Position numbers and translations under genes: made by a program. A DNA stretch of 64,000 bases from Clostridiaceae bacterium (GTDB taxonomy: Bacteria; Bacillota; Clostridia; DUPQ01): positions 13,454-77,453 of the forward strand of contig DUPQ01000070.1 in the NCBI GenBank assembly GCA_012838235.1, written 5' to 3'. The notes under the pieces are model-generated. The model saw only the letters and a program-made list of their open reading frames with translations, was not told the DNA's origin and ran no database searches. This document shows positions 1 through 64,000 of this stretch, one piece after another (position 1 is the stretch's first letter; every line of letters begins with the position of its first letter).

Positions 1-890
1 CTCATAACTCCGTTTCTCAACGGGAAGAACCATTTTTGAGTCTTAATTGCAGGAGAGAATTGAGAGATTACAAGACCTTTTTTTTCTATCTCCATTTGTA
101 CTTCCTTATTATCAATCGGATAATACTGATTTAAGTTTGTACCTATTACGGCAATTGTATTAAATCCGTATTCCAAAGCAGTTTTATGGGCTGTTACATC
201 AATCCCTCTTGCTAAGCCTGATATAATAGTAATTCCGTTATTACCTAATGCTATTGTTAAAAGGCGTGTATTCTCTTTTGCACTTTCTGTTGCGCGCCTT
301 GAGCCCACAAGTGCTACTGTTCTCTCTTCAAATAGCAGAGACTTGTTTCCTCTTAGATACAAAAACCTGGGAGCTTGTTGAGTTTCAGCTAAAAGCGGTG
401 AATAATCATGAGCACCTCTTTTTATAATCTCATCTGTCGGTTTTAAGTTGGAAAAAGCTCTACATGCTATATCAAATTCCTTTTTTAAACGCTCCACCCC
501 TACTTTAAAATATCCGGAATATTTTCCTAAAAGAGATTCATCATGTGTCATAAATACGGATACATCTGTCTCTTTACTGAAGTCTGTGAAAATAGGGTCC
601 AATCTCTGCTCCGTTATTTCTAAAGCATTTATTAAGGTTGAAAAGTTTAATGCCTCCCTTTTCTCTGTCGTGTCAAATTGAAACATTCCTTTTTTACCTC
701 CCGGACTGATTTTATCAAATATTTTTAATTCTTCTTTTCTTCTATCTAATTCATCAATATGAAAAACTGTTCCGGAAAGATTTTTTTTCAGCGGTTTGAC
801 CTTTCCTTCTTTTACCAATATATTTAACCTTTGTGTAGTTATATTAAGATATTCAGCTGCTTCTTTTGCAAAGAGCAACTTTTCCGCCAA
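1..890 (-). CDS. DprA/Smf-like Rossmann-fold protein with N-terminal excisionase/MerR-type HTH (partial, C-terminus beyond window edge)
   Basis: Absent from the ORF track because there is no stop codon inside the window. My own minus-strand translation from TTG at 890 (first start candidate after an in-frame TGA) gives AEKLLFAKEAAEYLNITTQRLNILVKEGKVKPLKK (HTH_17-like). It then gives ...RTVALVGSRRATESAKENTRLLTIALGNNGITIISGLARGIDVTAHKTALEYGFNTIAVIGTNL, which is the DprA GxARGID..AH signature. Confidence 0.7.
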   Translation of the reverse strand, partial: MAEKLLFAKEAAEYLNITTQRLNILVKEGKVKPLKKNLSGTVFHIDELDRRKEELKIFDKISPGGKKGMFQFDTTEKREALNFSTLINALEITEQRLDPIFTDFSKETDVSVFMTHDESLLGKYSGYFKVGVERLKKEFDIACRAFSNLKPTDEIIKRGAHDYSPLLAETQQAPRFLYLRGNKSLLFEERTVALVGSRRATESAKENTRLLTIALGNNGITIISGLARGIDVTAHKTALEYGFNTIAVIGTNLNQYYPIDNKEVQMEIEKKGLVISQFSPAIKTQKWFFPLRNGVM

Positions 891-1137
891 TTTTTCTATA
901 CCTCATTCACCCCTTTAGCCATATATTACATTATGAGGTTTAAGTTTGTCAACCCTTAAGAATCAATCAATGCTATAATATACCGTTTGATAGAATATGT
1001 GATAATATTTAAAATATACTTTGTATGTAGATCATCGATTGGAAGTGGAGAAGGCCTTGCGAGCGGTAGGTTTTAAGAGTGAGGATTTTTCCTCCCTCAG
1101 GTTCAGAAGATGAAATGGCTGATATATTTTGTATTGT

Positions 1138-1166
1138 AAAAAGCATAGCGGCCGCTATGCTTTTTT
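1138..1166. terminator. Bidirectional rho-independent terminator (perfect 20-bp palindrome)
   Basis: AAAA-AGCATAGCGGCCGCTATGCT-TTTTT. The stem is a perfect palindrome (1142-1161) with an A-run on the left and a T-run on the right. It lies about 95 nt downstream of the stop of the minus-strand gene 1260-2474. Confidence 0.7.
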
Positions 1167-1259
1167 ACTACTTGCCCGAGTATGAAAAGTTTTGTCGGGA
1201 TATATGAAATTGGTATAGTATTACAGTTTTACTGATACTATCGTTATAGGTTTATTCGC

Positions 1260-2474
1260 TTATCTTACCGGTGCTTTGGAATAAACAGTTAAATAGATAA
1301 TGTCTTTTGTTCTGAAACTTGTTTTCTCAATCGGTACACAGCTGTTTTTAACCCGACCCGGATCATCATACAATATTTCATATTGTCCTTTTGAATTAAT
1401 TCGGTATCCTATTGCTACCATTGCGTGCGTTCGTGTTCCATTCTTAAACTGAACAAAAACACCGCCATGATCTCTGTCTTTTTCATTCAAATATTGGATG
1501 ATTCTTAGGATTTTGTCATCATCGGACTTTCCTTCTACTTTTTCCGAGTTGTTTTTCTTAACTACTACTTTAAATCCCAACTGCTTTGAGTACTTATTAT
1601 TATAGTAATCAAAAACACGTCCTCTGTATAGATATGTGGTATTTCCATTTGCTTTATAGGTTTCATTCGGATTAGTCTCAAAACCTAAGTTGGACAGAAT
1701 CATACAACTACTTGTTATGTAGCATCCGGTACGTTTTAATTGGGGATAATTGATTTGGCTGAAATATGTGTGATTGGGTAGGATATATGCTTTTTGAACT
1801 TTTATCACACGTGTTGCCTTGTAGCCTTCCGCACAAGCCTCCACAACAATGGAGTCTCCCATTTTTGCAGAGGGTTTTACTATAATCACTCCTGTGCTTG
1901 TGTCTATAGTGACATTATTACCGTTACTTTTTGCAATTCTCCATTTGACAGGTGCTTTGTAAGGCGAGTTGGATTTAACAACTGCGGTTAATGTAGTTTT
2001 TTGACCTACAATAATTGTGCTTGGTCCTTTTATTTCAATACTTTTGATTGAAATGGGAGCGACCGTAAACTTAACGGTGTTTCCTTTCTGTCTGCGAGTA
2101 CCGTCGGAATTATGTGCTGTTACACTGATTGAATAGTTGCATCCGGGAGTCAAATCCGTAATCTCATATGTGCATTTCGGTGCATATATTTTTTTATTCA
2201 TATTAACACATATTTTTTTTGTAAGATTTAACAGTTCAATTGTGTAGTAAGCAGCTTTCCTGTCTGCTTGCCATTTTACCACTACTTTATCCGAAGGCTG
2301 ATATCTTTGCTTATCGGTAGAACATTTTACTGCAGGGGATATTTGTGCCGTTACTTTGGAATAGACCTTATTAGAGTTCCAACGGGGCATAATTGCTGCA
2401 TCTACATTCAGGTAGGATAAGCATAATACAAGAACTATCAGTGTGCAGATTGTTTGTTTAATAATCGTTTTCAT
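1260..2474 (-). CDS. Secreted multidomain protein: signal peptide, FN3-like, Big_2-like Ig domain, C-terminal papain/C39-like cysteine peptidase
   Basis: ORF track, 404 aa. Signal peptide MKTIIKQTICTLIVLVLCLSYLNVDAA. FN3-like KVVVKWQADRKAAYYTIELL...YSISVTAHNSDG. Big_2-like IKSIEIKGPSTIIVGQKTTLTAVV...VTIDTSTGVIIVKP. C-terminal peptidase-like region with candidate Cys (RTGCYITSSCMIL) and His (THAMVAIGY). AGGAGG lies 7 nt upstream of the ATG. Confidence 0.75.
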   Translation of the reverse strand: MKTIIKQTICTLIVLVLCLSYLNVDAAIMPRWNSNKVYSKVTAQISPAVKCSTDKQRYQPSDKVVVKWQADRKAAYYTIELLNLTKKICVNMNKKIYAPKCTYEITDLTPGCNYSISVTAHNSDGTRRQKGNTVKFTVAPISIKSIEIKGPSTIIVGQKTTLTAVVKSNSPYKAPVKWRIAKSNGNNVTIDTSTGVIIVKPSAKMGDSIVVEACAEGYKATRVIKVQKAYILPNHTYFSQINYPQLKRTGCYITSSCMILSNLGFETNPNETYKANGNTTYLYRGRVFDYYNNKYSKQLGFKVVVKKNNSEKVEGKSDDDKILRIIQYLNEKDRDHGGVFVQFKNGTRTHAMVAIGYRINSKGQYEILYDDPGRVKNSCVPIEKTSFRTKDIIYLTVYSKAPVR

Positions 2475-2568
2475 TTTCTTTCCTCCTTGTAATTTTAAAA
2501 ATATTTTGTCTTGAAGAACTGTTGCTCCGTATCTTCACATTTAGGATAGCATAAATAGTTTGTCAGCT

Positions 2569-2590
2569 TCCTAACAAAATCCTAACAAAA
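2569..2590 (-). promoter_or_regulatory. Tandem 11-bp direct repeat (TTTTGTTAGGA x2 read on the minus strand), candidate wHTH operator upstream of the peptidase gene
   Basis: The plus strand reads TCCTAACAAAATCCTAACAAAA. Its reverse complement is identical over 22 bp to 6512-6533. It lies 95 bp upstream of the ATG at 2474 and is co-oriented with that gene. Confidence 0.65.
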
Positions 2591-2682
2591 TCAACTCATC
2601 AATTATTGGTCAGATCAAAGAAACGACATCTAAAAGAGAGTTTGATTATATGGATGTGAAATAGCGTTTTTTATTATAAAAT

Positions 2683-3687
2683 CTACGAAAATCGGTTAAC
2701 AAAGTCATATATTGCATCAATAGTAGCCTTAATTTCCTGTAAATAATTAACCGGTTGGTTCAGTAACTTCGGGGTACTTGCAGAATCCTGATTTGGAATA
2801 TATCCGACTGTGTCAAAATTGACTGTGTGTTTTATTGCAAATGACAAAGCTCGAACTTGCTGATATGGACAATAAATCTGTGATGTGCAATTAATGATAT
2901 TTGAATGCGGTAGGACATTTAATCGTTTGAAAAAAAAGTCAAAGCAATCTACACTGTTGGCTCTTCTTATATCCGGTTCCGAAGAAGGAGCGGAAATTGC
3001 ATAAATATCATTGTTTCCATATTTTTCTGAGTACTTTCTTATTGTCCAATTTAAGTTATAGTTATCTTTCCTTTCCGTTTCTTCCGTATATGAACGAATG
3101 TCAAATGTAGTTGATAAACCCGATGCTATTGCTTCAAATTCAAAAACGGCATCTTTGGCAGGTGTGTTGCTATAAAAAGTAATCTCCTGTTCCGATAAAG
3201 GTCTCATTGTGGATAATGCAATAACTTTTGATTCAAAGTTATGAGTGTCTATAAGGGTTTTTGCTAATTCGCATCTTTTAAAGTTGGATATTAGAGCTCC
3301 ACCGAGAGGAAGAATGTAGTCGGGAGAATTTAGTACTGTGTCAGTAATTCCGATAAGTCCTAATTTTACCGATGCTTCAAGTACTAATTTACTGTATTTT
3401 TCCACTATCTCGTCATTCTTCAACAACCACCTTGCGGCTTCACCCTCATTGGTCATCGCTTCGGATTGTTTTTTGCGAAAATCCCATACAGCTACAAAAC
3501 TTTTCAGCCATTTTAAGTAATCATAATACGGTAAAGAAAGCGGCGGATTCTCGTTGTTATTATAAATCTTAATCAACTCAACTAACTCAGGTGTCATTAA
3601 CCAGTTATAAAATTCGTGGTGAATAATAGTTTTTATTCGTTCAGTTTCAGATATATCCGAAGGTGGGCAAAGGATACGATTATTCAT
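2683..3687 (-). CDS. Hypothetical protein, weakly DUF218/YdcF-like; translationally coupled to the STAND regulator
   Basis: ORF track, 334 aa. The start overlaps the stop of the upstream STAND gene by 8 nt. Only weak motif resemblance to DUF218 (YILPLGGA, IRRANSVDCFDFF, INCTSQIYCPYQQVRAL). The family assignment is tentative. Confidence 0.55.
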   Translation of the reverse strand: MNNRILCPPSDISETERIKTIIHHEFYNWLMTPELVELIKIYNNNENPPLSLPYYDYLKWLKSFVAVWDFRKKQSEAMTNEGEAARWLLKNDEIVEKYSKLVLEASVKLGLIGITDTVLNSPDYILPLGGALISNFKRCELAKTLIDTHNFESKVIALSTMRPLSEQEITFYSNTPAKDAVFEFEAIASGLSTTFDIRSYTEETERKDNYNLNWTIRKYSEKYGNNDIYAISAPSSEPDIRRANSVDCFDFFFKRLNVLPHSNIINCTSQIYCPYQQVRALSFAIKHTVNFDTVGYIPNQDSASTPKLLNQPVNYLQEIKATIDAIYDFVNRFS

Positions 3688-6289
3688 TACTACTTGTTTC
3701 CCTTATTTTAATCATACTCATTTCAGTCACTTTATCAATCATATCATAACAAATGGAAATAAACGACATATCAATACCGGGAATGGATGCTGCAACATCA
3801 ATAGTTTCAGTAATATTGGTCAATATACTCTTATCTACAATATTTCTGTTTTCTAAAATGGAAAGTAAATCTCTTGTTTTTCCTATACTGTCTTCAACTT
3901 CTTTTGTAAAAACTCCTACATCATGCATGTAAATAATACCTGCTTTAATTTTATCGGAAAAAAACGCAAGAGAATCCTTTATGCTTTCAAAAGGAGGAGT
4001 GACATCCTTTTTTTGCTCGCAAAGGTCAAAGTATAAATTTGTTAACATAATACCTGCACCTATAAGTCTGTTATTGGATATTATTGTTTCAATATGTTGA
4101 GCGGTATTTACTTTTTCAAAGATTGATGCGGATATCAGCTGGTTTTCATATGACAGCTTAAGATAGTTGTATTTTTCCTCATCCATACAGGACCTGGATA
4201 TATGAAAATAGTCGGATCCGATGTTTCTATAGGCAGTTGCCAGCAGATTCAAATTTACACTGTTAGGTTCAGATTGTACCAATGCTTCCCTGTATACTTT
4301 GGTTTTTTTATGATAGTCTAAAGCTTTAATATAATCCCTGCTTGCATAATGGTATGCTCCTAAATTGCCATTTATCACTGTAAGTAATCTATCACATTTA
4401 TTACTTATACTCTCCGGCTGGTTTAATTTGTTTTTTATACTTTCTGTTATTTGTTCCGCACAGCTTATTGCTTTGTATGCAATGGAAAGTCTGTCTTTTG
4501 CACTTGTATACTGTAGGACCGCATAACCGGCTTGATTCAAGCAACTTGCCTTTTCCAACTTATCATCTTCACTTAGAGCATCCATATCAAGCGAATCAAG
4601 CAACTCGATAGCATGTTTTCCGTATTTATACCCTAGCTGATTATTTGTAATAATACGATACACATTGGCTATACATGCTGTCAGTTTTGCATAAGATAAT
4701 GGTATTTGTCCGATTTTTTTTAATCCCGAATACAATGAGGTGGCAAGGGTTAAATTATTCGTTAAATCGGAGTCATAGGTGGCATTATCAATAATGTCGG
4801 TAATGTAAGAGACATATTTTTCTATATAGTTGAAGTCAAATCTATCTATTTTGGTTAATATTATCTCTCTGATAAACGGATGAATGGATATAGTTCCGTA
4901 ATGATTAAATGCATAATAACCGTTAAGCAGTTTATCAAATGCCGCTTTTAGTTGCTCTCTGTTTTCCATATCAAAAGAATTATCAAAGAAAGTATCATAG
5001 TTAAATCCGCTTATCGGTAATAAGGCTAAATTATACAATAGCTGCAGATCAATATCCGTATCGGTGATTCCGGAAATTTTGAATAAGCTGTAATAAAGGT
5101 TAATAATATTATCTTTTTTGTGCTCACCATCTTTAAATACGGAAACTGTGTCGTCGAGACTTTTTGTATTATCTGATGCAAGGGCTACAATGATATCATA
5201 CGGATCTTTTATCTGAGATAACTTTGCAACAAGAGTAACTAAATATGTGTTTCTCATCAATCGGTTATCTATTAAGTCGGTGATTGATTCAATAAAATCA
5301 TGGTACTCTCTATCGTGCTTTTGCATAAGATACTCTGCAATTTTTTTTGCAATGATATCCTGTGCTATATCGGAATCCTTTTCTTTTATATCAAACATGA
5401 TTTTAAAGAATAACTGTACTAGAATATCCATCTCAAGCGGCTTTATTTCCGTTTGCTCTATTGCATAACAATTCGACAAATTAGTTTTAGAAGTCATTAA
5501 AATGTGACATCCTGTATTGATTAAATCCATATAACACTCGGATTTGTCGGACAACTCGGATAAATCCTGATTATTTGAATAATCAATGTTGTCTATAATT
5601 AACAGGGAAGGTTTTTCTAATCCTTTAAGCAAGGATATGATAACCTTATAACGGTTATCTCTTTTGTTCAGTGCATTACACGGTAGAGAAATTATTGTAT
5701 CCTTTAAACCGCTATCTGAATAAGTTGTGAATATTATGTTTTTATAACCGTCTGTTATACATGAGTTTGCATATTCTTTTGCCAATTCCGTTTTTCCCAT
5801 ACCTCTCTCGCCGGATATGGCATGGACAGGACAACGTACAAAAGCTTCTTTATGCAACTTCTGTATCATGTTTTTTCTGTTTTCATAGAAAGGGCAGTTA
5901 TAGAAAGGAGTTATAGTATTATCGTTTTTATGACTGTATGAAGGCTTAAGCGAAGGAAGAGGAAAAGAATCGGTGAGTCGGTATCCTTTGTCATCTGTTT
6001 CAATACATCTTGAAAGGATACTATTGTTCCTAAGTTGAGAAATCAATCTTTGTATTTGTACTAAATTGTTATCACATCTACGAGGATCATATTCATATCC
6101 GAATAATTTCATATGTATATCATTTATACTTACAGTATGATTTAGATTTTGAACAAGAAGGGACAATGTATCCATATGTCTACGACTGAACTTTTTTTGT
6201 TCTCCGTTCTCGACAACACATTTGCCGTCAAAATCAATATAACAATTCTCATTTATATCATGTTTTCCTCTAGATTCTTTATTGCTCAT
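3680..6289 (-). CDS. STAND NTPase regulator: N-terminal OmpR/PhoB-type winged helix, NB-ARC-like P-loop, C-terminal TPR-like repeats (SARP/AfsR-like architecture)
   Basis: ORF track, 871 aa from TTG 6295. ATG at 6289 has GGAGGTG 8 nt upstream. wHTH: FSRRHMDTLSLLVQNLNHTVSINDIHMKLFGYEYDPRRCDNNLVQIQRLISQLRNN...DDKGYRLT. Walker A GERGMGKTELAKEYA. Walker B LLIIDNID. Long helical-repeat C-terminus (e.g. GAYHYASRDYIKALDYHKK). Confidence 0.85.
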   Translation of the reverse strand: MSNKESRGKHDINENCYIDFDGKCVVENGEQKKFSRRHMDTLSLLVQNLNHTVSINDIHMKLFGYEYDPRRCDNNLVQIQRLISQLRNNSILSRCIETDDKGYRLTDSFPLPSLKPSYSHKNDNTITPFYNCPFYENRKNMIQKLHKEAFVRCPVHAISGERGMGKTELAKEYANSCITDGYKNIIFTTYSDSGLKDTIISLPCNALNKRDNRYKVIISLLKGLEKPSLLIIDNIDYSNNQDLSELSDKSECYMDLINTGCHILMTSKTNLSNCYAIEQTEIKPLEMDILVQLFFKIMFDIKEKDSDIAQDIIAKKIAEYLMQKHDREYHDFIESITDLIDNRLMRNTYLVTLVAKLSQIKDPYDIIVALASDNTKSLDDTVSVFKDGEHKKDNIINLYYSLFKISGITDTDIDLQLLYNLALLPISGFNYDTFFDNSFDMENREQLKAAFDKLLNGYYAFNHYGTISIHPFIREIILTKIDRFDFNYIEKYVSYITDIIDNATYDSDLTNNLTLATSLYSGLKKIGQIPLSYAKLTACIANVYRIITNNQLGYKYGKHAIELLDSLDMDALSEDDKLEKASCLNQAGYAVLQYTSAKDRLSIAYKAISCAEQITESIKNKLNQPESISNKCDRLLTVINGNLGAYHYASRDYIKALDYHKKTKVYREALVQSEPNSVNLNLLATAYRNIGSDYFHISRSCMDEEKYNYLKLSYENQLISASIFEKVNTAQHIETIISNNRLIGAGIMLTNLYFDLCEQKKDVTPPFESIKDSLAFFSDKIKAGIIYMHDVGVFTKEVEDSIGKTRDLLSILENRNIVDKSILTNITETIDVAASIPGIDMSFISICYDMIDKVTEMSMIKIRETSSNE

Positions 6290-6511
6290 CTTCAAATCAC
6301 CTCCACTACATAAAAAAGCAAAATATACACATTTTCGAAAGCAGTTGCTAAATTCATAAGTAGCTAATTATTCTGGGTGGGTATATACATTGGAACAGCA
6401 TATCAATGTTCACGAAATACAACTGTGTTTAATTATACTCGATATAAGCTGAGCTAACAACAGATTTGTTGCAATGATTGAACACAGTAGCACAATATTC
6501 AGGATACCTTA

Positions 6512-6533
6512 TTTTGTTAGGATTTTGTTAGGA
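6512..6533 (+). promoter_or_regulatory. Tandem 11-bp direct repeat TTTTGTTAGGA x2, candidate wHTH operator upstream of the 13-gene operon
   Basis: 22 bp identical to the reverse complement of 2569-2590. Lies 93 bp upstream of the ClpP ATG (6626) in the divergent intergenic region shared with the STAND regulator. Confidence 0.65.
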
Positions 6534-6625
6534 ACCTTGTGTAAAAAATGTGGCAAAATTCAATTAGACAATCACTTGGTAAATTATGGGTGGATAACAT
6601 CATATTTTACGGAAAGGAATAAAAA

Positions 6626-7219
6626 ATGAATGAAAGATTTATACCCACAATAATAACGAATATTAACGGTGTTGAACAGATAACCGATTCAGTCAATATT
6701 GACTTTATGAGAAGAAGAATATATTTGGTCGGTGAAATAGACAGTACATCCTCTACAGCGATGCTGTCAATGCTCGGATATTTATCAAACAAGTCAAGTG
6801 ATGATATAGAATTATTCATAAACAGCCCCGGAGGAGCTATACAGGACGGTCTTGCCATATATGACACAATCAAATACGGGGTTAATTGTGATGTTGTAAC
6901 AGTTGCGTACGGAAGAGCCGCAAGTATGGGAGCTTTTCTTTTGGCTTGCGGGAAATCAGGGAAGCGCTATGCTTTACCCAATGCCGAAATAATGATTCAT
7001 CAACCTTTGGGTAGGGTTCAAGGGCAGGCAACGGATATAATATTGGCTGCTGATAATATTAAAAAGACCAAAGAACATATCGCATCTATTTTTGCCGGAA
7101 AGTGTAATAAGCCGGTAGATATACTGCTCAAAGATATGGAGAGAGATTATGTTATGACAAGTAAGGAAGCATTGTCATACGGATTGATTGACAATATAGG
7201 GTTTCCTAAATCGGTATAG
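6626..7219 (+). CDS. clpP: ClpP-family serine protease (paralogue, first gene of the operon)
   Basis: 197 aa. IYLVGEID...FINSPGGAIQDGLAIYDTI...GRAASMGAFLLACG (Ser), EIMIHQPLG (His), ERDYVMTSKEALSYGLID (Asp). GGAAAGGA RBS present. Confidence 0.9.
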   Translation: MNERFIPTIITNINGVEQITDSVNIDFMRRRIYLVGEIDSTSSTAMLSMLGYLSNKSSDDIELFINSPGGAIQDGLAIYDTIKYGVNCDVVTVAYGRAASMGAFLLACGKSGKRYALPNAEIMIHQPLGRVQGQATDIILAADNIKKTKEHIASIFAGKCNKPVDILLKDMERDYVMTSKEALSYGLIDNIGFPKSV

Positions 7220-7235
7220 AGAGGGGGTGAAAAAA

Positions 7236-7985
7236 ATGAGGGAGACATTGCTCTACGGCCATGAAGAAATAAAGAAAGCAATAAATGAAATATGCGTGAA
7301 CAGCAAAGCATATAGTATCGGAAGAGTCCGACCGAGCAACTATATTATCCATCTTGATAGGGGTAACGGTCGTACAACTCTTGCAAGATATATTACCGAG
7401 AAGTTTTATAAACACAGTATTATAAAGTTTAGTAGCAAAGACTTGTTTTTGGAAATTGATTTTGACGGTACTTTGAAACAGCTTCAAGAGTCTTTTGGTT
7501 ATATCAGTTTAGCAGCTTGTTATGCAAATAGTTATGAAGGGGTTCTGTTTTTTGGTATTGATTCATTAGGAGATTATATACATGAAACTCAAGTGGAATT
7601 ATTTTTGGATAATATTGCAAAAGTCAGTGAAACAGCAACATTGATTTTTTATGTTCCCGAGAATCCGTCTAGAAGCATCAGTCAACTGATAGATAAGATT
7701 CGTGATGTATTGAAAGACACTGTTCTAATAGAAAAAAGCGTATACACTGCAACTGAATTGACCTTAATAGTTGAGTCGATGCTAGAAAAGAGGGGAATTG
7801 AAATTGATCAAAAAGCTCAATTTCATGAACAATTAGTTAATCTGATTGCACATATGGAACTTAAAACAATTGATGATGTAAAAGAATTATCAAAAAGAAT
7901 AATACTCTTAACGGATTATAGCTCATTAATATCGAGAGTTGGCAGTTCTCAGTTGAGAAAAATGAGACATGATGTTTTGTCTTGA
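7236..7985 (+). CDS. Degenerate SpoVK/CbxX/EccA-like AAA+ domain protein (probable pseudo-ATPase)
   Basis: The track ORF starts at GTG 7227. ATG 7236 follows GAGGGGG by 8 nt. HLDRGNGRTTLARYI resembles the Walker A GNPGTGKTTVAR but has Lys replaced by Arg. GVLFFGIDSL sits where Walker B GVLFIDEA would be, so the DE is lost. Confidence 0.65.
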   Translation: MRETLLYGHEEIKKAINEICVNSKAYSIGRVRPSNYIIHLDRGNGRTTLARYITEKFYKHSIIKFSSKDLFLEIDFDGTLKQLQESFGYISLAACYANSYEGVLFFGIDSLGDYIHETQVELFLDNIAKVSETATLIFYVPENPSRSISQLIDKIRDVLKDTVLIEKSVYTATELTLIVESMLEKRGIEIDQKAQFHEQLVNLIAHMELKTIDDVKELSKRIILLTDYSSLISRVGSSQLRKMRHDVLS

Positions 7986-8003
7986 TGTTTGGAGGAAAAT
8001 AAG

Positions 8004-9863
8004 ATGATGAACCGCTATTCAAATGAGTACGAGATAGAAAGGAGTACAAGCCGGTTGGATAAAGAATCCTCTACCTGTGGTCCTGTTGTATATTATAACG
8101 GTAAGCCATATGTATATGATGGAGAAAGCCATGTTCTCTATATCGGTAAAAGTGGTAAGGGTAAAAGTAGATGCGGAACAATCTCTACAGTGCTATCAGT
8201 GCAGCAAGCCGGTGAATCCTACATTGTATCCGATCCTAAAGGGGAGATATACAATGCAACTTATTGTTTTCTGAAAGATAAATATATTGTTCATGTAATT
8301 GATTTCAGAAATATTTTAGAAAGTGAAACTTGGAATCCTTTAGAACTTGCATACAAACTATATTCTACCGGTGATAAGCATAAGATGGAAATAGCCTATG
8401 AATTGATTGTAGAATTGGCATTTTTATTATTTGCGGATTCTGTAGTTGCTGATCCGTTTTGGGCTCAAAGTGCACGTAGCTTATTTATCGGTATTGTCTA
8501 TTTACTTTTCAGTTTTGCTCCTGCTGATCAAATAAATATGAAGTCGGTATATATGCTTGCTGTTTTAGGAGAACAAAGGTTAGGGTCAACAAACTATTTG
8601 CGTCATCTTATTGATTTGTTGCCTAAAGACACAACTGCATCGATGAACCTGAATTCGTATATGGCTGCGCCTAATGAAACAAGAGGAAGTATAAAATGTG
8701 TTTTCTTAGATGGTATGGCAATATTTGCAAGAAGCGAAGGTCTTATTGAAATGTTGAGTTCTGATGGCTTGAACATTGCAGAAATGAATGGTGAAAAACC
8801 GGTTGCAATATATATTATTTTGCCGGATGAATCAATAATCTATGATAGGCTTTGCGGTGTGTTGATTAGTCAGTTAATGAAACACTATATGCGTCTTGCG
8901 CAAGATGAATACAAAGGCAGATTGCCGATACGTATGCATCTGATACTGGAGGAGCTTGCAAGTGTGGGAAGTTCCATATCCGGGTTGCCGGACTTAATGG
9001 CTACATCTCGAAGCAGAAATATTAAAATATATATTGTGCTTCAGTCATTATCTCAGTTGGACGATTTATATGGAAAAAGTAATGCATCTACAATACTTGC
9101 CAATATCGGTATCATCATTGCCTTTAGTACTAACGATTGGAAGACCTTAGAGGAGTTATCACAAAAATGCGGAGATAAGGAAATAGATTTCGGTACAAGA
9201 ATAGTTACAACAAGCCTTATTAAGCCGGAGCAGCTTGCTGGTATGGATGTAAAGCAAGCATTGGTAATGATAGACGGAAGTGTCAAGTATATAACTAAAT
9301 TACCGTTCTATGATGAAATATTTGACTTTAGCGAGTGGAAAGAACCGGCGCAATTAAAACATAAAAAAGAAAATAATCCGAAATACTTTGATATTACTAA
9401 ATATGTTCAAGAGGGTGGTGAAACTGATTTAAGAGTACCGATGATGTTGCAGAATGAAGATATATTCAGAACTTTCAACAAGCCCAAAATTAATGAAGAA
9501 ATTAAACTTCAAGAGTTAATAACGAAGATTGATAAAGCAATTGAGAGATTAGAGGGAACAGAAGAAATAGAGGAAATAGAGGAATTAAAAGAAATAGAGA
9601 AATTAATGGAATTAGATATGCAGGAGATGATAGATGAAGAGGATATTCCTGATAGCTATGATATAATACTCTATCGTTGCAATAGTTGTGAAAATGTTAT
9701 TGCTTTGGTTGTTGCCAAAATACTGGATGTAAGTTACAATGAAGCAGTCAATAAATTAAAAGAAGAGCCTCAGATATTTAAATTTGAAACAAGAATTGAA
9801 GCTGAAAGAGCAAAAGCTGATATACGCAATGTGGGTGGGGATGTTTATAATCTATTCGATTAA
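8004..9863 (+). CDS. Soluble VirD4/TraG-like (type IV coupling protein family) P-loop ATPase with acidic linker and C-terminal ribosomal L7/L12-CTD-like domain
   Basis: Track start is TTG 7989. ATG 8004 follows GGAGGA. Walker A YIGKSGKGKSRCG. SDPKGEIY, DPFWAQSARSLF, LILEELASVG (Walker B region), IVLQSLSQLDDLYG. No N-terminal TM helices. Acidic EEIEEIEELKEIEKLMELDMQEMIDEEDIP linker. C-terminus YDIILYRCNSCENVIALVVAKILDVSYNEAVNKLKEEPQIFKFETRIEAERAKADIRNVGGDV. Confidence 0.8.
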   Translation: MMNRYSNEYEIERSTSRLDKESSTCGPVVYYNGKPYVYDGESHVLYIGKSGKGKSRCGTISTVLSVQQAGESYIVSDPKGEIYNATYCFLKDKYIVHVIDFRNILESETWNPLELAYKLYSTGDKHKMEIAYELIVELAFLLFADSVVADPFWAQSARSLFIGIVYLLFSFAPADQINMKSVYMLAVLGEQRLGSTNYLRHLIDLLPKDTTASMNLNSYMAAPNETRGSIKCVFLDGMAIFARSEGLIEMLSSDGLNIAEMNGEKPVAIYIILPDESIIYDRLCGVLISQLMKHYMRLAQDEYKGRLPIRMHLILEELASVGSSISGLPDLMATSRSRNIKIYIVLQSLSQLDDLYGKSNASTILANIGIIIAFSTNDWKTLEELSQKCGDKEIDFGTRIVTTSLIKPEQLAGMDVKQALVMIDGSVKYITKLPFYDEIFDFSEWKEPAQLKHKKENNPKYFDITKYVQEGGETDLRVPMMLQNEDIFRTFNKPKINEEIKLQELITKIDKAIERLEGTEEIEEIEELKEIEKLMELDMQEMIDEEDIPDSYDIILYRCNSCENVIALVVAKILDVSYNEAVNKLKEEPQIFKFETRIEAERAKADIRNVGGDVYNLFD

Positions 9864-9901
9864 TAATAATAAGGATAATTGTATAAAGGAGGGAATGGTT
9901 T

Positions 9902-11215
9902 ATGAGTGGCTTTACTATTGGAGAATATGAATTAGCTAGAAGGGAGAAAGAGTGGTTAAGACTGATAGAGGAAGAAAACCGCAAAAGATTAAAAGAGGCT
10001 ACCGACAGATACAGGTCATGTTTGGCTAATGTTAAATCGGTTAAACACAGAATATCTGCTCATATGGTGGAACAGGAGAAAACACTGGAAGCATATTCTT
10101 ATATGAAGCAACCGTTTGACGAGCTTAAAAGTATAAAAAAGAAATATTGCGAGAAAATTGAACGACTTTGTACTGGCAATATCCCTTCCGAGGTTGTTGA
10201 GATAAACGAGTTATCTGACAAGTTGGAGGAGGATATAGGGGTAATAAGTGCGGAGTTTTTCAAAAAAACGGAAAAAGTGGAAAAAGCAATCAGAGAATAT
10301 ATGAGAATACATGCGGACAATATAGCTACTAAGCAAGTATCAGTTGAATTGGACAGGTTTTCAAAGAGAATTAAAGAAGCTGTCAGAGTGGATTATGCCG
10401 ACTTTATTGAACCTTCTTCAAATAAGACGGAGGAGGATTTGGTAAGCAAGTTTGCTGCTGTATTGCAATTAGCGGAAGAGTGCTTCAATATTTCACATAT
10501 GGATTCCGTCAAATCCAATGTAATTAACATCGTAACAACTCTGAACTCCGTTTCCGATAAGACTTATGATGAAAAAAAGGTTGTGTTGGATCAAATTTAC
10601 AGTAAATTAGTTTCGATCAAGAAGGAGGCAATAGCAAAGAGTAAAAGGTTTGATGCACTGTACACTCAATACCTGGCGGAATGTATTTTAGCTGGCAGTA
10701 AGCCGATGGTTGATTACAGTTTTACATCACTCGAAGCTTTGTCTGACGAGCTTAAATCGGTTAAGAAGAGAGCGGAAGAAAAAGCGGAACACAAATATAT
10801 AACCGAACAGATAAATGATGTTATGCGTAGTATGGGCTACAAATCCATAGACAGTCAGCTTCTTGAGTTACCCAAGGTCGGAACAAGACAGTTGTTCAGA
10901 ATAAAGGAAAATGTTGCACTGAATGTATATGCTTCCGAGAACAACGAAGTGAATACACAGCTTATTATTATCGGGGACAGTAAGAATATAACCGAAGAAG
11001 ATTACGAACAGTTTGAAGAAGAACAAAGAAGCTTCTGCAAGCGCAATCCGGAGTTAGTAAGAAGATTATCGGAAAGAGGTATTTTGATTAAGAACGGGAA
11101 GATAAAAGAGCAAGACAAAAATGATTTGGTTAAAGAAAAAATAGTGACCGATGCGAAGAGTGAAAATAGAAAAAGTAGAAAGAGAAAAATGGAAATAAGG
11201 ATGGAGAGGGAATAA
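9902..11215 (+). CDS. Coiled-coil protein, unknown function
   Basis: 437 aa, AAGGAGGG RBS. Charged heptad-like sequence over most of its length, Lys/Arg-rich tail. No family recognised. Confidence 0.7.
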   Translation: MSGFTIGEYELARREKEWLRLIEEENRKRLKEATDRYRSCLANVKSVKHRISAHMVEQEKTLEAYSYMKQPFDELKSIKKKYCEKIERLCTGNIPSEVVEINELSDKLEEDIGVISAEFFKKTEKVEKAIREYMRIHADNIATKQVSVELDRFSKRIKEAVRVDYADFIEPSSNKTEEDLVSKFAAVLQLAEECFNISHMDSVKSNVINIVTTLNSVSDKTYDEKKVVLDQIYSKLVSIKKEAIAKSKRFDALYTQYLAECILAGSKPMVDYSFTSLEALSDELKSVKKRAEEKAEHKYITEQINDVMRSMGYKSIDSQLLELPKVGTRQLFRIKENVALNVYASENNEVNTQLIIIGDSKNITEEDYEQFEEEQRSFCKRNPELVRRLSERGILIKNGKIKEQDKNDLVKEKIVTDAKSENRKSRKRKMEIRMERE

Positions 11216-11797
11216 ATGAAAGCATGTGATATATGCGGTGCGTCAAATGATGATAATTCAAGGATATGTAATGTTTGTGGTGGAAGGTTTGCAGAAAAAT
11301 CTGTTTCTTATGTTTACTATGTAAGGTGTAACACATGCAATGCCGATATTTTAGTGCAGAATGAAAAACAGGATAAGGTTTTCTGCAAAACCTGTGATAA
11401 AGAACTTGTGATAGACGGAATAGTACATTCGGTATCCAGGAGAGAAACGATTGCAGAAGAAGAACTATATGTAGAACCTACATTGATTTTGGAAGAGGTA
11501 AAATCCAAGCATAAATTCATCATCCCCAAAGAAGGCGGAGTATTTGGCAGATACGGACAATTTGATCCACACTTTTTTCAAGATGAACGTTTTTCCAGGG
11601 TATCAAGGCGTCATATTGTAATAAGTTATGACAGTGACAGTAATAAATGGTCGGTAAAACCCAACAGTGAGACCAATGACACATATATAGACGGAAGGAC
11701 ATTTAAACCGTCAATGAACAGTATTGCCGTTGAAATCAGAGATGGTCAGATGATAGGGCTTGCCGACATATATTTTAAAGTTATAATAAACGGGTAG
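11216..11797 (+). CDS. Double zinc-ribbon plus FHA domain protein
   Basis: 193 aa. CDIC...CNVC and CNTC...CKTC pairs. FHA signature FGRYGQ (GR), SRRHIVI (SxxH), NDTYIDG, and a C-terminal beta-strand region. The start abuts the upstream stop. Confidence 0.85.
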   Translation: MKACDICGASNDDNSRICNVCGGRFAEKSVSYVYYVRCNTCNADILVQNEKQDKVFCKTCDKELVIDGIVHSVSRRETIAEEELYVEPTLILEEVKSKHKFIIPKEGGVFGRYGQFDPHFFQDERFSRVSRRHIVISYDSDSNKWSVKPNSETNDTYIDGRTFKPSMNSIAVEIRDGQMIGLADIYFKVIING

Positions 11798-11802
11798 TAC
11801 AG

Positions 11803-12384
11803 ATGAATGTTGACAGAATCGCTTTTCCAATCAAATCACTCGGACCGGGTAACCGGATAGCAATTTGGACTGCAGGATGTAAAAAGCATTGCTATAATTG
11901 CATAACGCCAGAATTGTGGGAGCCCGATCCGATGAAAGAAATATCCGTACAAAGCCTTGTGCATATTATCACAACTGTTGTTTCCGATAATGGTATTACT
12001 GTTGACGGTATTACCATAACGGGAGGAGACCCTTTTGAACAGCTGGAGGACCTGTTGAACTTACTTCCTTATGTAAAAAATATGGTAAAAGACATTTTGG
12101 TTTATACAGGTTATGAGTACTCGCAATTTAAGAAAACTCTTAGCGAGTGGAAAATAGAATGCATAGAAAGTAATATTTCAGTTTTAATTGATGGGCAATA
12201 TGTAGATAAATTGAACGATAACAAAAGTGCATTGATAGGCTCAACCAATCAGAATATTATATTTTTTGACGAGAAACTTAAATCTAAATATTCGGAATAT
12301 ATGGAAAAAGGCAGAAGCATAGAGAATATAATACACGGGAAAAAGGTTTTTTCTGTAGGTATACATAATAGAGAGGAGAAATAA
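11803..12384 (+). CDS. NrdG-like radical-SAM activating enzyme (4Fe-4S CX3CX2C)
   Basis: 193 aa. The N-terminus MNVDRIAFPIKSLGPGNRIAIWTAGCKKHCYNCITPELW matches the NrdG/PflA-type activase pattern (SxxDGPGxR..F..GCxxxCxxCxN). GGDPFEQ SAM-binding motif. Confidence 0.8.
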   Translation: MNVDRIAFPIKSLGPGNRIAIWTAGCKKHCYNCITPELWEPDPMKEISVQSLVHIITTVVSDNGITVDGITITGGDPFEQLEDLLNLLPYVKNMVKDILVYTGYEYSQFKKTLSEWKIECIESNISVLIDGQYVDKLNDNKSALIGSTNQNIIFFDEKLKSKYSEYMEKGRSIENIIHGKKVFSVGIHNREEK

Positions 12385-12385
12385 A

Positions 12386-14251
12386 TTGGATAATCAATCA
12401 GTAAAGCCCAAATGGCAAAAGGAGATAGAGCTTTTCAGAGGTATAAAAAGTGCATATATAATTGAAGGCAATATAAATGACAACTATCCTATCTGCGAAG
12501 AGGGAGGTAGTGTATATTTTGCTAACCTTGATAAGACAATAATAAAGTTGTTTGATAAGGATGTATATGATTTCTGTTTCTGTAATCCTGCGGTAGGGTT
12601 ATATGATCCTCTTAACAGAAGTTTACAAAAAGAAACCGTTGAAGCATTGATAGGCAAGTTTAATAATAATGAATTATGTTCCCGTTATGATGATATATTC
12701 GGTCATGTTTATATGATTAGAGAAATAGGTTTACTTGCCGATATTATTAAAAAAGCATTGGTAGGAACAACAAACAATAACGAAGGAGAAAGAAAACCCG
12801 TTGCAGTCGTAGTAAATTTCGCATCAAAGTTTTTTTCGGACGTATCCAATATAAATAATGACGAGATGAAGGCATTGTTGAACATATTATTAGCTTCATT
12901 GAATTCCAGATATTACCGGAACAATGTCAATACATTGATACTGGTTGTGGAGAAATTCAATGACCTTCCCACATGGTTCTACTACAATAATCCCAAGGTA
13001 AAGACCGTTACTATACCCAATCCCGACAGGTTGGTCAGAACTGTGTATATCGAGAAAGAGTTCACCGAGTTTAACAGTATAGAAAAGGCGAAGGATGTAA
13101 TTGATAAGCTTGTAAGCGCCACGGAAGGATTAAAACTGATTGAGCTTAGAGAATTAAGACAACTTCACATGAAGAATAATGATGACATATCCAATATTAA
13201 TGAAACGGTGTCTGCATATAAATATGGTATTAAGGATAATTTATGGCAAAGTTTCAATAAAGGAACAATAGAGAGACTGGAAAGATATCTTAAAGAAAGA
13301 ATAATCGGTCAGGACTATGCATTGAATAAAGCAATAACGATAATAAAGCGCGCGGTGATGGGAATGACAGGTTTGCAACATTCATCTGCAGATAATAAAC
13401 CTCGCGGTGTACTGTTCTTAGCCGGTCCTACCGGTACCGGAAAAACGGAGCTGGCAAAAGCTATAACTGTAATCCTTTTCGGTGATGAGAGAAACTGTAT
13501 AAGATTTGACATGGCTGAATTCAGTGAACCACATTCGGATCAGAAACTAATCGGTGCACCTCCTGGTTATGTTGGTTATGAAGCGGGAGGGCAGCTGACT
13601 AACGAAGTGAGAAAAAGACCATATGCAACGGTACTATTTGATGAAATGGATAAAGCATGTCCGACAATTATGGATAAATTCTTAGAAATACTGGAAGATG
13701 GCAGGTTGACAGACGGACAAGGCAATACGGTATATTTCTCAGGGACACTGATAATTTTTACCAGTAACTACGGATATACGGAAATGAGAATTGATGAAAA
13801 CGGTAACGAGAAAAGAGAATGGATTATTAAACCCGGCGAGTTACCCTATGAAGAGGTAAGGAAAAAAGTGGTTGATTCTATTAAAAAATCCAAAGCGATG
13901 AAACCGGAAATAATAAACAGGATAGGGGAACACAACATAATTGTATTTGATTTTATCAGCAAAGAGGCCGCAGAAAAGATAATTAAAAAACAGATAAAAC
14001 AAGTGAACGAAGACTGCAAGAAGCAAAAGGGAATCTCAATGCATGTTTTAGATGAATGCTATGAGTTATTAAATAAGAAATCTCGGTCCGATGATGTGAT
14101 GATTTATGGAGGCAGGGGTATAGGAACATTGGTAGAAAATGAATACATCAACCCTCTTTCCAATTATTTGTTTGATAATGATTTTACCCATGAAGTAAAA
14201 ATAACTGCATTTGTAAAAGGGGATAAACTGGACTTCAGAGAGGAGGTATAG
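12386..14251 (+). CDS. Clp/Hsp100-family AAA+ ATPase (ClpB/ClpV-like D2) with degenerate N-terminal D1-like half
   Basis: 621 aa, TTG start 7 nt after GAGAGGAG. D2: IIGQDYALNKAI...GVLFLAGPTGTGKTELAKA...LIGAPPGYVGYEAGGQLTNEVRKRPYATVLFDEMDKA...LEDGRLTDGQGNTVYFSGTLIIFTSN...YGGRGIGTLVE (sensor 2). The N-terminal half has IIEGNINDNY at the Walker A position and VVVNFASKF at the Walker B position. Confidence 0.85.
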   Translation: MDNQSVKPKWQKEIELFRGIKSAYIIEGNINDNYPICEEGGSVYFANLDKTIIKLFDKDVYDFCFCNPAVGLYDPLNRSLQKETVEALIGKFNNNELCSRYDDIFGHVYMIREIGLLADIIKKALVGTTNNNEGERKPVAVVVNFASKFFSDVSNINNDEMKALLNILLASLNSRYYRNNVNTLILVVEKFNDLPTWFYYNNPKVKTVTIPNPDRLVRTVYIEKEFTEFNSIEKAKDVIDKLVSATEGLKLIELRELRQLHMKNNDDISNINETVSAYKYGIKDNLWQSFNKGTIERLERYLKERIIGQDYALNKAITIIKRAVMGMTGLQHSSADNKPRGVLFLAGPTGTGKTELAKAITVILFGDERNCIRFDMAEFSEPHSDQKLIGAPPGYVGYEAGGQLTNEVRKRPYATVLFDEMDKACPTIMDKFLEILEDGRLTDGQGNTVYFSGTLIIFTSNYGYTEMRIDENGNEKREWIIKPGELPYEEVRKKVVDSIKKSKAMKPEIINRIGEHNIIVFDFISKEAAEKIIKKQIKQVNEDCKKQKGISMHVLDECYELLNKKSRSDDVMIYGGRGIGTLVENEYINPLSNYLFDNDFTHEVKITAFVKGDKLDFREEV

Positions 14252-14255
14252 TCAA

Positions 14256-14975
14256 GTGTTACATGTTGTTGCTATTACCGATAAAGGTCCGAGTAATGAG
14301 AAAAATGACGACTGTATATTAGTTAATAATACTGTTATAACCGAAGGATCGTTTTATGGAGAATACCGTTCCTACCTGCTTGCATCGGTTTTTGACGGTG
14401 TCGGAGGCGAGCATTACGGAGACGAGGCGGCTAAAATTGCAGCGACAGGTTTTTCAACACTTGATGTTAAAGACAGATTAAGTGAACATGTTATAGTTGA
14501 TAGGATAAAGGCGGTGAATAGGGATATTCTTGATGCACAGAGGACCGATGTTTATCACAGCAAAATGGCAACTACAATAGCAGGGGTTTATATAAGTAAT
14601 GACAGCTTCATAGCCTTTAATGTCGGTGACAGTCGGGTGTATCGCTTAAGAGGCGAGTATATGTTGCAGATATCGAAAGATCATAGATATTCGGAAAAAG
14701 TTCACACAATATACCGATACTTAGGACACCCTACCGATTACCTACCGTATACTGATATGTTTGATAACTTGTTTTTTGACAATGACATTCTTGTTATTTG
14801 TACTGATGGTATCAGCGACTTTGTTTACAACAGTGTAATCAAGCGGGAACTTATGAAAGTTGAAGACAATTATTCTTTGACGGAATGTGCAGAGGAAATA
14901 ATGAATACTGCAATTAAGGAAGGGTGTAACGATAATTTAAGTATCATATTAATAAGGAAGTGCGAAAATGACTGA
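14256..14975 (+). CDS. PP2C-family Ser/Thr phosphatase
   Basis: 239 aa, GTG start after GAGGAGG. VFDGVGGEHYGDEAA, NVGDSRVY, CTDGISD, NDNLSIILI. Confidence 0.85.
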   Translation: MLHVVAITDKGPSNEKNDDCILVNNTVITEGSFYGEYRSYLLASVFDGVGGEHYGDEAAKIAATGFSTLDVKDRLSEHVIVDRIKAVNRDILDAQRTDVYHSKMATTIAGVYISNDSFIAFNVGDSRVYRLRGEYMLQISKDHRYSEKVHTIYRYLGHPTDYLPYTDMFDNLFFDNDILVICTDGISDFVYNSVIKRELMKVEDNYSLTECAEEIMNTAIKEGCNDNLSIILIRKCEND

Positions 14976-17139
14976 TTTAGAAGTGTCTAACTGTACTAAA
15001 AAAACAAGTAGTTTAATAAATACATTAAGTTATAACGGGCCGTCTACTCCGTTAATGACCGATGTGGAATTCAAGGGAAGAAACGGAAACACCTATAAGG
15101 TCTTGTCAGACGGGTTTATTCATCAAGGCGGAGAATCTGTTTTATACAAATGTATTTGTAATAATGAGGTTTATGTTGCAAAAATACTAAATTTTTCTGT
15201 TAGCTTGAGAAATGATGAACTAAGAGGACCTGTTTTAGATTTTTTAATAAGACATTCCGGTAAAGACTCACACCTCTTGCAACTACTTGATTACGGGACA
15301 ATCAGATATAATGACGGCAGATATGATGCGCTGAGATATATTGAAATATATCCGTTCTGCCCTAAAGGTGATTTGGGAAGATTAGGGAAAATTGATTATG
15401 ATACTTTGTGTGAAAAAGTTATACCTGCTATCAACACCGCTCTTAATACTTTGCACAATGCAAATCTGGTTCATAGAGATGTAAAACCCAATAATGTGTA
15501 TGAACTGGACGGCGAAATATATCTGGGGGATTTCGGACTCTTGACAAGCAGCATCATAGAAGATGGACATAGTAATGCACATGCATACACATTAACACAA
15601 AGAGGAACTGAGGGTTATATGGCTCCAGAAATATATAAAGGTTCTGTTTATAATATTTCCGATTACTATTCGTTCGGCCAGACCATTTCCACTTTATATC
15701 ATGGAAAACATATGTATGAACACCTTATGAATAATACCGACTATATAGCAAACAGAGACATAAATCTTTCTCTTCATCGGTGTATGATGGAGGGAATTTT
15801 ATATTTAAGTTTGGAAACAAAGCACAAGGAACTAGATAAATTACTCAGAGGCTTGTTGAAGTGCAATCATGAGTTAAGGTTCGGTTATGAGCATGTTTGC
15901 AGATGGCTTACCGGAGACAAGACTCTGACCGTACCGGAAGACAGAAACATAGATCAACTGAATCCGCCATTTATGATTAATGATGTCAAATGCAGAAACA
16001 TAGAAAGCATGGTTGAACAGCTATTATTAAACTGGGATATGGCAAAGGAATACTTATACGAGGGGATAATGAAAGACTTCTTCAGTGCTCAGAATACAGA
16101 GTTAAGTATGAAAGCACTGGAAATATCAAGAAAACAGGGAAATGAATTAGTTAATAATACCGGATTAAGTCAATTTATTCATTATTTAACGGAAGGGGAA
16201 GGGATATATTGGAAAGGAAGAAAATATAACGACCATGCGGAAATTTTCAGCGATTATACAGACAATCATAGTATTAATCCCGATGTCATAGAGTTGCTTT
16301 CCTCCGGTTTTTTATCCTGGAGAATGGAAGAACTGAATAAGAAAGATAATAAATATCAAAACCAAATTGAGCTTCTTAAGAGTATTGAAAAAGAATGTTT
16401 TTGCTATAGTTCAATAGGTTATCATTATGCAAGACACAAACTAAGAGGGGAAGAAATAAGTTATTCAGATTGCCAAAATGTTGCTGAATTAATAGATTAT
16501 TTTATTGAATCATTCGGAAAAACATATTTTACTGGAGAAACATGGTTGAGAGATGATAGGTTTTATGGATTTTTAATGGCATTAGGTCATGTTAAAATTG
16601 CAACTTCTTTATTCGAGGAAGTGAGATGGGCGCAACCTGCGAATGCCATAAGAGCATTATTCGGTACTTTAGAAGTTTTGATAGAAAGAGGAAACAGCAC
16701 TTCACTTCAAACTAAAAAAGAACTTTTAAACATCTACTTGTTATATGGTCCGCGGTCCTATCTCTGCTGGATAAAAGAGAATCTTAGTTGTTACGATTTT
16801 ATGGGTATGAACGCTTTTATTTTAAAAGAGAAAATTGAGGACATTAATTTGAGCAATAAAAAAAGTCTTGCAGATATCGATTCAGCATTTAATGAATTGG
16901 CCAAAAATCTTAATCAATTTAAGCTATACTTCTGTGACAATCCTATTCTATGTAAATTAGGGATTAGTAATAAGGAAGGGAATGATATTATTTATTCAAA
17001 AAGCCTTGACGGTTATTTTTTATCCGACTTCTATGGGAATAAAGTACCGGTCGGATTTTATAAGTATATTGATGCATACAGGAGTAAAAAGAAAATAGTT
17101 AAGAATTTAAATAACTCCGAAGACCTGTTTTCCTTCTAA
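14968..17139 (+). CDS. Hanks-type Ser/Thr protein kinase with about 430-aa uncharacterised C-terminal region
   Basis: 723 aa, overlaps the PP2C gene by 8 nt. VYVAKIL (Lys), HRDVKPNNV, LGDFGL, GTEGYMAPE. No motif recognised after about residue 300. Confidence 0.9.
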   Translation: MTDLEVSNCTKKTSSLINTLSYNGPSTPLMTDVEFKGRNGNTYKVLSDGFIHQGGESVLYKCICNNEVYVAKILNFSVSLRNDELRGPVLDFLIRHSGKDSHLLQLLDYGTIRYNDGRYDALRYIEIYPFCPKGDLGRLGKIDYDTLCEKVIPAINTALNTLHNANLVHRDVKPNNVYELDGEIYLGDFGLLTSSIIEDGHSNAHAYTLTQRGTEGYMAPEIYKGSVYNISDYYSFGQTISTLYHGKHMYEHLMNNTDYIANRDINLSLHRCMMEGILYLSLETKHKELDKLLRGLLKCNHELRFGYEHVCRWLTGDKTLTVPEDRNIDQLNPPFMINDVKCRNIESMVEQLLLNWDMAKEYLYEGIMKDFFSAQNTELSMKALEISRKQGNELVNNTGLSQFIHYLTEGEGIYWKGRKYNDHAEIFSDYTDNHSINPDVIELLSSGFLSWRMEELNKKDNKYQNQIELLKSIEKECFCYSSIGYHYARHKLRGEEISYSDCQNVAELIDYFIESFGKTYFTGETWLRDDRFYGFLMALGHVKIATSLFEEVRWAQPANAIRALFGTLEVLIERGNSTSLQTKKELLNIYLLYGPRSYLCWIKENLSCYDFMGMNAFILKEKIEDINLSNKKSLADIDSAFNELAKNLNQFKLYFCDNPILCKLGISNKEGNDIIYSKSLDGYFLSDFYGNKVPVGFYKYIDAYRSKKKIVKNLNNSEDLFSF

Positions 17140-17169
17140 ACTTGCAATATGTGAAGGGTAAATATTGAA

Positions 17170-18141
17170 ATGTATAAGGATATAAATATGGCAGGAATAA
17201 AAGAATTTGACGACAATATATTACAGGAATTTGAAAAAGATGCTAAAGACATTATTTATAAGCATCTTGTTGAGTTTAAAGACCTTTCAAATAAGCTACG
17301 GGAAGAAAACGGGAAATATATACTAAAAGCAAGGGTTATAATAAGCTTTATATTCTATATACTTCTTTTATCGGTTGTAATTCTATTCGCCTTTTTCATT
17401 CCCAATATTGTATATAACCTTAACCTTGCAGAAGAGTCTTTAATAATTTTCGGTATTGTGGCACTGTACGGTTGCTTTGCATACTTTTCGGTTTTATTGA
17501 TTGAACGAATACTGAAATGCTTGCATTATTACAAAATTTTTCTTCTTACTAATGAAATAGAAAATCTAATTGAAGATATAAAGAAGACTATTGCAGGATT
17601 GCCTGCGATTAGAGAAGATATTATTGCATCAATTAAAAAGAATCAAAGGGTAACAGTAAGTTCAGTCGCACAAAACAAAAATGTTATGTATACGAATATT
17701 AATGATTTTAAAAAAAGAAAAGAACGCTTGATTTACAGCAAGCCGGGATTCCTGGACGGAGCGGAAAAATCACTTTACTGGATAGCTTGTATTACTCTTT
17801 TATCCGTATTGTCCGCAATCGGTCCGAGCATAGGTTTAATGTTTTTCCCTGAGACAGAAGACTATTCTATATTCATTTTAGTTCAGTTTTTAATGAATCA
17901 TGGAGCATTAGTGGCATTGCATATTATTTTACATAAGAAGGGAATCAGAACAAGTTTTAAAACTTTTTTAGGTTCTGTTTTATGTGCCTTGGCAGGTGCA
18001 GGCGGAGCCCTAATACTGTATGTTCTTGTTTTAATGGTGATTGGTCTGTTTAAATTTATATGGAAAATTATTGTATATTTTCTTCTTGGAGTTTTTTTTA
18101 TCGGCGGACTAATCGGCCTTCTTTGTTCCAAGGAAAAGTGA
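17170..18141 (+). CDS. Polytopic membrane protein (2 TM, cytosolic helical linker, about 4 TM)
   Basis: 323 aa. Hydrophobic stretches ARVIISFIFYILLLSVVILFAFFI, LIIFGIVALYGCFAYFSVLLI, WIACITLLSVLSAIGPSIGLMFF, LCALAGAGGALILYVLVLMVIGLF, IIVYFLLGVFFIGGLIGLL. Confidence 0.7.
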   Translation: MYKDINMAGIKEFDDNILQEFEKDAKDIIYKHLVEFKDLSNKLREENGKYILKARVIISFIFYILLLSVVILFAFFIPNIVYNLNLAEESLIIFGIVALYGCFAYFSVLLIERILKCLHYYKIFLLTNEIENLIEDIKKTIAGLPAIREDIIASIKKNQRVTVSSVAQNKNVMYTNINDFKKRKERLIYSKPGFLDGAEKSLYWIACITLLSVLSAIGPSIGLMFFPETEDYSIFILVQFLMNHGALVALHIILHKKGIRTSFKTFLGSVLCALAGAGGALILYVLVLMVIGLFKFIWKIIVYFLLGVFFIGGLIGLLCSKEK

Positions 18142-18253
18142 TATCTTTCATTGCGGATTTAAACTGTTTATAGATAACATTGTTTTATATATTGGTATTA
18201 AAGAAGGGAAGAAAGCAACAGTTTGTTAAACAGTCGTGAAGGAGGAATATAAT

Positions 18254-19135
18254 ATGTCCCAAATACAGAAAGATGCATTAATATGTTACATAGATGAGGC
18301 ATTACCGCTTATTGATACCGAAATCGATCAGTCTATGAAAATTAAGAAGGATCTTCAAGAATTATGCCGAGGGTTTTCAAAAAACTATAAATTTAATACT
18401 ATACTGGTATCTATTCCGATTTTAGTACTGATTCTGCTGGTAATTACTATGATGATTATTTCGTTGAACATTGTTGTAGGCATTGATAAACTTCTTGGTA
18501 TTCCGAATGACAGTATCTCTATTGTGGTAGATGTTCTGCCGATAATTGCAACTCATGTTTACCTCTTCCTTTTGCTGCTCAGAAGAATAGTAAAAACATC
18601 ATTTGTCATTGAAGCGCAAAATTATATTAATAAAATAGAATATATCATAAGGCTGCTGAACGAAAATACTGAACGGTTAAATGCTCTTAAAAACAGACTC
18701 AACAGCAATTGTGATCATCGTGAAAGAGAGCAAGGTTTTATAAACTATCTTAAGTTACTGGGTTATAGAGAAGGAAGTTATGATGTTAGCCAAAGTCTAT
18801 ATCAGATAAGTACCAGGCATGAAGAAATGAAGAAGAAAATGGAAAAGAGTTACTACGATATACCGATTATTATCTGCTATTTTTTTGCACTATTGTCACT
18901 TCTGCCTGCATCGGCTCATCGTACTTATATGTATTTTTTTAATAGAAATATTATTTATGACTACGATACTTACTATACAGTATTCTTTATCATTGTTTCA
19001 TTTTTATTAATTTTGGCAAATCTGATAATTACAAACAAGGAAATAAAATTGAGTATATGGACTTTTTTGATTTCAGTAGTTTTTTTGTTGGTAATCATAG
19101 CAGTACTGATATTGTATGTAGTTTTTACTCAATAA
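18254..19135 (+). CDS. Polytopic membrane protein, same architecture as the preceding gene
   Basis: The track ORF starts at GTG 18236. ATG 18254 follows AGGAGG. TM stretches ILVSIPILVLILLVITMMIISL, VDVLPIIATHVYLFLLLL, IIICYFFALLSLLPA, VFFIIVSFLLILANLII, IWTFLISVVFLLVIIAVLILYVVF, with a helical linker between the TM pairs. Confidence 0.7.
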   Translation: MSQIQKDALICYIDEALPLIDTEIDQSMKIKKDLQELCRGFSKNYKFNTILVSIPILVLILLVITMMIISLNIVVGIDKLLGIPNDSISIVVDVLPIIATHVYLFLLLLRRIVKTSFVIEAQNYINKIEYIIRLLNENTERLNALKNRLNSNCDHREREQGFINYLKLLGYREGSYDVSQSLYQISTRHEEMKKKMEKSYYDIPIIICYFFALLSLLPASAHRTYMYFFNRNIIYDYDTYYTVFFIIVSFLLILANLIITNKEIKLSIWTFLISVVFLLVIIAVLILYVVFTQ

Positions 19136-19159
19136 GAACTGATATATGGAGGTATATAG

Positions 19160-20215
19160 ATGGATAAAGACTGTGCATATAAAAGGGAAGATAATCTTGT
19201 TTATCTGTATCTGGAGATAGATAACAGAAGATGCACCGAAAAGGAAACAAAGATACTAAAACAGTATGCCGGTGTAAAATATGGAGAAACTATCTCACGG
19301 TATATAGTTATGCCCCAAGACATGCATTTAGAAGCTTTACACTATGCAATTCAAAGATTATTCGGCTGGATAGACCGATATAGGTATGCATTCAAGCTCC
19401 CCGATGACGTGTTCTATTCCATAACAAAGGATAATGTATGCAAGTGGGCTTCGCTAACGGGAGATTTGTTTGCATATATATGGAGTGACAATGAGGCAGG
19501 GTACTTTAATCCTTTATTTCAGGATAATAAAGAAGTGGATATTGAAGAATTTTTTGCACAGCAATACACAGGTCCGTATATTGCCGGTTACAGGTTTTCT
19601 AAAATGCACAGTGTAATAAAAACGGCGGTTCAGATGGAATTGGAAAAACTTTCAGATAATAATGATTCAGTTGCTGCATTTAACATTGAAAATTTAAGTA
19701 CCTTTACATCCGGTGATGTAAAAAAAGATGATTTTTTGAAAGAGAATGCAAATACACTGTTGCCATGCATGTATGTGTCTTCGGTATTGGCTGCAAAAGG
19801 TGAAAAGGTAGGAACCGATCAGGAGATTCCGAAGCACGGTAGATATTATAGAAATATTGAAGATACTGAGGTCTTACCTTTGACACATAAACTCATATAT
19901 ACCTATGGCGGTGAAAGTAAGTGGGTTGTTAATATCGTAAGGTTGAAGAATTTCAGCTCACTTATTGAAGACGGTTTGGTATGTATGAGTCGGGTAAATG
20001 ATGCGGAAAATGCTGTAAAAGAAAAACATAGACCGTTTTGTGTTTTTAAAGACGGTGCAAATGTACTGGATGATGTAGATGATTTACCCGGTTACTGCGA
20101 GTTTCTCCATGATATATTTGAAGGTTGCAATATTGAAAAGATGAAAAAAGCTTTAAAATTCGGGCGCAGAAGAGATTGGCATATTGAAGAAATGAATGAA
20201 CCGATAATATTGTAA
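19160..20215 (+). CDS. MM3350/PRiA4-ORF3-like domain protein (paralogue 1)
   Basis: 351 aa. ISRYIVMPQDMHLEALHYAIQRLFGW matches the family pattern IWRR..VP...TL..LH..IQ...GW. YTYGGESKWVVNIV corresponds to Y.YDFGD.W.H.I. PFCVFKDGANVLDDVDDLPGYCEFL corresponds to P.C..G..A.PPED.GG..GY..FL. Confidence 0.65.
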   Translation: MDKDCAYKREDNLVYLYLEIDNRRCTEKETKILKQYAGVKYGETISRYIVMPQDMHLEALHYAIQRLFGWIDRYRYAFKLPDDVFYSITKDNVCKWASLTGDLFAYIWSDNEAGYFNPLFQDNKEVDIEEFFAQQYTGPYIAGYRFSKMHSVIKTAVQMELEKLSDNNDSVAAFNIENLSTFTSGDVKKDDFLKENANTLLPCMYVSSVLAAKGEKVGTDQEIPKHGRYYRNIEDTEVLPLTHKLIYTYGGESKWVVNIVRLKNFSSLIEDGLVCMSRVNDAENAVKEKHRPFCVFKDGANVLDDVDDLPGYCEFLHDIFEGCNIEKMKKALKFGRRRDWHIEEMNEPIIL

Positions 20216-20252
20216 TTTAAGTGGATAAAATAAATATATAAGGAGTCTTGTT

Positions 20253-21260
20253 ATGTATAACGAATTGAGAATGAAAAAAAGCCGTAATCCTATATATCTT
20301 CATCTGGAACTGGATACAAAATATTGTTCCAATGAAGACTTACATACACTGAAAAAATATGCCTGCATAAAATATGGTTCTACTATATCCAGAGATGTTT
20401 TAGTGCCTCACGATATAACTATCAGAGCATTACATTATACAATTATGAAACTCTTCGGATGGATGGGAAGACATGATTATACTATGAAGCTTCCCAGTCA
20501 AATATATGATAATGTGACCGAAACTGATTCGAATATAATAATCAGTTTGATGGGGGTTTTACTCAAATGTCCCGATGAGGTGAAAATCGATGATGATTTC
20601 CTTGTATCATTTGATGATACTGGTCCAAAAGACTTTGAGAACAGGTTTTCCGAGTATTACACGGGACCATATGCAAATTTTGCAAGTATAGAGGATTACA
20701 GCACATTATCGGGTATACTTACATTGTGTGATTCAATAAAAGATGAAATAATGGGAGTTGATTGTAACAAATTGTTGGGAAGACTTAAGGTGTCCTCCAT
20801 ATTGACATATGAAGGTGATAATATAAGCGGGAATGTTGAATATTTAAAAGGTGACTCAATAAAAGAATACAATATGAGAAGGGAACATTGCAAAGAGTGC
20901 GAAATGCAACCGGATGTTTTGCCTTTGACATATAAGCTGGTTTATTTGTATGACAGCGAAAGAAAATGGACAGTTAATATTACAATGCCTAAGGACTTTT
21001 CAGTATTGATTAATGATAGAGGTGTTTCAAAAGAAGATATAGATTTTGCAAAGAATAAAGTTTTGGACAGTTATAAGCCTTACTGTATTTTCCGTGACGG
21101 AGCAAATGTTATGGAGGATGTAGCCAACCTGCCCGGATTCTGTGATTTCTTAAGAGTTGTTTTTGAGAGAAGCGATACGAATAAAAAGAAAACTGCACTT
21201 AAATATGCCCGTAAAAGAGATTGGTATCCGGATGAAATCGGTGACTGTATAATGTTTTAG
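20253..21260 (+). CDS. MM3350/PRiA4-ORF3-like domain protein (paralogue 2)
   Basis: 335 aa, collinear with the previous protein (ISRDVLVPHDITIRALHYTIMKLFGW; YLYDSERKWTVNIT; PYCIFRDGANVMEDVANLPGFCDFL). Last gene of the operon. Confidence 0.65.
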   Translation: MYNELRMKKSRNPIYLHLELDTKYCSNEDLHTLKKYACIKYGSTISRDVLVPHDITIRALHYTIMKLFGWMGRHDYTMKLPSQIYDNVTETDSNIIISLMGVLLKCPDEVKIDDDFLVSFDDTGPKDFENRFSEYYTGPYANFASIEDYSTLSGILTLCDSIKDEIMGVDCNKLLGRLKVSSILTYEGDNISGNVEYLKGDSIKEYNMRREHCKECEMQPDVLPLTYKLVYLYDSERKWTVNITMPKDFSVLINDRGVSKEDIDFAKNKVLDSYKPYCIFRDGANVMEDVANLPGFCDFLRVVFERSDTNKKKTALKYARKRDWYPDEIGDCIMF

Positions 21261-21424
21261 CATAGAGTATCTCATAAAAGTTTATTAATTAAGCAAATAT
21301 TTATTAACTATATTACATATTATTCAATATGTTATAAATCGCATAAAAGATGGTGCAAAATTTGTGCATTAATATGATTGGTCCGTTTACATGCGGATAA
21401 ACCTGTGGTAGAATATGCCGCATA

Positions 21425-22678
21425 ATGAAAAGCATAATCGGGCTGAAAAGGGGAACGGTAAAACTTCATAAACATAAAAAGCAATGGAGAACGATTGCTG
21501 CCGAGACAATAGCCATGTTATATGAAATACTGGGGGATACCGCTTGCGATATACAGCATGTGGGAAGCACTTCCGTTGTGCATATAAAGGCAAAACCCGT
21601 TATAGATATAGCGGTAGCGGTAAACAGCTTTTCCGATTTTGATGGGTATATTCCCGCCCTGGAAGCCAGGGGTGTCAAATACAGACCGAAGGTTAATATA
21701 GGCAACGAGAGGTTTTTTGTTATCGGTGATGAAAGTGATTTTTTTACACATCATATACATGTGGTTCCCGTTACAAGTCGTGAATGGATAAACTATATAA
21801 ACTTCAGAAACTACTTAAATGCCAAACCCTTTGCAGCCGGGCAGTATGAAGAAGTGAAGATTAATCTTCTGAAGAAGTATAAGCACAACAGAAAGGCGTA
21901 TACGGACGGTAAAGCGGAGATAATAGCAAAATTATTGAAAGAAGCTTTTGCATGGTCATATCTGGGAAAGACAGTAACCGTAACCGTTTTAAAATCTCTG
22001 TCGGAGAAATGTGTTCCCGTTTACAGCGGGTATATAGAGGGGGTTACGGGTGATAATGAGTCTCAGGAAGTATATGTTATAGGGGTAAATAATCCAGGTT
22101 CCGTTTATACGGGTACCGTTACCGCTATAATATATGGGAAGGACAACACTCCGGGTAAATGGGTGGTAGCACCTGCTGAAGCTTCATTTAATCAGGCACA
22201 GATTGCGGAAGTGATATTACCCTTTGAGCAGGATACCGATGTATTTATCGACAGTGTACACCGTAAGTCGTGCGGTGTGGTAGTATACAGAATAGTGGAC
22301 GGGAATATAGAATACCTTCTGGTAAAAGAATATTACTGTTACGGATGGAGTATTCCCAAAGGACATATGGAAGCGGGTGAGAGTGAAGCCGATACGGCGA
22401 TAAGAGAAGCCTGGGAAGAAGTAGGTGTAAGAGTAACACCCGATATGGAGTTTATAAGGACAGTGGAGTATACAATACAGCCGGTGTATAAAAAAGAGGT
22501 TGTTTTCCGTATATCGGAATTTAAAGGAGAGAGCAGGGTTGTAAAACCGGGGATAGAAGAAACCGGATGGTTTGTACTCTCCGAAGCAAAGAAACTTTTA
22601 AAGTATCAAGAGACATGTGCCGTAATGGAAGATGCCGAAGTATATATAGCAGGTCTGCATAAGGGAGGGAAAGCATGA
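21425..22678 (+). CDS. GrpB (UPF0157) nucleotidyltransferase-fold domain fused to a central beta-rich region and a C-terminal NUDIX hydrolase
   Basis: 417 aa. GrpB-like IQHVGSTSVVHIKAKPVIDIAV. Nudix box GWSIPKGHMEAGESEADTAIREAWEEVGV. Extended -10 TGGTAGAAT upstream. Confidence 0.75.
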   Translation: MKSIIGLKRGTVKLHKHKKQWRTIAAETIAMLYEILGDTACDIQHVGSTSVVHIKAKPVIDIAVAVNSFSDFDGYIPALEARGVKYRPKVNIGNERFFVIGDESDFFTHHIHVVPVTSREWINYINFRNYLNAKPFAAGQYEEVKINLLKKYKHNRKAYTDGKAEIIAKLLKEAFAWSYLGKTVTVTVLKSLSEKCVPVYSGYIEGVTGDNESQEVYVIGVNNPGSVYTGTVTAIIYGKDNTPGKWVVAPAEASFNQAQIAEVILPFEQDTDVFIDSVHRKSCGVVVYRIVDGNIEYLLVKEYYCYGWSIPKGHMEAGESEADTAIREAWEEVGVRVTPDMEFIRTVEYTIQPVYKKEVVFRISEFKGESRVVKPGIEETGWFVLSEAKKLLKYQETCAVMEDAEVYIAGLHKGGKA

Positions 22679-23544
22679 AATACAAACAATATACATGTGT
22701 TCATGAATTTTATAACGACACCTATAGTATCTTATTGCGTGATGAGTCTCAGAACATGATTCAGTTGGGCAATCTCATAATCGGCAATACAGGTGCAGAC
22801 AAGACAGGCTGGCGGGATACTGCCAAATGGGTTATGGCAACAGTTTCCGAGAAGGAAAAAATTCTTTTAACCGCACTTATGACGCCTCCTCATAACATTA
22901 CCCTTTATTCAAAGGATAATGTCATGCGACCCGATGCGTTGGACTGCCTGATTGCAGGATTGGGTGATATATATGTACCCGGGGTTATTTCGGAAAAGCA
23001 GTTGGCAACGGCATTTGCGGAGAAATATTCTTCGTTAAAGGGAATGACATATTATACTCAGATGAACCAAAGGATATATGAGTTGGAGAAAGTAAATCCC
23101 GGTATAGAAAGAATAGGAACAATACGTCTTGTGAATAATAACGATATGCATTTCTTTCCCTATTGGCTGTCTGCTTTCTATGCATCCAATGTGTACGGAC
23201 AAACGGTAATGAATATACCCGAGAGCGAAAGAGAAGCACAATACCGGATAGATATGAAAAAAATATATATACTGGAAGTAAACGGAATACCCGTTTCCAT
23301 GGCGGGATATAACAGGGAACTGCCGGGATCCATAGGTGTGGCTTATGTTTATACACCACCGTATTTCAGGAATAAAGGATATGCAAGTTCCGCTGTGGCT
23401 CAGGTCAGTCAGCTGGCTTTAGACAAAGGGTATAAAAGGTGTGTATTGTATACAGATTTATCCAATCCCGTATCCAACAGTATTTACGGTAAGATCGGGT
23501 ATGTACCTGTATGCGATTCATTAATGCTGCAGTTCAATAATTAG
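22675..23544 (+). CDS. GNAT-family N-acetyltransferase
   Basis: 289 aa, ATGA overlap with the upstream gene. PPYFRNKGYASSAVAQVSQLALDKGYKRCVLYTDLSNPVSNSIYGKIGY (acetyl-CoA binding motif A region). Confidence 0.75.
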   Translation: MKYKQYTCVHEFYNDTYSILLRDESQNMIQLGNLIIGNTGADKTGWRDTAKWVMATVSEKEKILLTALMTPPHNITLYSKDNVMRPDALDCLIAGLGDIYVPGVISEKQLATAFAEKYSSLKGMTYYTQMNQRIYELEKVNPGIERIGTIRLVNNNDMHFFPYWLSAFYASNVYGQTVMNIPESEREAQYRIDMKKIYILEVNGIPVSMAGYNRELPGSIGVAYVYTPPYFRNKGYASSAVAQVSQLALDKGYKRCVLYTDLSNPVSNSIYGKIGYVPVCDSLMLQFNN

Positions 23545-23676
23545 AGACGGAAACAATAAATATTTGGTTGGAAATCGGAAGAGATGAAAACAAAACTGCA
23601 AAAGCAATCGGATAAACTGCTTAAGGTTTAGATAACCGACAAATATCTTCAAAGTGTTCTATAACTGAAAATCGCA

Positions 23677-23704
23677 TTGATTATACTTGCAGTAATGGTA
23701 TAAT
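23677..23704 (+). promoter_or_regulatory. Sigma-70-type promoter (TTGATT, 16 nt spacer, TGgTATAAT)
   Basis: TTGATT at 23677-23682, TG at 23696-23697, TATAAT at 23699-23704. About 38 nt upstream of the lipoprotein ATG. Confidence 0.5.
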
Positions 23705-23741
23705 GACTTTGTCAATTTTTTATCACTAATAGGAGGAAAGA

Positions 23742-24062
23742 ATGAAAAAAAGAATAATAAAGGGAATTATACTGTCCGTGCTGTGTCTTATATTGCTTGC
23801 ATCGCTGACATCGTGTGCAATGGGGCTTAGCGGAACATACAAGAAAGGTACCGATTTGGCATACGAAACCTACAGATTCAGCGGTAATAAATTTTACTAT
23901 GAAGTGGGTGCACTGGGTGTAAAAGTAGGCGGTCACGAAGGCACGTATAAGATAAAAGACGGGAAGATTACTTTTATCTATGACGACAGTGAGCATAGTT
24001 ATAAATTTGAGAAAGGCAAAGACTATATAATAATCAACGGTGCTTCCTATGACAAGAAGTAG
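23742..24062 (+). CDS. Small lipoprotein
   Basis: 106 aa. Signal peptide with lipobox LLASLTSC. AGGAGGAAAG RBS. Confidence 0.7.
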   Translation: MKKRIIKGIILSVLCLILLASLTSCAMGLSGTYKKGTDLAYETYRFSGNKFYYEVGALGVKVGGHEGTYKIKDGKITFIYDDSEHSYKFEKGKDYIIINGASYDKK

Positions 24063-24112
24063 GGAAGAGGAGTAATTGATTTAAACAGAATACAAAAGTA
24101 AATTCAGTTAAC

Positions 24113-24141
24113 AAAAAAAGAGCTTTTATAAGCTCTTTTTT
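24113..24141. terminator. Bidirectional rho-independent terminator
   Basis: AAAAAAAGAGCTT-TTAT-AAGCTCTTTTTT. Near-identical to the hairpin at 24422-24447. Confidence 0.7.
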
Positions 24142-24421
24142 GTAAGCAGATTAGTCTTAAAATCTTCTTCTGCAATCTCCATTTCCTCAGTAATCTATCC
24201 GATTGTCGGCAAGTGCTTTCCGATACAATTTGCCGCTTAAGTGCGTAGCCGTTTTCTCCTTGTATAACTTAAATCTTAAACTTACCCATTAACTCTCCCA
24301 TTAACTTACCCATAGCATATCAAATGAACGGTTAAAGGCAATACTTTTGATATCATTAAAAACCTGATTTTTAGTATATAGTACATATTATTGTATTTTT
24401 TGTTCAGAATGAAATGCTGAC

Positions 24422-24447
24422 AAAAAGAGCTTATATAAGCTCTTTTT
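24422..24447. terminator. Bidirectional rho-independent terminator
   Basis: AAAAAGAGCTT-ATAT-AAGCTCTTTTT. Lies just downstream of the stop of the minus-strand gene ending at 24489. Confidence 0.7.
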
Positions 24448-24488
24448 GCGGAGGGAGTTATCCTTTCGGATATGAGCTGTTCTGTGTA

Positions 24489-25799
24489 CTATTTGTCTTC
24501 TGTGACAAGATTAAAGCCCATTATCTTGAAGAGGTAAATAAATTCTTTAGTGTAGTTTCCGAATACGGTAACTCTGTGCCATTGAGGCATCCAGTTGTTA
24601 AGTATTTCTTCGGATTTACAAAGTGCGGCTAACTTGCTTCTGCAACCGGCATCTCCTCCGTAATTGCCTACCGATACTGCCGAATGTATACATGCAGTCT
24701 TATCAACGTTATTTATATTCACCGTTGTCAGTTGTTCGTTGGCGGGGAATATGACTTGTACCGCAGCTCCTTTTTTATCTTCAGCATGACTCCTTATATA
24801 GTACTTACATAACCTTTTATCCTGCTCTCCGAAAAGCTTTCTGCAGGAGACGCAATGAGCATAAATAATCTGGTCGGATGATGTATCTATAACGGGATCG
24901 GATACAAAACCGTATCTTCCGGTTATGGCTTTTGTAAATATTGAGGTTATTGTGGAATCAATGTCCGCTTCGCATACTCCTACATAACCGTCTTCGCACA
25001 TCTGGAAAAATGCCAGGCAGGGATACATATGTAAGTTGTTGCCATATATATCGTTATATGACAGACTTAAACAGTCTATTGTTACGGCATCCGCCTTCTT
25101 TTCTTTGTACATTTCCATGATTGCAAGATAGAGTTTTGCACTTTCCGAAACATCCTGATTTGTCGCTTCCAATACACCTTCGGATTGTGAAATCCATTTA
25201 TCTTTTATAACTTCAGCATCAATGTCCTTGATATTCTTATAACGCTTCATCAATTCTTCGGAATTACAATTGATAAAGGTGCAGCCCCATATTTTTTCAG
25301 CAGCAGCTTGTGTCTCTTTATCAATATTGTTACTAACCACTAATATTCTTGATTGTTTAACCTTCTTTATTCCGACAAATACTCTTACGGCTTTTGCTAT
25401 ATCATTAAAGTTTGCAGATGCAATAACCGGAACGGGAAGGTGTTCTTCACGTACCGTGTGTATAGATCTTACCAACACCGAACCGCTACCGCAAAAAGGT
25501 ATATCCGCTATAATGCACGGTAACCCTTCTTTTGCTTTTCTTGCATAAAAAACATCTAAATTAATCCAGTTGGTCATAAGTAAAACAAGAACGCCGTCAT
25601 ACTTTTTTAAATCATCGGGATAGGCAGTTTCCGCTTGTGATACATGCGTATACTTGAATACATCAAACTCCATATCTGTATTTTGGGAGAGTACATTAAG
25701 AACCGACTGTGTCTCTTTTTCGTAATCATAGTTAATATGCGGCCATCCCGGAACATCTTTCTTTTTTGTCTGTACAACCACTTTTATCTTTGTTTTCAT
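24489..25799 (-). CDS. Putative sugar isomerase (L-fucose/L-arabinose isomerase-like)
   Basis: Track ORF is 440 aa from 25811. The second ATG (MKTKIKVVV, 25799) follows GAGGTGG. GVCEADIDSTITSIF resembles the (A/V)CE(G/A)D metal-site motif. QWHRVTVFGNY resembles the HH..x.GD tail of this family. Divergent AraC regulator next door. The functional call is tentative. Confidence 0.55.
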   Translation of the reverse strand: MKTKIKVVVQTKKKDVPGWPHINYDYEKETQSVLNVLSQNTDMEFDVFKYTHVSQAETAYPDDLKKYDGVLVLLMTNWINLDVFYARKAKEGLPCIIADIPFCGSGSVLVRSIHTVREEHLPVPVIASANFNDIAKAVRVFVGIKKVKQSRILVVSNNIDKETQAAAEKIWGCTFINCNSEELMKRYKNIKDIDAEVIKDKWISQSEGVLEATNQDVSESAKLYLAIMEMYKEKKADAVTIDCLSLSYNDIYGNNLHMYPCLAFFQMCEDGYVGVCEADIDSTITSIFTKAITGRYGFVSDPVIDTSSDQIIYAHCVSCRKLFGEQDKRLCKYYIRSHAEDKKGAAVQVIFPANEQLTTVNINNVDKTACIHSAVSVGNYGGDAGCRSKLAALCKSEEILNNWMPQWHRVTVFGNYTKEFIYLFKIMGFNLVTEDK

Positions 25800-25940
25800 T
25801 TTCCACCTCATAGATTATTCATTCTCGGAAATGCAACTGATATCCTCTTTATTTAATCACTTTAATATCCCGTATCCTATTCACTTATACGGCTGATTAT
25901 TGTATTATTACGTCATAAATACTTTTTAGGGGCTTTTGCA

Positions 25941-26735
25941 ATGTTGGATATCGAAAATTATGATATAAGTATAAATTCCTGTGCGTTTACAAAATGTGAT
26001 GAACATTGGAACTGGGTTACCGCAAAACAGGGATTCAAAGATTATGACCTTTGGTTTATAACGGGGGGAAAGGGATATATAGAATACCTCGGTAATAAAT
26101 ATGAACTGCATGAAGGAAAATGTTTTTTACTGGCTCCCAATGTTCAATATGTCGCATATCATGATATAGCCGATATGTTATCCGTTATACATATACATTT
26201 TGATTTTGTTAAGAACGGAATGAAAGCATATCCTTTCGGAGTAATTGATTCTCATACCGGTAGCACAAACCTTATTATCCGGTCATTGGAGTATGTTATG
26301 TTTTTATACAACATCAAAGATTATCAAAGAGCATATATCTGGTTTAAAGCGGTATTGTGCGATCTGTTCGGAGAATGTGCATCAGCAAATGACGGTATCG
26401 ATAAAGGTATTCATGAAGTCATCTACTCAATATGCAGGGTAATAGGCAACTCGGTAAACATACCCAATCTTGCGGAGTTTGCAGAGCAATACAGTTATTC
26501 GGTTTCTTACTTAGGTAAGATGTTTACTAAGATTACCGGTATGTCCTACACAGATTATGTCAATCACACAAAATTGAACAAGGCAAAGGTATTGCTCTGT
26601 TCCACAAACAAAAGTCTTAGCCGGATTGCCGAAAAAACCGGCTACTACGATGCCAGTTACTTTTCCAGGCAGTTCAAAAAGAGTACCGGAATATCACCCG
26701 GTAAGTTCAGAAAAAACAGTACCGGATTGGAGTAA
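25941..26735 (+). CDS. AraC-family transcriptional regulator (cupin plus HTH_18)
   Basis: 264 aa. C-terminal SVSYLGKMFTKITGMSYTDYVNHTKLNKAKVLLCSTNKSLSRIAEKTGYYDASYFSRQFKKSTGISPGKFRK. Confidence 0.9.
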   Translation: MLDIENYDISINSCAFTKCDEHWNWVTAKQGFKDYDLWFITGGKGYIEYLGNKYELHEGKCFLLAPNVQYVAYHDIADMLSVIHIHFDFVKNGMKAYPFGVIDSHTGSTNLIIRSLEYVMFLYNIKDYQRAYIWFKAVLCDLFGECASANDGIDKGIHEVIYSICRVIGNSVNIPNLAEFAEQYSYSVSYLGKMFTKITGMSYTDYVNHTKLNKAKVLLCSTNKSLSRIAEKTGYYDASYFSRQFKKSTGISPGKFRKNSTGLE

Positions 26736-26853
26736 TTGTTTATAAATATTGAAGTATGCTATATGACTTATGCTTAAGTATATTTTTCGACCGGTTGCTA
26801 AAAAACTGCTTTGAATTAATAACTCGTAACTATGTTGAGACAATCTGTTTAAA

Positions 26854-27372
26854 TTATCTTCTATGCTTAAGCTTAATTTTTTCTCCGTCATTCTCGAATA
26901 TGGAATACTTATTCCTTGCTTTCCTGGACCAAAATTTTTCTATATTAAAACTATGTTTCACCAAACAATCAGTAACATTATTGCATTTACAAAAGTCTCT
27001 TTTAAAATCCTTATTGGATTTTGATTGTAATAAATCTTTAATTTCACTTATATCAGTTGCATATTTTATTTCATCTTCAAGGTTGTTAACTTGCGGTATA
27101 AGGATAACGTCCTTTACATGGGAAGATTTCTTTAATTTCCCAGTATTGTCCTTTAGCCTTTCGACCAATTTCATATCATCAACATCCGTATCGAAAACAA
27201 TAATCAATATTGTAAAAGGCTTAATTGTTTTAATAAAACCGGAAGGAATATCTTTTTCCAGCAAATTGATTTTAGTAATCCTTCCCGATTGAATGTATTT
27301 CTGTCTTATTGCGCGAATTAAACATGCTTCCGTTTCTCCCTCTACAAAATAGTTATAGTTTATGTTACTCAT
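26854..27372 (-). CDS. RloB/AbiLii-like small TOPRIM-type protein
   Basis: 172 aa, overlaps the upstream ATPase gene by 8 nt. YFVEGETEACLI (TOPRIM Glu) and ILIIVFDTDVDD (DxD). Confidence 0.65.
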   Translation of the reverse strand: MSNINYNYFVEGETEACLIRAIRQKYIQSGRITKINLLEKDIPSGFIKTIKPFTILIIVFDTDVDDMKLVERLKDNTGKLKKSSHVKDVILIPQVNNLEDEIKYATDISEIKDLLQSKSNKDFKRDFCKCNNVTDCLVKHSFNIEKFWSRKARNKYSIFENDGEKIKLKHRR

Positions 27373-28465
27373 CGCAAAACTCTCCTAAATCCCATAACTG
27401 ACTTAAGTCGGGTGTAGTTCCGAATACATCATTTACAAAAGCATTTCTGATGGAAATATCGTTTTTCTTTATAAAGTCACTCGGATATACAGCTTCTATA
27501 TTTTCATCCTTTTTTAAGAAAGTAAAAGAATGCACCGGTAAATCCATGTCCAGTAGATCAAGGTTATGAGAAGTAAAAAACAGTTGTTCAAGGGGGCCCA
27601 GTTTGTCAATCATTATTCCCAGTAGAAATTGCTCTATATCGGTCTGTATAAAAGTAAACTTCTCATCAACATAATAAAAACCGTGCATGCCTTTGCATAT
27701 TGAACTTATCACATAAGATATATCTATTCCCATTTTTGTTCCGCTGGATAAAATATCTTCAATTATTTTCCCGTTTTGAATAAAAACATCCCCGTTACGA
27801 CTTCTTATAACATAAGAATTTTCTACTTCATCGCTTTTTTGAACATCGGTTATTGAAGTATCCAAAGTTTTTAAGACTCGTTTAAGTATATCCAATGAAA
27901 GCACATCTTTATCAATCCTTATATCGGTGTTACCGATATCGGGAAAAGTAAAATGCCATCCGAAGCTTTTAATAGAATCCAATACATCCAATGAACTCTT
28001 GTTATCGTCTTTTACTTTAACCTGTTCCAACTTTCTTACACAAATCTCATATGAATCTCTCCTGCCTATAGGGGCAGTGTAAACTTCCAATGACAGTTTC
28101 GGTTCCGCTTCTTTCTTGTCGCTGCGTTCTAAACTGCAATTAACGCGGTACAGCATTTCCTCATCACGTAAAAAATCGATTGAAAAAAATGCTTTCCTTT
28201 TTTTGTCTTTTACTGATTCAAAAAGTCTACCGGGGCTTTTATATGCGATAAAATTAAATATATGCATCATGGCTTTACCTAATGTAGTTTTACCTGAAGC
28301 ATTCACACCGAGGAGAATGTTTACTTTTTTGAACCGAAAATTAGTTTTGTTCGGTAAAAATTCACCTTTAATTGTGGAATTTACAATTTTACGCGGATAG
28401 GAAAAATTAATCTTAAAATCATCGAAACCCAGTAAATTATCTAACTCAAGATTCATTACTACCAT
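27365..28465 (-). CDS. AAA_21/ABC-type ATPase (AbiLi-like)
   Basis: Track ORF is 372 aa from 28483. ATG at 28465 (MVVMNLELDN) lies 8 nt after AGGAGG. Walker A LLGVNASGKTTLGKAM. C-terminal LFFTSHNLDLLDMDL (D-loop/H-motif region). Confidence 0.8.
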   Translation of the reverse strand: MVVMNLELDNLLGFDDFKINFSYPRKIVNSTIKGEFLPNKTNFRFKKVNILLGVNASGKTTLGKAMMHIFNFIAYKSPGRLFESVKDKKRKAFFSIDFLRDEEMLYRVNCSLERSDKKEAEPKLSLEVYTAPIGRRDSYEICVRKLEQVKVKDDNKSSLDVLDSIKSFGWHFTFPDIGNTDIRIDKDVLSLDILKRVLKTLDTSITDVQKSDEVENSYVIRSRNGDVFIQNGKIIEDILSSGTKMGIDISYVISSICKGMHGFYYVDEKFTFIQTDIEQFLLGIMIDKLGPLEQLFFTSHNLDLLDMDLPVHSFTFLKKDENIEAVYPSDFIKKNDISIRNAFVNDVFGTTPDLSQLWDLGEFCDE

Positions 28466-28481
28466 AAAATTGACCTCCTGC

Positions 28482-28516
28482 ATGATATAAGTTCCAATTA
28501 TTAGAACTTATATCAT
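28482..28516 (-). promoter_or_regulatory. 13-bp perfect inverted repeat immediately upstream of the ATPase RBS
   Basis: ATGATATAAGTTC-(9 nt)-GAACTTATATCAT. Candidate operator or 5-prime UTR hairpin. Confidence 0.45.
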
Positions 28517-28692
28517 TTTAATACTGTTTTTTTCCTTTGTCAAGTTTTTAATCTATCGTTTTTGTTACTATTCACTGCCATTGCACCGCACCCCAAAAGG
28601 GTAACACTTTTCAACGAAAAATTACGCACATAAAAAACAACCAAGATTTATCCTGATTGTCTTGCTTATTTTGAATTACCTGAAATATTTGA

Positions 28693-28861
28693 CTTCCACT
28701 TCGCTTTACTTTTGAACGCATTTTTGCTATCATACTTTCAGATAACAGATAGGAGAAAGCCTATGTTCTTCTCCATCTGTTCCGAAAGAAAACACAGAAA
28801 ACTCCTCGCCGGGAGATTTAAAAAGCTAAGACAAAACAATCGGATTGCAGAAAAGTGGTGA
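28693..28861 (+). pseudogene. Decayed Gp49/HigB-like (RelE superfamily) toxin remnant
   Basis: My own translation gives, in one frame, LPLRFTFERIFAIILSDNR*EKAYVLLHLFRKKTQKTPRREI*. The LLH.F.KKTQKTP..EI motif is typical of phage Gp49-like toxins that pair with this class of XRE antitoxin. The frame is interrupted by TAG and a premature TAA. The tail continues in another frame (KKLRQNNRIAEKW*), ending 6 nt before the antitoxin ATG. Confidence 0.55.
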
Positions 28862-28867
28862 CAAACT

Positions 28868-29173
28868 ATGACTACTTGGGCAGATTATAAAAATAATGTA
28901 AGAGAAACTAATCCTGAAATCGGAAAAGATATTGACGAAGTTGAAGCGATTTCAAAAATTGTCGGTGCTATGATTGAGCGCCGCCATGACCTTGAACTTT
29001 CTCAAAGAGAACTTGCCGATATGTGCGGCATACCGCATTCTTCCGTTGCCAGAATTGAATCCGGGAGCAGTACTCCGAATCTTCGGACACTTTTGAAAAT
29101 ATTCCGAGAACTCGGTTTAAATTTAGTTGCAGAACCCGCAGTAGGTTCTTCTCCTAACGATGTGAGCCTGTAA
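28868..29173 (+). CDS. XRE-family HTH antitoxin (HigA-like)
   Basis: 101 aa. LSQRELADMCGIPHSSVARIESGSSTPNLRTLLKIFRELGLNL, with the N-terminal W.DYK extension typical of antitoxins partnered with Gp49-like toxins. Confidence 0.8.
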   Translation: MTTWADYKNNVRETNPEIGKDIDEVEAISKIVGAMIERRHDLELSQRELADMCGIPHSSVARIESGSSTPNLRTLLKIFRELGLNLVAEPAVGSSPNDVSL

Positions 29174-29257
29174 TAATATTGCAAAATTATTTAACCAAAC
29201 ATGGAATTTGCTAATAATAAGTTTTTCTGCTTTTTCATAGCATTTATTAAAAAACTG

Positions 29258-29286
29258 TTGACAACAGGAATAACAGGTGGTATTCT
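29258..29286 (+). promoter_or_regulatory. Sigma-70-type promoter of the feo operon (TTGACA, 17 nt spacer, TATTCT)
   Basis: TTGACA at 29258-29263, a 17-nt spacer, TATTCT at 29281-29286. Confidence 0.5.
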
Positions 29287-29292
29287 TTAACA

Positions 29293-29310
29293 GGTTAGCG
29301 ACTGCTAACC
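29293..29310 (+). promoter_or_regulatory. Palindrome GGTTAGC-GACT-GCTAACC at the feo transcription start region (operator or RNA hairpin)
   Basis: Perfect 7-bp arms, starting 7 bp downstream of the predicted -10. A second copy lies at 29795-29811. Confidence 0.5.
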
Positions 29311-29329
29311 ATGTGTGAAAGAGGGTGCT

Positions 29330-29548
29330 ATGATGCCGTTGATATCAGTTAAGAACGGGGAAAAAGCGGTTATAAAAAAGGTTACCGGAAGTAATGAAGT
29401 AAGGAAGTATTTAACCGACTTGGGATTCGTTGAGGGGTCGGATATTTGCGTTATTACGGAAATAATGGGTAATATGATTGTAAACATAAAAGAATGCAGA
29501 ATTGCCTTAAACAGGGAATTGGCTTCGAAAATAATGGTGGAGGTTTAA
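29330..29548 (+). CDS. feoA: FeoA-family protein
   Basis: Track ORF starts at GTG 29315; ATG 29330/29333 follows GAGGG. MPLISVKNGEKAVIKKVTGSNEVRKYLTDLGFVEGSDICV. Confidence 0.85.
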   Translation: MMPLISVKNGEKAVIKKVTGSNEVRKYLTDLGFVEGSDICVITEIMGNMIVNIKECRIALNRELASKIMVEV

Positions 29549-29554
29549 AGAAAT

Positions 29555-29776
29555 ATGGAAACATTGGATAAGGTAAAGGCGGGACAAAGCGTTACTGTCA
29601 GAAAAATACGCGGCACGGGCCCGGTAAAGAAGCGACTGATGGATATGGGGATAACTCAGGGGACAGAAATAACGGTAGTAAAATTGGCACCGTTGGGTGA
29701 TCCGATTGAAATGAAGTTAAGAGGATATGATCTTTCTATCAGAAAAGCCGATGCCGAGCTGGTAGAGGTGGAATAG
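29555..29776 (+). CDS. feoA: FeoA-family protein
   Basis: 73 aa. LDKVKAGQSVTVRKIRGTGPVKKRLMDMGITQGTEITVVKLAPLGDPIEMKLRGYDLSIRKADA. Confidence 0.85.
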   Translation: METLDKVKAGQSVTVRKIRGTGPVKKRLMDMGITQGTEITVVKLAPLGDPIEMKLRGYDLSIRKADAELVEVE

Positions 29777-29794
29777 TAAATTTTTTTAACATAA

Positions 29795-29811
29795 GGTTAG
29801 CAAACGCTAAC
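29795..29811 (+). promoter_or_regulatory. Second copy of the GGTTAGC-N4-GCTAAC palindrome, between feoA2 and feoB
   Basis: GGTTAGC-AAAC-GCTAAC(T), immediately upstream of the feoB RBS AAAGGAGGG. Confidence 0.45.
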
Positions 29812-29826
29812 TAAAGGAGGGAAAAG

Positions 29827-31962
29827 ATGAAAATAGCGATAGCAGGTAATCCCAACAGCGGTAAAACAACTTTATTCAATGCGCTTACGGGATTAAATCA
29901 GTTTGTGGGTAACTGGCCCGGAGTTACCGTAGAGAAAAAAGAAGGTAAGCTGAAAAAGAAGAAAAATGTACACATTATGGATCTTCCGGGAATATATTCA
30001 CTGTCACCTTATTCATTGGAAGAAATAATTGCAAGAGATTATCTGGTCAATGAAAGACCCGATGTGATAATTAATATTATTGACGGAACCAATCTGGAGC
30101 GCTCATTGTATCTTACAACTCAGTTGGCAGAACTGGGCATACCCATGGTCATAGCCGTCAATATGATGGATTCTGTGGATAAGGCGGGAGATAAGCTGGA
30201 TACGAAAAAATTGTCGGAACAGTTAGGTTATCCTGTTGTAGGGATATCCGCACTGAAAAAGCGTAATATTCAGCAACTGATAAAGGAAACCTTAAAAGCC
30301 GGGGAAGATAAAGGGTCCGTACCCGTTATGAAGTTCAACAGTGTAGCGGAAGAGGCTATTACAGGTATTAAAGAGATTGTAGGTAGTAAAGCCGACGGCA
30401 TAAATGACAGATGGCTGGCAGTAAAATTCTTTGAAAGAGATGAAAAAGTATCCGATACGTATAAATTGAACAAAAGTGAAGCGGAAGCAGTAGAAAAGTA
30501 TATCAAAAAGTGTGAAGAGAAACTGGATGACACCTCGGAAAGTATAATTGCAAATGAAAGATATAAATATGCGGCAAAAGTTGCATCTTCCAGTTTTGTA
30601 AAGAAGGATAAAGGGGCACTTACGGTAACCGATAAGATAGATAAAGTGGTTACCAACAGATTTCTTGCCCTCCCCATATTTGTAGTTGTTATGTTTATCG
30701 TGTACTTCGTATCGGTTACAACCGTAGGCGCAATTGTTACCGACTGGACCAACGAAGTGTTATTCGCTGAACTGATAGCTCCGGGAGTGGAAGATTGGCT
30801 TGTAAGTATAAATACCGCAGACTGGCTGACAGGCCTTATAGTAGACGGTATTATAGGGGGTGTAGGTGCGGTATTGGGATTTGTTCCCCAGATGTTTGTA
30901 CTGTTCTTATTCCTTGCTTTTTTGGAAGCTTGCGGATATATGGCAAGAATTGCCTTTATACTGGACAGATTATTCAGAAAATTCGGCTTGTCCGGTAAGT
31001 CTTTCATACCCATGCTTATAGGTACGGGCTGTTCGGTACCGGGTATAATGGCAAGCAGAACCATTGAGAATGAAAGAGACAGAAAGATGACGATTATAAC
31101 AAGCATTTTCATGCCGTGCGGTGCCAAACTCCCCATAATCGCCCTTATAGCCGGTGCTTTGTTCAACGAGGCATGGTGGGTAGCTCCCAGTGCATATTTT
31201 ATGGGAATAGCAGCGGTAATAATCTCCGGTATAATACTTAAAAAGACCAAGCCGTTTGCAGGAGATCCTTCACCTTTCGTAATGGAACTTCCGGCATATC
31301 GTTGGCCTACAGTGGGAAATGTTCTGAAATCCATGTGGGAAAGAGGCTGGTCCTTTATTAAAAAGGCCGGTACCGTAGTACTGTTATCCAGCATATTCAT
31401 ATGGTTTACCTCTTCATTCGGTATTATTGAAGGTAAATTTACAATGGTGGAAGACCTTTCCGACGGTTTTCTTTCCAAGATAGGTACAGCCTTGGCATGG
31501 ATATTTAAGCCTTTAGGATTCGGTGAATGGAGATTAACCGTAGCTACCATTATGGGATTGGTAGCAAAAGAAAATGTAGTATCCACAATCGGAATACTTT
31601 ACGGATTTGCCGAAGTTTCCGAAAGCGGAGAAGAAATATGGGAGCTTTTAGCAGCTTCATATACACAAATAGCCGCCTACTCATACTTGGCATTCAACCT
31701 TCTGTGTGCTCCCTGTTTTGCGGCAATCGGTGCTACAAAAAGAGAGATGAACAGCGGCAAATGGACATGGTTTGCAGTAGGATATCAAACCGTATTTGCT
31801 TATGCGGTAGCCTTGATTATTTATCAGATAGGAACATTGATATCCACAGGCGCATTCGGTTTATGGACCGTAATAGCATTTATTGTATTAGGTTTAATGC
31901 TGTACTTACTGTTCAGGCCTCAACCTAAAAGAAGTTTAACGGGTGAAAGGATAACGGCATGA
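29827..31962 (+). CDS. feoB: Ferrous iron transporter FeoB
   Basis: 711 aa. G-domain IAIAGNPNSGKTTLFNALTG, DLPGIYSL, NMMD. Polytopic C-terminal permease. Confidence 0.95.
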   Translation: MKIAIAGNPNSGKTTLFNALTGLNQFVGNWPGVTVEKKEGKLKKKKNVHIMDLPGIYSLSPYSLEEIIARDYLVNERPDVIINIIDGTNLERSLYLTTQLAELGIPMVIAVNMMDSVDKAGDKLDTKKLSEQLGYPVVGISALKKRNIQQLIKETLKAGEDKGSVPVMKFNSVAEEAITGIKEIVGSKADGINDRWLAVKFFERDEKVSDTYKLNKSEAEAVEKYIKKCEEKLDDTSESIIANERYKYAAKVASSSFVKKDKGALTVTDKIDKVVTNRFLALPIFVVVMFIVYFVSVTTVGAIVTDWTNEVLFAELIAPGVEDWLVSINTADWLTGLIVDGIIGGVGAVLGFVPQMFVLFLFLAFLEACGYMARIAFILDRLFRKFGLSGKSFIPMLIGTGCSVPGIMASRTIENERDRKMTIITSIFMPCGAKLPIIALIAGALFNEAWWVAPSAYFMGIAAVIISGIILKKTKPFAGDPSPFVMELPAYRWPTVGNVLKSMWERGWSFIKKAGTVVLLSSIFIWFTSSFGIIEGKFTMVEDLSDGFLSKIGTALAWIFKPLGFGEWRLTVATIMGLVAKENVVSTIGILYGFAEVSESGEEIWELLAASYTQIAAYSYLAFNLLCAPCFAAIGATKREMNSGKWTWFAVGYQTVFAYAVALIIYQIGTLISTGAFGLWTVIAFIVLGLMLYLLFRPQPKRSLTGERITA

Positions 31963-32123
31963 AAGAGTTTATATTAGAAAACCTTGCAACCGTTATTATC
32001 TCCCTTGTACTGTTATCGGTTGTAACCTTAATTGTTGTAAGTATGATAAGAAACAAAAAGAAAAACAAGAGCATATGTGCAGGTTGCCCCATGGCGGGTA
32101 ACTGCTCAAAAGGTAAAGGATAA
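31959..32123 (+). CDS. FeoB-associated Cys-rich small membrane protein
   Basis: Not in the track (54 aa). My own translation is MKEFILENLATVIISLVLLSVVTLIVVSMIRNKKKNKSICAGCPMAGNCSKGKG. ATGA overlap with the feoB stop. Confidence 0.7.
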   Translation: MKEFILENLATVIISLVLLSVVTLIVVSMIRNKKKNKSICAGCPMAGNCSKGKG

Positions 32124-32159
32124 TATTCTCCGATATAGTAAACATGTACAATCCTAAGA

Positions 32160-32183
32160 CAATCTCCTTGCGGAGGTTGTTTT
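32160..32183 (+). terminator. Rho-independent terminator of the feo operon
   Basis: CAATCTCC-TTGC-GGAGGTTG followed by TTTT. Confidence 0.6.
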
Positions 32184-32278
32184 AGTAAGAAAATTTTTTT
32201 ACTTTTAGATGATAATATGATAGTTTTAAGAAGTGAATATGCATGTTTAGGAGAAAGACATTAAAAATTATTGCAATG

Positions 32279-32320
32279 TAGGGAACATTATAGTAATATT
32301 TAATCATAAAATGTTCCCTA
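32279..32320 (+). promoter_or_regulatory. Perfect 11-bp inverted repeat flanking a -10-like TATAGTAAT, immediately upstream of the Fic-like gene RBS
   Basis: TAGGGAACATT-(20 nt)-AATGTTCCCTA, then TGGAGG and ATG at 32331. Confidence 0.45.
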
Positions 32321-32330
32321 TGGAGGCGTT

Positions 32331-33269
32331 ATGAACAATAACTATTCAAGTATACAAAATTTACTTCATCAAAAAGCGGATTGCCAGGCAAGACTGAATC
32401 TTTTACCTTATGACGGAAATCCCGAGATAAAAGAACGTGACGGAAGGAAGTATTTGTATGTACGCAAACGAGTGGGTTCAAGACTTTCCTCAACCTATGC
32501 GGGTATTTATTCCGATGAGCTGTATCAGCTTCTTGTTCGCAATGCCCGTGAAGCAAGGGAGATACGAAGAAATATCCGAAGACTGGACAAAGAGCTGGCG
32601 CTGCTCGGATATTCCGACAGAGGGCTTACACCTAAAGTTCAGCTTAATTTGGATTTTGCCAGAATAAACATTAAATCCAGTATCTTTGATCAGGCAATAC
32701 TTGAAGGGGTTGCAACAAGTTTTTCTCAGGTTGAGGATATAATTGAAGATAATACTGTCAGCGGTATGACTGCAAGCGATGTGCAAAAGATATTGAATCT
32801 GAAACATGCCTGGGAGTTTATTCTTGATAAGGATGTAATAGCTTATCCCTCGGATTATTCTATTCTTTGCCATATAGCCAAACTTGTTAATGAGGGATTC
32901 TTTCAGGATGGCGGACGTATTCGCGGTGTTCCTGTAACAATAGGGGGCTCAAACTATATTCCTCCCATGCCGATCGAATCGGTTGTTAAGGAAAATATAC
33001 AGGCTATATTGCAAGCGGATATACCGTCCGATGAAAAGGCAATAAAACTTTGTCTTTATTGCATGAAAGCACAGATATTCAATGACGGTAATAAAAGAGC
33101 GGCTATTATCTTTGCAAACCATTATCTCATATCCCAAGGCGGCGGAATTATTATAGTGCCGGAAAAGAATGTTCCCCAATTTAAGACATTACTTATTGCC
33201 TACTATGAAGACAGAGATAAAGGTGAGATTACCGAATTCATGAAAAAGCAGTGTATTAAAACCTTCTAA
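32331..33269 (+). CDS. Fic/Doc-family protein with His-less active-site motif
   Basis: 312 aa. GGRIRGVPVTIGGSNYIPP (Fic core) and QIFNDGNKRAAIIFANHYL where the canonical motif is H-x-F-x-(D/E)-(A/G)-N-(G/K)-R. Confidence 0.7.
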   Translation: MNNNYSSIQNLLHQKADCQARLNLLPYDGNPEIKERDGRKYLYVRKRVGSRLSSTYAGIYSDELYQLLVRNAREAREIRRNIRRLDKELALLGYSDRGLTPKVQLNLDFARINIKSSIFDQAILEGVATSFSQVEDIIEDNTVSGMTASDVQKILNLKHAWEFILDKDVIAYPSDYSILCHIAKLVNEGFFQDGGRIRGVPVTIGGSNYIPPMPIESVVKENIQAILQADIPSDEKAIKLCLYCMKAQIFNDGNKRAAIIFANHYLISQGGGIIIVPEKNVPQFKTLLIAYYEDRDKGEITEFMKKQCIKTF

Positions 33270-33366
33270 TCTTAAGCGGGCATTCTTAATTTAAAAGGTA
33301 TACAAAAACAACTTATATTCATGTCAGTGCAGAGTATGCATTTTTTATCACTTAAAGAATACCGAA

Positions 33367-33445
33367 ATGCAACGAATAGCATATATTTGCTTTAAAAGTG
33401 CAACGCAAATGCAACGAATAATTATTTGTTGCATATTTGTTGCAT
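33367..33445. repeat. Cluster of five ATGCAAC(G/A)A motifs (three direct, two inverted) in the promoter region of the downstream gene
   Basis: ATGCAACGAATA at 33367 and 33409, TGCAACGCAA at 33400, TTGTTGCAT at about 33426 and 33437. Confidence 0.5.
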
Positions 33446-33476
33446 TATTTATATAATACTTCATAGAAAGTGTCGC

Positions 33477-34394
33477 ATGAAAGAAGGTAAGATAATGGAA
33501 GGTTCCAATTTGTTTTATGATCAATTACTGTCCGGTGATGAGCAGCTTAGTTTTACATATCTTGAAAAGAAATTAAGGGAAATTATTAAAATTCCCGCCC
33601 TGGATAATGATATACTGCGTTCTTTAGGTTTTTATACAAAAGATATGAAGTATAACAATGCAGCTTCAATATTTGCAGATAAGAATAATATGTTCGGTGT
33701 GGATATCGTCCGTTTCGGCAATTCAATTAATGAGATTCTTGACAGAGAAACAATTTATAAAAACTGCATTCTGGAACAGTATGACAGAGCATTGGTATTG
33801 TACAGAAAATATTATCAATATGAAGTGATTGAGGGAGCATTACGTGAAAGACGTGAACGACTTCCCGAATCCGCATTCAGGGAAGCACTTGCAAATGCTT
33901 TGGTACACAGAGATTTTGATGTAAATGCACATATAAGGATAGCAATGTTTAAGAATAAAATAGAGATTTCTTCCCCCGGAGGTCTTCCTTCTTCAATTAA
34001 AAAGGAAGATTATCTGAACGGCACTATCTCTGTTTTAAAGAATCCTATAATTGGTAATATCTTTTTCAGATTGGATTTAATTGAAACTCTGGGAACGGGA
34101 ATAAGGCGCATAAACCAGGCATACAGAGATTATGATATAAAGCCGGATTATATGATATTTGATACCAGTATTACGGTTGAACTTCCGACAACTACCGTAG
34201 AGTACGAGATTACCGGCGAAGAATCGGATATTGTTGATGCTCTGAGAGGCGGTAGGATTTTAACATGTAGCGAAATCACGGATAAGACGGGGTATAATAA
34301 AAGCAAGGTTCTGAGGTTAATGAAAAATTTAACCGATAAGAAATATGTCTCCGTTATCGGTGGCGGAAGAAGTACAAAGTATAAACTGAGATAA
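33477..34394 (+). CDS. HATPase_c_4-type putative transcriptional regulator with C-terminal wHTH (AlbA_2-family relative lacking the N-terminal AlbA_2 domain)
   Basis: The track ORF starts at TTG 33426; ATG 33477 or 33495 is more likely. LPESAFREALANALVHRDFDVNAHIRIAMFKNKIEISSPGGLP and LGTGIRRINQAY. C-terminal wHTH-like LTCSEITDKTGYNKSKVLRLMKNLTDKKYV. Confidence 0.7.
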   Translation: MKEGKIMEGSNLFYDQLLSGDEQLSFTYLEKKLREIIKIPALDNDILRSLGFYTKDMKYNNAASIFADKNNMFGVDIVRFGNSINEILDRETIYKNCILEQYDRALVLYRKYYQYEVIEGALRERRERLPESAFREALANALVHRDFDVNAHIRIAMFKNKIEISSPGGLPSSIKKEDYLNGTISVLKNPIIGNIFFRLDLIETLGTGIRRINQAYRDYDIKPDYMIFDTSITVELPTTTVEYEITGEESDIVDALRGGRILTCSEITDKTGYNKSKVLRLMKNLTDKKYVSVIGGGRSTKYKLR

Positions 34395-34414
34395 GTATTT
34401 AAAAGGATGATAAT

Positions 34415-34448
34415 AAAAAGACAGCCTCTTTTGAAAGGCTGTCTTTTC
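34415..34448. terminator. Bidirectional rho-independent terminator
   Basis: AAAAAGACAGCC-TCTTTTGAA-AGGCTGTCTTTT between convergent genes. Confidence 0.7.
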
Positions 34449-34480
34449 GAGAAGTATGAGATTGCTTTTTAAGCAGACAA

Positions 34481-36019
34481 TCATTTACCCAATCCGAACA
34501 GATTTAAGAAGCGCTGCCAGAAGGTAATTTTAGCCTGTCCGTTAGTAGGTGTTTTGGCTTCTTTTTCCAATTCTATTGCTTTGGTCTTTATTATAAACTG
34601 AACCGATTCTACCGATTTATTCTTGTCGGAGACATAAGATTTCACTATATCCGCATCTCCGAATATCTCGTCTATCATATTGTCTATTTCTTTTCTTATC
34701 TTGGAATCCAGTCCCATGGTTTCGTAATGCAAGGTTCTTACACCGTCTCTGTACTTAAGGAGACCTTCCTTCAACTCGACCGAAGCACTCTGGAGGGTGG
34801 CTGCCGATTCGGTGAGAGTATCCGCATATTGTTTTATTGTAGCCGCCGATGTGTTTATTTTGCATATTCCGTTTTTAAGTTCCGTTGCGGCCTGACTTAC
34901 TTGAGTAACCGATCCGGTGTACATATCCATTCCGGCTTTCAGTTGTATAACACCGTCCAGTTCGGCTTTTAAAGGTGCCAGTTCCGGTACATTCTCCAGT
35001 ATTGCGGCATAGTTCTGCTCGTTAAGTTCGGGAAGAGGTAAACCCATCTGCTGTATCGTGCCGTTTGCCGTCTGGAATGTTTTAAGTACGATACCGTGTA
35101 TAGCCTGTGCTAAAGGTGCTCCCTGTCGGCTTAATGCATCCAGCCCGCCTGCCAGTTGCGATGCTCCCTGATATACCTGACTGATACCCTGTGATAACTG
35201 TGCTATACCGTCTCTGAAGCTTGCCTGTGCCTCCGTGTACTGTGTTAAACCCGATACATATTCTTCGAAACCGTCGGTAAGTTCCTCAGCTCCGTCATCT
35301 AATTTCTTTATGGCATCGGTAAGCTCGTTGAATCTTTCGGTTATGGAATGGGTATCCACCGGCATATCCATAATCATTCTTACACCGCCGAAGGTAACGG
35401 AATCCAATTCAAAGTTCTTTGCGTCGGCTTTAATATTAATGTCGGCATTTTTGCCGGGCAGTACCGTATAGGTTATCTGTTTGTACATACCGGCTGTGGC
35501 AATAACGCCGTTCTGTGTCTGTATATCGCTGAATATTCTTTCGTCCAACTTTACAGTTATTGATAACGTGTAATTGCTGTAAAAGAACTTATCGCTTTTT
35601 GTATCGGGCTTCACCGATATCCTTATTTCCGCTTTTCCGCTCTTTCCGACTATTTCGTCTGCTTTAAGCTCTTTACCGTCCATCAGATACTTAACCTCTA
35701 TTATCCAGGGTAAGTTTTTGGTATCCAATGTACCCTGATAATGCAGTTTTTGTGCTTTGGAATCTATTGTTATCAAGTCGTCTTGCACGGTTACTTTATC
35801 GTTTGTGGTTAAGTTCTTAACCGAATCGTATGTACCGTAATCGGTAATGCTTCCCTGATTAAAGGAATTAATAACATAAACTTGTTGAATTTGTCCGTAT
35901 TCGTCCAGTATGCCGTAAATTACTTCTTCTTTTTTTGAAGATTCCGGTGCTGCCGATACCGGTAATATCGAAGCCGCTAAAAGGGCTATTATAAGAAGGA
36001 TACTAATCAGTTTTTTCAT
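34481..36019 (-). CDS. Secreted YhgE/Pip-N-terminal-like protein with x-x-x-Leu-x-x-Gly heptad repeats
   Basis: 512 aa. Signal peptide MKKLISILLIIALLAASILPVSAA. Repeats LTDGFEEYVSGLTQY...GIAQLSQGISQVYQGASQLAGGLDAL. Overlaps the upstream MMPL gene stop. Confidence 0.7.
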   Translation of the reverse strand: MKKLISILLIIALLAASILPVSAAPESSKKEEVIYGILDEYGQIQQVYVINSFNQGSITDYGTYDSVKNLTTNDKVTVQDDLITIDSKAQKLHYQGTLDTKNLPWIIEVKYLMDGKELKADEIVGKSGKAEIRISVKPDTKSDKFFYSNYTLSITVKLDERIFSDIQTQNGVIATAGMYKQITYTVLPGKNADINIKADAKNFELDSVTFGGVRMIMDMPVDTHSITERFNELTDAIKKLDDGAEELTDGFEEYVSGLTQYTEAQASFRDGIAQLSQGISQVYQGASQLAGGLDALSRQGAPLAQAIHGIVLKTFQTANGTIQQMGLPLPELNEQNYAAILENVPELAPLKAELDGVIQLKAGMDMYTGSVTQVSQAATELKNGICKINTSAATIKQYADTLTESAATLQSASVELKEGLLKYRDGVRTLHYETMGLDSKIRKEIDNMIDEIFGDADIVKSYVSDKNKSVESVQFIIKTKAIELEKEAKTPTNGQAKITFWQRFLNLFGLGK

Positions 36020-38097
36020 TTAATGTCACCTCCTGTTTTTTTACTTAAATGAAATCCGTTTTTATAGGTTGTTTTTCTTATTACTTTATCAAACAGTATC
36101 AACAGAGCGGGAAGTACCGTGGATACCATTACAAAGGACAATATAGTTCCTCTTGCAAGCAAGCCTCCGAGCTCCCTTACAATAGGATTGGATGATGTCA
36201 GTGTCAGTGCAAATCCGGCAGAGGCCAGTATACCCGCCGATATCATTACCGCAACTATATTGTTTGCCAGTGTCTTGGCCATAGCCTCTTTTGCGGGTAG
36301 CAAGGTACGATTGTGCATATACCTGTCGGTGATAAGTATCGCATAGTCAATGGTAGCTCCCAGCTGCACGGTATTAATTACAAGGTAACCTATATAGTTT
36401 AAAGAGCTGCCTTGGAAATATGTGAATGCCAGGTTTATCCATATTGCCGCCTCAATGGTAAAGACCAATATAAAGGGCAGGGATAACGATTTGAAAGATA
36501 TAAGTATGACAAGGAATATGCCCAATACCGCAATGAGTGTGACAAGGGTATTGTCAGCCGTTATTGAATCCTTTATGTCATACACCGATGCACTTTCTCC
36601 CACTAAGTAGACCTCGTCGTAATACTGCTCTGCGGTAGCGCGAATCTTCTCTATGGCTGCAAAAGTTTCTTTACTTTCTATTTCATAGTCGGTATACAGT
36701 ATTATTCTGGAATAGTTTTCCGAATTGAACATACTGTCCTGTCCTTCCACAAAACCTTCCGGAATAGCCGGGCCTATATAGCTTGCGTAGGAAATTACAG
36801 CAGAAATTCCCTCGATATCCTCCAGTTCATTACTCAGCATATTCAACGAACCGTTACCGCCTTTAGGAACTATTATCGCCATCTGATTAATCTTTCCGAA
36901 TTGCTCCTCTATAGCCAATTTGTCCTCTTCCGCTCTGGATGCCTTTATACCGGCGCCGGAGCCGTATTCAAATGGAATCTTATCCTTTGCAAGAAAACAG
37001 GGGATAATAACCAAAATGGATATTATTAAAAGAGGTATTCTCAGCTTCATCAGCCACTGTCCCACCCTCTTTAAATCCATACGGACGGTTTTGTGTTGTG
37101 TCTTATCCATTATGCGCACGAAAGAAAGAGCCAGTGCGGGCAGGAATATCATTACACTTATAAAGCTCAACGCAACCCCCTTAACTAAGTTGATACCCAA
37201 ATCCGCACCTATCTGGAATCTCATGAATAACAAAGCCAAAAAACCGATAACCGTGGTGGCTGCACTGGCAGCTACCGAAGTAAAGGATTTCTTTATTGCG
37301 CGTTTCATAGCTTCTTCCGGTTCATACTGTTCCCGGTATTCTTTAAAGCTGTGCATTAAAAATATTGCATAGTCCAGTGAGACCGCCATCTGCAAAATGG
37401 GACTGACGGTGTAAGTAATAAAGGAAATGTCGTCAAATAACAGATTGGTGCCCATGTTAATCAATATTGCGACACCCAATGCCGCAAGATAGAGCAGAGG
37501 CTCTATATATGACGATGTGGTCAGAAGTAAAACAATGATAATGAGAGGAACCAGTATGAGCAGCGACCTCAATGTTTCGGTAGCCGAAAGCTTTTGTACA
37601 ACCGCTTTACTAACCGAAGAGCCCGATGCCGCATTTTCTTCTCCTATCAACTCATATATACCGTCTACCGCTTCCACCTCGAAACCGGGAGCTATGGAAA
37701 CGGAAAACAGGGCATTGCCGTTTTTGTAGTATGCTTCCGTTACCGAACTGTCCAGAAACTCCAAAGGTGTGGAATGTAAGATATCCTGTCCTATCACATC
37801 ATCCAGCCATGTAACCGCAGTGACACCGGATATATTTTCCAAATCCTCTTTATACTCCAACGCCTGATGAACCGATACATTCCTTACCATAATACTTGCA
37901 GTAGGGAAGTCCTCATCAAATTCTTTTTCCATTAAACTCATACCTTCGGTGGAATTACTGTCCTTGGGAAGATAGTCTTCCAGATTATAGTTTACCGGGA
38001 CACCCATCGCCATTACCCCGCATAACACCGCAAGAGTAATGAATATGATTATTATGAGTTTTCTTCGTTTAACAATACCGCTTGTAAATTTTTCCAT
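36016..38097 (-). CDS. MMPL/RND-superfamily membrane transporter
   Basis: The track ORF starts at 38121; the second ATG (MEKFTSGIVKRRK, 38097) follows GGAAGGAG. Two sets of about six TM helices separated by large extracytoplasmic loops. Confidence 0.85.
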   Translation of the reverse strand: MEKFTSGIVKRRKLIIIIFITLAVLCGVMAMGVPVNYNLEDYLPKDSNSTEGMSLMEKEFDEDFPTASIMVRNVSVHQALEYKEDLENISGVTAVTWLDDVIGQDILHSTPLEFLDSSVTEAYYKNGNALFSVSIAPGFEVEAVDGIYELIGEENAASGSSVSKAVVQKLSATETLRSLLILVPLIIIVLLLTTSSYIEPLLYLAALGVAILINMGTNLLFDDISFITYTVSPILQMAVSLDYAIFLMHSFKEYREQYEPEEAMKRAIKKSFTSVAASAATTVIGFLALLFMRFQIGADLGINLVKGVALSFISVMIFLPALALSFVRIMDKTQHKTVRMDLKRVGQWLMKLRIPLLIISILVIIPCFLAKDKIPFEYGSGAGIKASRAEEDKLAIEEQFGKINQMAIIVPKGGNGSLNMLSNELEDIEGISAVISYASYIGPAIPEGFVEGQDSMFNSENYSRIILYTDYEIESKETFAAIEKIRATAEQYYDEVYLVGESASVYDIKDSITADNTLVTLIAVLGIFLVILISFKSLSLPFILVFTIEAAIWINLAFTYFQGSSLNYIGYLVINTVQLGATIDYAILITDRYMHNRTLLPAKEAMAKTLANNIVAVMISAGILASAGFALTLTSSNPIVRELGGLLARGTILSFVMVSTVLPALLILFDKVIRKTTYKNGFHLSKKTGGDIK

Positions 38098-38123
38098 AAC
38101 ACTCCTTCCAATAAACAACATTG

Positions 38124-38210
38124 TGTTGACAAATCACCACTGTTATAGGATAATATCATTGGGTTGATAAGTCAACAGACAGATGTTTAATAAATGTTTG
38201 TTGACAAACA
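38124..38210. promoter_or_regulatory. Divergent MMPL/TetR control region with repeated TGTTGACAAA and two palindromes
   Basis: TGTTGACAAA at 38124 and 38199. TTGACA-17-GATAAT (38126-38154). Palindromes GTTGA-TAAG-TCAAC (38163-38176) and TGTTTG-TTGA-CAAACA (38195-38210). Confidence 0.5.
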
Positions 38211-38257
38211 GAAAAGAGGGAAATGTGGTTTATCAGACAAAAACGGGGGAGATGATT

Positions 38258-38830
38258 ATGAAGAAGCAAAAGAAAGAAGACAGAAGGGTGAAGTACACCA
38301 AAATGGTGTTAAAGGAAAGTCTTATTGACCTTTTATCACAGAAGGATATATCGGCAATCACCATTAAAGAGATATGCGAAGAGGCGGACGTAAACAGAAC
38401 GACATTTTATGCTCATTACGCCGATCAGTATGATTTGTTGCGACAGATTGAAGATGAGTTACTGCAAAATCTGAAGGCATATATAACGGTATTCAAACAG
38501 AAAAAAGCCGATGCCATATTTGTGGATATTCTGGAAGAAATGTTTGAATACATAAAGGCCAATGCGAAACTGTGTAAACTGCTGTTATCCAAAGAGGGCA
38601 ATCTGGACTTCCAGAAACGTATTATGATGCTGGTATACGATACCAATCTTGTGGCAAAACCCAATGAGACTCTGAAAAAGGGAGAAGAGGAATATGTATA
38701 CTCCTTTGTCATAACGGGGTGTGTGGGAGTTATACATAAGTGGCTGGAAGAGGGAATGAAACACTCATCCCGTATAATGGCGGGAATGATTATCAATTCG
38801 GTAAAGAATCTGCCTGTGACATTTGAGTAA
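38258..38830 (+). CDS. TetR/AcrR-family transcriptional regulator
   Basis: The track ORF starts at 38183; ATG 38252/38258 follows GGGGGAG. TKMVLKESLIDLLSQKDISAITIKEICEEADVNRTTFYAHY. Confidence 0.85.
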   Translation: MKKQKKEDRRVKYTKMVLKESLIDLLSQKDISAITIKEICEEADVNRTTFYAHYADQYDLLRQIEDELLQNLKAYITVFKQKKADAIFVDILEEMFEYIKANAKLCKLLLSKEGNLDFQKRIMMLVYDTNLVAKPNETLKKGEEEYVYSFVITGCVGVIHKWLEEGMKHSSRIMAGMIINSVKNLPVTFE

Positions 38831-38861
38831 ATGAGTCACAAAACTTTTCAGCTGAAGGCGG

Positions 38862-39575
38862 CTATTTTTTCCTTATGTATATAAGCTTGATATTATTCAG
38901 GTTTACGGACTTTATGTCGAATTTTTTCAGCGACGACACAAACGGCGTGAGTTTGCTGAATCCGTAGTTTCGTACATCAAAATCGGGAAACATTTTGGAC
39001 AGTATATTGCCCACATCGCTTAACGGGCTCCAACCGTCATCATCGGATATATCATCGGCTATTGTTTCAATAGCTTTTATTACCTTCTCCAGAGGAGTAA
39101 TGGAATCCTCCATGTCTTTTTGCTTGTTATTGTTCTCTTCCTGACCCAGTATCTCCAAGTATTTGAATTGGTTGCAGGATGCTATGAAGGGGGCGGGGGT
39201 TTTCTTTTCTCCCATACCTACAACATATTTACCCGCTTCACGAAGCCTGGTTGCCAGTCTTGTAAAGTCCGAATCGGAAGAAACTATACAGAATCCTTCA
39301 ACATTATCGTCATACAGTATATCCATGGCATCTATAATCATTGCCGAATCGGTGGCATTTTTACCTGTCGTATATCCGTACTGCTGTATAGGTGTAATGG
39401 AATAGTCTAAGAGTATTTTTTTCCAGGAACTCAGTTCCGGTCTGGTCCAGTCTCCGTATATCCTTTTATAGGTTATCGTTCCCGATCTTGCCAGTTCATC
39501 GAATATATATTTTATATATTTTTCCGATACATTCTCGGCATCTATAAGTACTGCAAATCGCTTATCTTCATTCAT
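38862..39575 (-). CDS. NYN-domain (LabA-like) protein with C-terminal OST-HTH/LOTUS-like domain
   Basis: 237 aa. FAVLIDAENV...YGDW...IVSSDSDFTRLATRLREAGKYVVGMG. Confidence 0.8.
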   Translation of the reverse strand: MNEDKRFAVLIDAENVSEKYIKYIFDELARSGTITYKRIYGDWTRPELSSWKKILLDYSITPIQQYGYTTGKNATDSAMIIDAMDILYDDNVEGFCIVSSDSDFTRLATRLREAGKYVVGMGEKKTPAPFIASCNQFKYLEILGQEENNNKQKDMEDSITPLEKVIKAIETIADDISDDDGWSPLSDVGNILSKMFPDFDVRNYGFSKLTPFVSSLKKFDIKSVNLNNIKLIYIRKK

Positions 39576-39622
39576 ATTTTTTTACCTCATTATATATAAT
39601 ATCATAACATCCGTTTTTTCCG

Positions 39623-39916
39623 TTATTTGTGTCTTGATTGGGTTATTTCCTCTTTGTATATCTTATCTCTGTGTCCTATATCGATAAGTACCAGTATAAG
39701 TATATTATCCCGTATATCCGCTAAAATACGATACTTACCTACTCGGTACCTCCAATAACCGGTTTTTTCCGATGTAAGTCCTTTGCCGTGTATGCGGGGA
39801 TTTTCACAATTAACCAGGTTTTTATCAATCCAGGATTGGATAATCTTTTGTGTCTGTCTGTCAAGCTTTTTGAAAGCTTTATCGAATTTCTCAGTAGTGA
39901 TTATACTGTAAGTCAT
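39623..39916 (-). CDS. relE: RelE/ParE-family toxin
   Basis: The track ORF starts at 39934. ATG 39916 (MTYSIITTEKF) forms an ATGA overlap with the antitoxin stop. YWRYRVGKYRILADIRDNILILVLIDIGHRDKIY. Confidence 0.85.
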   Translation of the reverse strand: MTYSIITTEKFDKAFKKLDRQTQKIIQSWIDKNLVNCENPRIHGKGLTSEKTGYWRYRVGKYRILADIRDNILILVLIDIGHRDKIYKEEITQSRHK

Positions 39917-40137
39917 AATTGCAACTCTTCCCAAAGCTTATTAACAGGTCGAGTTTTCAATTTACCTTCCGATTTCTCTTTTTCGTATTCGGCAAATACC
40001 TGCATATCAAATTGGTCTTCAATATGCTCCATCATGACATTTCTGACAACTTCCGATAAACTCTTGCCATTTATTTTTGCATAAGCTTTCAGAATGTCAA
40101 GTTCCTCATCGGTTATCCGCAAACTGATGGTTGCCAT
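39913..40137 (-). CDS. Ribbon-helix-helix antitoxin
   Basis: 74 aa. MATISLRITDEELDILKAYAKINGKSLSEVVRNVM. Confidence 0.8.
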   Translation of the reverse strand: MATISLRITDEELDILKAYAKINGKSLSEVVRNVMMEHIEDQFDMQVFAEYEKEKSEGKLKTRPVNKLWEELQL

Positions 40138-40198
40138 AATGCACCTCCTCGTGTCCGGGTTTATTGTAATACGATTGTATTACATGTATGTCCCTTTG

Positions 40199-41119
40199 TC
40201 AACAACTACCGATAGCATCTTTCATCAGCAGTACCATTATTGCCTTTTGTGCATGAATACGGTTTTCCGCCTGCTCGAATATTTCCTTTGCATGTTGTTC
40301 AAATACCTCTTCGGTTATTTCCTGCTCCCTGTGAGCGGGAAGGCAGTGTAATACTATGGCATCGGGTTTGGCAGAAGCTGTTACTTTACGGTTTATCTGA
40401 TATCCTTTGAATGCTTCCGTTCTTATCTGTACTTCCTTTTCATGACCCATGGATGCCCAGACATCGGTATACAATACATCGGCATCTTTTGCGGCTTCAA
40501 AAACATCGGTTGTACATAAAAAGTCGGGATTCGGTGCTGCCCATTGCATTACTGTATTGTGCGGCTCATAACCTTCAGGGCAGGCTACACTAATTCTCAT
40601 TCCCGTCTTCAAAGCGCCCGCTATCAAAGAGTTGGCCATATTGTTGCCGTCTCCTATATAGCACATTTTAAGTCCGGCAAGTGTTCCTTTATACTCCCTT
40701 ATTGTCATAAGGTCAGCCAACACCTGGCAGGGATGTTCAAAATCCGTAAGTCCGTTAATTACCGGTATGGTTGCATATTTTGCAAGCTTTTCCACTTCTT
40801 CCTGTGCGAAAGTTCTAATCATTATACAGTCAAGGTATCTCGACAGTACTCTTGCGGTATCCTGTATAGGTTCGCCTCTTCCTATCTGAAGGTCATTGCT
40901 GCTTAAAAACAGAGCATGTCCTCCCAATTCATACATGCCTGCTTCAAAAGATACCCTTGTTCTCGTGGAGGATTTTTCAAATATCATACCGAGTTTTTTG
41001 CCTTCCAAGTATTTTTTGTTAAGGTTATTCTTTCTTTCATATTTAAGCTGGTCGGCCAGATTCAATATCTTTGTTATTTCCTCTTTGCCAAGATCCATAA
41101 GTTTCAACAGATGTTTCAT
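40199..41119 (-). CDS. argF: Ornithine carbamoyltransferase
   Basis: 306 aa. STRTRVSFE, HPCQVLADL, HCLPAHR. Confidence 0.95.
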   Translation of the reverse strand: MKHLLKLMDLGKEEITKILNLADQLKYERKNNLNKKYLEGKKLGMIFEKSSTRTRVSFEAGMYELGGHALFLSSNDLQIGRGEPIQDTARVLSRYLDCIMIRTFAQEEVEKLAKYATIPVINGLTDFEHPCQVLADLMTIREYKGTLAGLKMCYIGDGNNMANSLIAGALKTGMRISVACPEGYEPHNTVMQWAAPNPDFLCTTDVFEAAKDADVLYTDVWASMGHEKEVQIRTEAFKGYQINRKVTASAKPDAIVLHCLPAHREQEITEEVFEQHAKEIFEQAENRIHAQKAIMVLLMKDAIGSC

Positions 41120-42279
41120 TATTCACATGCCTCCTTCAGCACTTTTACGGCTTTTGCCAGCGATTTTTTACATATATTCAACGGCGGCAGCATACGTATC
41201 TTATCCTTTGCCGTAAGGAATAATACGCCGTTTGCCATACATTTTTCCACTATTTCTTTGGCATCTTTTTCGGTTTTAACCGCAAGCATCAATCCCGTTC
41301 CGCTTATCGATTGCACCCCTTTTGCGCCTTGTAACAGTTCCCTTACTATTTTTTCCTTTTCAAGTACATCCTTTAAAAGTTTGTTGTTTATTCTGCTTAC
41401 GACACTTATTGCTCCGGCACAGCAAACGGGGTTACCTCCGAAAGTGGAGCCGTGAGAGCCGTAGTCCAGAACATTGTGTGTTTTCTCGTTGAACAGGGTA
41501 GCACCTATGGGTAAACCTCCGCCCAATCCCTTTGCCGAAGTCACTATATCCGGTTGTATTTCGTAACGCATATATGAGTAAAATGCACCGGTTCTGCCTA
41601 TACCTGTCTGAACTTCATCGATAATCAAAAGTACATCATTCTCTTTACACAGTTTTTCCGTATTAGCAACATAATCTTTATCCAGCGGTATAACACCGCC
41701 TTCTCCCTGTATAAGTTCCAGCATTACGGCACAGACATGTCCTGATTTGATATGCTTTTCCATCTCTTTTGTATCATTCACTTTTACGTGTAGGAATCCT
41801 TGAGTAAAAGGTCCGAAATGCTTATGGAAAACATCCTGTCCCGTTGCGGATAATGTAGTGACGGTTCTTCCGTGAAAACTGTTTTCCAATGTGATTATCG
41901 TATGTCTGTCCTGTCCGTATTTGTCGGAACTGTATTTTCTTGCCGTTTTGATGGCACACTCGTTTGCTTCGGCGCCGGAATTGGCAAAGAATACTTTACT
42001 CATACCGGACTTTTTGCACAGAAGCTTTGCCAGTTCCACCTGCGGGTAGGTGTAATAGAGATTGGATGTGTGCTGCAGTTTATCCAGCTGAGCGATTATT
42101 GCCTGTTTCCATTGCTCATCCGCAACACCGAAACTGTTTACCGCTATGCCGCTTCCCATATCTATGTATTGCTTACCGTTGGAATCATAAAGAAATTGCT
42201 TGTGTCCTCTTACAAGGTCCAAATCAAACCTTTTGTATGTATTGGCTATATATTGCTTGTCCAGTGCTTTAATATCCAT
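41119..42279 (-). CDS. argD: Acetylornithine aminotransferase
   Basis: The track ORF starts at GTG 42291; ATG 42279 (MDIKALDKQY) follows GAGGCGGG. Class-III aminotransferase motifs LLIIDEVQTGIGRTG and TSAKGLGGG. Confidence 0.9.
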   Translation of the reverse strand: MDIKALDKQYIANTYKRFDLDLVRGHKQFLYDSNGKQYIDMGSGIAVNSFGVADEQWKQAIIAQLDKLQHTSNLYYTYPQVELAKLLCKKSGMSKVFFANSGAEANECAIKTARKYSSDKYGQDRHTIITLENSFHGRTVTTLSATGQDVFHKHFGPFTQGFLHVKVNDTKEMEKHIKSGHVCAVMLELIQGEGGVIPLDKDYVANTEKLCKENDVLLIIDEVQTGIGRTGAFYSYMRYEIQPDIVTSAKGLGGGLPIGATLFNEKTHNVLDYGSHGSTFGGNPVCCAGAISVVSRINNKLLKDVLEKEKIVRELLQGAKGVQSISGTGLMLAVKTEKDAKEIVEKCMANGVLFLTAKDKIRMLPPLNICKKSLAKAVKVLKEACE

Positions 42280-42287
42280 TACCCGCC

Positions 42288-43139
42288 TCACGCAAACATT
42301 GTTCCTATACCTTCATCGGTAAGTGTTTCTATAAGTATGGAGTGGGGGATTCTTCCGTCTATTATGAATACCCTTTTTACGCCCCTTCTTACTGCTTCTA
42401 TACAGCATTGTACTTTGGGAATCATGCCGCCCTCAATTGCACCTTCCCGTATCAGCCTGCTTGCATCGGATACCGAGATTTTGGATATTAATGATTTCTG
42501 ATCGTTCTTATCCGACAAAAGACCCGGTGTGTCGGTCATGGAGATAAGGCATTCGGCATTTAAGGCCGATGCTATAGCCGAAGATGCCGTGTCTGCATTT
42601 ATATTATAGGTATTCATGTCGTCATCGCAGCCTACCGTGGATATTACGGGAATATATCCCTTTTCCAGAAGGTCCTCAATAACCGATTTGTTTATGTCGG
42701 TTATCTCTCCTACAAAACCCAATTGCTCACTAATCTTCCTGGCCTTTATCAAGCTTCCGTCGTGTCCGCATATACCTATTGCTTTTCCGCCGTATGATTG
42801 CAGCATGGATACCAGATTCTTGTTTATCCTGCCGCACAGCACCATCTGTACGATATCGGCGGTTTCCCGGTCGGTCACTCTCAGTCCGTTTACAAACTCG
42901 GTTTTCTTGCCTATCTTGTTGAGCATTCCGGTTATTTCCGGACCTCCGCCGTGTACCAGTACCACTTTCATGCCTATGGAAGACATGAGTACAATATCTC
43001 TCATTACATCTTTTTTTAGATGCTCTTCGGTCATTGCGGCACCGCCGTATTTGACTACCACAATCTTGTTGTTGTATTTCTGTATATACGGCAGGGCTTC
43101 TACCAGTATATGTGCCCTTTGGGCATTGGAAAGTGTCAT
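42288..43139 (-). CDS. argB: Acetylglutamate kinase
   Basis: 283 aa. VVKYGGAAM, VLVHGGGPEI, NINADTAS. Confidence 0.95.
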   Translation of the reverse strand: MTLSNAQRAHILVEALPYIQKYNNKIVVVKYGGAAMTEEHLKKDVMRDIVLMSSIGMKVVLVHGGGPEITGMLNKIGKKTEFVNGLRVTDRETADIVQMVLCGRINKNLVSMLQSYGGKAIGICGHDGSLIKARKISEQLGFVGEITDINKSVIEDLLEKGYIPVISTVGCDDDMNTYNINADTASSAIASALNAECLISMTDTPGLLSDKNDQKSLISKISVSDASRLIREGAIEGGMIPKVQCCIEAVRRGVKRVFIIDGRIPHSILIETLTDEGIGTMFA

Positions 43140-43152
43140 GTCAATTCTCCTT

Positions 43153-44370
43153 TTAAGTACGGTAATCTCCGTTTATCTTTACATAGTCATATGTAAGGTC
43201 ACATCCGTATGCCGTCGCCTGAGCATCTCCCGAGTTCAGATTTATTAATACGGTTATTTCTTCATAGCTCAATATTGTTTTTGCAAGTTGTTCGGAAAAC
43301 TGCACTCCGAATCCTTTTTCGCAGACTTTAACGGTAGTTTCCTTGTCATTTGAAAAAGAAACATCAATCTTACCTATATCCACATCCGCCCCGGAATAGC
43401 CTATTGCACAAAGTATCCGTCCCCAATTGGCATCGGCTCCGAACATGGCGGCTTTTACTAAAGAGGAAGATATTACCGATTTGGCAACGGTTTTACATAT
43501 ATCCTTTGTTTTGCCGTTTATTACCTTACATTCAATAAGTTTGGTTGCACCTTCTCCGTCCTTGACTATCATGCGGCTTAAATACGATGTTACGGCATTC
43601 AAGGCTTTTTTAAATATTTCATATTCTTTGTTTTTTTCTTTTATTTCACTGTTTTTTGCCTGACCGTTTGCAAGTACCGATACCATATCGTTTGTGGAAG
43701 TATCGCCGTCAATACTTATCATGTTGAATGTATCTTTTACATCTTCCGACAATGCTTTTTGCAGCAGTTCTTTTGATATATTCACATCGGTGGTTATAAA
43801 TGCCAGCATTGTGGCCATATCGGGATGAATCATGCCGGATCCTTTGGCAATGCCTCCCATCTTGCAGGTTTTTCCGTTTATCTTAAAACTTACCGCCACT
43901 TCCTTAACCCTTGTATCGGTGGTCATTATGGCTTCGGTGCAGTGTATGCCGTTTTCTTTACTCAATCCGTCACACAGCTCTTTCATATGCGAAGCAATAG
44001 GGTCTAATGACAGTTTCTGCCCTATAACCCCGGTGGATGCCACTATTACATCGGCAGGATTAATGTTTAACTCCTTTGCCGCGAGATTACACATGCCCCG
44101 TGCTATCTCCATACCGTTTTCATTGCAGGTATTGGCATTGCCGCTGTTGCATATGATGGCTTTTGCATATCCGTCCGCCACATTCTGTTGTGTGACCGTT
44201 ATTGGTGCTCCCTTTACAAGATTTTTTGTATAGACGCAAGCTGCGGTACATATAGTATCGGAAACAATAAGGGCGAGATCCCTTTTGGTCTTATTCTTCC
44301 TTATACCGCAGTGTATACCGTTTGCTCTGAACCCGACGGGTGCGGTTATTGAACCTTTTATATATTCCAT
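43153..44370 (-). CDS. argJ: Bifunctional ornithine acetyltransferase / N-acetylglutamate synthase
   Basis: 405 aa. Autoprocessing site region MLAFITTDV, typical ArgJ length and motifs. Confidence 0.95.
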   Translation of the reverse strand: MEYIKGSITAPVGFRANGIHCGIRKNKTKRDLALIVSDTICTAACVYTKNLVKGAPITVTQQNVADGYAKAIICNSGNANTCNENGMEIARGMCNLAAKELNINPADVIVASTGVIGQKLSLDPIASHMKELCDGLSKENGIHCTEAIMTTDTRVKEVAVSFKINGKTCKMGGIAKGSGMIHPDMATMLAFITTDVNISKELLQKALSEDVKDTFNMISIDGDTSTNDMVSVLANGQAKNSEIKEKNKEYEIFKKALNAVTSYLSRMIVKDGEGATKLIECKVINGKTKDICKTVAKSVISSSLVKAAMFGADANWGRILCAIGYSGADVDIGKIDVSFSNDKETTVKVCEKGFGVQFSEQLAKTILSYEEITVLINLNSGDAQATAYGCDLTYDYVKINGDYRT

Positions 44371-44385
44371 TCTGTTATTTCTCCT

Positions 44386-45315
44386 TTATACCTTCAAACC
44401 GTAAGTTTCTTCTTTTCCGGTTATGACATTCAATATCTGTACCGCCGCACCCGATGCTCCTTTACCGAGATTGTCGTAAAGTGCGATTAGCGATATTCTT
44501 TCATCGTTTCCCGTAACAACTATTTTTATAGAATCCTTATCTTTGAAATCATCGGAAGGTATGTAACCGTTATAGCTTTCTCCTTTTATGTCCGAAATAT
44601 CAAACAGCGGTCTGTTGCCGTATTTCTTTACAAAAATATCGCATATATCGTCAATCGTTACACCCTTTATTGATATATTGACCGTTACACACATCATACT
44701 GTATATGTCGCATACAACGGGATTGAAAAGGGGATAGTCGGATATGGAAGAATAGTGTTTCATTTCCTTCAGATGCTTATGTGACTGGGTAAGTGCATAT
44801 ATACGCGGTACCGACAGCGAACAGTCTCTGTTTTGGTCGGTATAATCGCTTATCATGGCTTTTCCTCCTCCCGAATAACCGGTGAGGGAAGTGCAGGAAA
44901 AAGGATAGTTCTTTTGTACTATATTGTTTTCTATCAGCGGTCTTACCAATGCTATGAATCCCGTGGCATGGCAGCCGGGAACACAGATACGCTTGCTTTG
45001 CTTAACTTTATCGTATATATCCTCTCCCATCTCCAAAAAACCGTATGTCCAGCCGGGAGCTGTCCTGTGCGCGGTGGAAGCGTCTATTACCACGGTATCG
45101 GGGTTGTTAATAAGGGAGACCGACTCTATAGCCGCCCGGTCGGGAAGACACAAAAAAGCTATGTCGGCACTGTTTAAGGCTTTTGCCCTTTTGTTTACAT
45201 CTTTCCTTTGCTGTTCGGGAAGGGTAATGAACTGTATATCCGCCCTTGTTGCAAGCCTTTCATGTATTCTTAATCCCGTGGTGCCGTAAGAGCCGTCAAT
45301 GAAAACCTTAACCAT
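44386..45315 (-). CDS. argC: N-acetyl-gamma-glutamyl-phosphate reductase (short form)
   Basis: 309 aa. DGSYGTTGLRI, VPGCHATG active-site Cys. Confidence 0.9.
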   Translation of the reverse strand: MVKVFIDGSYGTTGLRIHERLATRADIQFITLPEQQRKDVNKRAKALNSADIAFLCLPDRAAIESVSLINNPDTVVIDASTAHRTAPGWTYGFLEMGEDIYDKVKQSKRICVPGCHATGFIALVRPLIENNIVQKNYPFSCTSLTGYSGGGKAMISDYTDQNRDCSLSVPRIYALTQSHKHLKEMKHYSSISDYPLFNPVVCDIYSMMCVTVNISIKGVTIDDICDIFVKKYGNRPLFDISDIKGESYNGYIPSDDFKDKDSIKIVVTGNDERISLIALYDNLGKGASGAAVQILNVITGKEETYGLKV

Positions 45316-46684
45316 TCACAGCCTCCCTGATATGCTCTATCTGTAGGAGTACCGATTGTGCCGAAGGACCTCCGTAAGATATCCTTCTTTCCACACATGT
45401 ATCCAACGATATCTCCTTATACACATCCTGCTCGAACAAAGACGAGTGGCTTTTGTAGATTTCCAAAGGCAGAGTTTCCAGTGTGTAATCGTTTTGTATG
45501 CAATAAGCCACTAACTGTCCCGTAATTTTGTATGCATCCCGAAAAGGCAGAGATTTCTTTACCAGATAATCGGCACAATCGGTTGCGTTTATGAACCCTT
45601 TATTTGCGGCTTTTTTCATATTATCTTTAAGGAAGACCGTCTCTTTCAACATAGCGGTAAAAACTTTCAGACAGGAGCTTACCGTATCGAAACTGTCGAA
45701 TACCGCCTCTTTGTCTTCCTGCATATCCTTGTTGTATGCCAAAGGCAAGGATTTTTGCATAACCAACAGAGTATTCAGATCGGAAAAAGTCCTTGCACTC
45801 TTTCCCCGTATAAGCTCCGCTATGTCGGGGTTTTTCTTCTGAGGCATTACGGAAGAGCCGGTGGAAAAACCGTCGGATAGCTCCACAAACTTAAACTCCC
45901 ACGAAGCCCACAGTATCAGTTCTTCGCAGAAACGCGAAAGATGCAACATTACCATGCTGTTGGCATAACAGGCATCTGTCGCGAAATCCCGGTCGGATAC
46001 GCCGTCAATACTATTGAGTGAAGGCATTTCAAAGCCTAAAGCAGCAGCGGTCATATGCCTGTCGGTGTTATATGTGGTTCCGGCAAGGGCACCGCTACCC
46101 AGCGGACAGGTATTCATCATGGAATCGAAAGACATATATCTTTTCAAATCACGGTAAAACATCATCGCATATGCCATAAGGTAATGACCCAATGTAACCG
46201 GTTGTGCTCTTTGCAAATGGGTATAGCCGGGCATTACGGTGTGGATATTATCCGATGCATGATCAGCCAATACACCCAGCAGTTCTTTGATGTATTCAAT
46301 CACATCGGATATCCGCTCTTTTACATACATCTTGAAATCGGTGGCGACCTGATCGTTTCTGGAGCGCGCGGTATGCAGCATCTTACCTGTATCACCCAAC
46401 CTTTTTGTAAGCTCGTATTCCACAAAGGTATGTATATCTTCAAAACCCCTATCTATATCCAAACTGCCGTCATCTGTTTCTTTTAATATTTCTTTAAGAC
46501 ATTTTGATATTTTCTTTGCATCGGAAAACGGTATTATACCGGTTTTACCCAGCATTTCCGCATGAGCTATTGAGGCGGTTATGTCCTGTTTGTATAGGAT
46601 ATGGTCAATATCTATGGAAGAGTTGAACTTATCCGCCAGTTTGTCCGTATCGCTGTTTAAACGTCCTTTCCAAAGTTTTTCCAT
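45308..46684 (-). CDS. argH: Argininosuccinate lyase
   Basis: The track ORF starts at TTG 46699; ATG 46684 (MEKLWKGRL) follows GGAGG by 5 nt. GSSVMPQKKNPD signature. Confidence 0.95.
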   Translation of the reverse strand: MEKLWKGRLNSDTDKLADKFNSSIDIDHILYKQDITASIAHAEMLGKTGIIPFSDAKKISKCLKEILKETDDGSLDIDRGFEDIHTFVEYELTKRLGDTGKMLHTARSRNDQVATDFKMYVKERISDVIEYIKELLGVLADHASDNIHTVMPGYTHLQRAQPVTLGHYLMAYAMMFYRDLKRYMSFDSMMNTCPLGSGALAGTTYNTDRHMTAAALGFEMPSLNSIDGVSDRDFATDACYANSMVMLHLSRFCEELILWASWEFKFVELSDGFSTGSSVMPQKKNPDIAELIRGKSARTFSDLNTLLVMQKSLPLAYNKDMQEDKEAVFDSFDTVSSCLKVFTAMLKETVFLKDNMKKAANKGFINATDCADYLVKKSLPFRDAYKITGQLVAYCIQNDYTLETLPLEIYKSHSSLFEQDVYKEISLDTCVERRISYGGPSAQSVLLQIEHIREAVNG

Positions 46685-46685
46685 T

Positions 46686-47909
46686 TTAACCTCCGGCAAG
46701 CGCTTTTACCTTTATGGGCAGTCCGAACAGATTTATGAAACCCTCCGCATCTTTCTGGTTGTAAACATTGTCTTCTTCGAATGTGGCAAAATCCATATTG
46801 TAAAGGGAATAGTCGGAAACCGTTCCCGCATTGATAATATTGCCCTTATACAGTTTGAGTTTTACCTGTCCCGTTACATTTTCCTGAGTCTTGTCTACAA
46901 ATGCCGACAGAGCTTCTCTTAATGGGGTGTACCACTGGCCGAAATATACCAGCTCTGCGAATTTCTCCGCCACAAGCGCCTTATAGTGCGAGGTGTCGCG
47001 GTCTAAAGTGAGCGATTCCAGCACCTCATGTGCATGATACAGTATGGTTCCTCCCGGTGTCTCGTATACGCCTCTGGATTTCATTCCCACAAGACGGTTT
47101 TCCACCATATCTACCAATCCTATTCCGTGCTTTCCGCCAATTGTATTGAGTGTTTTTATTACATCCGGTCCGCTCATCCTGTTACCGTTTACCGCTACCG
47201 GAATTCCTTTTTCAAAATCTACCGTTATATATTCCGCTTTATCGGGAGCCTGTTCCGGAGAGACGCACATCTCCAGAAAACCCTCCTTGTTATACTGAGG
47301 CTCATTGGAGGGATCTTCCAGATCCAGTCCTTCATGCGAAAGATGCCAGAGATTCTTATCTTTGGAGTAGCTGGTTTCTCTGGATACCTTAAGCGGGACA
47401 TTATGCGCTATGGCATAATCTATTTCCTGGTTCCTCGACTTTATGTCCCAGATTCTCCACGGTGCTATTATCTTCATCTTAGGTGCGAAGGCTTTGATGG
47501 TCAGTTCGAAGCGTACCTGGTCGTTGCCTTTTCCGGTACAGCCGTGACATATGGCATCGGCATTTTCCTTTAATGCAATTTCCGCTATTCTTTTGGCGAT
47601 AACCGGGCGCGCAAAAGATGTGCCCAATAAATATTTCTTCTCATATACCGCACCGGCTTTTAAGGTGGGGAATATGAAGTCATATACAAACTCTTCGGTA
47701 AGATCTTCTATATATAGTTTTGAAGCTCCGGTAGCAAGTGCTCTTGCTTCCAGTCCTTCGGTTTCGGCTCCTTGTCCGACATCTCCGCAGACCGCTATTA
47801 CTTCGCAGCCTTCATAGTTCTCTTTCAGCCACGGTATTATTACCGATGTGTCCAATCCTCCCGAATATGCCAGTACTATTTTCTTTATTTTCTCATCAAA
47901 TTTATTCAT
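46686..47909 (-). CDS. argG: Argininosuccinate synthase
   Basis: 407 aa. [22 protein letters not shown]. Confidence 0.95.
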
Positions 47910-47970
47910 TGCACAGCCTCTTTCTGTTTAATTAGCATAATTATACAGCAAAATTGCATAAAGTCAATAT

Positions 47971-48022
47971 ATAAATGAATAAATATATTAAAATATGCAT
48001 AAATATGAATATTTTCATATGC
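47971..48022 (-). promoter_or_regulatory. AT-rich palindromic ARG-box-like sequences upstream of argG
   Basis: ATATGAATATTTTCATAT (48003-48020, 7-bp arms ATATGAA/TTCATAT) and AAATGAATAAATATAT (about 47973-47988). These resemble but do not exactly match TGAAT-N4-ATTCA. Confidence 0.35.
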
Positions 48023-48058
48023 TGATATATAGACGCGACAGGTGTTGAATAACCATAT

Positions 48059-48790
48059 CTACTTTTTCTTAAGCCAGCCTCTGAAAAGACCGCCCTGAAA
48101 GAGGGAGAGTAATGTAAAGAAGATATTTGCAATCAGGATGAATATAAAGGAGGGGAGCAATATACGGGTATAGTGTTTACCTGAAACGGAGCACTTATTG
48201 ACAGCCGATCCCATCCGGATAAGAAAGAACAGTACTCCGGAATTAAAAAACAGGAGAAGTCCGGCGTTCTGTAAAAAAGCATAAAGAAGACCGGTGTTTA
48301 AGAAAAGTCCCGTTTGTATAATGCCGATTATGTACTGTATAAAGAAAATCGCCGTCTGAATCACAAAAACTATGCGGGTGATATTAAGCATGACACCGCC
48401 TCCTATCCCTACACCTCCGCACCAGTTAATACCGGCTCTATGACAGAAGTTTTCCATGACCTGCATCAGCGCTTCATTCTGTCGTCCTTCTATGAACCCG
48501 TTATTGGCAATACAATAAAGATTGGGATGCAGATTGTTCTTTAAGAAGAATAGTTCCGCCTCCTCCAAAAAAGCCGATACATGTGAAGGGGGACCGTCCG
48601 CGTATAAAGGAAGACAAAGCACTAACGAGTCCGCATCTTTCAGTTGCTCAAAAACAGGGGTATAATCCTTTTTGCTTCTTAAGTTTTTTGTGACCTTTTT
48701 ACCCTTCAGAAAAAAACTCTGCAATGCCGCAAGGTATGCTGATGCACTGAAGCGCTTTTTGGGGCTGCAATTAACGAGTACGGTTTTCAT
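48059..48790 (-). CDS. Flavodoxin-like fold protein with C-terminal TM helices
   Basis: 243 aa. MKTVLVNCSPKKR...DSLVLCLPLYADGPPS, then hydrophobic IVFVIQTAIFFIQYIIGII etc. Confidence 0.6.
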   Translation of the reverse strand: MKTVLVNCSPKKRFSASAYLAALQSFFLKGKKVTKNLRSKKDYTPVFEQLKDADSLVLCLPLYADGPPSHVSAFLEEAELFFLKNNLHPNLYCIANNGFIEGRQNEALMQVMENFCHRAGINWCGGVGIGGGVMLNITRIVFVIQTAIFFIQYIIGIIQTGLFLNTGLLYAFLQNAGLLLFFNSGVLFFLIRMGSAVNKCSVSGKHYTRILLPSFIFILIANIFFTLLSLFQGGLFRGWLKKK

Positions 48791-49275
48791 ACGGCACGCT
48801 CCGCTTCCGCAGCCGAGTGGAAAAACAGCACCTCGGATTTATTGTATCCGTCATTTACGGCATTTCTTTTTACCATGTAAATGAAAGTAGCCTTTTCCCG
48901 TTCCGTGATGTCGCCATATACAAGCACTTTCAGAAGAGCATGCTTTCCGTAGCGCAGTGTATGGTGCATCTCCCGTTGCCGATAAACGCAAAGGGGCGTG
49001 GAAGTCCCTATAGTGCGATCCATTACATTTTTAATCTTGGTACTGTAAGTCCCGTAAAGGTTTTTTGTTATAATAACCAGCTGGTCCGCACGCCCTAAAA
49101 TGCGGCATGCCGTCTGAAGCTTATCTTTTATAAAGCATTCCGCCGGGTGTTTGACCCAGCAACCGAAACAACCTTTGCAGGGGGCATATTTTCCGTCCGC
49201 TTCCACTATCGCATCGCATTTTGTCAATAGCCGTTGGCTGTATTGCCAATCCAAGTCGTGCAGTATAACTTTCAT
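48787..49275 (-). CDS. Flavodoxin/FMN-reductase-like (iron-sulfur flavoprotein-like) protein
   Basis: 162 aa. CKGCFGCWVKHPAEC motif, ADQLVIITKNLYG. Confidence 0.6.
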   Translation of the reverse strand: MKVILHDLDWQYSQRLLTKCDAIVEADGKYAPCKGCFGCWVKHPAECFIKDKLQTACRILGRADQLVIITKNLYGTYSTKIKNVMDRTIGTSTPLCVYRQREMHHTLRYGKHALLKVLVYGDITEREKATFIYMVKRNAVNDGYNKSEVLFFHSAAEAERAV

Positions 49276-49402
49276 AAGTACCGTGTCCCGTTTCTTTATA
49301 CTGTCTAAATTTTACTATGACTTGATATGATTGTCTGCAAATTCTATGTAAAAGATGAAATGACAACACTGAAAACTCAATACATACATTTAAATACTAA
49401 AA

Positions 49403-49463
49403 TCAACCGTTAGTTGAGTAAATACACAACCGCAGGTTGTGAAAAAACAATAAAAACAACCGC
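49403..49463. repeat. Three ACAACCG-type motifs including palindrome CACAACC-GC-AGGTTGTG, upstream of the XRE gene
   Basis: TCAACCGT at 49403, CACAACCGCAGGTTGTG at 49425-49441, ACAACCGC at 49456. Confidence 0.4.
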
Positions 49464-49584
49464 TGATAAGTTCAATACCTGTATCGGCGATACTAAAATT
49501 TAATCATGAAAGGTGCCGGTATTCAGCTTTGTAAGTGTTGAATACGGGCAAAGAAAAATATATATTATATAAGGAGAAGAAAAG

Positions 49585-50076
49585 ATGAGAACATTAGGAA
49601 ACAGAATTGCGGAATTAAGAAGAGGAAAAAACATCACTCAGGATGAGATGGCGGAAAAGCTCAATGTAACAGCTCAGGCGGTATCCAAATGGGAGAACGA
49701 TATATCCTGTCCGGATATTATGCTGTTGCCCAAGATAGCACAAATGCTGTCGGTTACAGTGGACGAGTTGTTGTCCGATCAGCCGAAGAAAAGTGTGGAG
49801 CTTGTACCGGAAGAAAAGAGAAAGAGTATAGACGATCTGGTATTAAGAATTTATGTCAACTCCAAAGACGGTGATAAGGTAAAAGTCAACCTGCCCATGC
49901 CGCTGGTTAAAGCGGGATTGGAGATGGGACTCAAGATGCCGGAAGTATCGGGAAATGAAGCATTGAAAGATGTGGATTTTGCTCAACTGATAGCGCTTGC
50001 GGATAAAGGTGTGGTAGGTAAACTTGTGGAAGTGGAAAGTGTAGACGGAGATACCGTGGATATAGTGGTAGAATGA
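49585..50076 (+). CDS. XRE-family HTH regulator with C-terminal beta-rich domain
   Basis: 163 aa. LGNRIAELRRGKNITQDEMAEKLNVTAQAVSKWENDISCPDIMLLPKIAQMLSVTVDELL. Confidence 0.85.
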   Translation: MRTLGNRIAELRRGKNITQDEMAEKLNVTAQAVSKWENDISCPDIMLLPKIAQMLSVTVDELLSDQPKKSVELVPEEKRKSIDDLVLRIYVNSKDGDKVKVNLPMPLVKAGLEMGLKMPEVSGNEALKDVDFAQLIALADKGVVGKLVEVESVDGDTVDIVVE

Positions 50077-50077
50077 C

Positions 50078-50335
50078 ATGCGTATAAAGGTGAAATCGGA
50101 TGACGGTAAAAAGATAAATCTTATTTTCCCCACATGGTTTGTTTTTTCCGACTTAGGTGCCAAAATAGCCGTTAAAGCCATCAGCAGGAATGCCGAGCCG
50201 CACGAGTTTAACCTATCAGGTAAGGATTTAAGCAGGCTGATGGCTGAAGTGAGGAAGATTAAAAAGAAATACGGACGGTTTGAACTGGTGGATGTACAAA
50301 GTGCTGAAGGAGACATTGTTAAGATAGTGCTGTGA
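50078..50335 (+). CDS. Small protein homologous to the C-terminal domain of the preceding XRE regulator
   Basis: 85 aa. MRIKVKSDDGKKINLIFP...GRFELVDVQSAEGDIVKIVL parallels LRIYVNSKDGDKVKVNLP...GKLVEVESVDGDTVDIVVE. Confidence 0.6.
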   Translation: MRIKVKSDDGKKINLIFPTWFVFSDLGAKIAVKAISRNAEPHEFNLSGKDLSRLMAEVRKIKKKYGRFELVDVQSAEGDIVKIVL

Positions 50336-50346
50336 TAAAGAGTACA

Positions 50347-50520
50347 ATGAGAAAAAAAAGATTAAGCTTTACTATATTGCTACTCATATGTTTACAGATG
50401 TTTGTATTGTGGAATAATGCTTTTGCCTGCCATGCATCGGATGATTTTGTTTATCGCAGGAATAAGAGCATGCTCTTTGAGCAAGCCGTGAATACAGATG
50501 ATTATATTTTAAGAAAATGA
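50347..50520 (+). CDS. Possible small secreted peptide
   Basis: 57 aa from ATG 50347. MRKKRLSFTILLLICLQMFVLWNNAFA / CHASDDFVY.. looks like a signal peptide with an AFA cleavage site. Weak RBS, so coding status is uncertain. Confidence 0.35.
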   Translation: MRKKRLSFTILLLICLQMFVLWNNAFACHASDDFVYRRNKSMLFEQAVNTDDYILRK

Positions 50521-50617
50521 ATAGATAAGATACCTGATGCTGCATTTATGGTTTAGAAAAATCTACCCTGTGAACAGTAACGAAAATTATTTTTATGCAT
50601 ATTTTTTCACAAAACGC

Positions 50618-50646
50618 TTGACAACTCAGGGGGTTAAATGATATAA
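50618..50646 (+). promoter_or_regulatory. Sigma-70-type promoter upstream of rex (TTGACA, 17 nt spacer, ATATAA)
   Basis: TTGACA at 50618-50623, a 17-nt spacer, ATATAA at 50641-50646. Confidence 0.5.
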
Positions 50647-50649
50647 AGA

Positions 50650-50691
50650 TATCGATACAAATATATCGATACAAATATATCAATATCTTTG
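50650..50691 (+). repeat. 14-bp tandem repeat TATCGATACAAATA (two perfect copies plus one degenerate), immediately downstream of the -10
   Basis: TATCGATACAAATA TATCGATACAAATA TATCAATATCTTTG. Each unit starts with the 8-bp palindrome TATCGATA. Candidate operator. Confidence 0.55.
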
Positions 50692-50786
50692 TATTGAAAC
50701 GGGATGTAAGATACTGTCTGCAAAATTCAAAGCACAGAATATGGCTTGCAAACCTGACTACTTACATGAAAGGAGTTGAAATATAA

Positions 50787-51416
50787 ATGAAGCAACCTAT
50801 ATCACTGCAGCTCTACAACCGATTGACAAAATATCTCTACTATCTGGAAGGCTTAGGAGCTGATGCACCGGAGAACATATCCGCTACTACAATCGCAAAG
50901 GCACTTGAGCTTAACGATGTACTGGTTAGGAAGGATTTGGCAAGTGTCAGTAATGGAGGAAGACCTAAAACGGGATACGTTACAAAGGAGCTTATGGCCG
51001 ATATTTCACATTTTCTCGGACACGACAACACTTCGGACGCCGTGCTGGCGGGTGTGGGCAATCTCGGCAAAGCACTTATGAGCTACGATAATTTCAAGAA
51101 TTACGGTTTGGATATAGTGGCTGCCTTTGATATCTCCCCGGAACTTGTGGGCACTGAAATTAACGGCAAAAAAATATTTGCATGCGAGAAAATGAAAAAC
51201 CTGTGTGAACGCCTTAATATTAAGATCGGCATTATTACAGTACCTGCGGAACATGCTCAATCGGTATGTGACATGATGATTGAATGCGGAATAAAGGCAA
51301 TATGGAATTTTGCACCGGTAAATTTGAAGTTACCCGATGATGTAGTAGTTAAAAACGAGAATATGGCTGCGTCACTTGCAGTGCTGATAAAAAGGCTTGA
51401 CCAAAAGGAGAAATAA
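50787..51416 (+). CDS. rex: Redox-sensing transcriptional repressor Rex
   Basis: 209 aa. wHTH YNRLTKYLYYLEGL...SATTIAKALELNDVLVRKDL, Rossmann AVLAGVGNLGKAL. Confidence 0.9.
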   Translation: MKQPISLQLYNRLTKYLYYLEGLGADAPENISATTIAKALELNDVLVRKDLASVSNGGRPKTGYVTKELMADISHFLGHDNTSDAVLAGVGNLGKALMSYDNFKNYGLDIVAAFDISPELVGTEINGKKIFACEKMKNLCERLNIKIGIITVPAEHAQSVCDMMIECGIKAIWNFAPVNLKLPDDVVVKNENMAASLAVLIKRLDQKEK

Positions 51417-51494
51417 GTATGGCAAAGCTGCCTCAGCTTGATTTTGAAGATATATACCGAAATACATACTACGGAGAAAGGACGGTTTTTAAGA

Positions 51495-52004
51495 ATGGGA
51501 AATGACAGAAATACTTTTTCGATAAAATTTGATAAGGTTTGCGAGGTTCTGGATAAACACGAATGTTCGCCCAACAAACTTATAGCGATTCTGCAGGAGA
51601 TTCAGGAAGAGTACAAATATCTCCCGGAAGACATAATGACATATATTGCAACGGCATTGGGAATATCGCCTGGCGTAGTATTCGGAGTTGCGACGTTCTA
51701 TTCGCATTTTGCCCTTGAACCTAAGGGTAAATATGTGATAAAGGTATGCGACGGCACTGCCTGTCATGTCAGGAAATCCAAAGACATTCTGCAAACGCTG
51801 GAAAAGGAGCTTGGATTATCCGGTAAAAAGAAAACCTCCGATGATATGCTCTTTACTCTTGAAACCGTTGCGTGTCTCGGAGCATGCGGACTTGCGCCCG
51901 TAGTTGTAGTAAATGATGAAGTACACGGCTCTATGACAAAAGAGAAAACGATAGAACTGATAAGCCGTATCCGTGAACAAGAAAGACAGGAGATGAATAA
52001 ATGA
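51495..52004 (+). CDS. hydC: NuoE-like [2Fe-2S] subunit of the electron-bifurcating [FeFe] hydrogenase
   Basis: The track ORF starts at TTG 51438; ATG 51495 (MGNDRNTF) is more plausible. LIAILQEIQEEYKYLPED, VCDGTACHV, ACLGACGLAPVVVVN. Confidence 0.85.
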   Translation: MGNDRNTFSIKFDKVCEVLDKHECSPNKLIAILQEIQEEYKYLPEDIMTYIATALGISPGVVFGVATFYSHFALEPKGKYVIKVCDGTACHVRKSKDILQTLEKELGLSGKKKTSDDMLFTLETVACLGACGLAPVVVVNDEVHGSMTKEKTIELISRIREQERQEMNK

Positions 52005-53968
52005 ACGCTTCAATGTTGACAAAACAGATTATAGATCTTGAAAAGACCAGAGAAAATTATAACAAAGCATGCACAGCATATAAGATGCGGATAGTTATTT
52101 GCGCCGGAACCGGTTGTATGGCAAACGGTGCAATGTCGATTTACAACAAATTCAGAGAAGTTATTGCAGAGCGCGGTCTAAAAGCGGATGTTGTACTTGA
52201 AAAGGAAGAACATCATCACGTTGCGCATAACGATAAACATGCCGCAGCGGGCGAATCACAGACTGTCAATAACAATTTCCTGTTGGTGCAAAGCGGCTGT
52301 CAGGGTTTCTGTCAGATGGGACCGCTTGTAACCATTTATCCGCAGAACATTCTGTATACAAAAGTTAAAGTGTCGGACGTGGAAGAGATTGTCGACAGAA
52401 CTCTTCAAAAAGGTGAGTCTGTGGACAGACTGCTCTATGAGTGTCACGATACAAAGCATCACGTAAAGGATATGAATAAGATACCTTTTTATGAGAGACA
52501 GAAACGAATTATGCTAAAGCTTTGCGGACATATCAATGTCAATGATGTGGATGAATATATCGCCAACGGCGGATATTTTATGGCACGCAAGGCAGTGCTT
52601 GAAATGACCGCGGAACAGATATGCAAGGAAATTCTGGATTCGGGGCTTCGGGGCAGAGGAGGCGGCGGGTTTCCGACAGGAAGAAAATGGGAACTGACGC
52701 GCATCAATGAAAGTGACACCAAATATATCATATGCAACGGCGATGAGGGAGATCCCGGAGCATTCATGGATCGATGTGTAATGGAAGGTAATCCTCACAG
52801 TGTTCTGGAAGGAATGATAATTGCCGCCATGGCGGTAAATGCCAGCATAGGTATGGTCTATGTAAGAACCGAATATCCTCTGGCTGTCCAAAGGCTGAAA
52901 AAAGCTATCAAATCCGCAAGGGAAAACGGAATACTGGGTGAAAATATTTTCGGTTCGGGTAAGAAATTTGACATTGAGGTAATTGAGGGCGCAGGAGCAT
53001 TCGTTTGCGGTGAGGAAACCGCACTGATTGCGTCTATTGAAGGCCACCGAGGTATGCCGACCATGAAACCGCCGTTTCCCGCGGAAAAAGGATTGTTCGG
53101 AAAACCTACCGTTATAAATAACGTTGAAACACTTGCCACTATTCCCGTTATTCTTGAAATGGGAGCCGCCAAGTACCGGGAATTGGGAACGGAAACATCC
53201 AAGGGAACAAAAACCTTTGCACTTACCGGTCATGTCGCAAACACCGGGCTGATAGAGGTTCCGTTCGGGACAACTCTCAGAGAAATTGTAGGTGATATAG
53301 GCGGCGGAGTACTTGATGATGAGGGAAATAACTGCGGAGTGGATTTCAAAGCCGTGCAGATCGGCGGACCATCGGGCGGTTGTCTGACAAAAGAGCATCT
53401 TGACCTTCCTCTGGATTACGATAATCTCCGTAATGTAGGAGCCATGGTCGGTTCAGGCGGACTTGTCGTAATGAATCAAAATACTTGCATGATACAGATT
53501 GCAAGATTTTTCATGCAGTTTACACAGAATGAATCCTGCGGAAAGTGCGTTGTGTGTCGTGAAGGCACGCGGCAGATGCTTGCTTTATTGGATGAAATAA
53601 TCGAAGGTAGGGCGGATGCACAGACGCTTGAACTTCTTGAAGAGCTGGCTGAAACCGTAAGAATAGGTTCACTGTGCGGGCTTGGCAAAACCGCTCCGAA
53701 CCCCGTTCTTTCTACGCTTGAGTATTTCAGAGATGAATACAATGCCCATGTTTTTGACAAGAGATGCCCAACGGGTAATTGTGAAGCTCTCAAGACGTAC
53801 AGAATAATAGCAGAGAAATGCAAAGCCTGCGGACTATGTGCGAAAAAGTGCCCTGTGGAGGCGATTGAAGGGGCAAAAGGTGTTCCGTATGTTATTGATG
53901 CGGAAAAATGTATAAAGTGCGGAGCGTGCATTAACGCCTGCAGATTTAATGCTGTTGTGAAAGGATGA
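52001..53968 (+). CDS. hydB: NuoF-like FMN/NAD(H)-binding subunit of the electron-bifurcating [FeFe] hydrogenase
   Basis: 655 aa. GLRGRGGGGFPTGRKW, ICNGDEGDPGAF, ESCGKCVVCREG. C-terminal 2x[4Fe-4S] ferredoxin CKACGLCAKKCP / CIKCGACINAC. N-terminal Trx-like 2Fe-2S domain. Confidence 0.9.
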   Translation: MNASMLTKQIIDLEKTRENYNKACTAYKMRIVICAGTGCMANGAMSIYNKFREVIAERGLKADVVLEKEEHHHVAHNDKHAAAGESQTVNNNFLLVQSGCQGFCQMGPLVTIYPQNILYTKVKVSDVEEIVDRTLQKGESVDRLLYECHDTKHHVKDMNKIPFYERQKRIMLKLCGHINVNDVDEYIANGGYFMARKAVLEMTAEQICKEILDSGLRGRGGGGFPTGRKWELTRINESDTKYIICNGDEGDPGAFMDRCVMEGNPHSVLEGMIIAAMAVNASIGMVYVRTEYPLAVQRLKKAIKSARENGILGENIFGSGKKFDIEVIEGAGAFVCGEETALIASIEGHRGMPTMKPPFPAEKGLFGKPTVINNVETLATIPVILEMGAAKYRELGTETSKGTKTFALTGHVANTGLIEVPFGTTLREIVGDIGGGVLDDEGNNCGVDFKAVQIGGPSGGCLTKEHLDLPLDYDNLRNVGAMVGSGGLVVMNQNTCMIQIARFFMQFTQNESCGKCVVCREGTRQMLALLDEIIEGRADAQTLELLEELAETVRIGSLCGLGKTAPNPVLSTLEYFRDEYNAHVFDKRCPTGNCEALKTYRIIAEKCKACGLCAKKCPVEAIEGAKGVPYVIDAEKCIKCGACINACRFNAVVKG

Positions 53969-53972
53969 ATCA

Positions 53973-55970
53973 ATGTATATGAAAACTCAAACTGCCGTAA
54001 TAGATAACTTTACAATTCAGATCGAGGATGAGAAAAACCTTTTGGAGCTGATTCGCAAAGCGAATATAGAGCTTCCGACATTTTGCTACCATTCGGAAAT
54101 CAGCGTATATGGCGCGTGCCGTATGTGTATGGTTGAAATAGAGGGGAGAGGAATTGTACCTGCCTGCTCGACCAAGCCTGAGGGCGGTATGGTAGTACAT
54201 ACCAATACTGCGCAGATACGCAAGATGCGCAAGATGATAATTGAACTTATGCTTGCAAGTCATGATCAAAGTTGCACCACATGTCCCAAGAGCGGTGACT
54301 GCAAACTACAGAACATTGCCAAACAGCTTGGCGTGGATAAAATCCGATTTAAGCAAATGAAGACGCACCAAGAACTTGACTTGTCTTCTGATGCAATCAT
54401 ACGGGATCCGGGTAAGTGTATTCTTTGCGGTGATTGCGTACGTGTCTGCAATGAGATACAGTCCGTAGGCGCTCTGGATTTCGCTTATCGCGGCGCGGAG
54501 GCCAAAGTGGTCACCCCGTTCAATAAAGGGATTGGAGAAGTGGAATGCGTCAATTGCGGTCAATGCGTAAAAGTTTGCCCTGTCGGCGCCCTGATGCCCA
54601 AGTATCATATAAACGATGTGTGGGAAGCCATACATGATAAAAGTAAAACCGTTGTTGCGCAGATAGCTCCTGCCGTAAGAGTCTCACTTGGTGAATATTT
54701 CGGATACAAACCCGGCACGACAACCACCGGTCAAATAATTGCAGCACTTCGCAGAATGGGCTTTGATAAAGTTTATGACACATCTTTCAGCGCAGATCTT
54801 ACGGTGATAGAGGAAGGTAGGGAATTTCTTGACAGATACTCCAAAAACGAGAATCTGCCTTTGTTTACCTCCTGTTGCCCGGCATGGGTAAAATATGCCG
54901 AGCAATATTACCCTGATTTGCTGTCAAATCTTTCTACTTGCCGTTCTCCACAGCAAATGTTCGGAGCGGTGTGTAAGGAGCAACTTGTGAAAGATCTTAA
55001 AATTTCTCGCGAGGATCTGGTAGTTGTTTCAATAATGCCGTGTACTGCCAAAAAATTTGAAGCACGCAGGGATGAATTTAAAACAAACGGCAATCCGGAT
55101 GTCGACTATGTAATAACAACTAAGGAACTGTCGATTATGATTAAGGAAAGCGGAATTGAATTTGGCAAACTTGAACTTAGTTCTTTCGATATGCCTTTCG
55201 GATTTACCACCGGAGCAGGCGTTATTTTCGGAGCTTCCGGAGGAGTAAGCGAGGCGGTATTGAGATTTGCCGCATATTCGCTTCAGAAAGGTTTTGTCGG
55301 CGAGTTCAGGCAATTCAGAACCGGTGACAGGACTAAGGTTTCGGAAATCGAGATTGGCGATAAGAAACTTCGTCTTGCTGTAGTAAGCGGACTTGCCAAC
55401 GCAAAAAAAGTAATTGATAAAATAAGGAAAGGCGAAGAACATTATGATCTTGTGGAGGTTATGGCGTGCTGCGACGGTTGTATAAACGGAGGGGGACAGC
55501 CGGTATCAAACGCAAGTAATGCGGTTGCTGACCGCGCAAAAGGATTGTATGACAATGATAAAATGCTTCAATTCCATGTGTCGTCGGAGAATCCGTATAT
55601 AAAGCAGCTCTATAACGAAACACTGGTTGATGATAAGGCACACAGATTGCTGCATACTACGTATGAAAACAGAAGACGTATACTTCAGGATGATATAATA
55701 ATCAACGAAGTTCCTGAAAACAAGAAACTGGAGATAACCATTTGTTTCGGAACAAGTTGTTTTCTGAGAGGAGCACAAACCCTCTACACTCAGTTAATGG
55801 AATATCTTTCAGAGAGGGAGTTGCTTGGAAAAACTGAGTTTACCGCTTCATTCTGCGGAAAACAGTGTAAAAAAGGACCCGTAATATCTATCAACGGAAA
55901 GAATATTGAGCACTGCACTTTGGAAATGGCTGTGGCGGAGATAGAAGCGGTTCTTCGATTAAAGATGTAG
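53973..55970 (+). CDS. hydA: [FeFe] hydrogenase catalytic subunit with C-terminal Trx-like [2Fe-2S] domain
   Basis: 665 aa. H-cluster motifs FTSCCPAW, MPCTAKKFE, EVMACCDGCINGGGQP. N-terminal 2Fe-2S/4Fe-4S domains. C-terminal ITICFGTSCFLRG...FCGKQCKKGP. Confidence 0.95.
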   Translation: MYMKTQTAVIDNFTIQIEDEKNLLELIRKANIELPTFCYHSEISVYGACRMCMVEIEGRGIVPACSTKPEGGMVVHTNTAQIRKMRKMIIELMLASHDQSCTTCPKSGDCKLQNIAKQLGVDKIRFKQMKTHQELDLSSDAIIRDPGKCILCGDCVRVCNEIQSVGALDFAYRGAEAKVVTPFNKGIGEVECVNCGQCVKVCPVGALMPKYHINDVWEAIHDKSKTVVAQIAPAVRVSLGEYFGYKPGTTTTGQIIAALRRMGFDKVYDTSFSADLTVIEEGREFLDRYSKNENLPLFTSCCPAWVKYAEQYYPDLLSNLSTCRSPQQMFGAVCKEQLVKDLKISREDLVVVSIMPCTAKKFEARRDEFKTNGNPDVDYVITTKELSIMIKESGIEFGKLELSSFDMPFGFTTGAGVIFGASGGVSEAVLRFAAYSLQKGFVGEFRQFRTGDRTKVSEIEIGDKKLRLAVVSGLANAKKVIDKIRKGEEHYDLVEVMACCDGCINGGGQPVSNASNAVADRAKGLYDNDKMLQFHVSSENPYIKQLYNETLVDDKAHRLLHTTYENRRRILQDDIIINEVPENKKLEITICFGTSCFLRGAQTLYTQLMEYLSERELLGKTEFTASFCGKQCKKGPVISINGKNIEHCTLEMAVAEIEAVLRLKM

Positions 55971-55996
55971 CAAAATACAATGGAGATATTAAACCG

Positions 55997-57700
55997 ATGA
56001 GACAAAATACGATATATACCGTAACTGCAGATTGTCAGGACTGTTACCGATGTGTAAGCTCATGCTCTGTCAAAGCGATTAAAGTCAGTGGCGGTCAAGC
56101 TCAAATTCAGGACGATTTATGTATCAAATGCGGGACTTGTGTAAGAGAATGCCCACAACATGCTAAGGTAATACGTTCAAGTATTAACGAAGCCAAAGAA
56201 TTGATTGCTTCAGGCAGAAAAGTTTCAGTCAGCATTGCGCCTTCATTTGCCGCTCTTTTTAGCGGAAAACTTGCGGCACGACTGCCTTCCGCACTCAGGC
56301 AGCTCGGATTTAACATGGTTTTTGAAACAGCCGAAGGTGCAAGCTACATTACAGATAAATCTTTTGCAAAAAGCGAGAAAGGTACCATATGTACGGCGTG
56401 TCCCGTGGTAGTGAGTTATATCGAGAAGTACAAGCCTGAACTTATCAATCTCCTTATAAGAGTAACATCACCGATGATTGCTCACGGCAGGATGATTAAA
56501 GAAAAATATCCTGATAATGCGGTGGTTTTTATCGGACCGTGCGCAGCAAAAAAAGAGGAAGCTCTGCGTCCTGAAAACGCAGGCGTTATTGATGTTGTTC
56601 TTACTTTTACCGAGATCAGGAAATGGTTCGAAGATGAGGATATTCACCTTGAGAATTGTTCGGAAAGTGATTTTGAATGCATTGGTGAAATTGGAGACAG
56701 CAGGCTTTTTCCTCTTGAAGGCGGGATGTTCAAGACCGGCGGTATACACAGTGATGTTACGGCCGCTGATGTTCTGCATGTCAGCGGTGCCGAAGACGTG
56801 ATGACGCTTCTGGACAGCCCCGAAACATTGCTTCGTTATAGCAAGATTGAGCCGCTTTTCTGCAAAGGCGGGTGTGTAAACGGTCCCGGTTTTGAGAGTG
56901 ATAAAAATGTTTTTGAAAGAAGACTGGATATAATTGAGTACACGGAGAAAGCTAAAAGAAAAAAACAAACCGATAGCATTGGAGATATCGCTTATTTCAC
57001 GGAATTTTCCGATGCTGAGGTCAATGAAGACACGGTTACTGAAGAGCAGATATACAAGGTGTTTGAACACACGGGTAAGGCCGATCCCAAATTTCAGCTT
57101 GACTGCGGAGCCTGCGGGTATAAGAGTTGTGTTGAGAATGCAAAGGCTGTGGTTCGCGGTATGGCGGAACCCGAGATGTGCATTCCCTATATGCGAAGGC
57201 TTGCTCAACAGAGGTCTGACAGGATAATTGAGACCTCTCCGAACGGGGTAGTGATACTCAACAAGGAACTTTGTATAATAAAAATGAACCCTGCCTTTCA
57301 GAAGATGTTTATGTGCAACAACGGGCTGCTCGGGAGAAGAATCTCTTATCTTATAAATGCCGACGGATTTGAGAAACTGCTGGCCGGAACGATTGAGCAC
57401 CATGAATCCATACAAGTTAAATATGGGATAAAATATCATGAGATTTTATATGCATTACGTGATGAGGAACAGTTTGTAGGCATTTTCTCGAATATATCAA
57501 AAATAAAGTTCGATGATAGTCAGCTTGATCTTATCAAGGCTCAGACAGTTGCACATGCGCGGGAGTTTCTTGAGCATCAGGTCAAATTTGCACAGGAGAT
57601 GGCTCATTATCTCGGTAAAAGTACAGCACAGAGTGAAGAGATAGCACAACGTCTTATTGATTTGTATAAAAGCGATGCAAATATTAGTGACAACAAATGA
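55997..57700 (+). CDS. hydS: Sensory-type [FeFe] hydrogenase-like protein with C-terminal PAS domain (HydS / group C)
   Basis: 567 aa. Ferredoxin CQDCYRCVSSC / CIKCGTCVRECP. Variant H-cluster motifs ICTACPVVV, FIGPCAAKKEE, FCKGGCVNGPG. Extra Cys motif CGACGYKSC. PAS-like ETSPNGVVILNKELCIIKMNPAFQKMF. Confidence 0.85.
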   Translation: MRQNTIYTVTADCQDCYRCVSSCSVKAIKVSGGQAQIQDDLCIKCGTCVRECPQHAKVIRSSINEAKELIASGRKVSVSIAPSFAALFSGKLAARLPSALRQLGFNMVFETAEGASYITDKSFAKSEKGTICTACPVVVSYIEKYKPELINLLIRVTSPMIAHGRMIKEKYPDNAVVFIGPCAAKKEEALRPENAGVIDVVLTFTEIRKWFEDEDIHLENCSESDFECIGEIGDSRLFPLEGGMFKTGGIHSDVTAADVLHVSGAEDVMTLLDSPETLLRYSKIEPLFCKGGCVNGPGFESDKNVFERRLDIIEYTEKAKRKKQTDSIGDIAYFTEFSDAEVNEDTVTEEQIYKVFEHTGKADPKFQLDCGACGYKSCVENAKAVVRGMAEPEMCIPYMRRLAQQRSDRIIETSPNGVVILNKELCIIKMNPAFQKMFMCNNGLLGRRISYLINADGFEKLLAGTIEHHESIQVKYGIKYHEILYALRDEEQFVGIFSNISKIKFDDSQLDLIKAQTVAHAREFLEHQVKFAQEMAHYLGKSTAQSEEIAQRLIDLYKSDANISDNK

Positions 57701-58851
57701 GTAAAAAAATGAGATTTTACGAGGATAAAATATCACAAAAAATTAAGACCGGCGAAATTGTATGCGGCGATCATACTAAATGTCACAGGTCAGTTAACGG
57801 TACTGTTTTTGCTCTGTGTGATGGTATCGGCTCGGGCATATATGCAAATATCTCCGCTATTTCCTGTTCCGACAGGATAGTTGAATTGTTTAAGCTCGGT
57901 GTCTCATTACGTTCGACAGTGGAGACGGTTGCAGCGTCCATGCAAAGAGCAAGAACGGAAGATCATCCTTTTTCAGCATTTTCTGCAGTGGCAATCTTGC
58001 CTGACGGACAGTTTTCCATATATACCTACGAGGCTCCGCAAGCTATTATTATCAAGAACGGAACGTCATCTGTTCTGAAACCGGAGTTTTTTACCACAGG
58101 GTATGAAGTCGTGGGAGAAACAGTAGGTGTATTGGACATAGGTGATTCGTTAGTTCTGTGCTCAGACGGTGTAACACAGGCAGGACTGGGGCATGGGTAC
58201 GGATTTGGGATCGGTATTGAGAATATTTCAGATTATATAAACAAGTTGTTGCAATCTGGAACAGATATACATGACCTGCCGGAAAAGATAACCGATATGT
58301 GTGCAAGACTTATGAACGGCAGATATGAGGATGATACTACTCTGGCCGTATTGCATTGCCAAGAGGCAAACGAACTTACCGTGATGACCGGTCCTCCATC
58401 GAAAGTTTCGATGGATAAGGAATATGTAGAAAGATTCATTTCCATGCCCGGCAAAAAAGCAATCTGCGGATCAACCACTGCGGATATAGTCGCACGTGAG
58501 ACAGGAAGAAAAGTAGAAACACTCAAAATGGGCACCGCCTTCGGAATTCCTCCTGAATATGCCATAGAAGGAATAGATTTTACCGGCGAAGGTGCTATTA
58601 TACTTAATCAGGTATATAACATACTCGATGAACCCGTTGAAAATTTTACCGCTAACTCTGCGGCTGAACGTTTATGCATGATGATGCTTGAGGCAGATGT
58701 GATCCATATGATGATCGGCAATGCTATGAATGATGCTCACGAAGTTCTGCTGTTTAAACAGGTTGGAGTGAGAGTAAGACGAACTGCGATCAAGCTTATA
58801 GCGGAAAAGCTCCGGGAAAAGGGAAAACTGGTTATAGAAACCTATTATTGA
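57697..58851 (+). CDS. SpoIIE/PP2C-type serine phosphatase with uncharacterised C-terminal domain
   Basis: 384 aa, ATGA overlap with hydS. GEIVCGDH...FALCDGIGSGIYAN...LVLCSDGVTQAG...DDTTLAVL. Confidence 0.8.
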   Translation: MSKKMRFYEDKISQKIKTGEIVCGDHTKCHRSVNGTVFALCDGIGSGIYANISAISCSDRIVELFKLGVSLRSTVETVAASMQRARTEDHPFSAFSAVAILPDGQFSIYTYEAPQAIIIKNGTSSVLKPEFFTTGYEVVGETVGVLDIGDSLVLCSDGVTQAGLGHGYGFGIGIENISDYINKLLQSGTDIHDLPEKITDMCARLMNGRYEDDTTLAVLHCQEANELTVMTGPPSKVSMDKEYVERFISMPGKKAICGSTTADIVARETGRKVETLKMGTAFGIPPEYAIEGIDFTGEGAIILNQVYNILDEPVENFTANSAAERLCMMMLEADVIHMMIGNAMNDAHEVLLFKQVGVRVRRTAIKLIAEKLREKGKLVIETYY

Positions 58852-59071
58852 TTATCGTGACATAAATATATGGAAGTATATACTTTCGGAGTTATTCTAT
58901 GTTAATAACTTTATCATAGCCCTTTTTGTTCTCATCAATTATGAGATGATTTATATTGAATAGTGTTAGACTGTCCCGGGGTGAGAATAGTTTTTTCGAT
59001 TTGCTCCGTTCAAGGCTGTATGCATCCGTTTGGTATGCTGAAATGAATGTTGTAGGTAGGAGGTATTGTAC

Positions 59072-59734
59072 ATGACGATATCAAAAGCATGGGATTGGAA
59101 CAAGGAATTGAATTCCGTTTGGCTGCAACCGAGTGAAGAAAGCTATTATGTGGCACAGCTTTGGAAAGATAGGAATATAAAGAGGGTTTTGGATTTTGGT
59201 TGCGGATTGGGCAGACATTCAATATTTTTTGCAAAACAGGGGTTTTCAGTCAGTGCTTTTGATTTATCCCTTGAGGCAACGGAGTACCTGAAAGCATGGG
59301 CGGAAAGAGAAAACCTGTCTATTGAGGTTATAAATGCCGATATGATGAAAATTCCGTACGAAGATAACTTCTTTGATGCGATTTTTGCATATCATGTTAT
59401 ATCTCATACCGATTCTTCGGGGATTAAAGAAATAATTAAAGAAATTTCAAGGATATTGAAAATCGGCGGTGAAATATACGTTACACTGTGTTCAAAAGAG
59501 TCGGCATCTTTTAAGGATACCGATAATCCCAAACGGGATGCCAATACCGTAATCAAGACAAAAGAAGGACCGGAGAAAGGCATACCGCACTTTTATGTGG
59601 AACTTGATGATATTTTTTCTTTGTTTGACAATTACGGTATAGATAGAATCCGGCATACTGATGACTGCTATTTCGACGGTAAAAAGCAGAACAGTAAACA
59701 TTACTTTATAAGTGCATCTTTAAGAAAGAAATAA
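59072..59734 (+). CDS. Class I SAM-dependent methyltransferase
   Basis: The track ORF starts at TTG 59066; ATG 59072 lies 8 nt after TAGGAGG. VLDFGCGLGRHSIFFAKQGFSVSAFDLS. Confidence 0.85.
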   Translation: MTISKAWDWNKELNSVWLQPSEESYYVAQLWKDRNIKRVLDFGCGLGRHSIFFAKQGFSVSAFDLSLEATEYLKAWAERENLSIEVINADMMKIPYEDNFFDAIFAYHVISHTDSSGIKEIIKEISRILKIGGEIYVTLCSKESASFKDTDNPKRDANTVIKTKEGPEKGIPHFYVELDDIFSLFDNYGIDRIRHTDDCYFDGKKQNSKHYFISASLRKK

Positions 59735-59963
59735 CAGGTTGCTTTGTGTTTAAATAATTTTTCACATTCAAGCTGCAATACAAGATTACTGTAACTGCAT
59801 CCGGAGGCTATAATGCAACTCCCTTATGTAATCGTCATATCAGTGTTTTTCAACTTGTACCCTATTACTAATAATCTATTGAACAAAAAAATTGTATAGA
59901 TGCCATAAATTTCATAGAAAAGAATATGGCAGTATTTTTAAAAAGTCAGAGAAAACGCTGCAA

Positions 59964-60014
59964 AATATGTTTGAAATGTCATAAAAACTGTTAAGGAATA
60001 TGTTTGAAATGTCA
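59964..60014 (+). repeat. 18-bp perfect direct repeat AATATGTTTGAAATGTCA (two copies, 33-bp period)
   Basis: Copies at 59964-59981 and 59997-60014, in a 320-bp non-coding gap between convergent genes. Confidence 0.6.
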
Positions 60015-60054
60015 GAGCTACGTCGTATTTGTCCAAGTACTCTTTCAAATTACA

Positions 60055-60282
60055 TTAAGATTTCTTACCGGCTTTTCTGTTAAAGATTATCGCTAATACT
60101 ATGAGTATGACAATACCTGCGGCATAAGGGATAGCAAGTGCTAAGGCTGCACCCGGAGGTGCGCTGTATCCGGCATATTTTGCTCCCCATTCAAGAGAGC
60201 AATAGTTATATGCGACTACGGCACACATAACGTTTGACAGTAAAATTGCCAGAATTATAAATATTTTAGATAAAACTTTCAT
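60055..60282 (-). CDS. Small two-TM membrane protein
   Basis: 75 aa, overlaps the upstream acyl-CoA synthetase stop. IFIILAILLSNVMCAVVAY and AAGIVILIVLAIIF. Confidence 0.55.
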   Translation of the reverse strand: MKVLSKIFIILAILLSNVMCAVVAYNYCSLEWGAKYAGYSAPPGAALALAIPYAAGIVILIVLAIIFNRKAGKKS

Positions 60283-61979
60283 TTGCTACCTTCCTTATCG
60301 CTGTTCCTTATCTCGCCCCTCTTTATTTTCCCGCCTATGGTTTTGGGCAACTCTTCCGTAAACTCTATAATCCTGGGGTATTTATACGGTGCTGTTACTT
60401 TCTTTACATGGTTCTGAAGCTCTTTTATGAGCTCTGCCGACGGTGTATAACCTTTTTTCAGTACTACCGTGGCTTTAACTATCTGGCCTCTCAATTGATC
60501 GGGAACCGCGGTTACGGCACATTCCACAACGGCCTCATGTTCCAGGAGGGCGCTTTCCACTTCAAAGGGACCTATTCTGTATCCCGAACATTTTATAACA
60601 TCATCATGTCTTCCTACAAACCAGTAATATCCCTGGTTGTCGCGCCATGCCACGTCTTTAAGGTTATACACTCCGTTCTGAATGTGCTGCTTTGTAAGCT
60701 CCGTATCTTTATAATACCCTAAGAACAATCCTACCGGATGCTCGCTTTCCATATTGCGTACGGTTATTTCTCCTTCTTCACCGTCTTCACAGGCAATACC
60801 GTCCGCATTTATAAGCTGTATGTCATAGAGGGGAGCGGGTTTTCCCATGGAGCCGGGCTTGGGTTCAATCCACTTAAAATTGGCTATCATTACGGAAGAT
60901 TCCGACTGACCGAAGCCTTCGGTAAGAGGTTTTCCGGTAATCTCTTTCCACTTTCTGAATATTTCCGGATTGAGCGGTTCCCCTGCGATACAGAAACGTT
61001 TTATGGAAGAAAGATCATATTGCTTTACATCTTCCTGAAGCATAAACCGAAACATGGTAGGGGGAGCACAGAATGTGGTCAGTCTGTACTTTTCCATCAT
61101 TTTAAGAAGATTGGCGGGTATGAACTTTTCCATGTCATATGCGAATATGACGGCACCGCATATCCATTGCCCGTAAATCTTGCCCCAACCGAACTTTGCC
61201 CAGCCGGAATCGGATACGCTCATATGCAGTTTTCCTTTTTCCACGCACTGCCAGTACTTTGCCGTAACTATATGTCCTAAAGGGTAGGAGTAATCGTGAT
61301 GTACCATCTTGGGCATTCCCGTTGTACCGGAAGTGAAGTACAAAAGCATGGTGTCTGTAGTTTTTGTAGCCTCTTTTCCTGCAGGTCTTTTGAATACATC
61401 GGAGCATTTGAAAGCCTCTTCAGAAAAATCCTTCCATATCTCACTTACAGTACTTCCCTTGTTTCTATCAGTGTTGTTATCCCTGTTTACAAGTATAAGG
61501 TTCTTAACCGTAGGACAATCGGGAAAAGCGCCTTCGGTCTGTGCTATTACGAAATCATCGTTTAAGCAAATGATTGCTTGCACATCGGCGGCATTTGCCC
61601 TGTAAGTTATGTCTTTTTTGGTAAGCTGTAACGAAGCGGGTATGAGTACGGCACCTATCTTGTGTAATGCCACGGCTATTATCCAGTATTCCCATCTTCT
61701 TCTCAAGATGACAAGTACCGTAGATCCTTTTTTTATACCTAAACTTATGAAGTAATTGGCCGCCCGGTTGGACAGTTTCTTAATGTCGGCAAAAGTAAAA
61801 TGCATCTCGTTTTGCAAGTCGTCACACCAGACCAATGCCGGCATGTCTTTATCCTGCTCTGCCCATGCATCCACTATATCAAATCCGAAATTGAAATTGT
61901 CCGGAACAATTACCTTGTAATTTTGCTTGAAGTCTTCATAGGAGGCAAATTCCGTTCTGGGAAGGTATTTTTCTAACAT
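60279..61979 (-). CDS. AMP-forming acyl-CoA synthetase (medium-chain/ACSM-like)
   Basis: 566 aa. LYFTSGTTGMPKMV, GEPLNPE, GYYWFVGRHDDVIKCSGYRIGPFEVE, LPKTIGGKIKR. Confidence 0.9.
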   Translation of the reverse strand: MLEKYLPRTEFASYEDFKQNYKVIVPDNFNFGFDIVDAWAEQDKDMPALVWCDDLQNEMHFTFADIKKLSNRAANYFISLGIKKGSTVLVILRRRWEYWIIAVALHKIGAVLIPASLQLTKKDITYRANAADVQAIICLNDDFVIAQTEGAFPDCPTVKNLILVNRDNNTDRNKGSTVSEIWKDFSEEAFKCSDVFKRPAGKEATKTTDTMLLYFTSGTTGMPKMVHHDYSYPLGHIVTAKYWQCVEKGKLHMSVSDSGWAKFGWGKIYGQWICGAVIFAYDMEKFIPANLLKMMEKYRLTTFCAPPTMFRFMLQEDVKQYDLSSIKRFCIAGEPLNPEIFRKWKEITGKPLTEGFGQSESSVMIANFKWIEPKPGSMGKPAPLYDIQLINADGIACEDGEEGEITVRNMESEHPVGLFLGYYKDTELTKQHIQNGVYNLKDVAWRDNQGYYWFVGRHDDVIKCSGYRIGPFEVESALLEHEAVVECAVTAVPDQLRGQIVKATVVLKKGYTPSAELIKELQNHVKKVTAPYKYPRIIEFTEELPKTIGGKIKRGEIRNSDKEGSK

Positions 61980-61987
61980 ATTTACTC

Positions 61988-62536
61988 CTATTCCGCTATA
62001 ACCGTAAGAAATACTACAGGCACATCCGATGCGCAGGCCTGACCGTGAGAGTGAGTTGCATTGAAATAAATGCAGTCTCCTTCGTCTAATATTATCTGTT
62101 GATCATCAAAAGAAAATGCCATTTTACCTTTGATAACGTAGTTGAATTCCTGACCGGTATGGCTTACAAGAGCGGCCGGTTCATCCGAAGGATCCAGTGT
62201 TACCAACAGCGGTTGCATTATCTTTTTCGAATAGCGAAAAGCCAGATCGGTATAGTTGTACCCGGGATATCTGTCCACTTCCTTGCCGTGTCCGGCTTTT
62301 ACCATATGGTATGTATCCAGTTTTGCCGATGTTCCGGTAAGTATCTCGGAAAGATCCACTCTGAACTTATTGGCTATATGGAATATGACGGAAATGGGTA
62401 TGTTCTGTCCGTTTTTCTCATATTCGCGATATGTTTCAATATCGATATTCAACTCTTTTGCCATATCTTCCTGTGAATATCCGCAGGCATCTCTTATACC
62501 AGCAATCCTTCTTGCAATCTCCATTGTCTCTTCCAT
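61988..62536 (-). CDS. XRE-family HTH plus cupin-domain transcriptional regulator
   Basis: 182 aa. IAGIRDACGYSQEDMAKELNIDIETYREYEKNGQNIPISVIFHIANKFRVDLSEIL. C-terminal cupin GDCIYFNATHSHG. Confidence 0.85.
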   Translation of the reverse strand: MEETMEIARRIAGIRDACGYSQEDMAKELNIDIETYREYEKNGQNIPISVIFHIANKFRVDLSEILTGTSAKLDTYHMVKAGHGKEVDRYPGYNYTDLAFRYSKKIMQPLLVTLDPSDEPAALVSHTGQEFNYVIKGKMAFSFDDQQIILDEGDCIYFNATHSHGQACASDVPVVFLTVIAE

Positions 62537-63069
62537 TACAGTTCACTCCCGATCTTAAGCGCTTTTCTGTTCAGTTCCATCATGTCCGCTTTTCTTGGCG
62601 GGACACATTTCAATAAAGCTTCCTCCAATGCGTTTTCCGTGCAGAATTTTGTTTCTTTCAGCATTTTACCCAGCATTATCATATTGGCCAGTCCCGGTAA
62701 TCCGTTATCAGCCGCCAGGCGTGTTGCAGGTACATAGAAGACATTTATATCTTCTCTGTGCACTTTTTTGTCTATTATTGAGCAATCCACTAAAACGGTG
62801 CCTCCGGGTACTACCTTATCAATAAATTTCTCCAAAGAGGGAAGATTCATGGCCACCAATATGTCGGGATTTATAACCAGCGGCGACCCTATCAGGTCGT
62901 CGGATATGCAGACCGAACAGTTTGCCGTTCCGCCTCTCATTTCCGGACCGTAGGAGGGAAGCCAGGTTATCTGCCTGTTATCCATAAGTCCCGCATACGC
63001 CGCCATCTTACCTAAGAACAATATGCCCTGACCTCCGAAACCTGCCAGAAGAATATTCAGTGTACTCAT
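62536..63069 (-). CDS. 2-oxoacid:ferredoxin oxidoreductase gamma subunit
   Basis: 177 aa. ILLAGFGGQGILFLGKMAAYAG, SYGPEMRGG. Confidence 0.9.
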   Translation of the reverse strand: MSTLNILLAGFGGQGILFLGKMAAYAGLMDNRQITWLPSYGPEMRGGTANCSVCISDDLIGSPLVINPDILVAMNLPSLEKFIDKVVPGGTVLVDCSIIDKKVHREDINVFYVPATRLAADNGLPGLANMIMLGKMLKETKFCTENALEEALLKCVPPRKADMMELNRKALKIGSEL

Positions 63070-63815
63070 TTTGTTGTACCTCCGACATCCTTATATACTC
63101 CCAAAGGATAGTAGGGAATCATGTTATCTCTCAGCCATTGTAAAGATTCCTGTGCATCCAATCCCCAGTTGGTGGGGCAGGTGGATAACACTTCCACTAT
63201 GGAAAAACCTCTTTTTTCTATCTGGTAGGTAAAAGCCTTTTTTATTGCTTTTTTAGCATTTTGAACATTCTTTACGTTATCTACCGAGACTCTTTGTGCC
63301 AGTGCCGTCCCTTCCAGTGTTGCCAGCATCTCACATACTCTTATGGGATGACCGGAATAAGAAGTATCTCTTCCGTACGGAGTGGTCTGTGTTACCTGAT
63401 TGGGTAAACTGGTGGGAGCCATCTGACCTCCGGTCATACCGTATATGGCATTATTCACGAATACCACCGTGATGTTTTCACCCCTTACGGCTGCATGAAC
63501 GGTTTCCGCCGTTCCTATTGCCGCCAGATCTCCGTCTCCCTGATATGTGAACACTATATTTTCCGGTATGGCTCTTTTTAAGCCGGTTGCAACCGCAGGA
63601 GCCCTGCCGTGCGGAGCCTGTACCATATCACAGGCAAAAAAGTTATAGTTCATGACCGAACAGCCTACGGGAGCCACTCCCACGGTATGACCTTCTATTC
63701 CCAGTTCGTCTATAGTTTCCGCTACCAGTCTGTGTATTATTCCGTGAGTACATCCCGGACAATATGTAAAGGGTACATCCAACAGTGCTTGGGGTTTTTG
63801 AAATACTACAGCCAT
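63066..63815 (-). CDS. 2-oxoacid:ferredoxin oxidoreductase beta (TPP-binding) subunit
   Basis: 249 aa. YCPGCTHG, GDGDLAAIG, NNAIYGMTGGQ. Confidence 0.9.
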   Translation of the reverse strand: MAVVFQKPQALLDVPFTYCPGCTHGIIHRLVAETIDELGIEGHTVGVAPVGCSVMNYNFFACDMVQAPHGRAPAVATGLKRAIPENIVFTYQGDGDLAAIGTAETVHAAVRGENITVVFVNNAIYGMTGGQMAPTSLPNQVTQTTPYGRDTSYSGHPIRVCEMLATLEGTALAQRVSVDNVKNVQNAKKAIKKAFTYQIEKRGFSIVEVLSTCPTNWGLDAQESLQWLRDNMIPYYPLGVYKDVGGTTK

Positions 63816-64000
63816 TACTTGACACCTCCCGTTAATTTCCTTATCTCATTCAATACCTCGTCGGGAGCGGGTATTATACCGCCCGTCCGTCCGTAAAAGG
63901 CAACCGGTTTTCTTCCGTTGACACAAAGCCGGACATCATCCACCATCTGTCCCATGCTCATTTCCACGCATAAGAAGGCTTTTGCATGAGCGATATGTTT
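63815..64000 (-). CDS. 2-oxoacid:ferredoxin oxidoreductase alpha subunit (partial, N-terminus beyond window edge)
   Basis: Not in the track. My own translation is ...KHIAHAKAFLCVEMSMGQMVDDVRLCVNGRKPVAFYGRTGGIIPAPDEVLNEIRKLTGGVK*, with a TAATG overlap with the beta subunit start. Confidence 0.8.
   Translation of the reverse strand, partial: KHIAHAKAFLCVEMSMGQMVDDVRLCVNGRKPVAFYGRTGGIIPAPDEVLNEIRKLTGGVK

Follow-up and report, generated by a model that had tools for sequence, protein, structure and literature searches.

A soluble coupling-protein-family ATPase with a divergent bL12-like tail, encoded beside ClpP in a conserved Clostridia cassette

A cytoplasmic coupling-protein ATPase

The window analysed here, a 64,000-nucleotide stretch of Clostridiaceae DNA, encodes a type IV coupling protein (T4CP)-family ATPase as the last of three adjacent genes, after a ClpP paralogue and a 252-residue protein (Table 1). 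The T4CP open reading frame lies on the + strand and runs from a TTG at 7989 or an ATG at 8004 to 9863 (624 or 619 amino acids, respectively); an in-frame stop directly upstream of 7989 leaves no room for a further N-terminal extension. Every VirD4/TraG motif that the earlier note had quoted (GKSGKGKS, SDPKGE, DPFW, LILEELASVG and IVLQSLSQL..YG) was found in the product of 8004-9863, and Pfam searches agreed with that assignment, matching T4SS-DNA_transf (E 8.7e-41, residues 26-436), TraG-D_C (8e-22) and TrwB_AAD_bind (6e-15). Scores against PF02534, PF10412 and PF12696 were 140.7, 55.5 and 77.9 bits (cut-offs 20.1, 20.5 and 22), covering a P-loop nucleotide-binding domain (NBD) and an all-alpha domain. 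Residues G48, G51, G53, K54, E317, R336, S337, R338, Q347 and Q351 are invariant in the family alignment. Because the Walker B aspartate is replaced by glutamate (LEEL) throughout the family, we treat ATPase competence as an assumption. The region that follows the NBD is poorly conserved overall, with a mean pairwise identity of 24.5% across the family.

Table 1 Features of the locus in window positions
Feature	Position	Strand	Basis or remarks
871-residue STAND-type NTPase with N-terminal winged helix (Trans_reg_C), divergent	3680..6295	-	weak Pfam matches: NB-ARC, NACHT, AAA_22, Trans_reg_C
Dedicated ClpP paralogue, cassette gene 1	6626..7219	+	Pfam CLP_protease, E 2e-59
252-residue AAA+-fold protein with degenerate Walker A, cassette gene 2	7227..7985	+	AF2, Foldseek, alignment
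T4CP nucleotide-binding and all-alpha domain, residues 1-436, soluble	8004..9311	+	Pfam, NCBIfam, alignment, hydropathy
T4CP Walker A, residues 48-55	8145-8168	+	Walker B-like motif is LILEEL
T4CP post-NBD region, residues 437-497	9312..9494	+	family motifs ..LP.Y.E.FD.S.W.. and FDI..YVK
T4CP conserved helix (family motif D[IV]D.L[IV].KIDAKIAELEAEE; window ELITKIDKAIERLEG), then acidic linker	9495..9656	+	alignment, composition
T4CP bL12 (L7/L12) C-terminal-domain-like module, residues 549-614	9648..9845	+	tail HMM, PDB profile match, AF2, Foldseek
Coiled-coil protein (437 residues), Zn-ribbon-FHA, NrdG-like radical-SAM activase, ClpB-D2-like AAA+, PP2C, Ser/Thr kinase	9902..17139	+	Pfam, NCBIfam, PADLOC

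A transmembrane (TM) segment was sought by hydropathy in the first ~60 residues and none was found: the 19-residue Kyte-Doolittle average peaks at -0.18 and Walker A already begins at residue 48. Together with the upstream stop, these values bear out the proposal that the protein lacks the membrane anchor of conjugative coupling proteins. Among NCBIfam models it scores highest with that of the conjugative CD1115 VirD4-like family (conju_CD1115), at 213.7 bits, below the equivalog cut-off of 250. The nearest annotated conjugative relative, a CD1115-family T4CP from a B. cereus plasmid, is 26% identical and has ~83 additional N-terminal residues that include a hydrophobic segment. We conclude that 8004-9863 encodes a P-loop ATPase of the T4CP family that is cytoplasmic, lacks a membrane anchor and keeps the conserved ATPase motifs.

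Type IV coupling proteins such as VirD4, TraG and TrwB share with it the P-loop NBD, the all-alpha domain and the signature motifs, and the closest named subgroup is the CD1115 family found on Firmicute conjugative plasmids and integrative and conjugative elements. A further shared theme is the C-terminal extension, which in T4CPs is known to serve for partner recruitment, as when the tail of F TraD binds TraM. The window protein differs from conjugative T4CPs in having no TM anchor, no relaxase or type IV secretion system (T4SS) alongside, only ~26% identity and a score under the family cut-off, as well as EE rather than DE at Walker B, a fused bL12-like domain and a constant pairing with ClpP.

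The ClpP cassette and its neighbourhood

The earlier note had drawn attention to ClpP in the same operon, and this link proved both real and stronger than had been claimed. In all 16 distinct loci, which come from gut and rumen Clostridia, have diverged to ~40% identity and contain no T4SS genes, the genes for ClpP, the 252-residue AAA+-like protein and the T4CP are adjacent, co-oriented and in this order, an invariant cassette of three. The start and stop codons of the second and third genes abut or overlap. ClpP keeps its Ser-His-Asp triad at the window locus and at 16/16 cassette loci, and the score of the window's ClpP falls short of the NCBIfam equivalog cut-offs for ClpP. We found no account of this cassette in the searchable literature. 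A separate adjacency of T4CP and ClpP genes, independent of the cassette loci and at 30% identity, occurs in Erysipelotrichaceae, and in sister clades a TM-less T4CP is paired with a reverse transcriptase. A small open reading frame with the motif K.I.LPE lies upstream of ClpP in four loci (L003, L004, L014 and L015); it is missing from the window and was discarded as a general part of the cassette.

The second cassette protein matched no Pfam family, and a profile built from it returned only insignificant matches to DnaA and RuvB among PDB sequences. Its AF2 model, calculated from a 7-sequence alignment, reached a pLDDT of 78.6 (word-index homologue searches had given 2 and 9 matches). With this model Foldseek retrieved RFC clamp-loader subunits, RuvB, CbbX and FtsH at E ~1e-6, so the AAA+ assignment rests on structure comparison, the sequence profile matches being insignificant. 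The Walker A motif reads GNGRTT in the window and GNGQTT in relatives, without the lysine, in an alignment of 17 homologues. The model and this degenerate motif point to a probable non-catalytic adaptor or scaffold. No ClpP-docking loop of the IGF/LGF type was recognizable by eye in the consensus sequences of this protein or of the T4CP.

Upstream of the cassette, the STAND-type NTPase is a candidate sensor or regulator at the window locus. In two near-identical copies of one other locus (L001 and L002) its place is taken by a divergent NB-ARC protein, and in L005 the cassette is followed by an nSTAND3 protein; the STAND gene of the window is not conserved in the remaining cassette loci. Downstream, no terminator-like site was found on the + strand between 6200 and 12500. 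The genes from 9902 to 17139 were seen at the window's own locus (L006) and at no other cassette locus, and the ClpB-like ATPase, kinase, PP2C, FHA and radical-SAM proteins were accordingly rejected as conserved partners. As judged from gene content across loci, this stretch is a locus-specific add-on outside the conserved cassette. The Clp-like ATPase of the operon mentioned in the earlier note (12386-14251) falls within it, and is probably a separate module.

Across loci, the cassette is accompanied by STAND proteins, HamA-like proteins, HerA together with a WHH nuclease, and CBASS-like E1/JAB proteins, neighbourhoods that look variable and resemble defence islands. A search of PADLOC-DB v2 gave no match for ClpP or the 252-residue protein and, for the T4CP, only a weak generic P-loop match (mad8, E 8e-8). 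It is this neighbourhood that leads us to infer a role for the cassette as a conflict or defence module.

Conjugation genes had been reported as missing from the vicinity, a statement that holds for the window, whereas one related locus departs from it. No relaxase, VirB4 or pilus gene was present among the window open reading frames scanned (all those of at least 100 residues in 1-32 kb plus the ten largest beyond). The GC content of the island around the T4CP lies below that of the rest of the window, and the distal part of the window consists of chromosomal housekeeping genes. The departure is a relaxase gene with MobC 2.5 kb downstream of the cassette in L001 and L002, the only such neighbours among six Pfam-annotated cassette loci.

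A divergent bL12-like tail

The last ~65 residues of the T4CP had been aligned by eye with the C-terminal domain (CTD) of ribosomal L7/L12. At ~18% identity to the E. coli L12 CTD this alignment is insignificant on its own, and the window tail searched alone gave no match in Pfam or among PDB sequences even at E <= 10. We therefore trained a hidden Markov model (HMM) on 75 tails of homologues, leaving out the window copy. The model scored 38.1 bits for window residues 549-614 and 62.2 bits for the E. coli L12 CTD, and the tail profile matched bL12 chains in the PDB with an E value of 3e-16. The tails of relatives scored 26-71 bits against PF00542 (gathering score 25.9), with several above that score, among them P0030 with 71 bits and P0040 with 46 bits. 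Structure comparison, which the earlier note had proposed as a check, gave the same answer: the AF2 model of the tail (pLDDT 84) has a beta-alpha-alpha-beta-alpha-beta topology, with a three-stranded sheet and three helices, and its top Foldseek matches are L7/L12 CTDs, led by 1ctf (TM 0.88, rmsd 1.2 Å). Profile and model together indicate that the tail is a real, if divergent, homologue of the bL12 CTD.

The other relationship suggested for the tail, to the ClpS adaptor, did not survive the same comparisons. ClpS structures ranked beneath L12 for the tail model, with a TM of ~0.6 and an rmsd of ~3 Å, and Pfam returned no ClpS family match for the window tail or for any scanned homologue; a ClpS-type identity was rejected on these two grounds.

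Ahead of the tail, the linker described earlier as acidic is indeed so, with 20 D/E against 6 K/R over residues ~501-552. We infer that it is flexible; the tail model begins with residues of low confidence (pLDDT ~60). The L12 N-terminal domain, which mediates dimerization and L10 binding, is missing from the T4CP. A profile of the last 150 residues aligned with bL12 over the CTD alone, which eliminated the conserved pre-linker helix as a captured L12 N-terminal domain, and Ribosomal_L12_N was listed in no scanned homologue. The tail shares with the bL12 CTD (PF00542) a homologous fold, a sequence relationship seen through the family profile and a position at the end of an acidic, probably flexible linker; if the T4CP is hexameric, it would also be present in multiple copies. 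It differs in having no N-terminal dimerization/L10 domain, a score below Pfam detection and replacements at most factor-binding residues.

The survey of this fusion found an L12-like tail in 82 of the 121 T4CP family members, at least five of which carry two copies. Around one third of the family has no recognizable tail and nonetheless retains the cassette, so the tail is an accessory and not the core of the mechanism. Its rate of evolution exceeds that of the core more than twofold (pairwise identity 23.9% versus 52.6%), a pattern typical of a conflict-engaged surface.

On the ribosome, the bL12 CTD hooks EF-Tu, EF-G, IF2 and RF3, and the tail had been proposed to mimic it in recruiting translational GTPases (trGTPases). 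This idea remains plausible for the family, in which the surface is partly kept (K65 is K/R in 80%, V68 is V/I in 81%, K70 is K/R in 69% and L80 is aliphatic in 76% of tails), but is weak for the window copy, in which the EF-G-contacting and basic residues are mostly replaced. The bL12 residues reported to contact EF-G, V66-V68, K70, L80 and E82 (PMC5887453), correspond to N, V, I, L, Y and E in the window tail, and its substitutions comprise K65E, V66N, K70L, R73A, L80Y, K81N and K84V. With the basic residues K65, K70, R73, K81 and K84 lost, trGTPase binding is harder to argue for in the window copy and its partner is uncertain; a change of client is probable.

Outside this family, hundreds to thousands of proteins carry L12-CTD-like domains in tandem, joined to TIR, PNP or dynamin-like domains; fusions with LRR and LRV domains were seen as well, and searching for the domain returned 8,191 representative matches. 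Among the top-scoring of these non-ribosomal repeat proteins, the factor-binding surface is often preserved: in 445 L12-like domains, K65, V68, K70, R73, L80, E82 and K84 are conserved at 62-86%. Phages, including crAss-like gut phages, encode bL12-CTD proteins as well. L12/ClpS insertions in vWA-MoxR conflict systems have been called 'multimerizing' (Kaur et al. 2020, PMC7159879), and HTH-L12/ClpS proteins are described outside the ribosome (PMC12419801). In these conflict-system proteins the domain has been recruited away from the ribosome, as in the T4CP; within the searchable papers, neither report contains a T4CP fusion or a ClpP cassette.

A possible proteolytic machine

Taken together, the cassette suggests a protein-destroying conflict or defence module and not DNA transfer. 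We favour a reading, tentative and given slightly less than an even chance, in which the T4CP is an ATP-driven, substrate-recruiting partner of the dedicated ClpP, equipped with stalk-like arms, the three proteins forming one machine. The T4CP ring would pick substrates and, by translocation or unfolding, feed them into the catalytically intact ClpP, with the lysine-less AAA+-fold protein bridging or scaffolding the two. It counts against this reading that T4CPs are not known as protein unfoldases for a protease. A hexamer would present L12-like heads on flexible arms, six in number or, where there are two tandem copies, twelve, much as the ribosomal stalk does, and these arms would catch a client or trigger protein, probably a translational GTPase or stalk binder in relatives that keep the L12 surface. 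Activation by neighbouring sensor genes, at the window locus the STAND NTPase and possibly the kinase, phosphatase and FHA set, would then lead to targeted proteolysis and to growth arrest or loss of invader proteins. A wider claim, that this is a new type of ClpP machine driven by a T4CP motor of the FtsK/HerA superfamily, whose stalk-mimicking receptors fish trGTPases or stalk-binding invader proteins from the cytoplasm to be destroyed, and that L12-CTD repeats serve bacterial immune effectors (TIR, PNP and dynamin-like fusions) as a general stalk-mimicking module for sensing or targeting, seems to us unlikely.

Known Clp machines (ClpXP, and ClpAP or ClpCP with ClpS or MecA) likewise combine an intact ClpP with an AAA+-fold protein and an ATPase, and a small adaptor-like domain of the ClpS-like fold class is found in both. 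The cassette departs from them in that its AAA+-fold protein has no Walker A lysine and no IGF loop is recognizable, that the active ATPase would be a RecA/FtsK-HerA-type T4CP instead of an AAA+ unfoldase, and that the small domain is of the L12 type.

Several other explanations bear on the same data. The tail could be a stalk-imitating bait, the T4CP/ClpP machine being triggered by a phage or toxin protein whose usual target for binding or modification is bL12. Its fast divergence fits such a guard, as do the L12-like repeats on TIR and PNP effectors, for which a sensing function is the customary reading, and the bL12-CTD proteins of phages, which imply that the stalk is contested. Foldseek also retrieved, through its bL12 chain, the complex of the CRISPR-associated Cami1 with the 70S ribosome (8phj); Cami1 engages the ribosomal stalk. 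A bait should, however, retain the surface of its target, and the window copy has lost most of the conserved surface residues; we regard a bait as improbable, and by sequence alone it is inseparable from a receptor.

Alternatively, the tail may serve only to multimerize or autoregulate the T4CP, for example by cross-linking rings or plugging the ATPase, with no link to translation and an unrelated client. The label given to the vWA-MoxR insertions, the dispensability of the tail in about a third of the T4CP family and the missing factor-binding basic residues of the window copy would all accord with this. Against it, bL12 dimerizes through its N-terminal domain, which is missing here, and the strong conservation of the factor surface in non-ribosomal L12-like repeats is hard to square with a purely structural part; we give this explanation a small share of the probability.

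A role with nucleic acids is decidedly unlikely. The T4CP would sense or pump invading DNA, or grab its pilot protein (a relaxase or terminal protein), and ClpP would destroy the pilot protein to block plasmid or phage entry. T4CPs naturally recognize relaxase-DNA substrates, the protein matches the DNA-binding-domain model TrwB_AAD_bind and a sister clade pairs its TM-less T4CP with a reverse transcriptase; the L12-like tail and AAA+-like partner are nevertheless left unexplained, and the conserved core has no nuclease. Finally, that this is the ordinary coupling protein of a degraded or mobilizable integrated element, with ClpP as incidental cargo, is extremely unlikely: the CD1115 match, the one locus with relaxase and MobC and the lower GC of the island would suit it, but the match falls short of its cut-off at just 26% identity to plasmid T4CPs, the anchor of the conjugative relative is missing, the scanned window genes include none for conjugation and synteny with ClpP and the AAA+-like protein is invariant over 16 diverged loci without a T4SS.

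If the favoured reading of a T4CP working with ClpP is true, domestication has turned coupling ATPases of conjugation into soluble, non-conjugative motors, paired with ClpP in the cassette and with reverse transcriptases in the sister clade, and a T4CP that feeds ClpP would add a non-AAA+ partner to a well-studied protease family. Reuse of the bL12 CTD beyond the ribosome suggests that the importance of the stalk/GTPase interface as a target or bait in the contest between bacteria and phages has been underrated, and abundant gut Clostridia supply concrete, testable proteins for it.

The T4CP core and its C-terminal domain

The window T4CP retains conserved ATPase motifs and has no membrane anchor. 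Its open reading frame starts at TTG 7989 or ATG 8004 and ends at 9863 on the forward strand, and cannot be extended N-terminally because the preceding gene ends at 7985. Pfam assigns it T4SS-DNA_transf (residues 26–436, E = 8.7 × 10−41), TraG-D_C (E = 8 × 10−22) and TrwB_AAD_bind (E = 6 × 10−15), and the top NCBIfam model, the CD1115 family of VirD4-like conjugal transfer proteins, scores 213.7 bits, below its cut-off of 250. The signature motifs quoted in the earlier note are all present in the translation. Consistent with that note's view that the N-terminal anchor is missing, Walker A begins at residue 48 and the highest 19-residue hydropathy within the first 60 or so residues is −0.18, whereas the nearest annotated relative, a CD1115-family T4CP of a conjugative Bacillus cereus plasmid (26% identity), has around 83 additional N-terminal residues that include a long hydrophobic stretch. 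The expected lack of conjugation genes nearby was also borne out, with no relaxase, VirB4 or pilus gene among the window ORFs scanned (every one of at least 100 residues in 1–32 kb, plus the ten largest in the remainder).

The tail had been aligned by eye with the L7/L12 C-terminal domain (CTD). Searched alone, the last approximately 68 residues gave zero Pfam or PDB matches even at E ≤ 10, so this alignment, although right in register, is not significant by itself and depends on homologues. A search with the whole T4CP returned 387 relatives, many with precomputed PF00542 (Ribosomal_L12 CTD) matches; in a fresh hmmscan, four homologous proteins scored 71.2 (P0030, two copies), 45.6 (P0040), 35.5 (P0011) and 33.4 bits (P0006) against a gathering score of 25.9. 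An HMM built from 75 tails, with the window and L12 both left out, matched window residues 549–614 at 38.1 bits and the E. coli L12 CTD at 62.2 bits. With a profile of the window tail and 46 others, the top 18 PDB matches were all bL12 chains, from E = 3 × 10−16, and the sole further match was a marginal ‘CAP repeat’ chain (E = 1 × 10−4) with no individually significant stretch. The AlphaFold model of residues 540–619 (pLDDT 84) has the β-α-α-β-α-β order of the L12 CTD, and Foldseek ranked L7/L12 CTD structures first (1ctf, TM 0.88, rmsd 1.2 Å), with ClpS structures clearly lower (TM approximately 0.6, rmsd approximately 3 Å). Together, these results establish the tail as L7/L12 CTD-like; the label ‘ClpS-like’ holds at the level of fold class only.

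The window protein is a combination of known parts, a T4CP core and a bL12 CTD. A family-conserved helix (motif D[IV]D.L[IV].KIDAKIAELEAEE; window version ELITKIDKAIERLEG) and a charged linker precede the CTD; as L12 homology is confined to the CTD, we rejected them as an L12 N-terminal domain. By the tail HMM, 82 of the 121 family members have the L12-like domain, at least five of them in two tandem copies. This is a lower bound because the C-termini of some ‘tail-less’ members are L12-like but very divergent.

The three-gene cassette and its surroundings

Neighbourhoods from the homologues' contigs and a GTDB genome scan were compared with the window proteins and by all-against-all clustering. 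ClpP, a protein of about 250 residues and the T4CP are encoded side by side in the same orientation in all 16 distinct loci, down to around 40% T4CP identity, with gene ends that abut or overlap, making the suspected link to ClpP far stronger than first proposed. The ClpP Ser-His-Asp triad is intact in 16 of 16 loci, and the host genomes belong to Clostridia of gut and rumen (Lachnospiraceae, Clostridiaceae, Eubacteriaceae and Peptococcaceae MAGs). The middle protein belongs to no Pfam family, and an AlphaFold model of it (pLDDT 78.6, shallow alignment) matches the AAA+ modules of RFC, RuvB, CbbX and FtsH at E of around 10−6. Its Walker A is dead, reading GNGRTT or GNGQTT, without the lysine, in an alignment of homologues. 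PADLOC models gave no match for the cassette ClpP or the AAA+-like protein and just a weak generic P-loop match for the T4CP (mad8, E = 8 × 10−8). As the literature searched yielded no description of a T4CP–L12 fusion or a ClpP–T4CP cassette, the three-gene cassette is apparently undescribed.

More distant T4CPs without transmembrane helices stand in other arrangements. Sister-clade proteins (726–900 residues, 35–39% identical) have no ClpP or AAA+-like gene upstream; in one locus, L018, a reverse transcriptase (RVT_1) follows, and ORFs of comparable size stand downstream in L016, L017 and L020. In Erysipelotrichaceae, ClpP comes directly after a short T4CP (459–508 residues, 30% identical) and precedes LRR_5 proteins, with no AAA+-like gene; this is an independent T4CP–ClpP adjacency.

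The cassette is invariant and its surroundings are variable and defence-like. The first 24 kb or so of the window form a lower-GC island; the distal part, with arginine biosynthesis, FeoB and Fe-only hydrogenase genes, is anaerobic Firmicute chromosome. None of the other operon genes of the window, at 9902–17139, is conserved with the cassette, including the ClpB-D2-like gene (PADLOC PDC-M37B, 7 × 10−29; DolB, 1 × 10−22), so the connection suggested with the Clp-like ATPase of the operon was not upheld. The forward strand lacks a terminator-like site across 6200–12500, and cassette and downstream genes are probably co-transcribed; the downstream module resembles a second conflict-system candidate joined to the first. 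The same locus occurs in L006, a public metagenome contig (ENA ERZ2647914, 1.8× coverage), in which ClpP and the STAND and ClpB-like genes are broken up by frameshifts, most likely introduced during assembly and not a sign of pseudogenes.

Elsewhere the cassette lies near divergent STAND/NB-ARC proteins (one with a HamA-like N terminus), an nSTAND3 protein, CBASS-like E1 and JAB proteins with transglutaminase, or RNA-repair genes, and four of the 16 loci have a Band_7–HerA–WHH-nuclease module immediately upstream. In near-identical copies of one locus (L001/L002), relaxase and MobC genes lie on the opposite strand, 2.5 kb downstream, and in this lineage the cassette may ride on a mobilisable island. 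Four loci share a small ORF directly upstream of ClpP, without a counterpart in the window spacer (6296–6625); it could encode a regulator, pro-peptide or substrate.

Features of the window and of the homologous loci (L numbers)
Feature	Sequence	Coordinates	Strand	Content
Divergent operon	Window	1260–6295	−	871-residue STAND NTPase with N-terminal winged helix (Trans_reg_C, SARP/AfsR-like); 334-residue protein (Rv3785_N in precomputed L006 annotation); fn3 + Peptidase_C39_2 protein
Post-cassette, locus-specific module	Window	9902–17139	+	437-residue coiled-coil protein; Zn-ribbon + FHA; NrdG-like radical-SAM activase (193 residues, obvious glycyl-radical partner absent); ClpB-D2-like AAA+; PP2C; Ser/Thr kinase (723 residues, MAD6- and PD-T4-6-like)
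Following genes	Window	17170–21260	+	Two family-less proteins (323, 299 residues), then two tandem PRiA4_ORF3-domain proteins (351, 335 residues)
Island end	Window	21425–23544	+	GrpB-NUDIX fusion; GNAT protein
AAA_21 (AbiEii-type) ATPase	Window	27365–28483	−
Small ORF upstream of ClpP	L003; L004; L014; L015	8381–8590; 8433–8630; 6278–6610; 2182–2373		About 63–110 residues, motif hhhA.K.I.LPE
Band_7/HerA/WHH module	L004; L007; L011; L014	2741–8266; 461–6456; 1454–6442; 482–6018		Band_7; two proteins of about 200 residues; 842-residue HerA/DUF87 ATPase; WHH/Colicin-DNase nuclease; ThiF E1 farther upstream in L004
Relaxase and MobC pair	L001/L002	14334–15933	−
Sister-clade T4CP	L016, L017, L018, L020	About 7983–10700
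Erysipelotrichaceae locus	L022; L023	362–2458; 8037–11016

The factor-binding surface and a possible role

Published mapping places the EF-G contacts on the E. coli L12 CTD at V66–V68, K70, L80 and E82 (summarised in PMC5887453). Across the 75 T4CP tails the L12 surface positions are partly retained, with K/R at the K65 equivalent in 80%, V/I at V68 in 81%, K/R at K70 in 69%, an aliphatic residue at L80 in 76% and E/D/Q at E82 in 64%. The window tail is an outlier (K65E, V66N, K70L, R73A, L80Y, K81N and K84V), with E82 and a conservative V68I as all that is retained. No other folded part of the T4CP evolves as fast as the tail, whose mean pairwise identity is 23.9% compared to 52.6% for the ATPase core.

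We propose that ClpP, the AAA+-fold protein and the T4CP could form a single proteolytic machine, in which the T4CP ring would pick substrates and translocate them, the AAA+-fold protein would serve as a scaffold toward ClpP, and the tethered L12-like heads would act as stalk arms, catching a client or trigger. Where relatives have a stalk-like surface, translational GTPases or stalk-binding proteins would be the obvious candidate partners. The weak points of this proposal are that no ClpP-docking loop is recognisable in the T4CP or the AAA+-fold protein, that in about one-third of the T4CP family the cassette is present but no tail can be recognised, and that Walker B of the T4CP has glutamate in place of aspartate. 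Alternatively, the tail may be a decoy for invader proteins that target the stalk, or merely a multimerisation or autoinhibitory domain, or the T4CP may work on incoming DNA–protein complexes. Least likely is that it is a conjugative coupling protein left over.

L12-like domains outside the ribosome

A search of 1.84 billion representative proteins with the tail profile gave 8,191 matches at E ≤ 1 × 10−3 and 716 at E ≤ 1 × 10−10, a total that certainly includes ordinary bL12. The best 150 of the 8,191 (P0130–P0279) are nearly all non-ribosomal proteins of up to 3,776 residues with 2–8 tandem copies. A Pfam scan of ten of these 150 found 3–7 PF00542 domains in each, fused to TIR, PNP_UDP_1 with pentapeptide repeats, a dynamin-like GTPase, LRV/HEAT repeats or LRR_5. 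Factor-binding residues are well conserved, at 62–86%, in 445 domains from non-ribosomal repeat proteins (K65, 76%; V68, 74%; K70, 79%; R73, 64%; L80, 86%; E82, 62%; K84, 76%). Among viral proteins, the best fold matches to the tail model (BFVD) are proteins with a bL12 CTD and ClpS homologues from phage proteomes, those of crAss-like gut phages included. In the literature searched, L12/ClpS insertions receive no more than passing mention, as a ‘multimerizing’ domain in vWA–MoxR conflict systems (PMC7159879) and in an HTH fusion (PMC12419801). Because conflict proteins reuse stalk-like domains more widely, experimental follow-up of the T4CP–L12 protein is worthwhile.

What the first reader, a model, noticed from the sequence alone, without database searches (positions are those of the whole stretch)
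11216..17139. Complete phospho-threonine signalling triad (Zn-ribbon-FHA, PP2C, Hanks kinase) embedded in the operon
**All three components look functional**
- The FHA domain retains the pThr-binding residues: GR, SxxH, N.
- The kinase has the VAK Lys, HRD, DFG and APE motifs.
- The PP2C has its metal-binding Asp motifs.

**Layout**
- The kinase and PP2C genes overlap by 8 nt.
- The kinase has no TM segment but carries about 430 residues of unassigned C-terminal sequence that could be the sensor.

**Comparison**
Kinase/phosphatase/FHA triads gate T6SS firing in Pseudomonas, and kinase-phosphatase pairs occur in TerY-P and Stk2-type defence. Here the triad is wired to Clp-type and T4CP-type ATPases, which I have not seen described.
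Basis: partly seen in the sequence, partly recalled or inferred. Interest (0 to 1): 0.6.

Follow-up and report, generated by a model that had tools for sequence, protein, structure and literature searches.

The report
Phospho-switch inside a conserved seven-gene cassette
The kinase, phosphatase and phospho-threonine reader are real and look active, and they are the control part of a seven-gene cassette found in many gut anaerobes that I could not find described anywhere, while the neighbouring ClpP and coupling-protein genes are a separate module that happens to be joined on here.

Summary
Observation confirmed. Window 11216-17139 encodes a double-zinc-ribbon FHA protein, a PP2C phosphatase and a Hanks kinase, with catalytic and pThr-binding residues intact. 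The kinase and PP2C genes overlap by 8 nt.

- The triad belongs to a colinear cassette: coiled-coil protein, ZnR-FHA, NrdG-like radical SAM, ClpB-like AAA+, PP2C, kinase, polytopic membrane protein.
- 37 of 41 metagenome loci with enough flank carry all six soluble genes in the same order.
- The cassette occurs in Clostridia, Muribaculaceae and Fusobacterium.
- The membrane protein always follows the kinase or is fused to it.
- The kinase C-terminal ~400 residues fold confidently into an all-helical domain with no Pfam, PDB or viral match.
- ClpP, the small AAA-like protein and the T4CP occur in none of 80 related loci. They form their own trio elsewhere, without the cassette, so the window operon is a composite.

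Most likely mechanism (inferred): a membrane-associated kinase autophosphorylates its Thr-rich N-terminal tail, the FHA adaptor reads it and engages the AAA+/radical SAM output, and PP2C resets. The output is unknown. No known defence or secretion family fits, and no paper describing it was found.

The parts
9902..11215 (+). Cassette gene 1: 437-aa coiled-coil protein with a small C-terminal globular domain. No known family.
   Evidence: No Pfam, NCBIfam or PDB sequence match. It is the first gene of the cassette in 37 of 41 loci. Invariant M1-S2-G3 and a QxAFCxxHP motif. Its stop codon abuts the FHA start codon.
11216..11797 (+). Cassette gene 2: double zinc-ribbon plus FHA phospho-threonine reader.
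   Evidence: FHA PF00498 E 2.9e-8. GR, SxxH and TN conserved in orthologues. Four CxxC pairs at residues 4-60.
11803..12384 (+). Cassette gene 3: small NrdG-like radical SAM enzyme of the glycyl-radical-activase type.
   Evidence: Fer4_12 E 1.5e-28. TIGR02491 NrdG 1.4e-28, 99.8 bits, below its cut-off of 126. C26-x3-C30-x2-C33 and GGDP 74-77 conserved.
12386..14251 (+). Cassette gene 4: family-specific N-terminal domain of about 290 aa, followed by a ClpB-D2-type AAA+ ATPase.
   Evidence: AAA_2 E 6e-47 and ClpB_D2-small 6e-7. Walker A 347-354, Walker B 417-424 and sensor-1 TSN are intact. The N-domain has no Pfam or PDB match. It defines a family of 373 clusters at 50% identity. No IGF/L loop.
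14256..14975 (+). Cassette gene 5: PP2C Ser/Thr phosphatase.
   Evidence: PP2C_2 E 1.7e-10, Stp1/IreP NF033484 8.8e-32. Metal-binding Asp motifs conserved.
14968..15915 (+). Cassette gene 6, N-terminal part: Thr-rich tail (aa 1-30) and Hanks kinase domain (aa ~31-316).
   Evidence: Pkinase E 3e-21. Motifs. Fold matches to CaMK, PhK and PLK. 35 of 59 relatives carry 3-11 ERIPTMPQ repeats in the tail. The window protein has none.
15919..17139 (+). Cassette gene 6, C-terminal part: conserved all-alpha domain of about 400 aa with an unknown fold.
   Evidence: Conserved over 93% of the query length in about 55 relatives. AlphaFold pLDDT 86.1, pTM 0.81. No Pfam hit, no PDB sequence hit, no PDB fold hit (best E 0.81), no viral fold hit. 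Fused to 3-8 TM segments in relatives.
17170..18141 (+). Cassette gene 7a: polytopic membrane protein (about 6 TM segments).
   Evidence: Hydropathy. In relatives, the gene after the kinase is a membrane protein (5-13 TM segments in most, 2-4 in a few), or the kinase is fused to such a region. Sequence is not conserved (phmmer).
18236..19135 (+). Cassette gene 7b: second polytopic membrane protein with the same layout (about 6 TM segments).
   Evidence: Hydropathy. L084 also has the membrane component split in two.
6626..9863 (+). Separate accessory module joined upstream: ClpP (6626-7219), a 252-aa degenerate AAA-like protein X (7227-7985), and a soluble VirD4-like T4CP (7989-9863).
   Evidence: CLP_protease E 2e-59, T4SS-DNA_transf E 7e-41, CD1115 family 4e-63. 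Absent from 80 cassette loci. The trio is conserved alone in L168-L170. The gap to cassette gene 1 is 38 nt.
19160..21260 (+). Two paralogous PRiA4_ORF3 (MM3350-like) proteins downstream. Specific to this variant.
   Evidence: PF07929 E 8e-11 and 7e-13. Not found in 80 related loci.
3680..6295 (-). Divergently transcribed STAND NTPase with an N-terminal winged-helix (Trans_reg_C) domain. Possible regulator of the operon.
   Evidence: Only weak Pfam hits, all below their cut-offs: AAA_22, NB-ARC, NACHT, Trans_reg_C. L170 also has a divergent NB-ARC protein next to the ClpP / X / T4CP trio, but blastp finds no similarity between the two.

Best explanation
The FHA protein, PP2C and kinase are the phospho-switch of a self-contained, horizontally mobile seven-gene cassette. 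Its order is: coiled-coil protein, ZnR-FHA, NrdG-like radical SAM enzyme, ClpB-like AAA+ ATPase, PP2C, Hanks kinase with a novel helical C-terminal domain, polytopic membrane protein.

Shown:
- All components are present and look catalytically competent.
- Gene order is conserved across three phyla.
- The kinase C-terminal domain is genetically coupled to, and often fused with, the membrane protein.

Inferred:
- The kinase docks on the membrane protein through its C-terminal domain and is switched on by a signal at the membrane.
- It phosphorylates threonines in its own N-terminal tail (the ERIPTMPQ repeats of most relatives) and perhaps other cassette proteins.
- The FHA adaptor binds these phospho-threonines and brings in or releases the output proteins: the AAA+ unfoldase, the radical SAM enzyme and the coiled-coil protein.
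- The PP2C keeps the system off or resets it.
- The biological output is not known. A stress or conflict response (for example abortive infection) in anaerobes is the most likely.
- In this window the cassette has been joined in one operon to an unrelated, independently conserved ClpP / X / T4CP module.
For: - Domains and motifs.
- Translational coupling: the 8-nt overlap and abutting stop and start codons.
- The same colinear cassette occurs around kinase homologues at about 30% identity in L081-L087 and L171.
- Census: 37 of 41 metagenome loci with enough flank have all six soluble genes in order. The 80 loci fall into 49 groups at 85% identity.
- The membrane protein always follows the kinase, or is fused to it (kinases of 1080-1410 aa with 3-8 TM segments).
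- 35 of 59 kinases carry 3-11 Thr-containing ERIPTMPQ repeats in the N-terminal tail.
- The N-domain family is limited to about 373 clusters among 1.84 billion representatives, nearly all of them ClpB-like proteins of 600-700 aa.
- Hosts: Clostridia, Muribaculaceae, Fusobacterium animalis. Neighbours vary between loci.
- Precedents for kinase / PP2C / FHA switches controlling an output: T6SS PpkA-PppA-Fha1 (established knowledge) and the Esr pathway, where a kinase-phosphatase pair acts on an FHA output protein that is often fused to zinc fingers (PMC13622651).
Against: - No experiment exists. No phosphosite, FHA ligand or radical SAM substrate is known.
- The window kinase itself lacks the ERIPTMPQ repeats.
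- The beta3 Lys is Arg in 32 of 54 relatives and the alphaC Glu is not conserved, so the catalytic mechanism may be unusual.
- Defence-island signal is weak. Only sporadic PADLOC hits appear among 129 flanking proteins. Several loci sit among housekeeping genes. None of 2.9 million viral contigs carries the cassette.
- No glycyl-radical target is evident in the cassette.
Confidence: 0.55

Rival explanations
1. First reader's reading. The triad gates a translocation and proteolysis machine built from the T4CP, ClpP and the ClpB-like ATPase, in the way PpkA-PppA-Fha1 gates T6SS firing.
For: - ClpP, X and the T4CP lie on the same strand with 3-38 nt gaps before the cassette.
- L083 has a HerA/FtsK-type ATPase of 1030 aa upstream of its cassette.
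- L169 has a kinase and a PP2C-VTT protein near a ClpP / X / T4CP trio.
- ClpV, Fha, PpkA and PppA co-occur in T6SS clusters (established knowledge).
Against: - ClpP, X and the T4CP are absent from all 80 related loci and from L084-L087 and L171.
- The trio is conserved on its own with other partners.
- The ClpB-like protein has no ClpP-docking IGF/L loop.
- No secretion-apparatus structural genes are present.
Confidence: 0.12
2. The cassette is a housekeeping membrane or envelope stress-signalling and protein-remodelling system rather than a conflict system.
For: - Some copies lie between core genes: pyrBI, a Mur ligase and priA in L086, and biotin genes in L171.
- Few defence genes lie in the flanks.
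- It is absent from viral contigs.
Against: - Patchy spread over three phyla.
- Integrases, IS elements and toxin-antitoxin genes flank many copies.
- The membrane protein and kinase tail diverge fast.
- Natural loss or rearrangement variants exist (L124, L166).
- The gene is split in some strains.
Confidence: 0.2
3. The 'kinase' is a scaffold or pseudokinase in much of the family. The FHA domain then works without phosphorylation by this kinase.
For: - The beta3 Lys is replaced by Arg in 32 of 54 relatives.
- The alphaC Glu is not conserved.
- The G-loop is GGES/SGES with an invariant Glu.
Against: - HRD..K..N, DFG and APE are invariant in 54 of 54 sequences.
- The window protein has the Lys.
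- An active-looking PP2C is retained next to the kinase in 37 of 41 loci, which makes sense only if phosphorylation occurs.
Confidence: 0.1
4. The three genes are unrelated neighbours, that is, a chance juxtaposition of common domains.
For: Hanks kinases, PP2C and FHA proteins are common in Clostridia genomes (general knowledge).
Against: Same order and tight spacing in 37 of 41 loci at 30-45% protein identity. The genes also overlap.
Confidence: 0.02

Closest known systems
T6SS threonine-phosphorylation pathway (PpkA kinase, PppA PP2C, Fha1, with the ClpV AAA+) of Pseudomonas aeruginosa H1-T6SS
   Same: Hanks kinase, PP2C and FHA protein are encoded together with a ClpB-family AAA+. The kinase is linked to the membrane. 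The phosphatase is the presumed off-switch.
   Different: - There are no T6SS structural genes.
- The kinase has a novel cytoplasmic helical domain instead of a periplasmic vWA domain.
- It adds a radical SAM enzyme, a coiled-coil protein and a fast-evolving polytopic membrane protein.
- It is found in Clostridia, Muribaculaceae and Fusobacterium.
Esr threat-sensing pathway of Actinomycetales (PMC13622651)
   Same: A kinase-phosphatase pair controls Thr phosphorylation of an FHA output protein. In many variants that protein is fused to zinc-finger-type domains. Output architectures are variable.
   Different: Esr uses MoxR, vWA and beta-propeller sensor proteins and is linked to Esx secretion. 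None of these is present here. Esr has no AAA+ ClpB-like or radical SAM partner.
TerY-P triad (TerY vWA, PP2C, Ser/Thr kinase) and the Deinococcus vWA-STPK-FHA-PP2C operon (bioRxiv 10.64898/2026.01.23.701218)
   Same: Operon-encoded kinase plus PP2C (plus FHA) signalling modules of the conflict or stress type.
   Different: There is no vWA/TerY protein here, and the partners are different.
Kinase-based phage defences: Stk2, PD-T4-6, MADS Mad6, KKP (PMC11341870)
   Same: Hanks-type kinase catalytic core. PADLOC gives partial matches to mad6, PD-T4-6 and Stk2 models.
   Different: - Matches cover only the catalytic core (residues ~150-313).
- NCBIfam MAD6 scores 49 bits against a cut-off of 460.
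- The other genes of those systems are absent.
- Those systems have no FHA, radical SAM or ClpB-like partners.
Dodola (DolA + ClpB-like DolB) and PDC-M37
   Same: The ClpB-D2-type AAA+ matches DolB (1e-22) and PDC-M37B (7e-29).
   Different: There is no DolA. The match is to the generic AAA+ core only. The N-terminal domain is specific to this family.

Membership tests
Ser/Thr phospho-signalling triad (Hanks kinase + PP2C + FHA) | Kinase catalytic motifs (beta3 Lys, HRD..K..N, DFG, APE) | tested here: met
   K72, H169-R-D171..K173..N176, D188-F-G and A219-P-E. Invariant in the family except K72, which is K or R. Fold match to active kinases.
Ser/Thr phospho-signalling triad (Hanks kinase + PP2C + FHA) | PP2C metal-binding aspartates | tested here: met
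   D18/D19, D47, D184 and D226 are present and conserved. PP2C_2 E 1.7e-10.
Ser/Thr phospho-signalling triad (Hanks kinase + PP2C + FHA) | FHA pThr-binding residues (GR, SxxH, N) | tested here: met
   G111-R112, S130..H133 and N154, conserved in 7 orthologues.
Ser/Thr phospho-signalling triad (Hanks kinase + PP2C + FHA) | Actual phosphotransfer, and FHA binding of a phosphoprotein | not testable with these tools
   Needs a kinase assay, phosphoproteomics and FHA-peptide binding.
T6SS threonine-phosphorylation pathway | Embedded in a T6SS cluster (TssB/C, Hcp, VgrG, TssM and others) | tested here: not met
   No such domains in any operon protein, nor in the related loci listed.
TerY-P triad | TerY-type vWA protein next to the kinase and PP2C | tested here: not met
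   No vWA domain in the operon.
Esr pathway | MoxR AAA+, vWA and beta-propeller sensor proteins | tested here: not met
   None found. The bpMoxR hit of the ClpB-like protein is 21 bits, below its cut-off of 27.
MADS / PD-T4-6 / Stk2 kinase defences | Full-length match to the family model, and the companion genes | tested here: not met
   PADLOC hits cover only residues ~150-313. NCBIfam MAD6 scores 49 bits against a cut-off of 460. No companion genes.
Dodola | DolA (DUF6414) adjacent to DolB | tested here: not met
   Only DolB-like AAA+ similarity, 1e-22. No DolA.
Glycyl-radical enzyme / activase pair | Activase with CxxxCxxC | tested here: met
   C26-x3-C30-x2-C33. The NrdG model scores 99.8 bits, below its cut-off of 126.
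Glycyl-radical enzyme / activase pair | Partner protein with the RVxG[FWY] glycyl-radical motif | tested here: not met
   The only look-alike is 'MRVVGIGF' in some coiled-coil proteins. It is not conserved: the window has 'QLIIIGDS'.
ClpAXP-type protease (ATPase docking on ClpP) | IGF/IGL loop in the AAA+ partner | tested here: not met
   No such tripeptide follows sensor-1 in the ClpB-like protein or its orthologues.
Conjugative type IV coupling protein | VirD4/TraG NTPase core | tested here: met
   PF02534 E 7e-41. CD1115 family 4e-63, 214 bits, below its cut-off of 250.
Conjugative type IV coupling protein | N-terminal membrane anchor, and a neighbouring relaxase or T4SS genes | tested here: not met
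   No hydrophobic N-terminus in the sequence. No relaxase or VirB genes among the window ORFs scanned up to 38.8 kb.

The most novel reading that the evidence does not exclude
The cassette is a new class of membrane-triggered, phosphorylation-gated immune or suicide system of anaerobes. On its activation, the FHA adaptor licenses a ClpB-like unfoldase to feed a protein (possibly the coiled-coil protein with its invariant Met-Ser-Gly N-terminus) to an NrdG-like radical SAM enzyme. This would be radical chemistry on a protein under the control of eukaryote-like Ser/Thr signalling.
Probability: 0.15. Interest if true: 0.85.

Novelty: new variant of a known kind. Interest (0 to 1): 0.62.

Why it matters
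Kinase / PP2C / FHA switches are known regulators of a few bacterial machines, such as T6SS, Esx/Esr and TerY-P. Here the same switch is locked into a cassette whose other parts are an NrdG-like radical SAM enzyme, a ClpB-like unfoldase with a new N-domain, a new coiled-coil protein, a new helical kinase appendage and a fast-evolving membrane protein.

The cassette is widespread in gut, rumen and termite-gut anaerobes of three phyla, yet it appears undescribed. If it works as proposed, it would link Ser/Thr signalling to radical SAM and AAA+ chemistry. It would also define several new protein domains.

A copy in the cultivable species Fusobacterium animalis makes it testable.

The work also shows that the ClpP / X / T4CP trio is a second conserved module, which I did not find described.

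Tried and rejected
- The genome-contig scan with the kinase alignment chose generic kinase motifs and returned only unrelated kinases, so it gave no phyletic census.
- The megablast of the operon against plasmids found nothing.
- The promoter and terminator scan gave counts equal to shuffles. It shows only a plausible promoter before the GrpB-Nudix gene at 21386-21414.
- A glycyl-radical target in the coiled-coil protein ('RVVGIG') is rejected because the motif is not conserved.
- The ClpB-like N-domain as a degenerate AAA+ D1: hhalign against D2 lines up the P-loop region, but at probability 0.3% and E 0.21, which is inconclusive.
- Sequence homology among the membrane proteins: none by phmmer. 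Only the architecture is shared.
- Fold search of the full kinase model returned only kinase domains. The C-terminal domain alone has no PDB or BFVD match.
- Profile searches of the coiled-coil protein, the N-domain and the kinase C-terminal domain against PDB sequences and Pfam gave only coiled-coil noise.
- Defence-island enrichment of the flanks: PADLOC on 129 flank proteins gave only scattered hits, so the defence role stays unproven.
- PADLOC and NCBIfam membership of known kinase or ClpB defences is rejected.

Full report
**1.

The + strand of the window carries a tightly packed run of genes from 6626 to 21260. Inside the reported range there are five genes, not three:
- a double-zinc-ribbon FHA protein (11216-11797)
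- a small NrdG-like radical SAM protein (11803-12384)
- a ClpB-like AAA+ (12386-14251)
- a PP2C (14256-14975)
- a 723-aa Hanks kinase (14968-17139)

Pfam, NCBIfam and PADLOC scans confirm the domain calls.

- FHA: G111-R112, S130-xx-H133, T153-N154.
- PP2C: N17-D-D19, D47-GVGG, GDSR 124-127, TDG 183-185, NDN 225-227.
- Kinase: GGES 54-57, VAK 70-72, HRDVKPNN 169-176, DFG 188-190, APE 219-221.

Other checks also agree:
- The kinase start overlaps the PP2C stop by 8 nt (ATGACTGA), behind an AAGGAAG ribosome-binding site.
- The FHA start abuts the stop of the upstream gene.
- The kinase has no hydrophobic segment.
- About 405 residues after the kinase domain match no Pfam family.

**2. The triad is part of a conserved cassette**

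A search with the whole kinase found about 55 full-length relatives at roughly 30% identity covering 93% of the query. The C-terminal region is therefore a conserved domain, not a disordered tail.

Every relative whose contig I fetched has the same colinear neighbourhood:
- an unannotated coiled-coil protein of ~410-480 aa (starting MSGPK in most relatives)
- ZnR-FHA
- radical SAM
- ClpB-like AAA+
- PP2C
- kinase
- a polytopic membrane protein

I then used the family-specific N-terminal domain of the ClpB-like protein as a probe:
- The metagenome scan returned 460 relatives.
- I annotated the 80 loci kept with local HMMs built from the cassette proteins.
- Of 41 loci with at least 3.2 kb on both sides, 37 carry all six soluble genes in the same order.
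- One locus lacks only the PP2C, one is rearranged, and two distant ones have the AAA+ alone.
- The 80 loci represent 49 groups at 85% identity.
- Against 1.84 billion representative proteins, the N-domain finds 373 clusters, nearly all of them proteins of 600-700 aa.

Carriers include a Clostridia MAG (the window), a Muribaculaceae MAG and Fusobacterium animalis. No viral contig carries the cassette.

**3. The membrane link**

- In relatives where a downstream ORF could be called, the gene after the kinase usually encodes a membrane protein (5-13 predicted TM segments in most, 2-4 in a few). Otherwise the kinase is 1080-1410 aa long and contains 3-8 TM segments itself, or in a few loci is followed by a soluble protein.
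- Such fusions argue that the kinase C-terminal domain works with the membrane protein.
- In the window the membrane component is two ORFs of about 6 TM segments each, at 17170-18141 and 18236-19135. L084 has a similar split.
- These proteins share architecture but no detectable sequence similarity, which means fast divergence.

**4. The kinase appendages**

- AlphaFold with 54 sequences gives a confident model (pLDDT 87.5). Its kinase domain matches CaMK, PhK and PLK structures.
- The C-terminal domain modelled alone (pLDDT 86.1, pTM 0.81) is mainly alpha-helical with a few hairpins.
- That domain has no match in the PDB (best E 0.81, TM below 0.2) or in BFVD. It also has none by sequence profile.
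- The N-terminal tail of 35 of 59 relatives holds 3-11 tandem ERIPTMPQ repeats. The window protein and its subfamily lack them but keep a Thr/Ser-rich tail. These threonines are the obvious candidates for autophosphorylation and FHA docking. This is inference.

The N-lobe is unusual:
- The beta3 residue is Lys in 22 relatives and Arg in 32.
- The alphaC Glu is not conserved.
- R86 is near-invariant and E56 in the glycine loop is invariant.
- The catalytic loop, DFG and APE are invariant.

**5. The other cassette proteins**

- **Radical SAM protein.** It keeps CxxxCxxC and GGDP. It is closest to NrdG, at 99.8 bits against a cut-off of 126. No glycyl-radical partner motif is conserved in any cassette protein.
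- **ClpB-like protein.** It has an intact D2-type ATPase. Its N-domain has no known relatives. A comparison with D2 hints at a degenerate P-loop fold but is not significant. It lacks a ClpP-docking loop.
- **Coiled-coil protein.** It has no known family. It has an invariant Met-Ser-Gly start and a QxAFCxxHP motif.

**6. ClpP and the T4CP are a different module**

- None of the 80 loci, nor L084-L087 or L171, has ClpP, the 252-aa protein X or the T4CP.
- The T4CP has hundreds of relatives of 600-640 aa, many annotated with a C-terminal ribosomal L7/L12-type domain.
- In three contexts examined, the trio ClpP / X / T4CP recurs with the same order and spacing but without the cassette.
- Its neighbours there are M50-like peptidases, transglutaminase-core proteins, JAB plus ThiF, small peptides with three radical SAM/SPASM enzymes, a kinase plus PP2C-VTT pair, a relaxase, and a divergent STAND NTPase.
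- blastp confirms the homology: X at 27-35% identity, T4CP at 41-43%, ClpP at 40-56%.
- The window also has a divergent STAND-like gene (3680-6295, minus strand).

The operon is therefore a composite of two independently conserved modules. The two PRiA4_ORF3 genes (19160-21260) are a further addition specific to this lineage.

**7. What it most likely does**

The conserved logic has four parts:
- a membrane-coupled kinase
- a phosphatase
- a pThr reader fused to zinc ribbons
- energy-dependent and radical enzymes

This is the logic of a switchable response system. I favour this sequence:
1. The kinase is activated at the membrane.
2. It phosphorylates threonines on its tail, and possibly on partner proteins.
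3. The FHA adaptor reads these marks.
4. The AAA+, radical SAM and coiled-coil output is engaged.
5. The PP2C resets the system.

The role is undecided. In favour of a conflict system:
- Patchy spread over three phyla.
- Variable insertion sites, with integrases, IS elements and toxin-antitoxin genes nearby.
- Fast evolution of the membrane protein and the kinase tail.

Against:
- Defence-gene enrichment in the flanks is weak.
- Some copies sit among core genes.

**8. Comparison and novelty**

The nearest known systems are:
- the T6SS PpkA-PppA-Fha1(-ClpV) pathway
- the Esr pathway (PMC13622651)
- TerY-P-type triads
- kinase defences: Stk2, PD-T4-6, MADS and KKP

Each fails a defining membership feature here (see the membership table). 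Five full-text searches combining FHA, radical SAM, PP2C, ClpB, kinase and defence terms found no paper describing this cassette.

I class the finding as a new variant of a known kind. It has a familiar phospho-switch, but its conserved set of partners appears undescribed and several of its domains are new.

Noticed in passing
window 6626-9863; L168 7587-10911; L169 7622-10905; L170 7649-10881: ClpP, a ~250-aa degenerate AAA-like protein (Walker A reads GNGRTT) and a soluble VirD4-like T4CP form an independently conserved trio. Many T4CP relatives carry a C-terminal ribosomal L7/L12-type domain. The neighbours vary: M50-like peptidase, transglutaminase-core protein, JAB plus ThiF, small peptides with rSAM/SPASM enzymes, a divergent STAND NTPase. 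I found no description of it.
   Followed up: partly
window 15175-15183 (kinase VAK); alignment A2: The beta3 'catalytic' lysine is Arg in 32 of 54 family members. The alphaC Glu is not conserved, while a glycine-loop Glu (E56) and R86 are (near-)invariant. The Arg type goes with the ERIPTMPQ-repeat tails (30 of 32).
   Followed up: partly
kinase homologues P0003-P0049 (N-termini); L083 10001-10260, L084 10001-10420: There are 3-11 tandem ERIPTMPQ repeats at the kinase N-terminus in 35 of 59 relatives, absent from the window protein. They are candidate multi-site phospho-docking arrays.
   Followed up: partly
window 9902-9910 and 11024-11050 (coiled-coil protein): There is an invariant Met-Ser-Gly N-terminus and a conserved QxAFCxxHP motif in the first cassette protein. 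Their purpose is unknown.
   Followed up: no
window 1-34000: This part has low GC (0.32-0.41, mostly below 0.38, versus 0.38-0.46 beyond). It is rich in conflict-type genes: a STAND NTPase (3680-6295, minus strand), AAA_21 (27365-28483, minus strand), Fic (32331-33269), HATPase_c_4/HTH (33426-34394), a GrpB-Nudix fusion (21425-22678) and a GNAT (22675-23544). It looks like an acquired island.
   Followed up: partly
window 19160-20215 and 20253-21260: Two paralogous PRiA4_ORF3 (MM3350-like) proteins follow the membrane genes. They are not found in any related cassette locus.
   Followed up: partly
L171 1187-9812 (Fusobacterium animalis GCA_041027465.1): A complete cassette with a kinase-membrane fusion (1110 aa) sits next to biotin-synthesis genes in a cultivable species. 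This is a practical entry point for experiments.
   Followed up: partly
window 9902-11215 (cluster members P0123, P0124): In some MAGs of the same species, the coiled-coil gene is called as two fragments (235 and 169 aa). This is either a frameshift or pseudogene, or an assembly error.
   Followed up: no
window 1260-2474 (minus strand): This is a protein with a fibronectin type III domain and a C39-like peptidase domain, followed by an unannotated 334-aa ORF (2683-3687, minus strand). Both lie next to the STAND gene.
   Followed up: no
L084 15490-19649: A second, unrelated FHA protein followed by two kinases lies 3 kb downstream of the cassette in one related locus.
   Followed up: no
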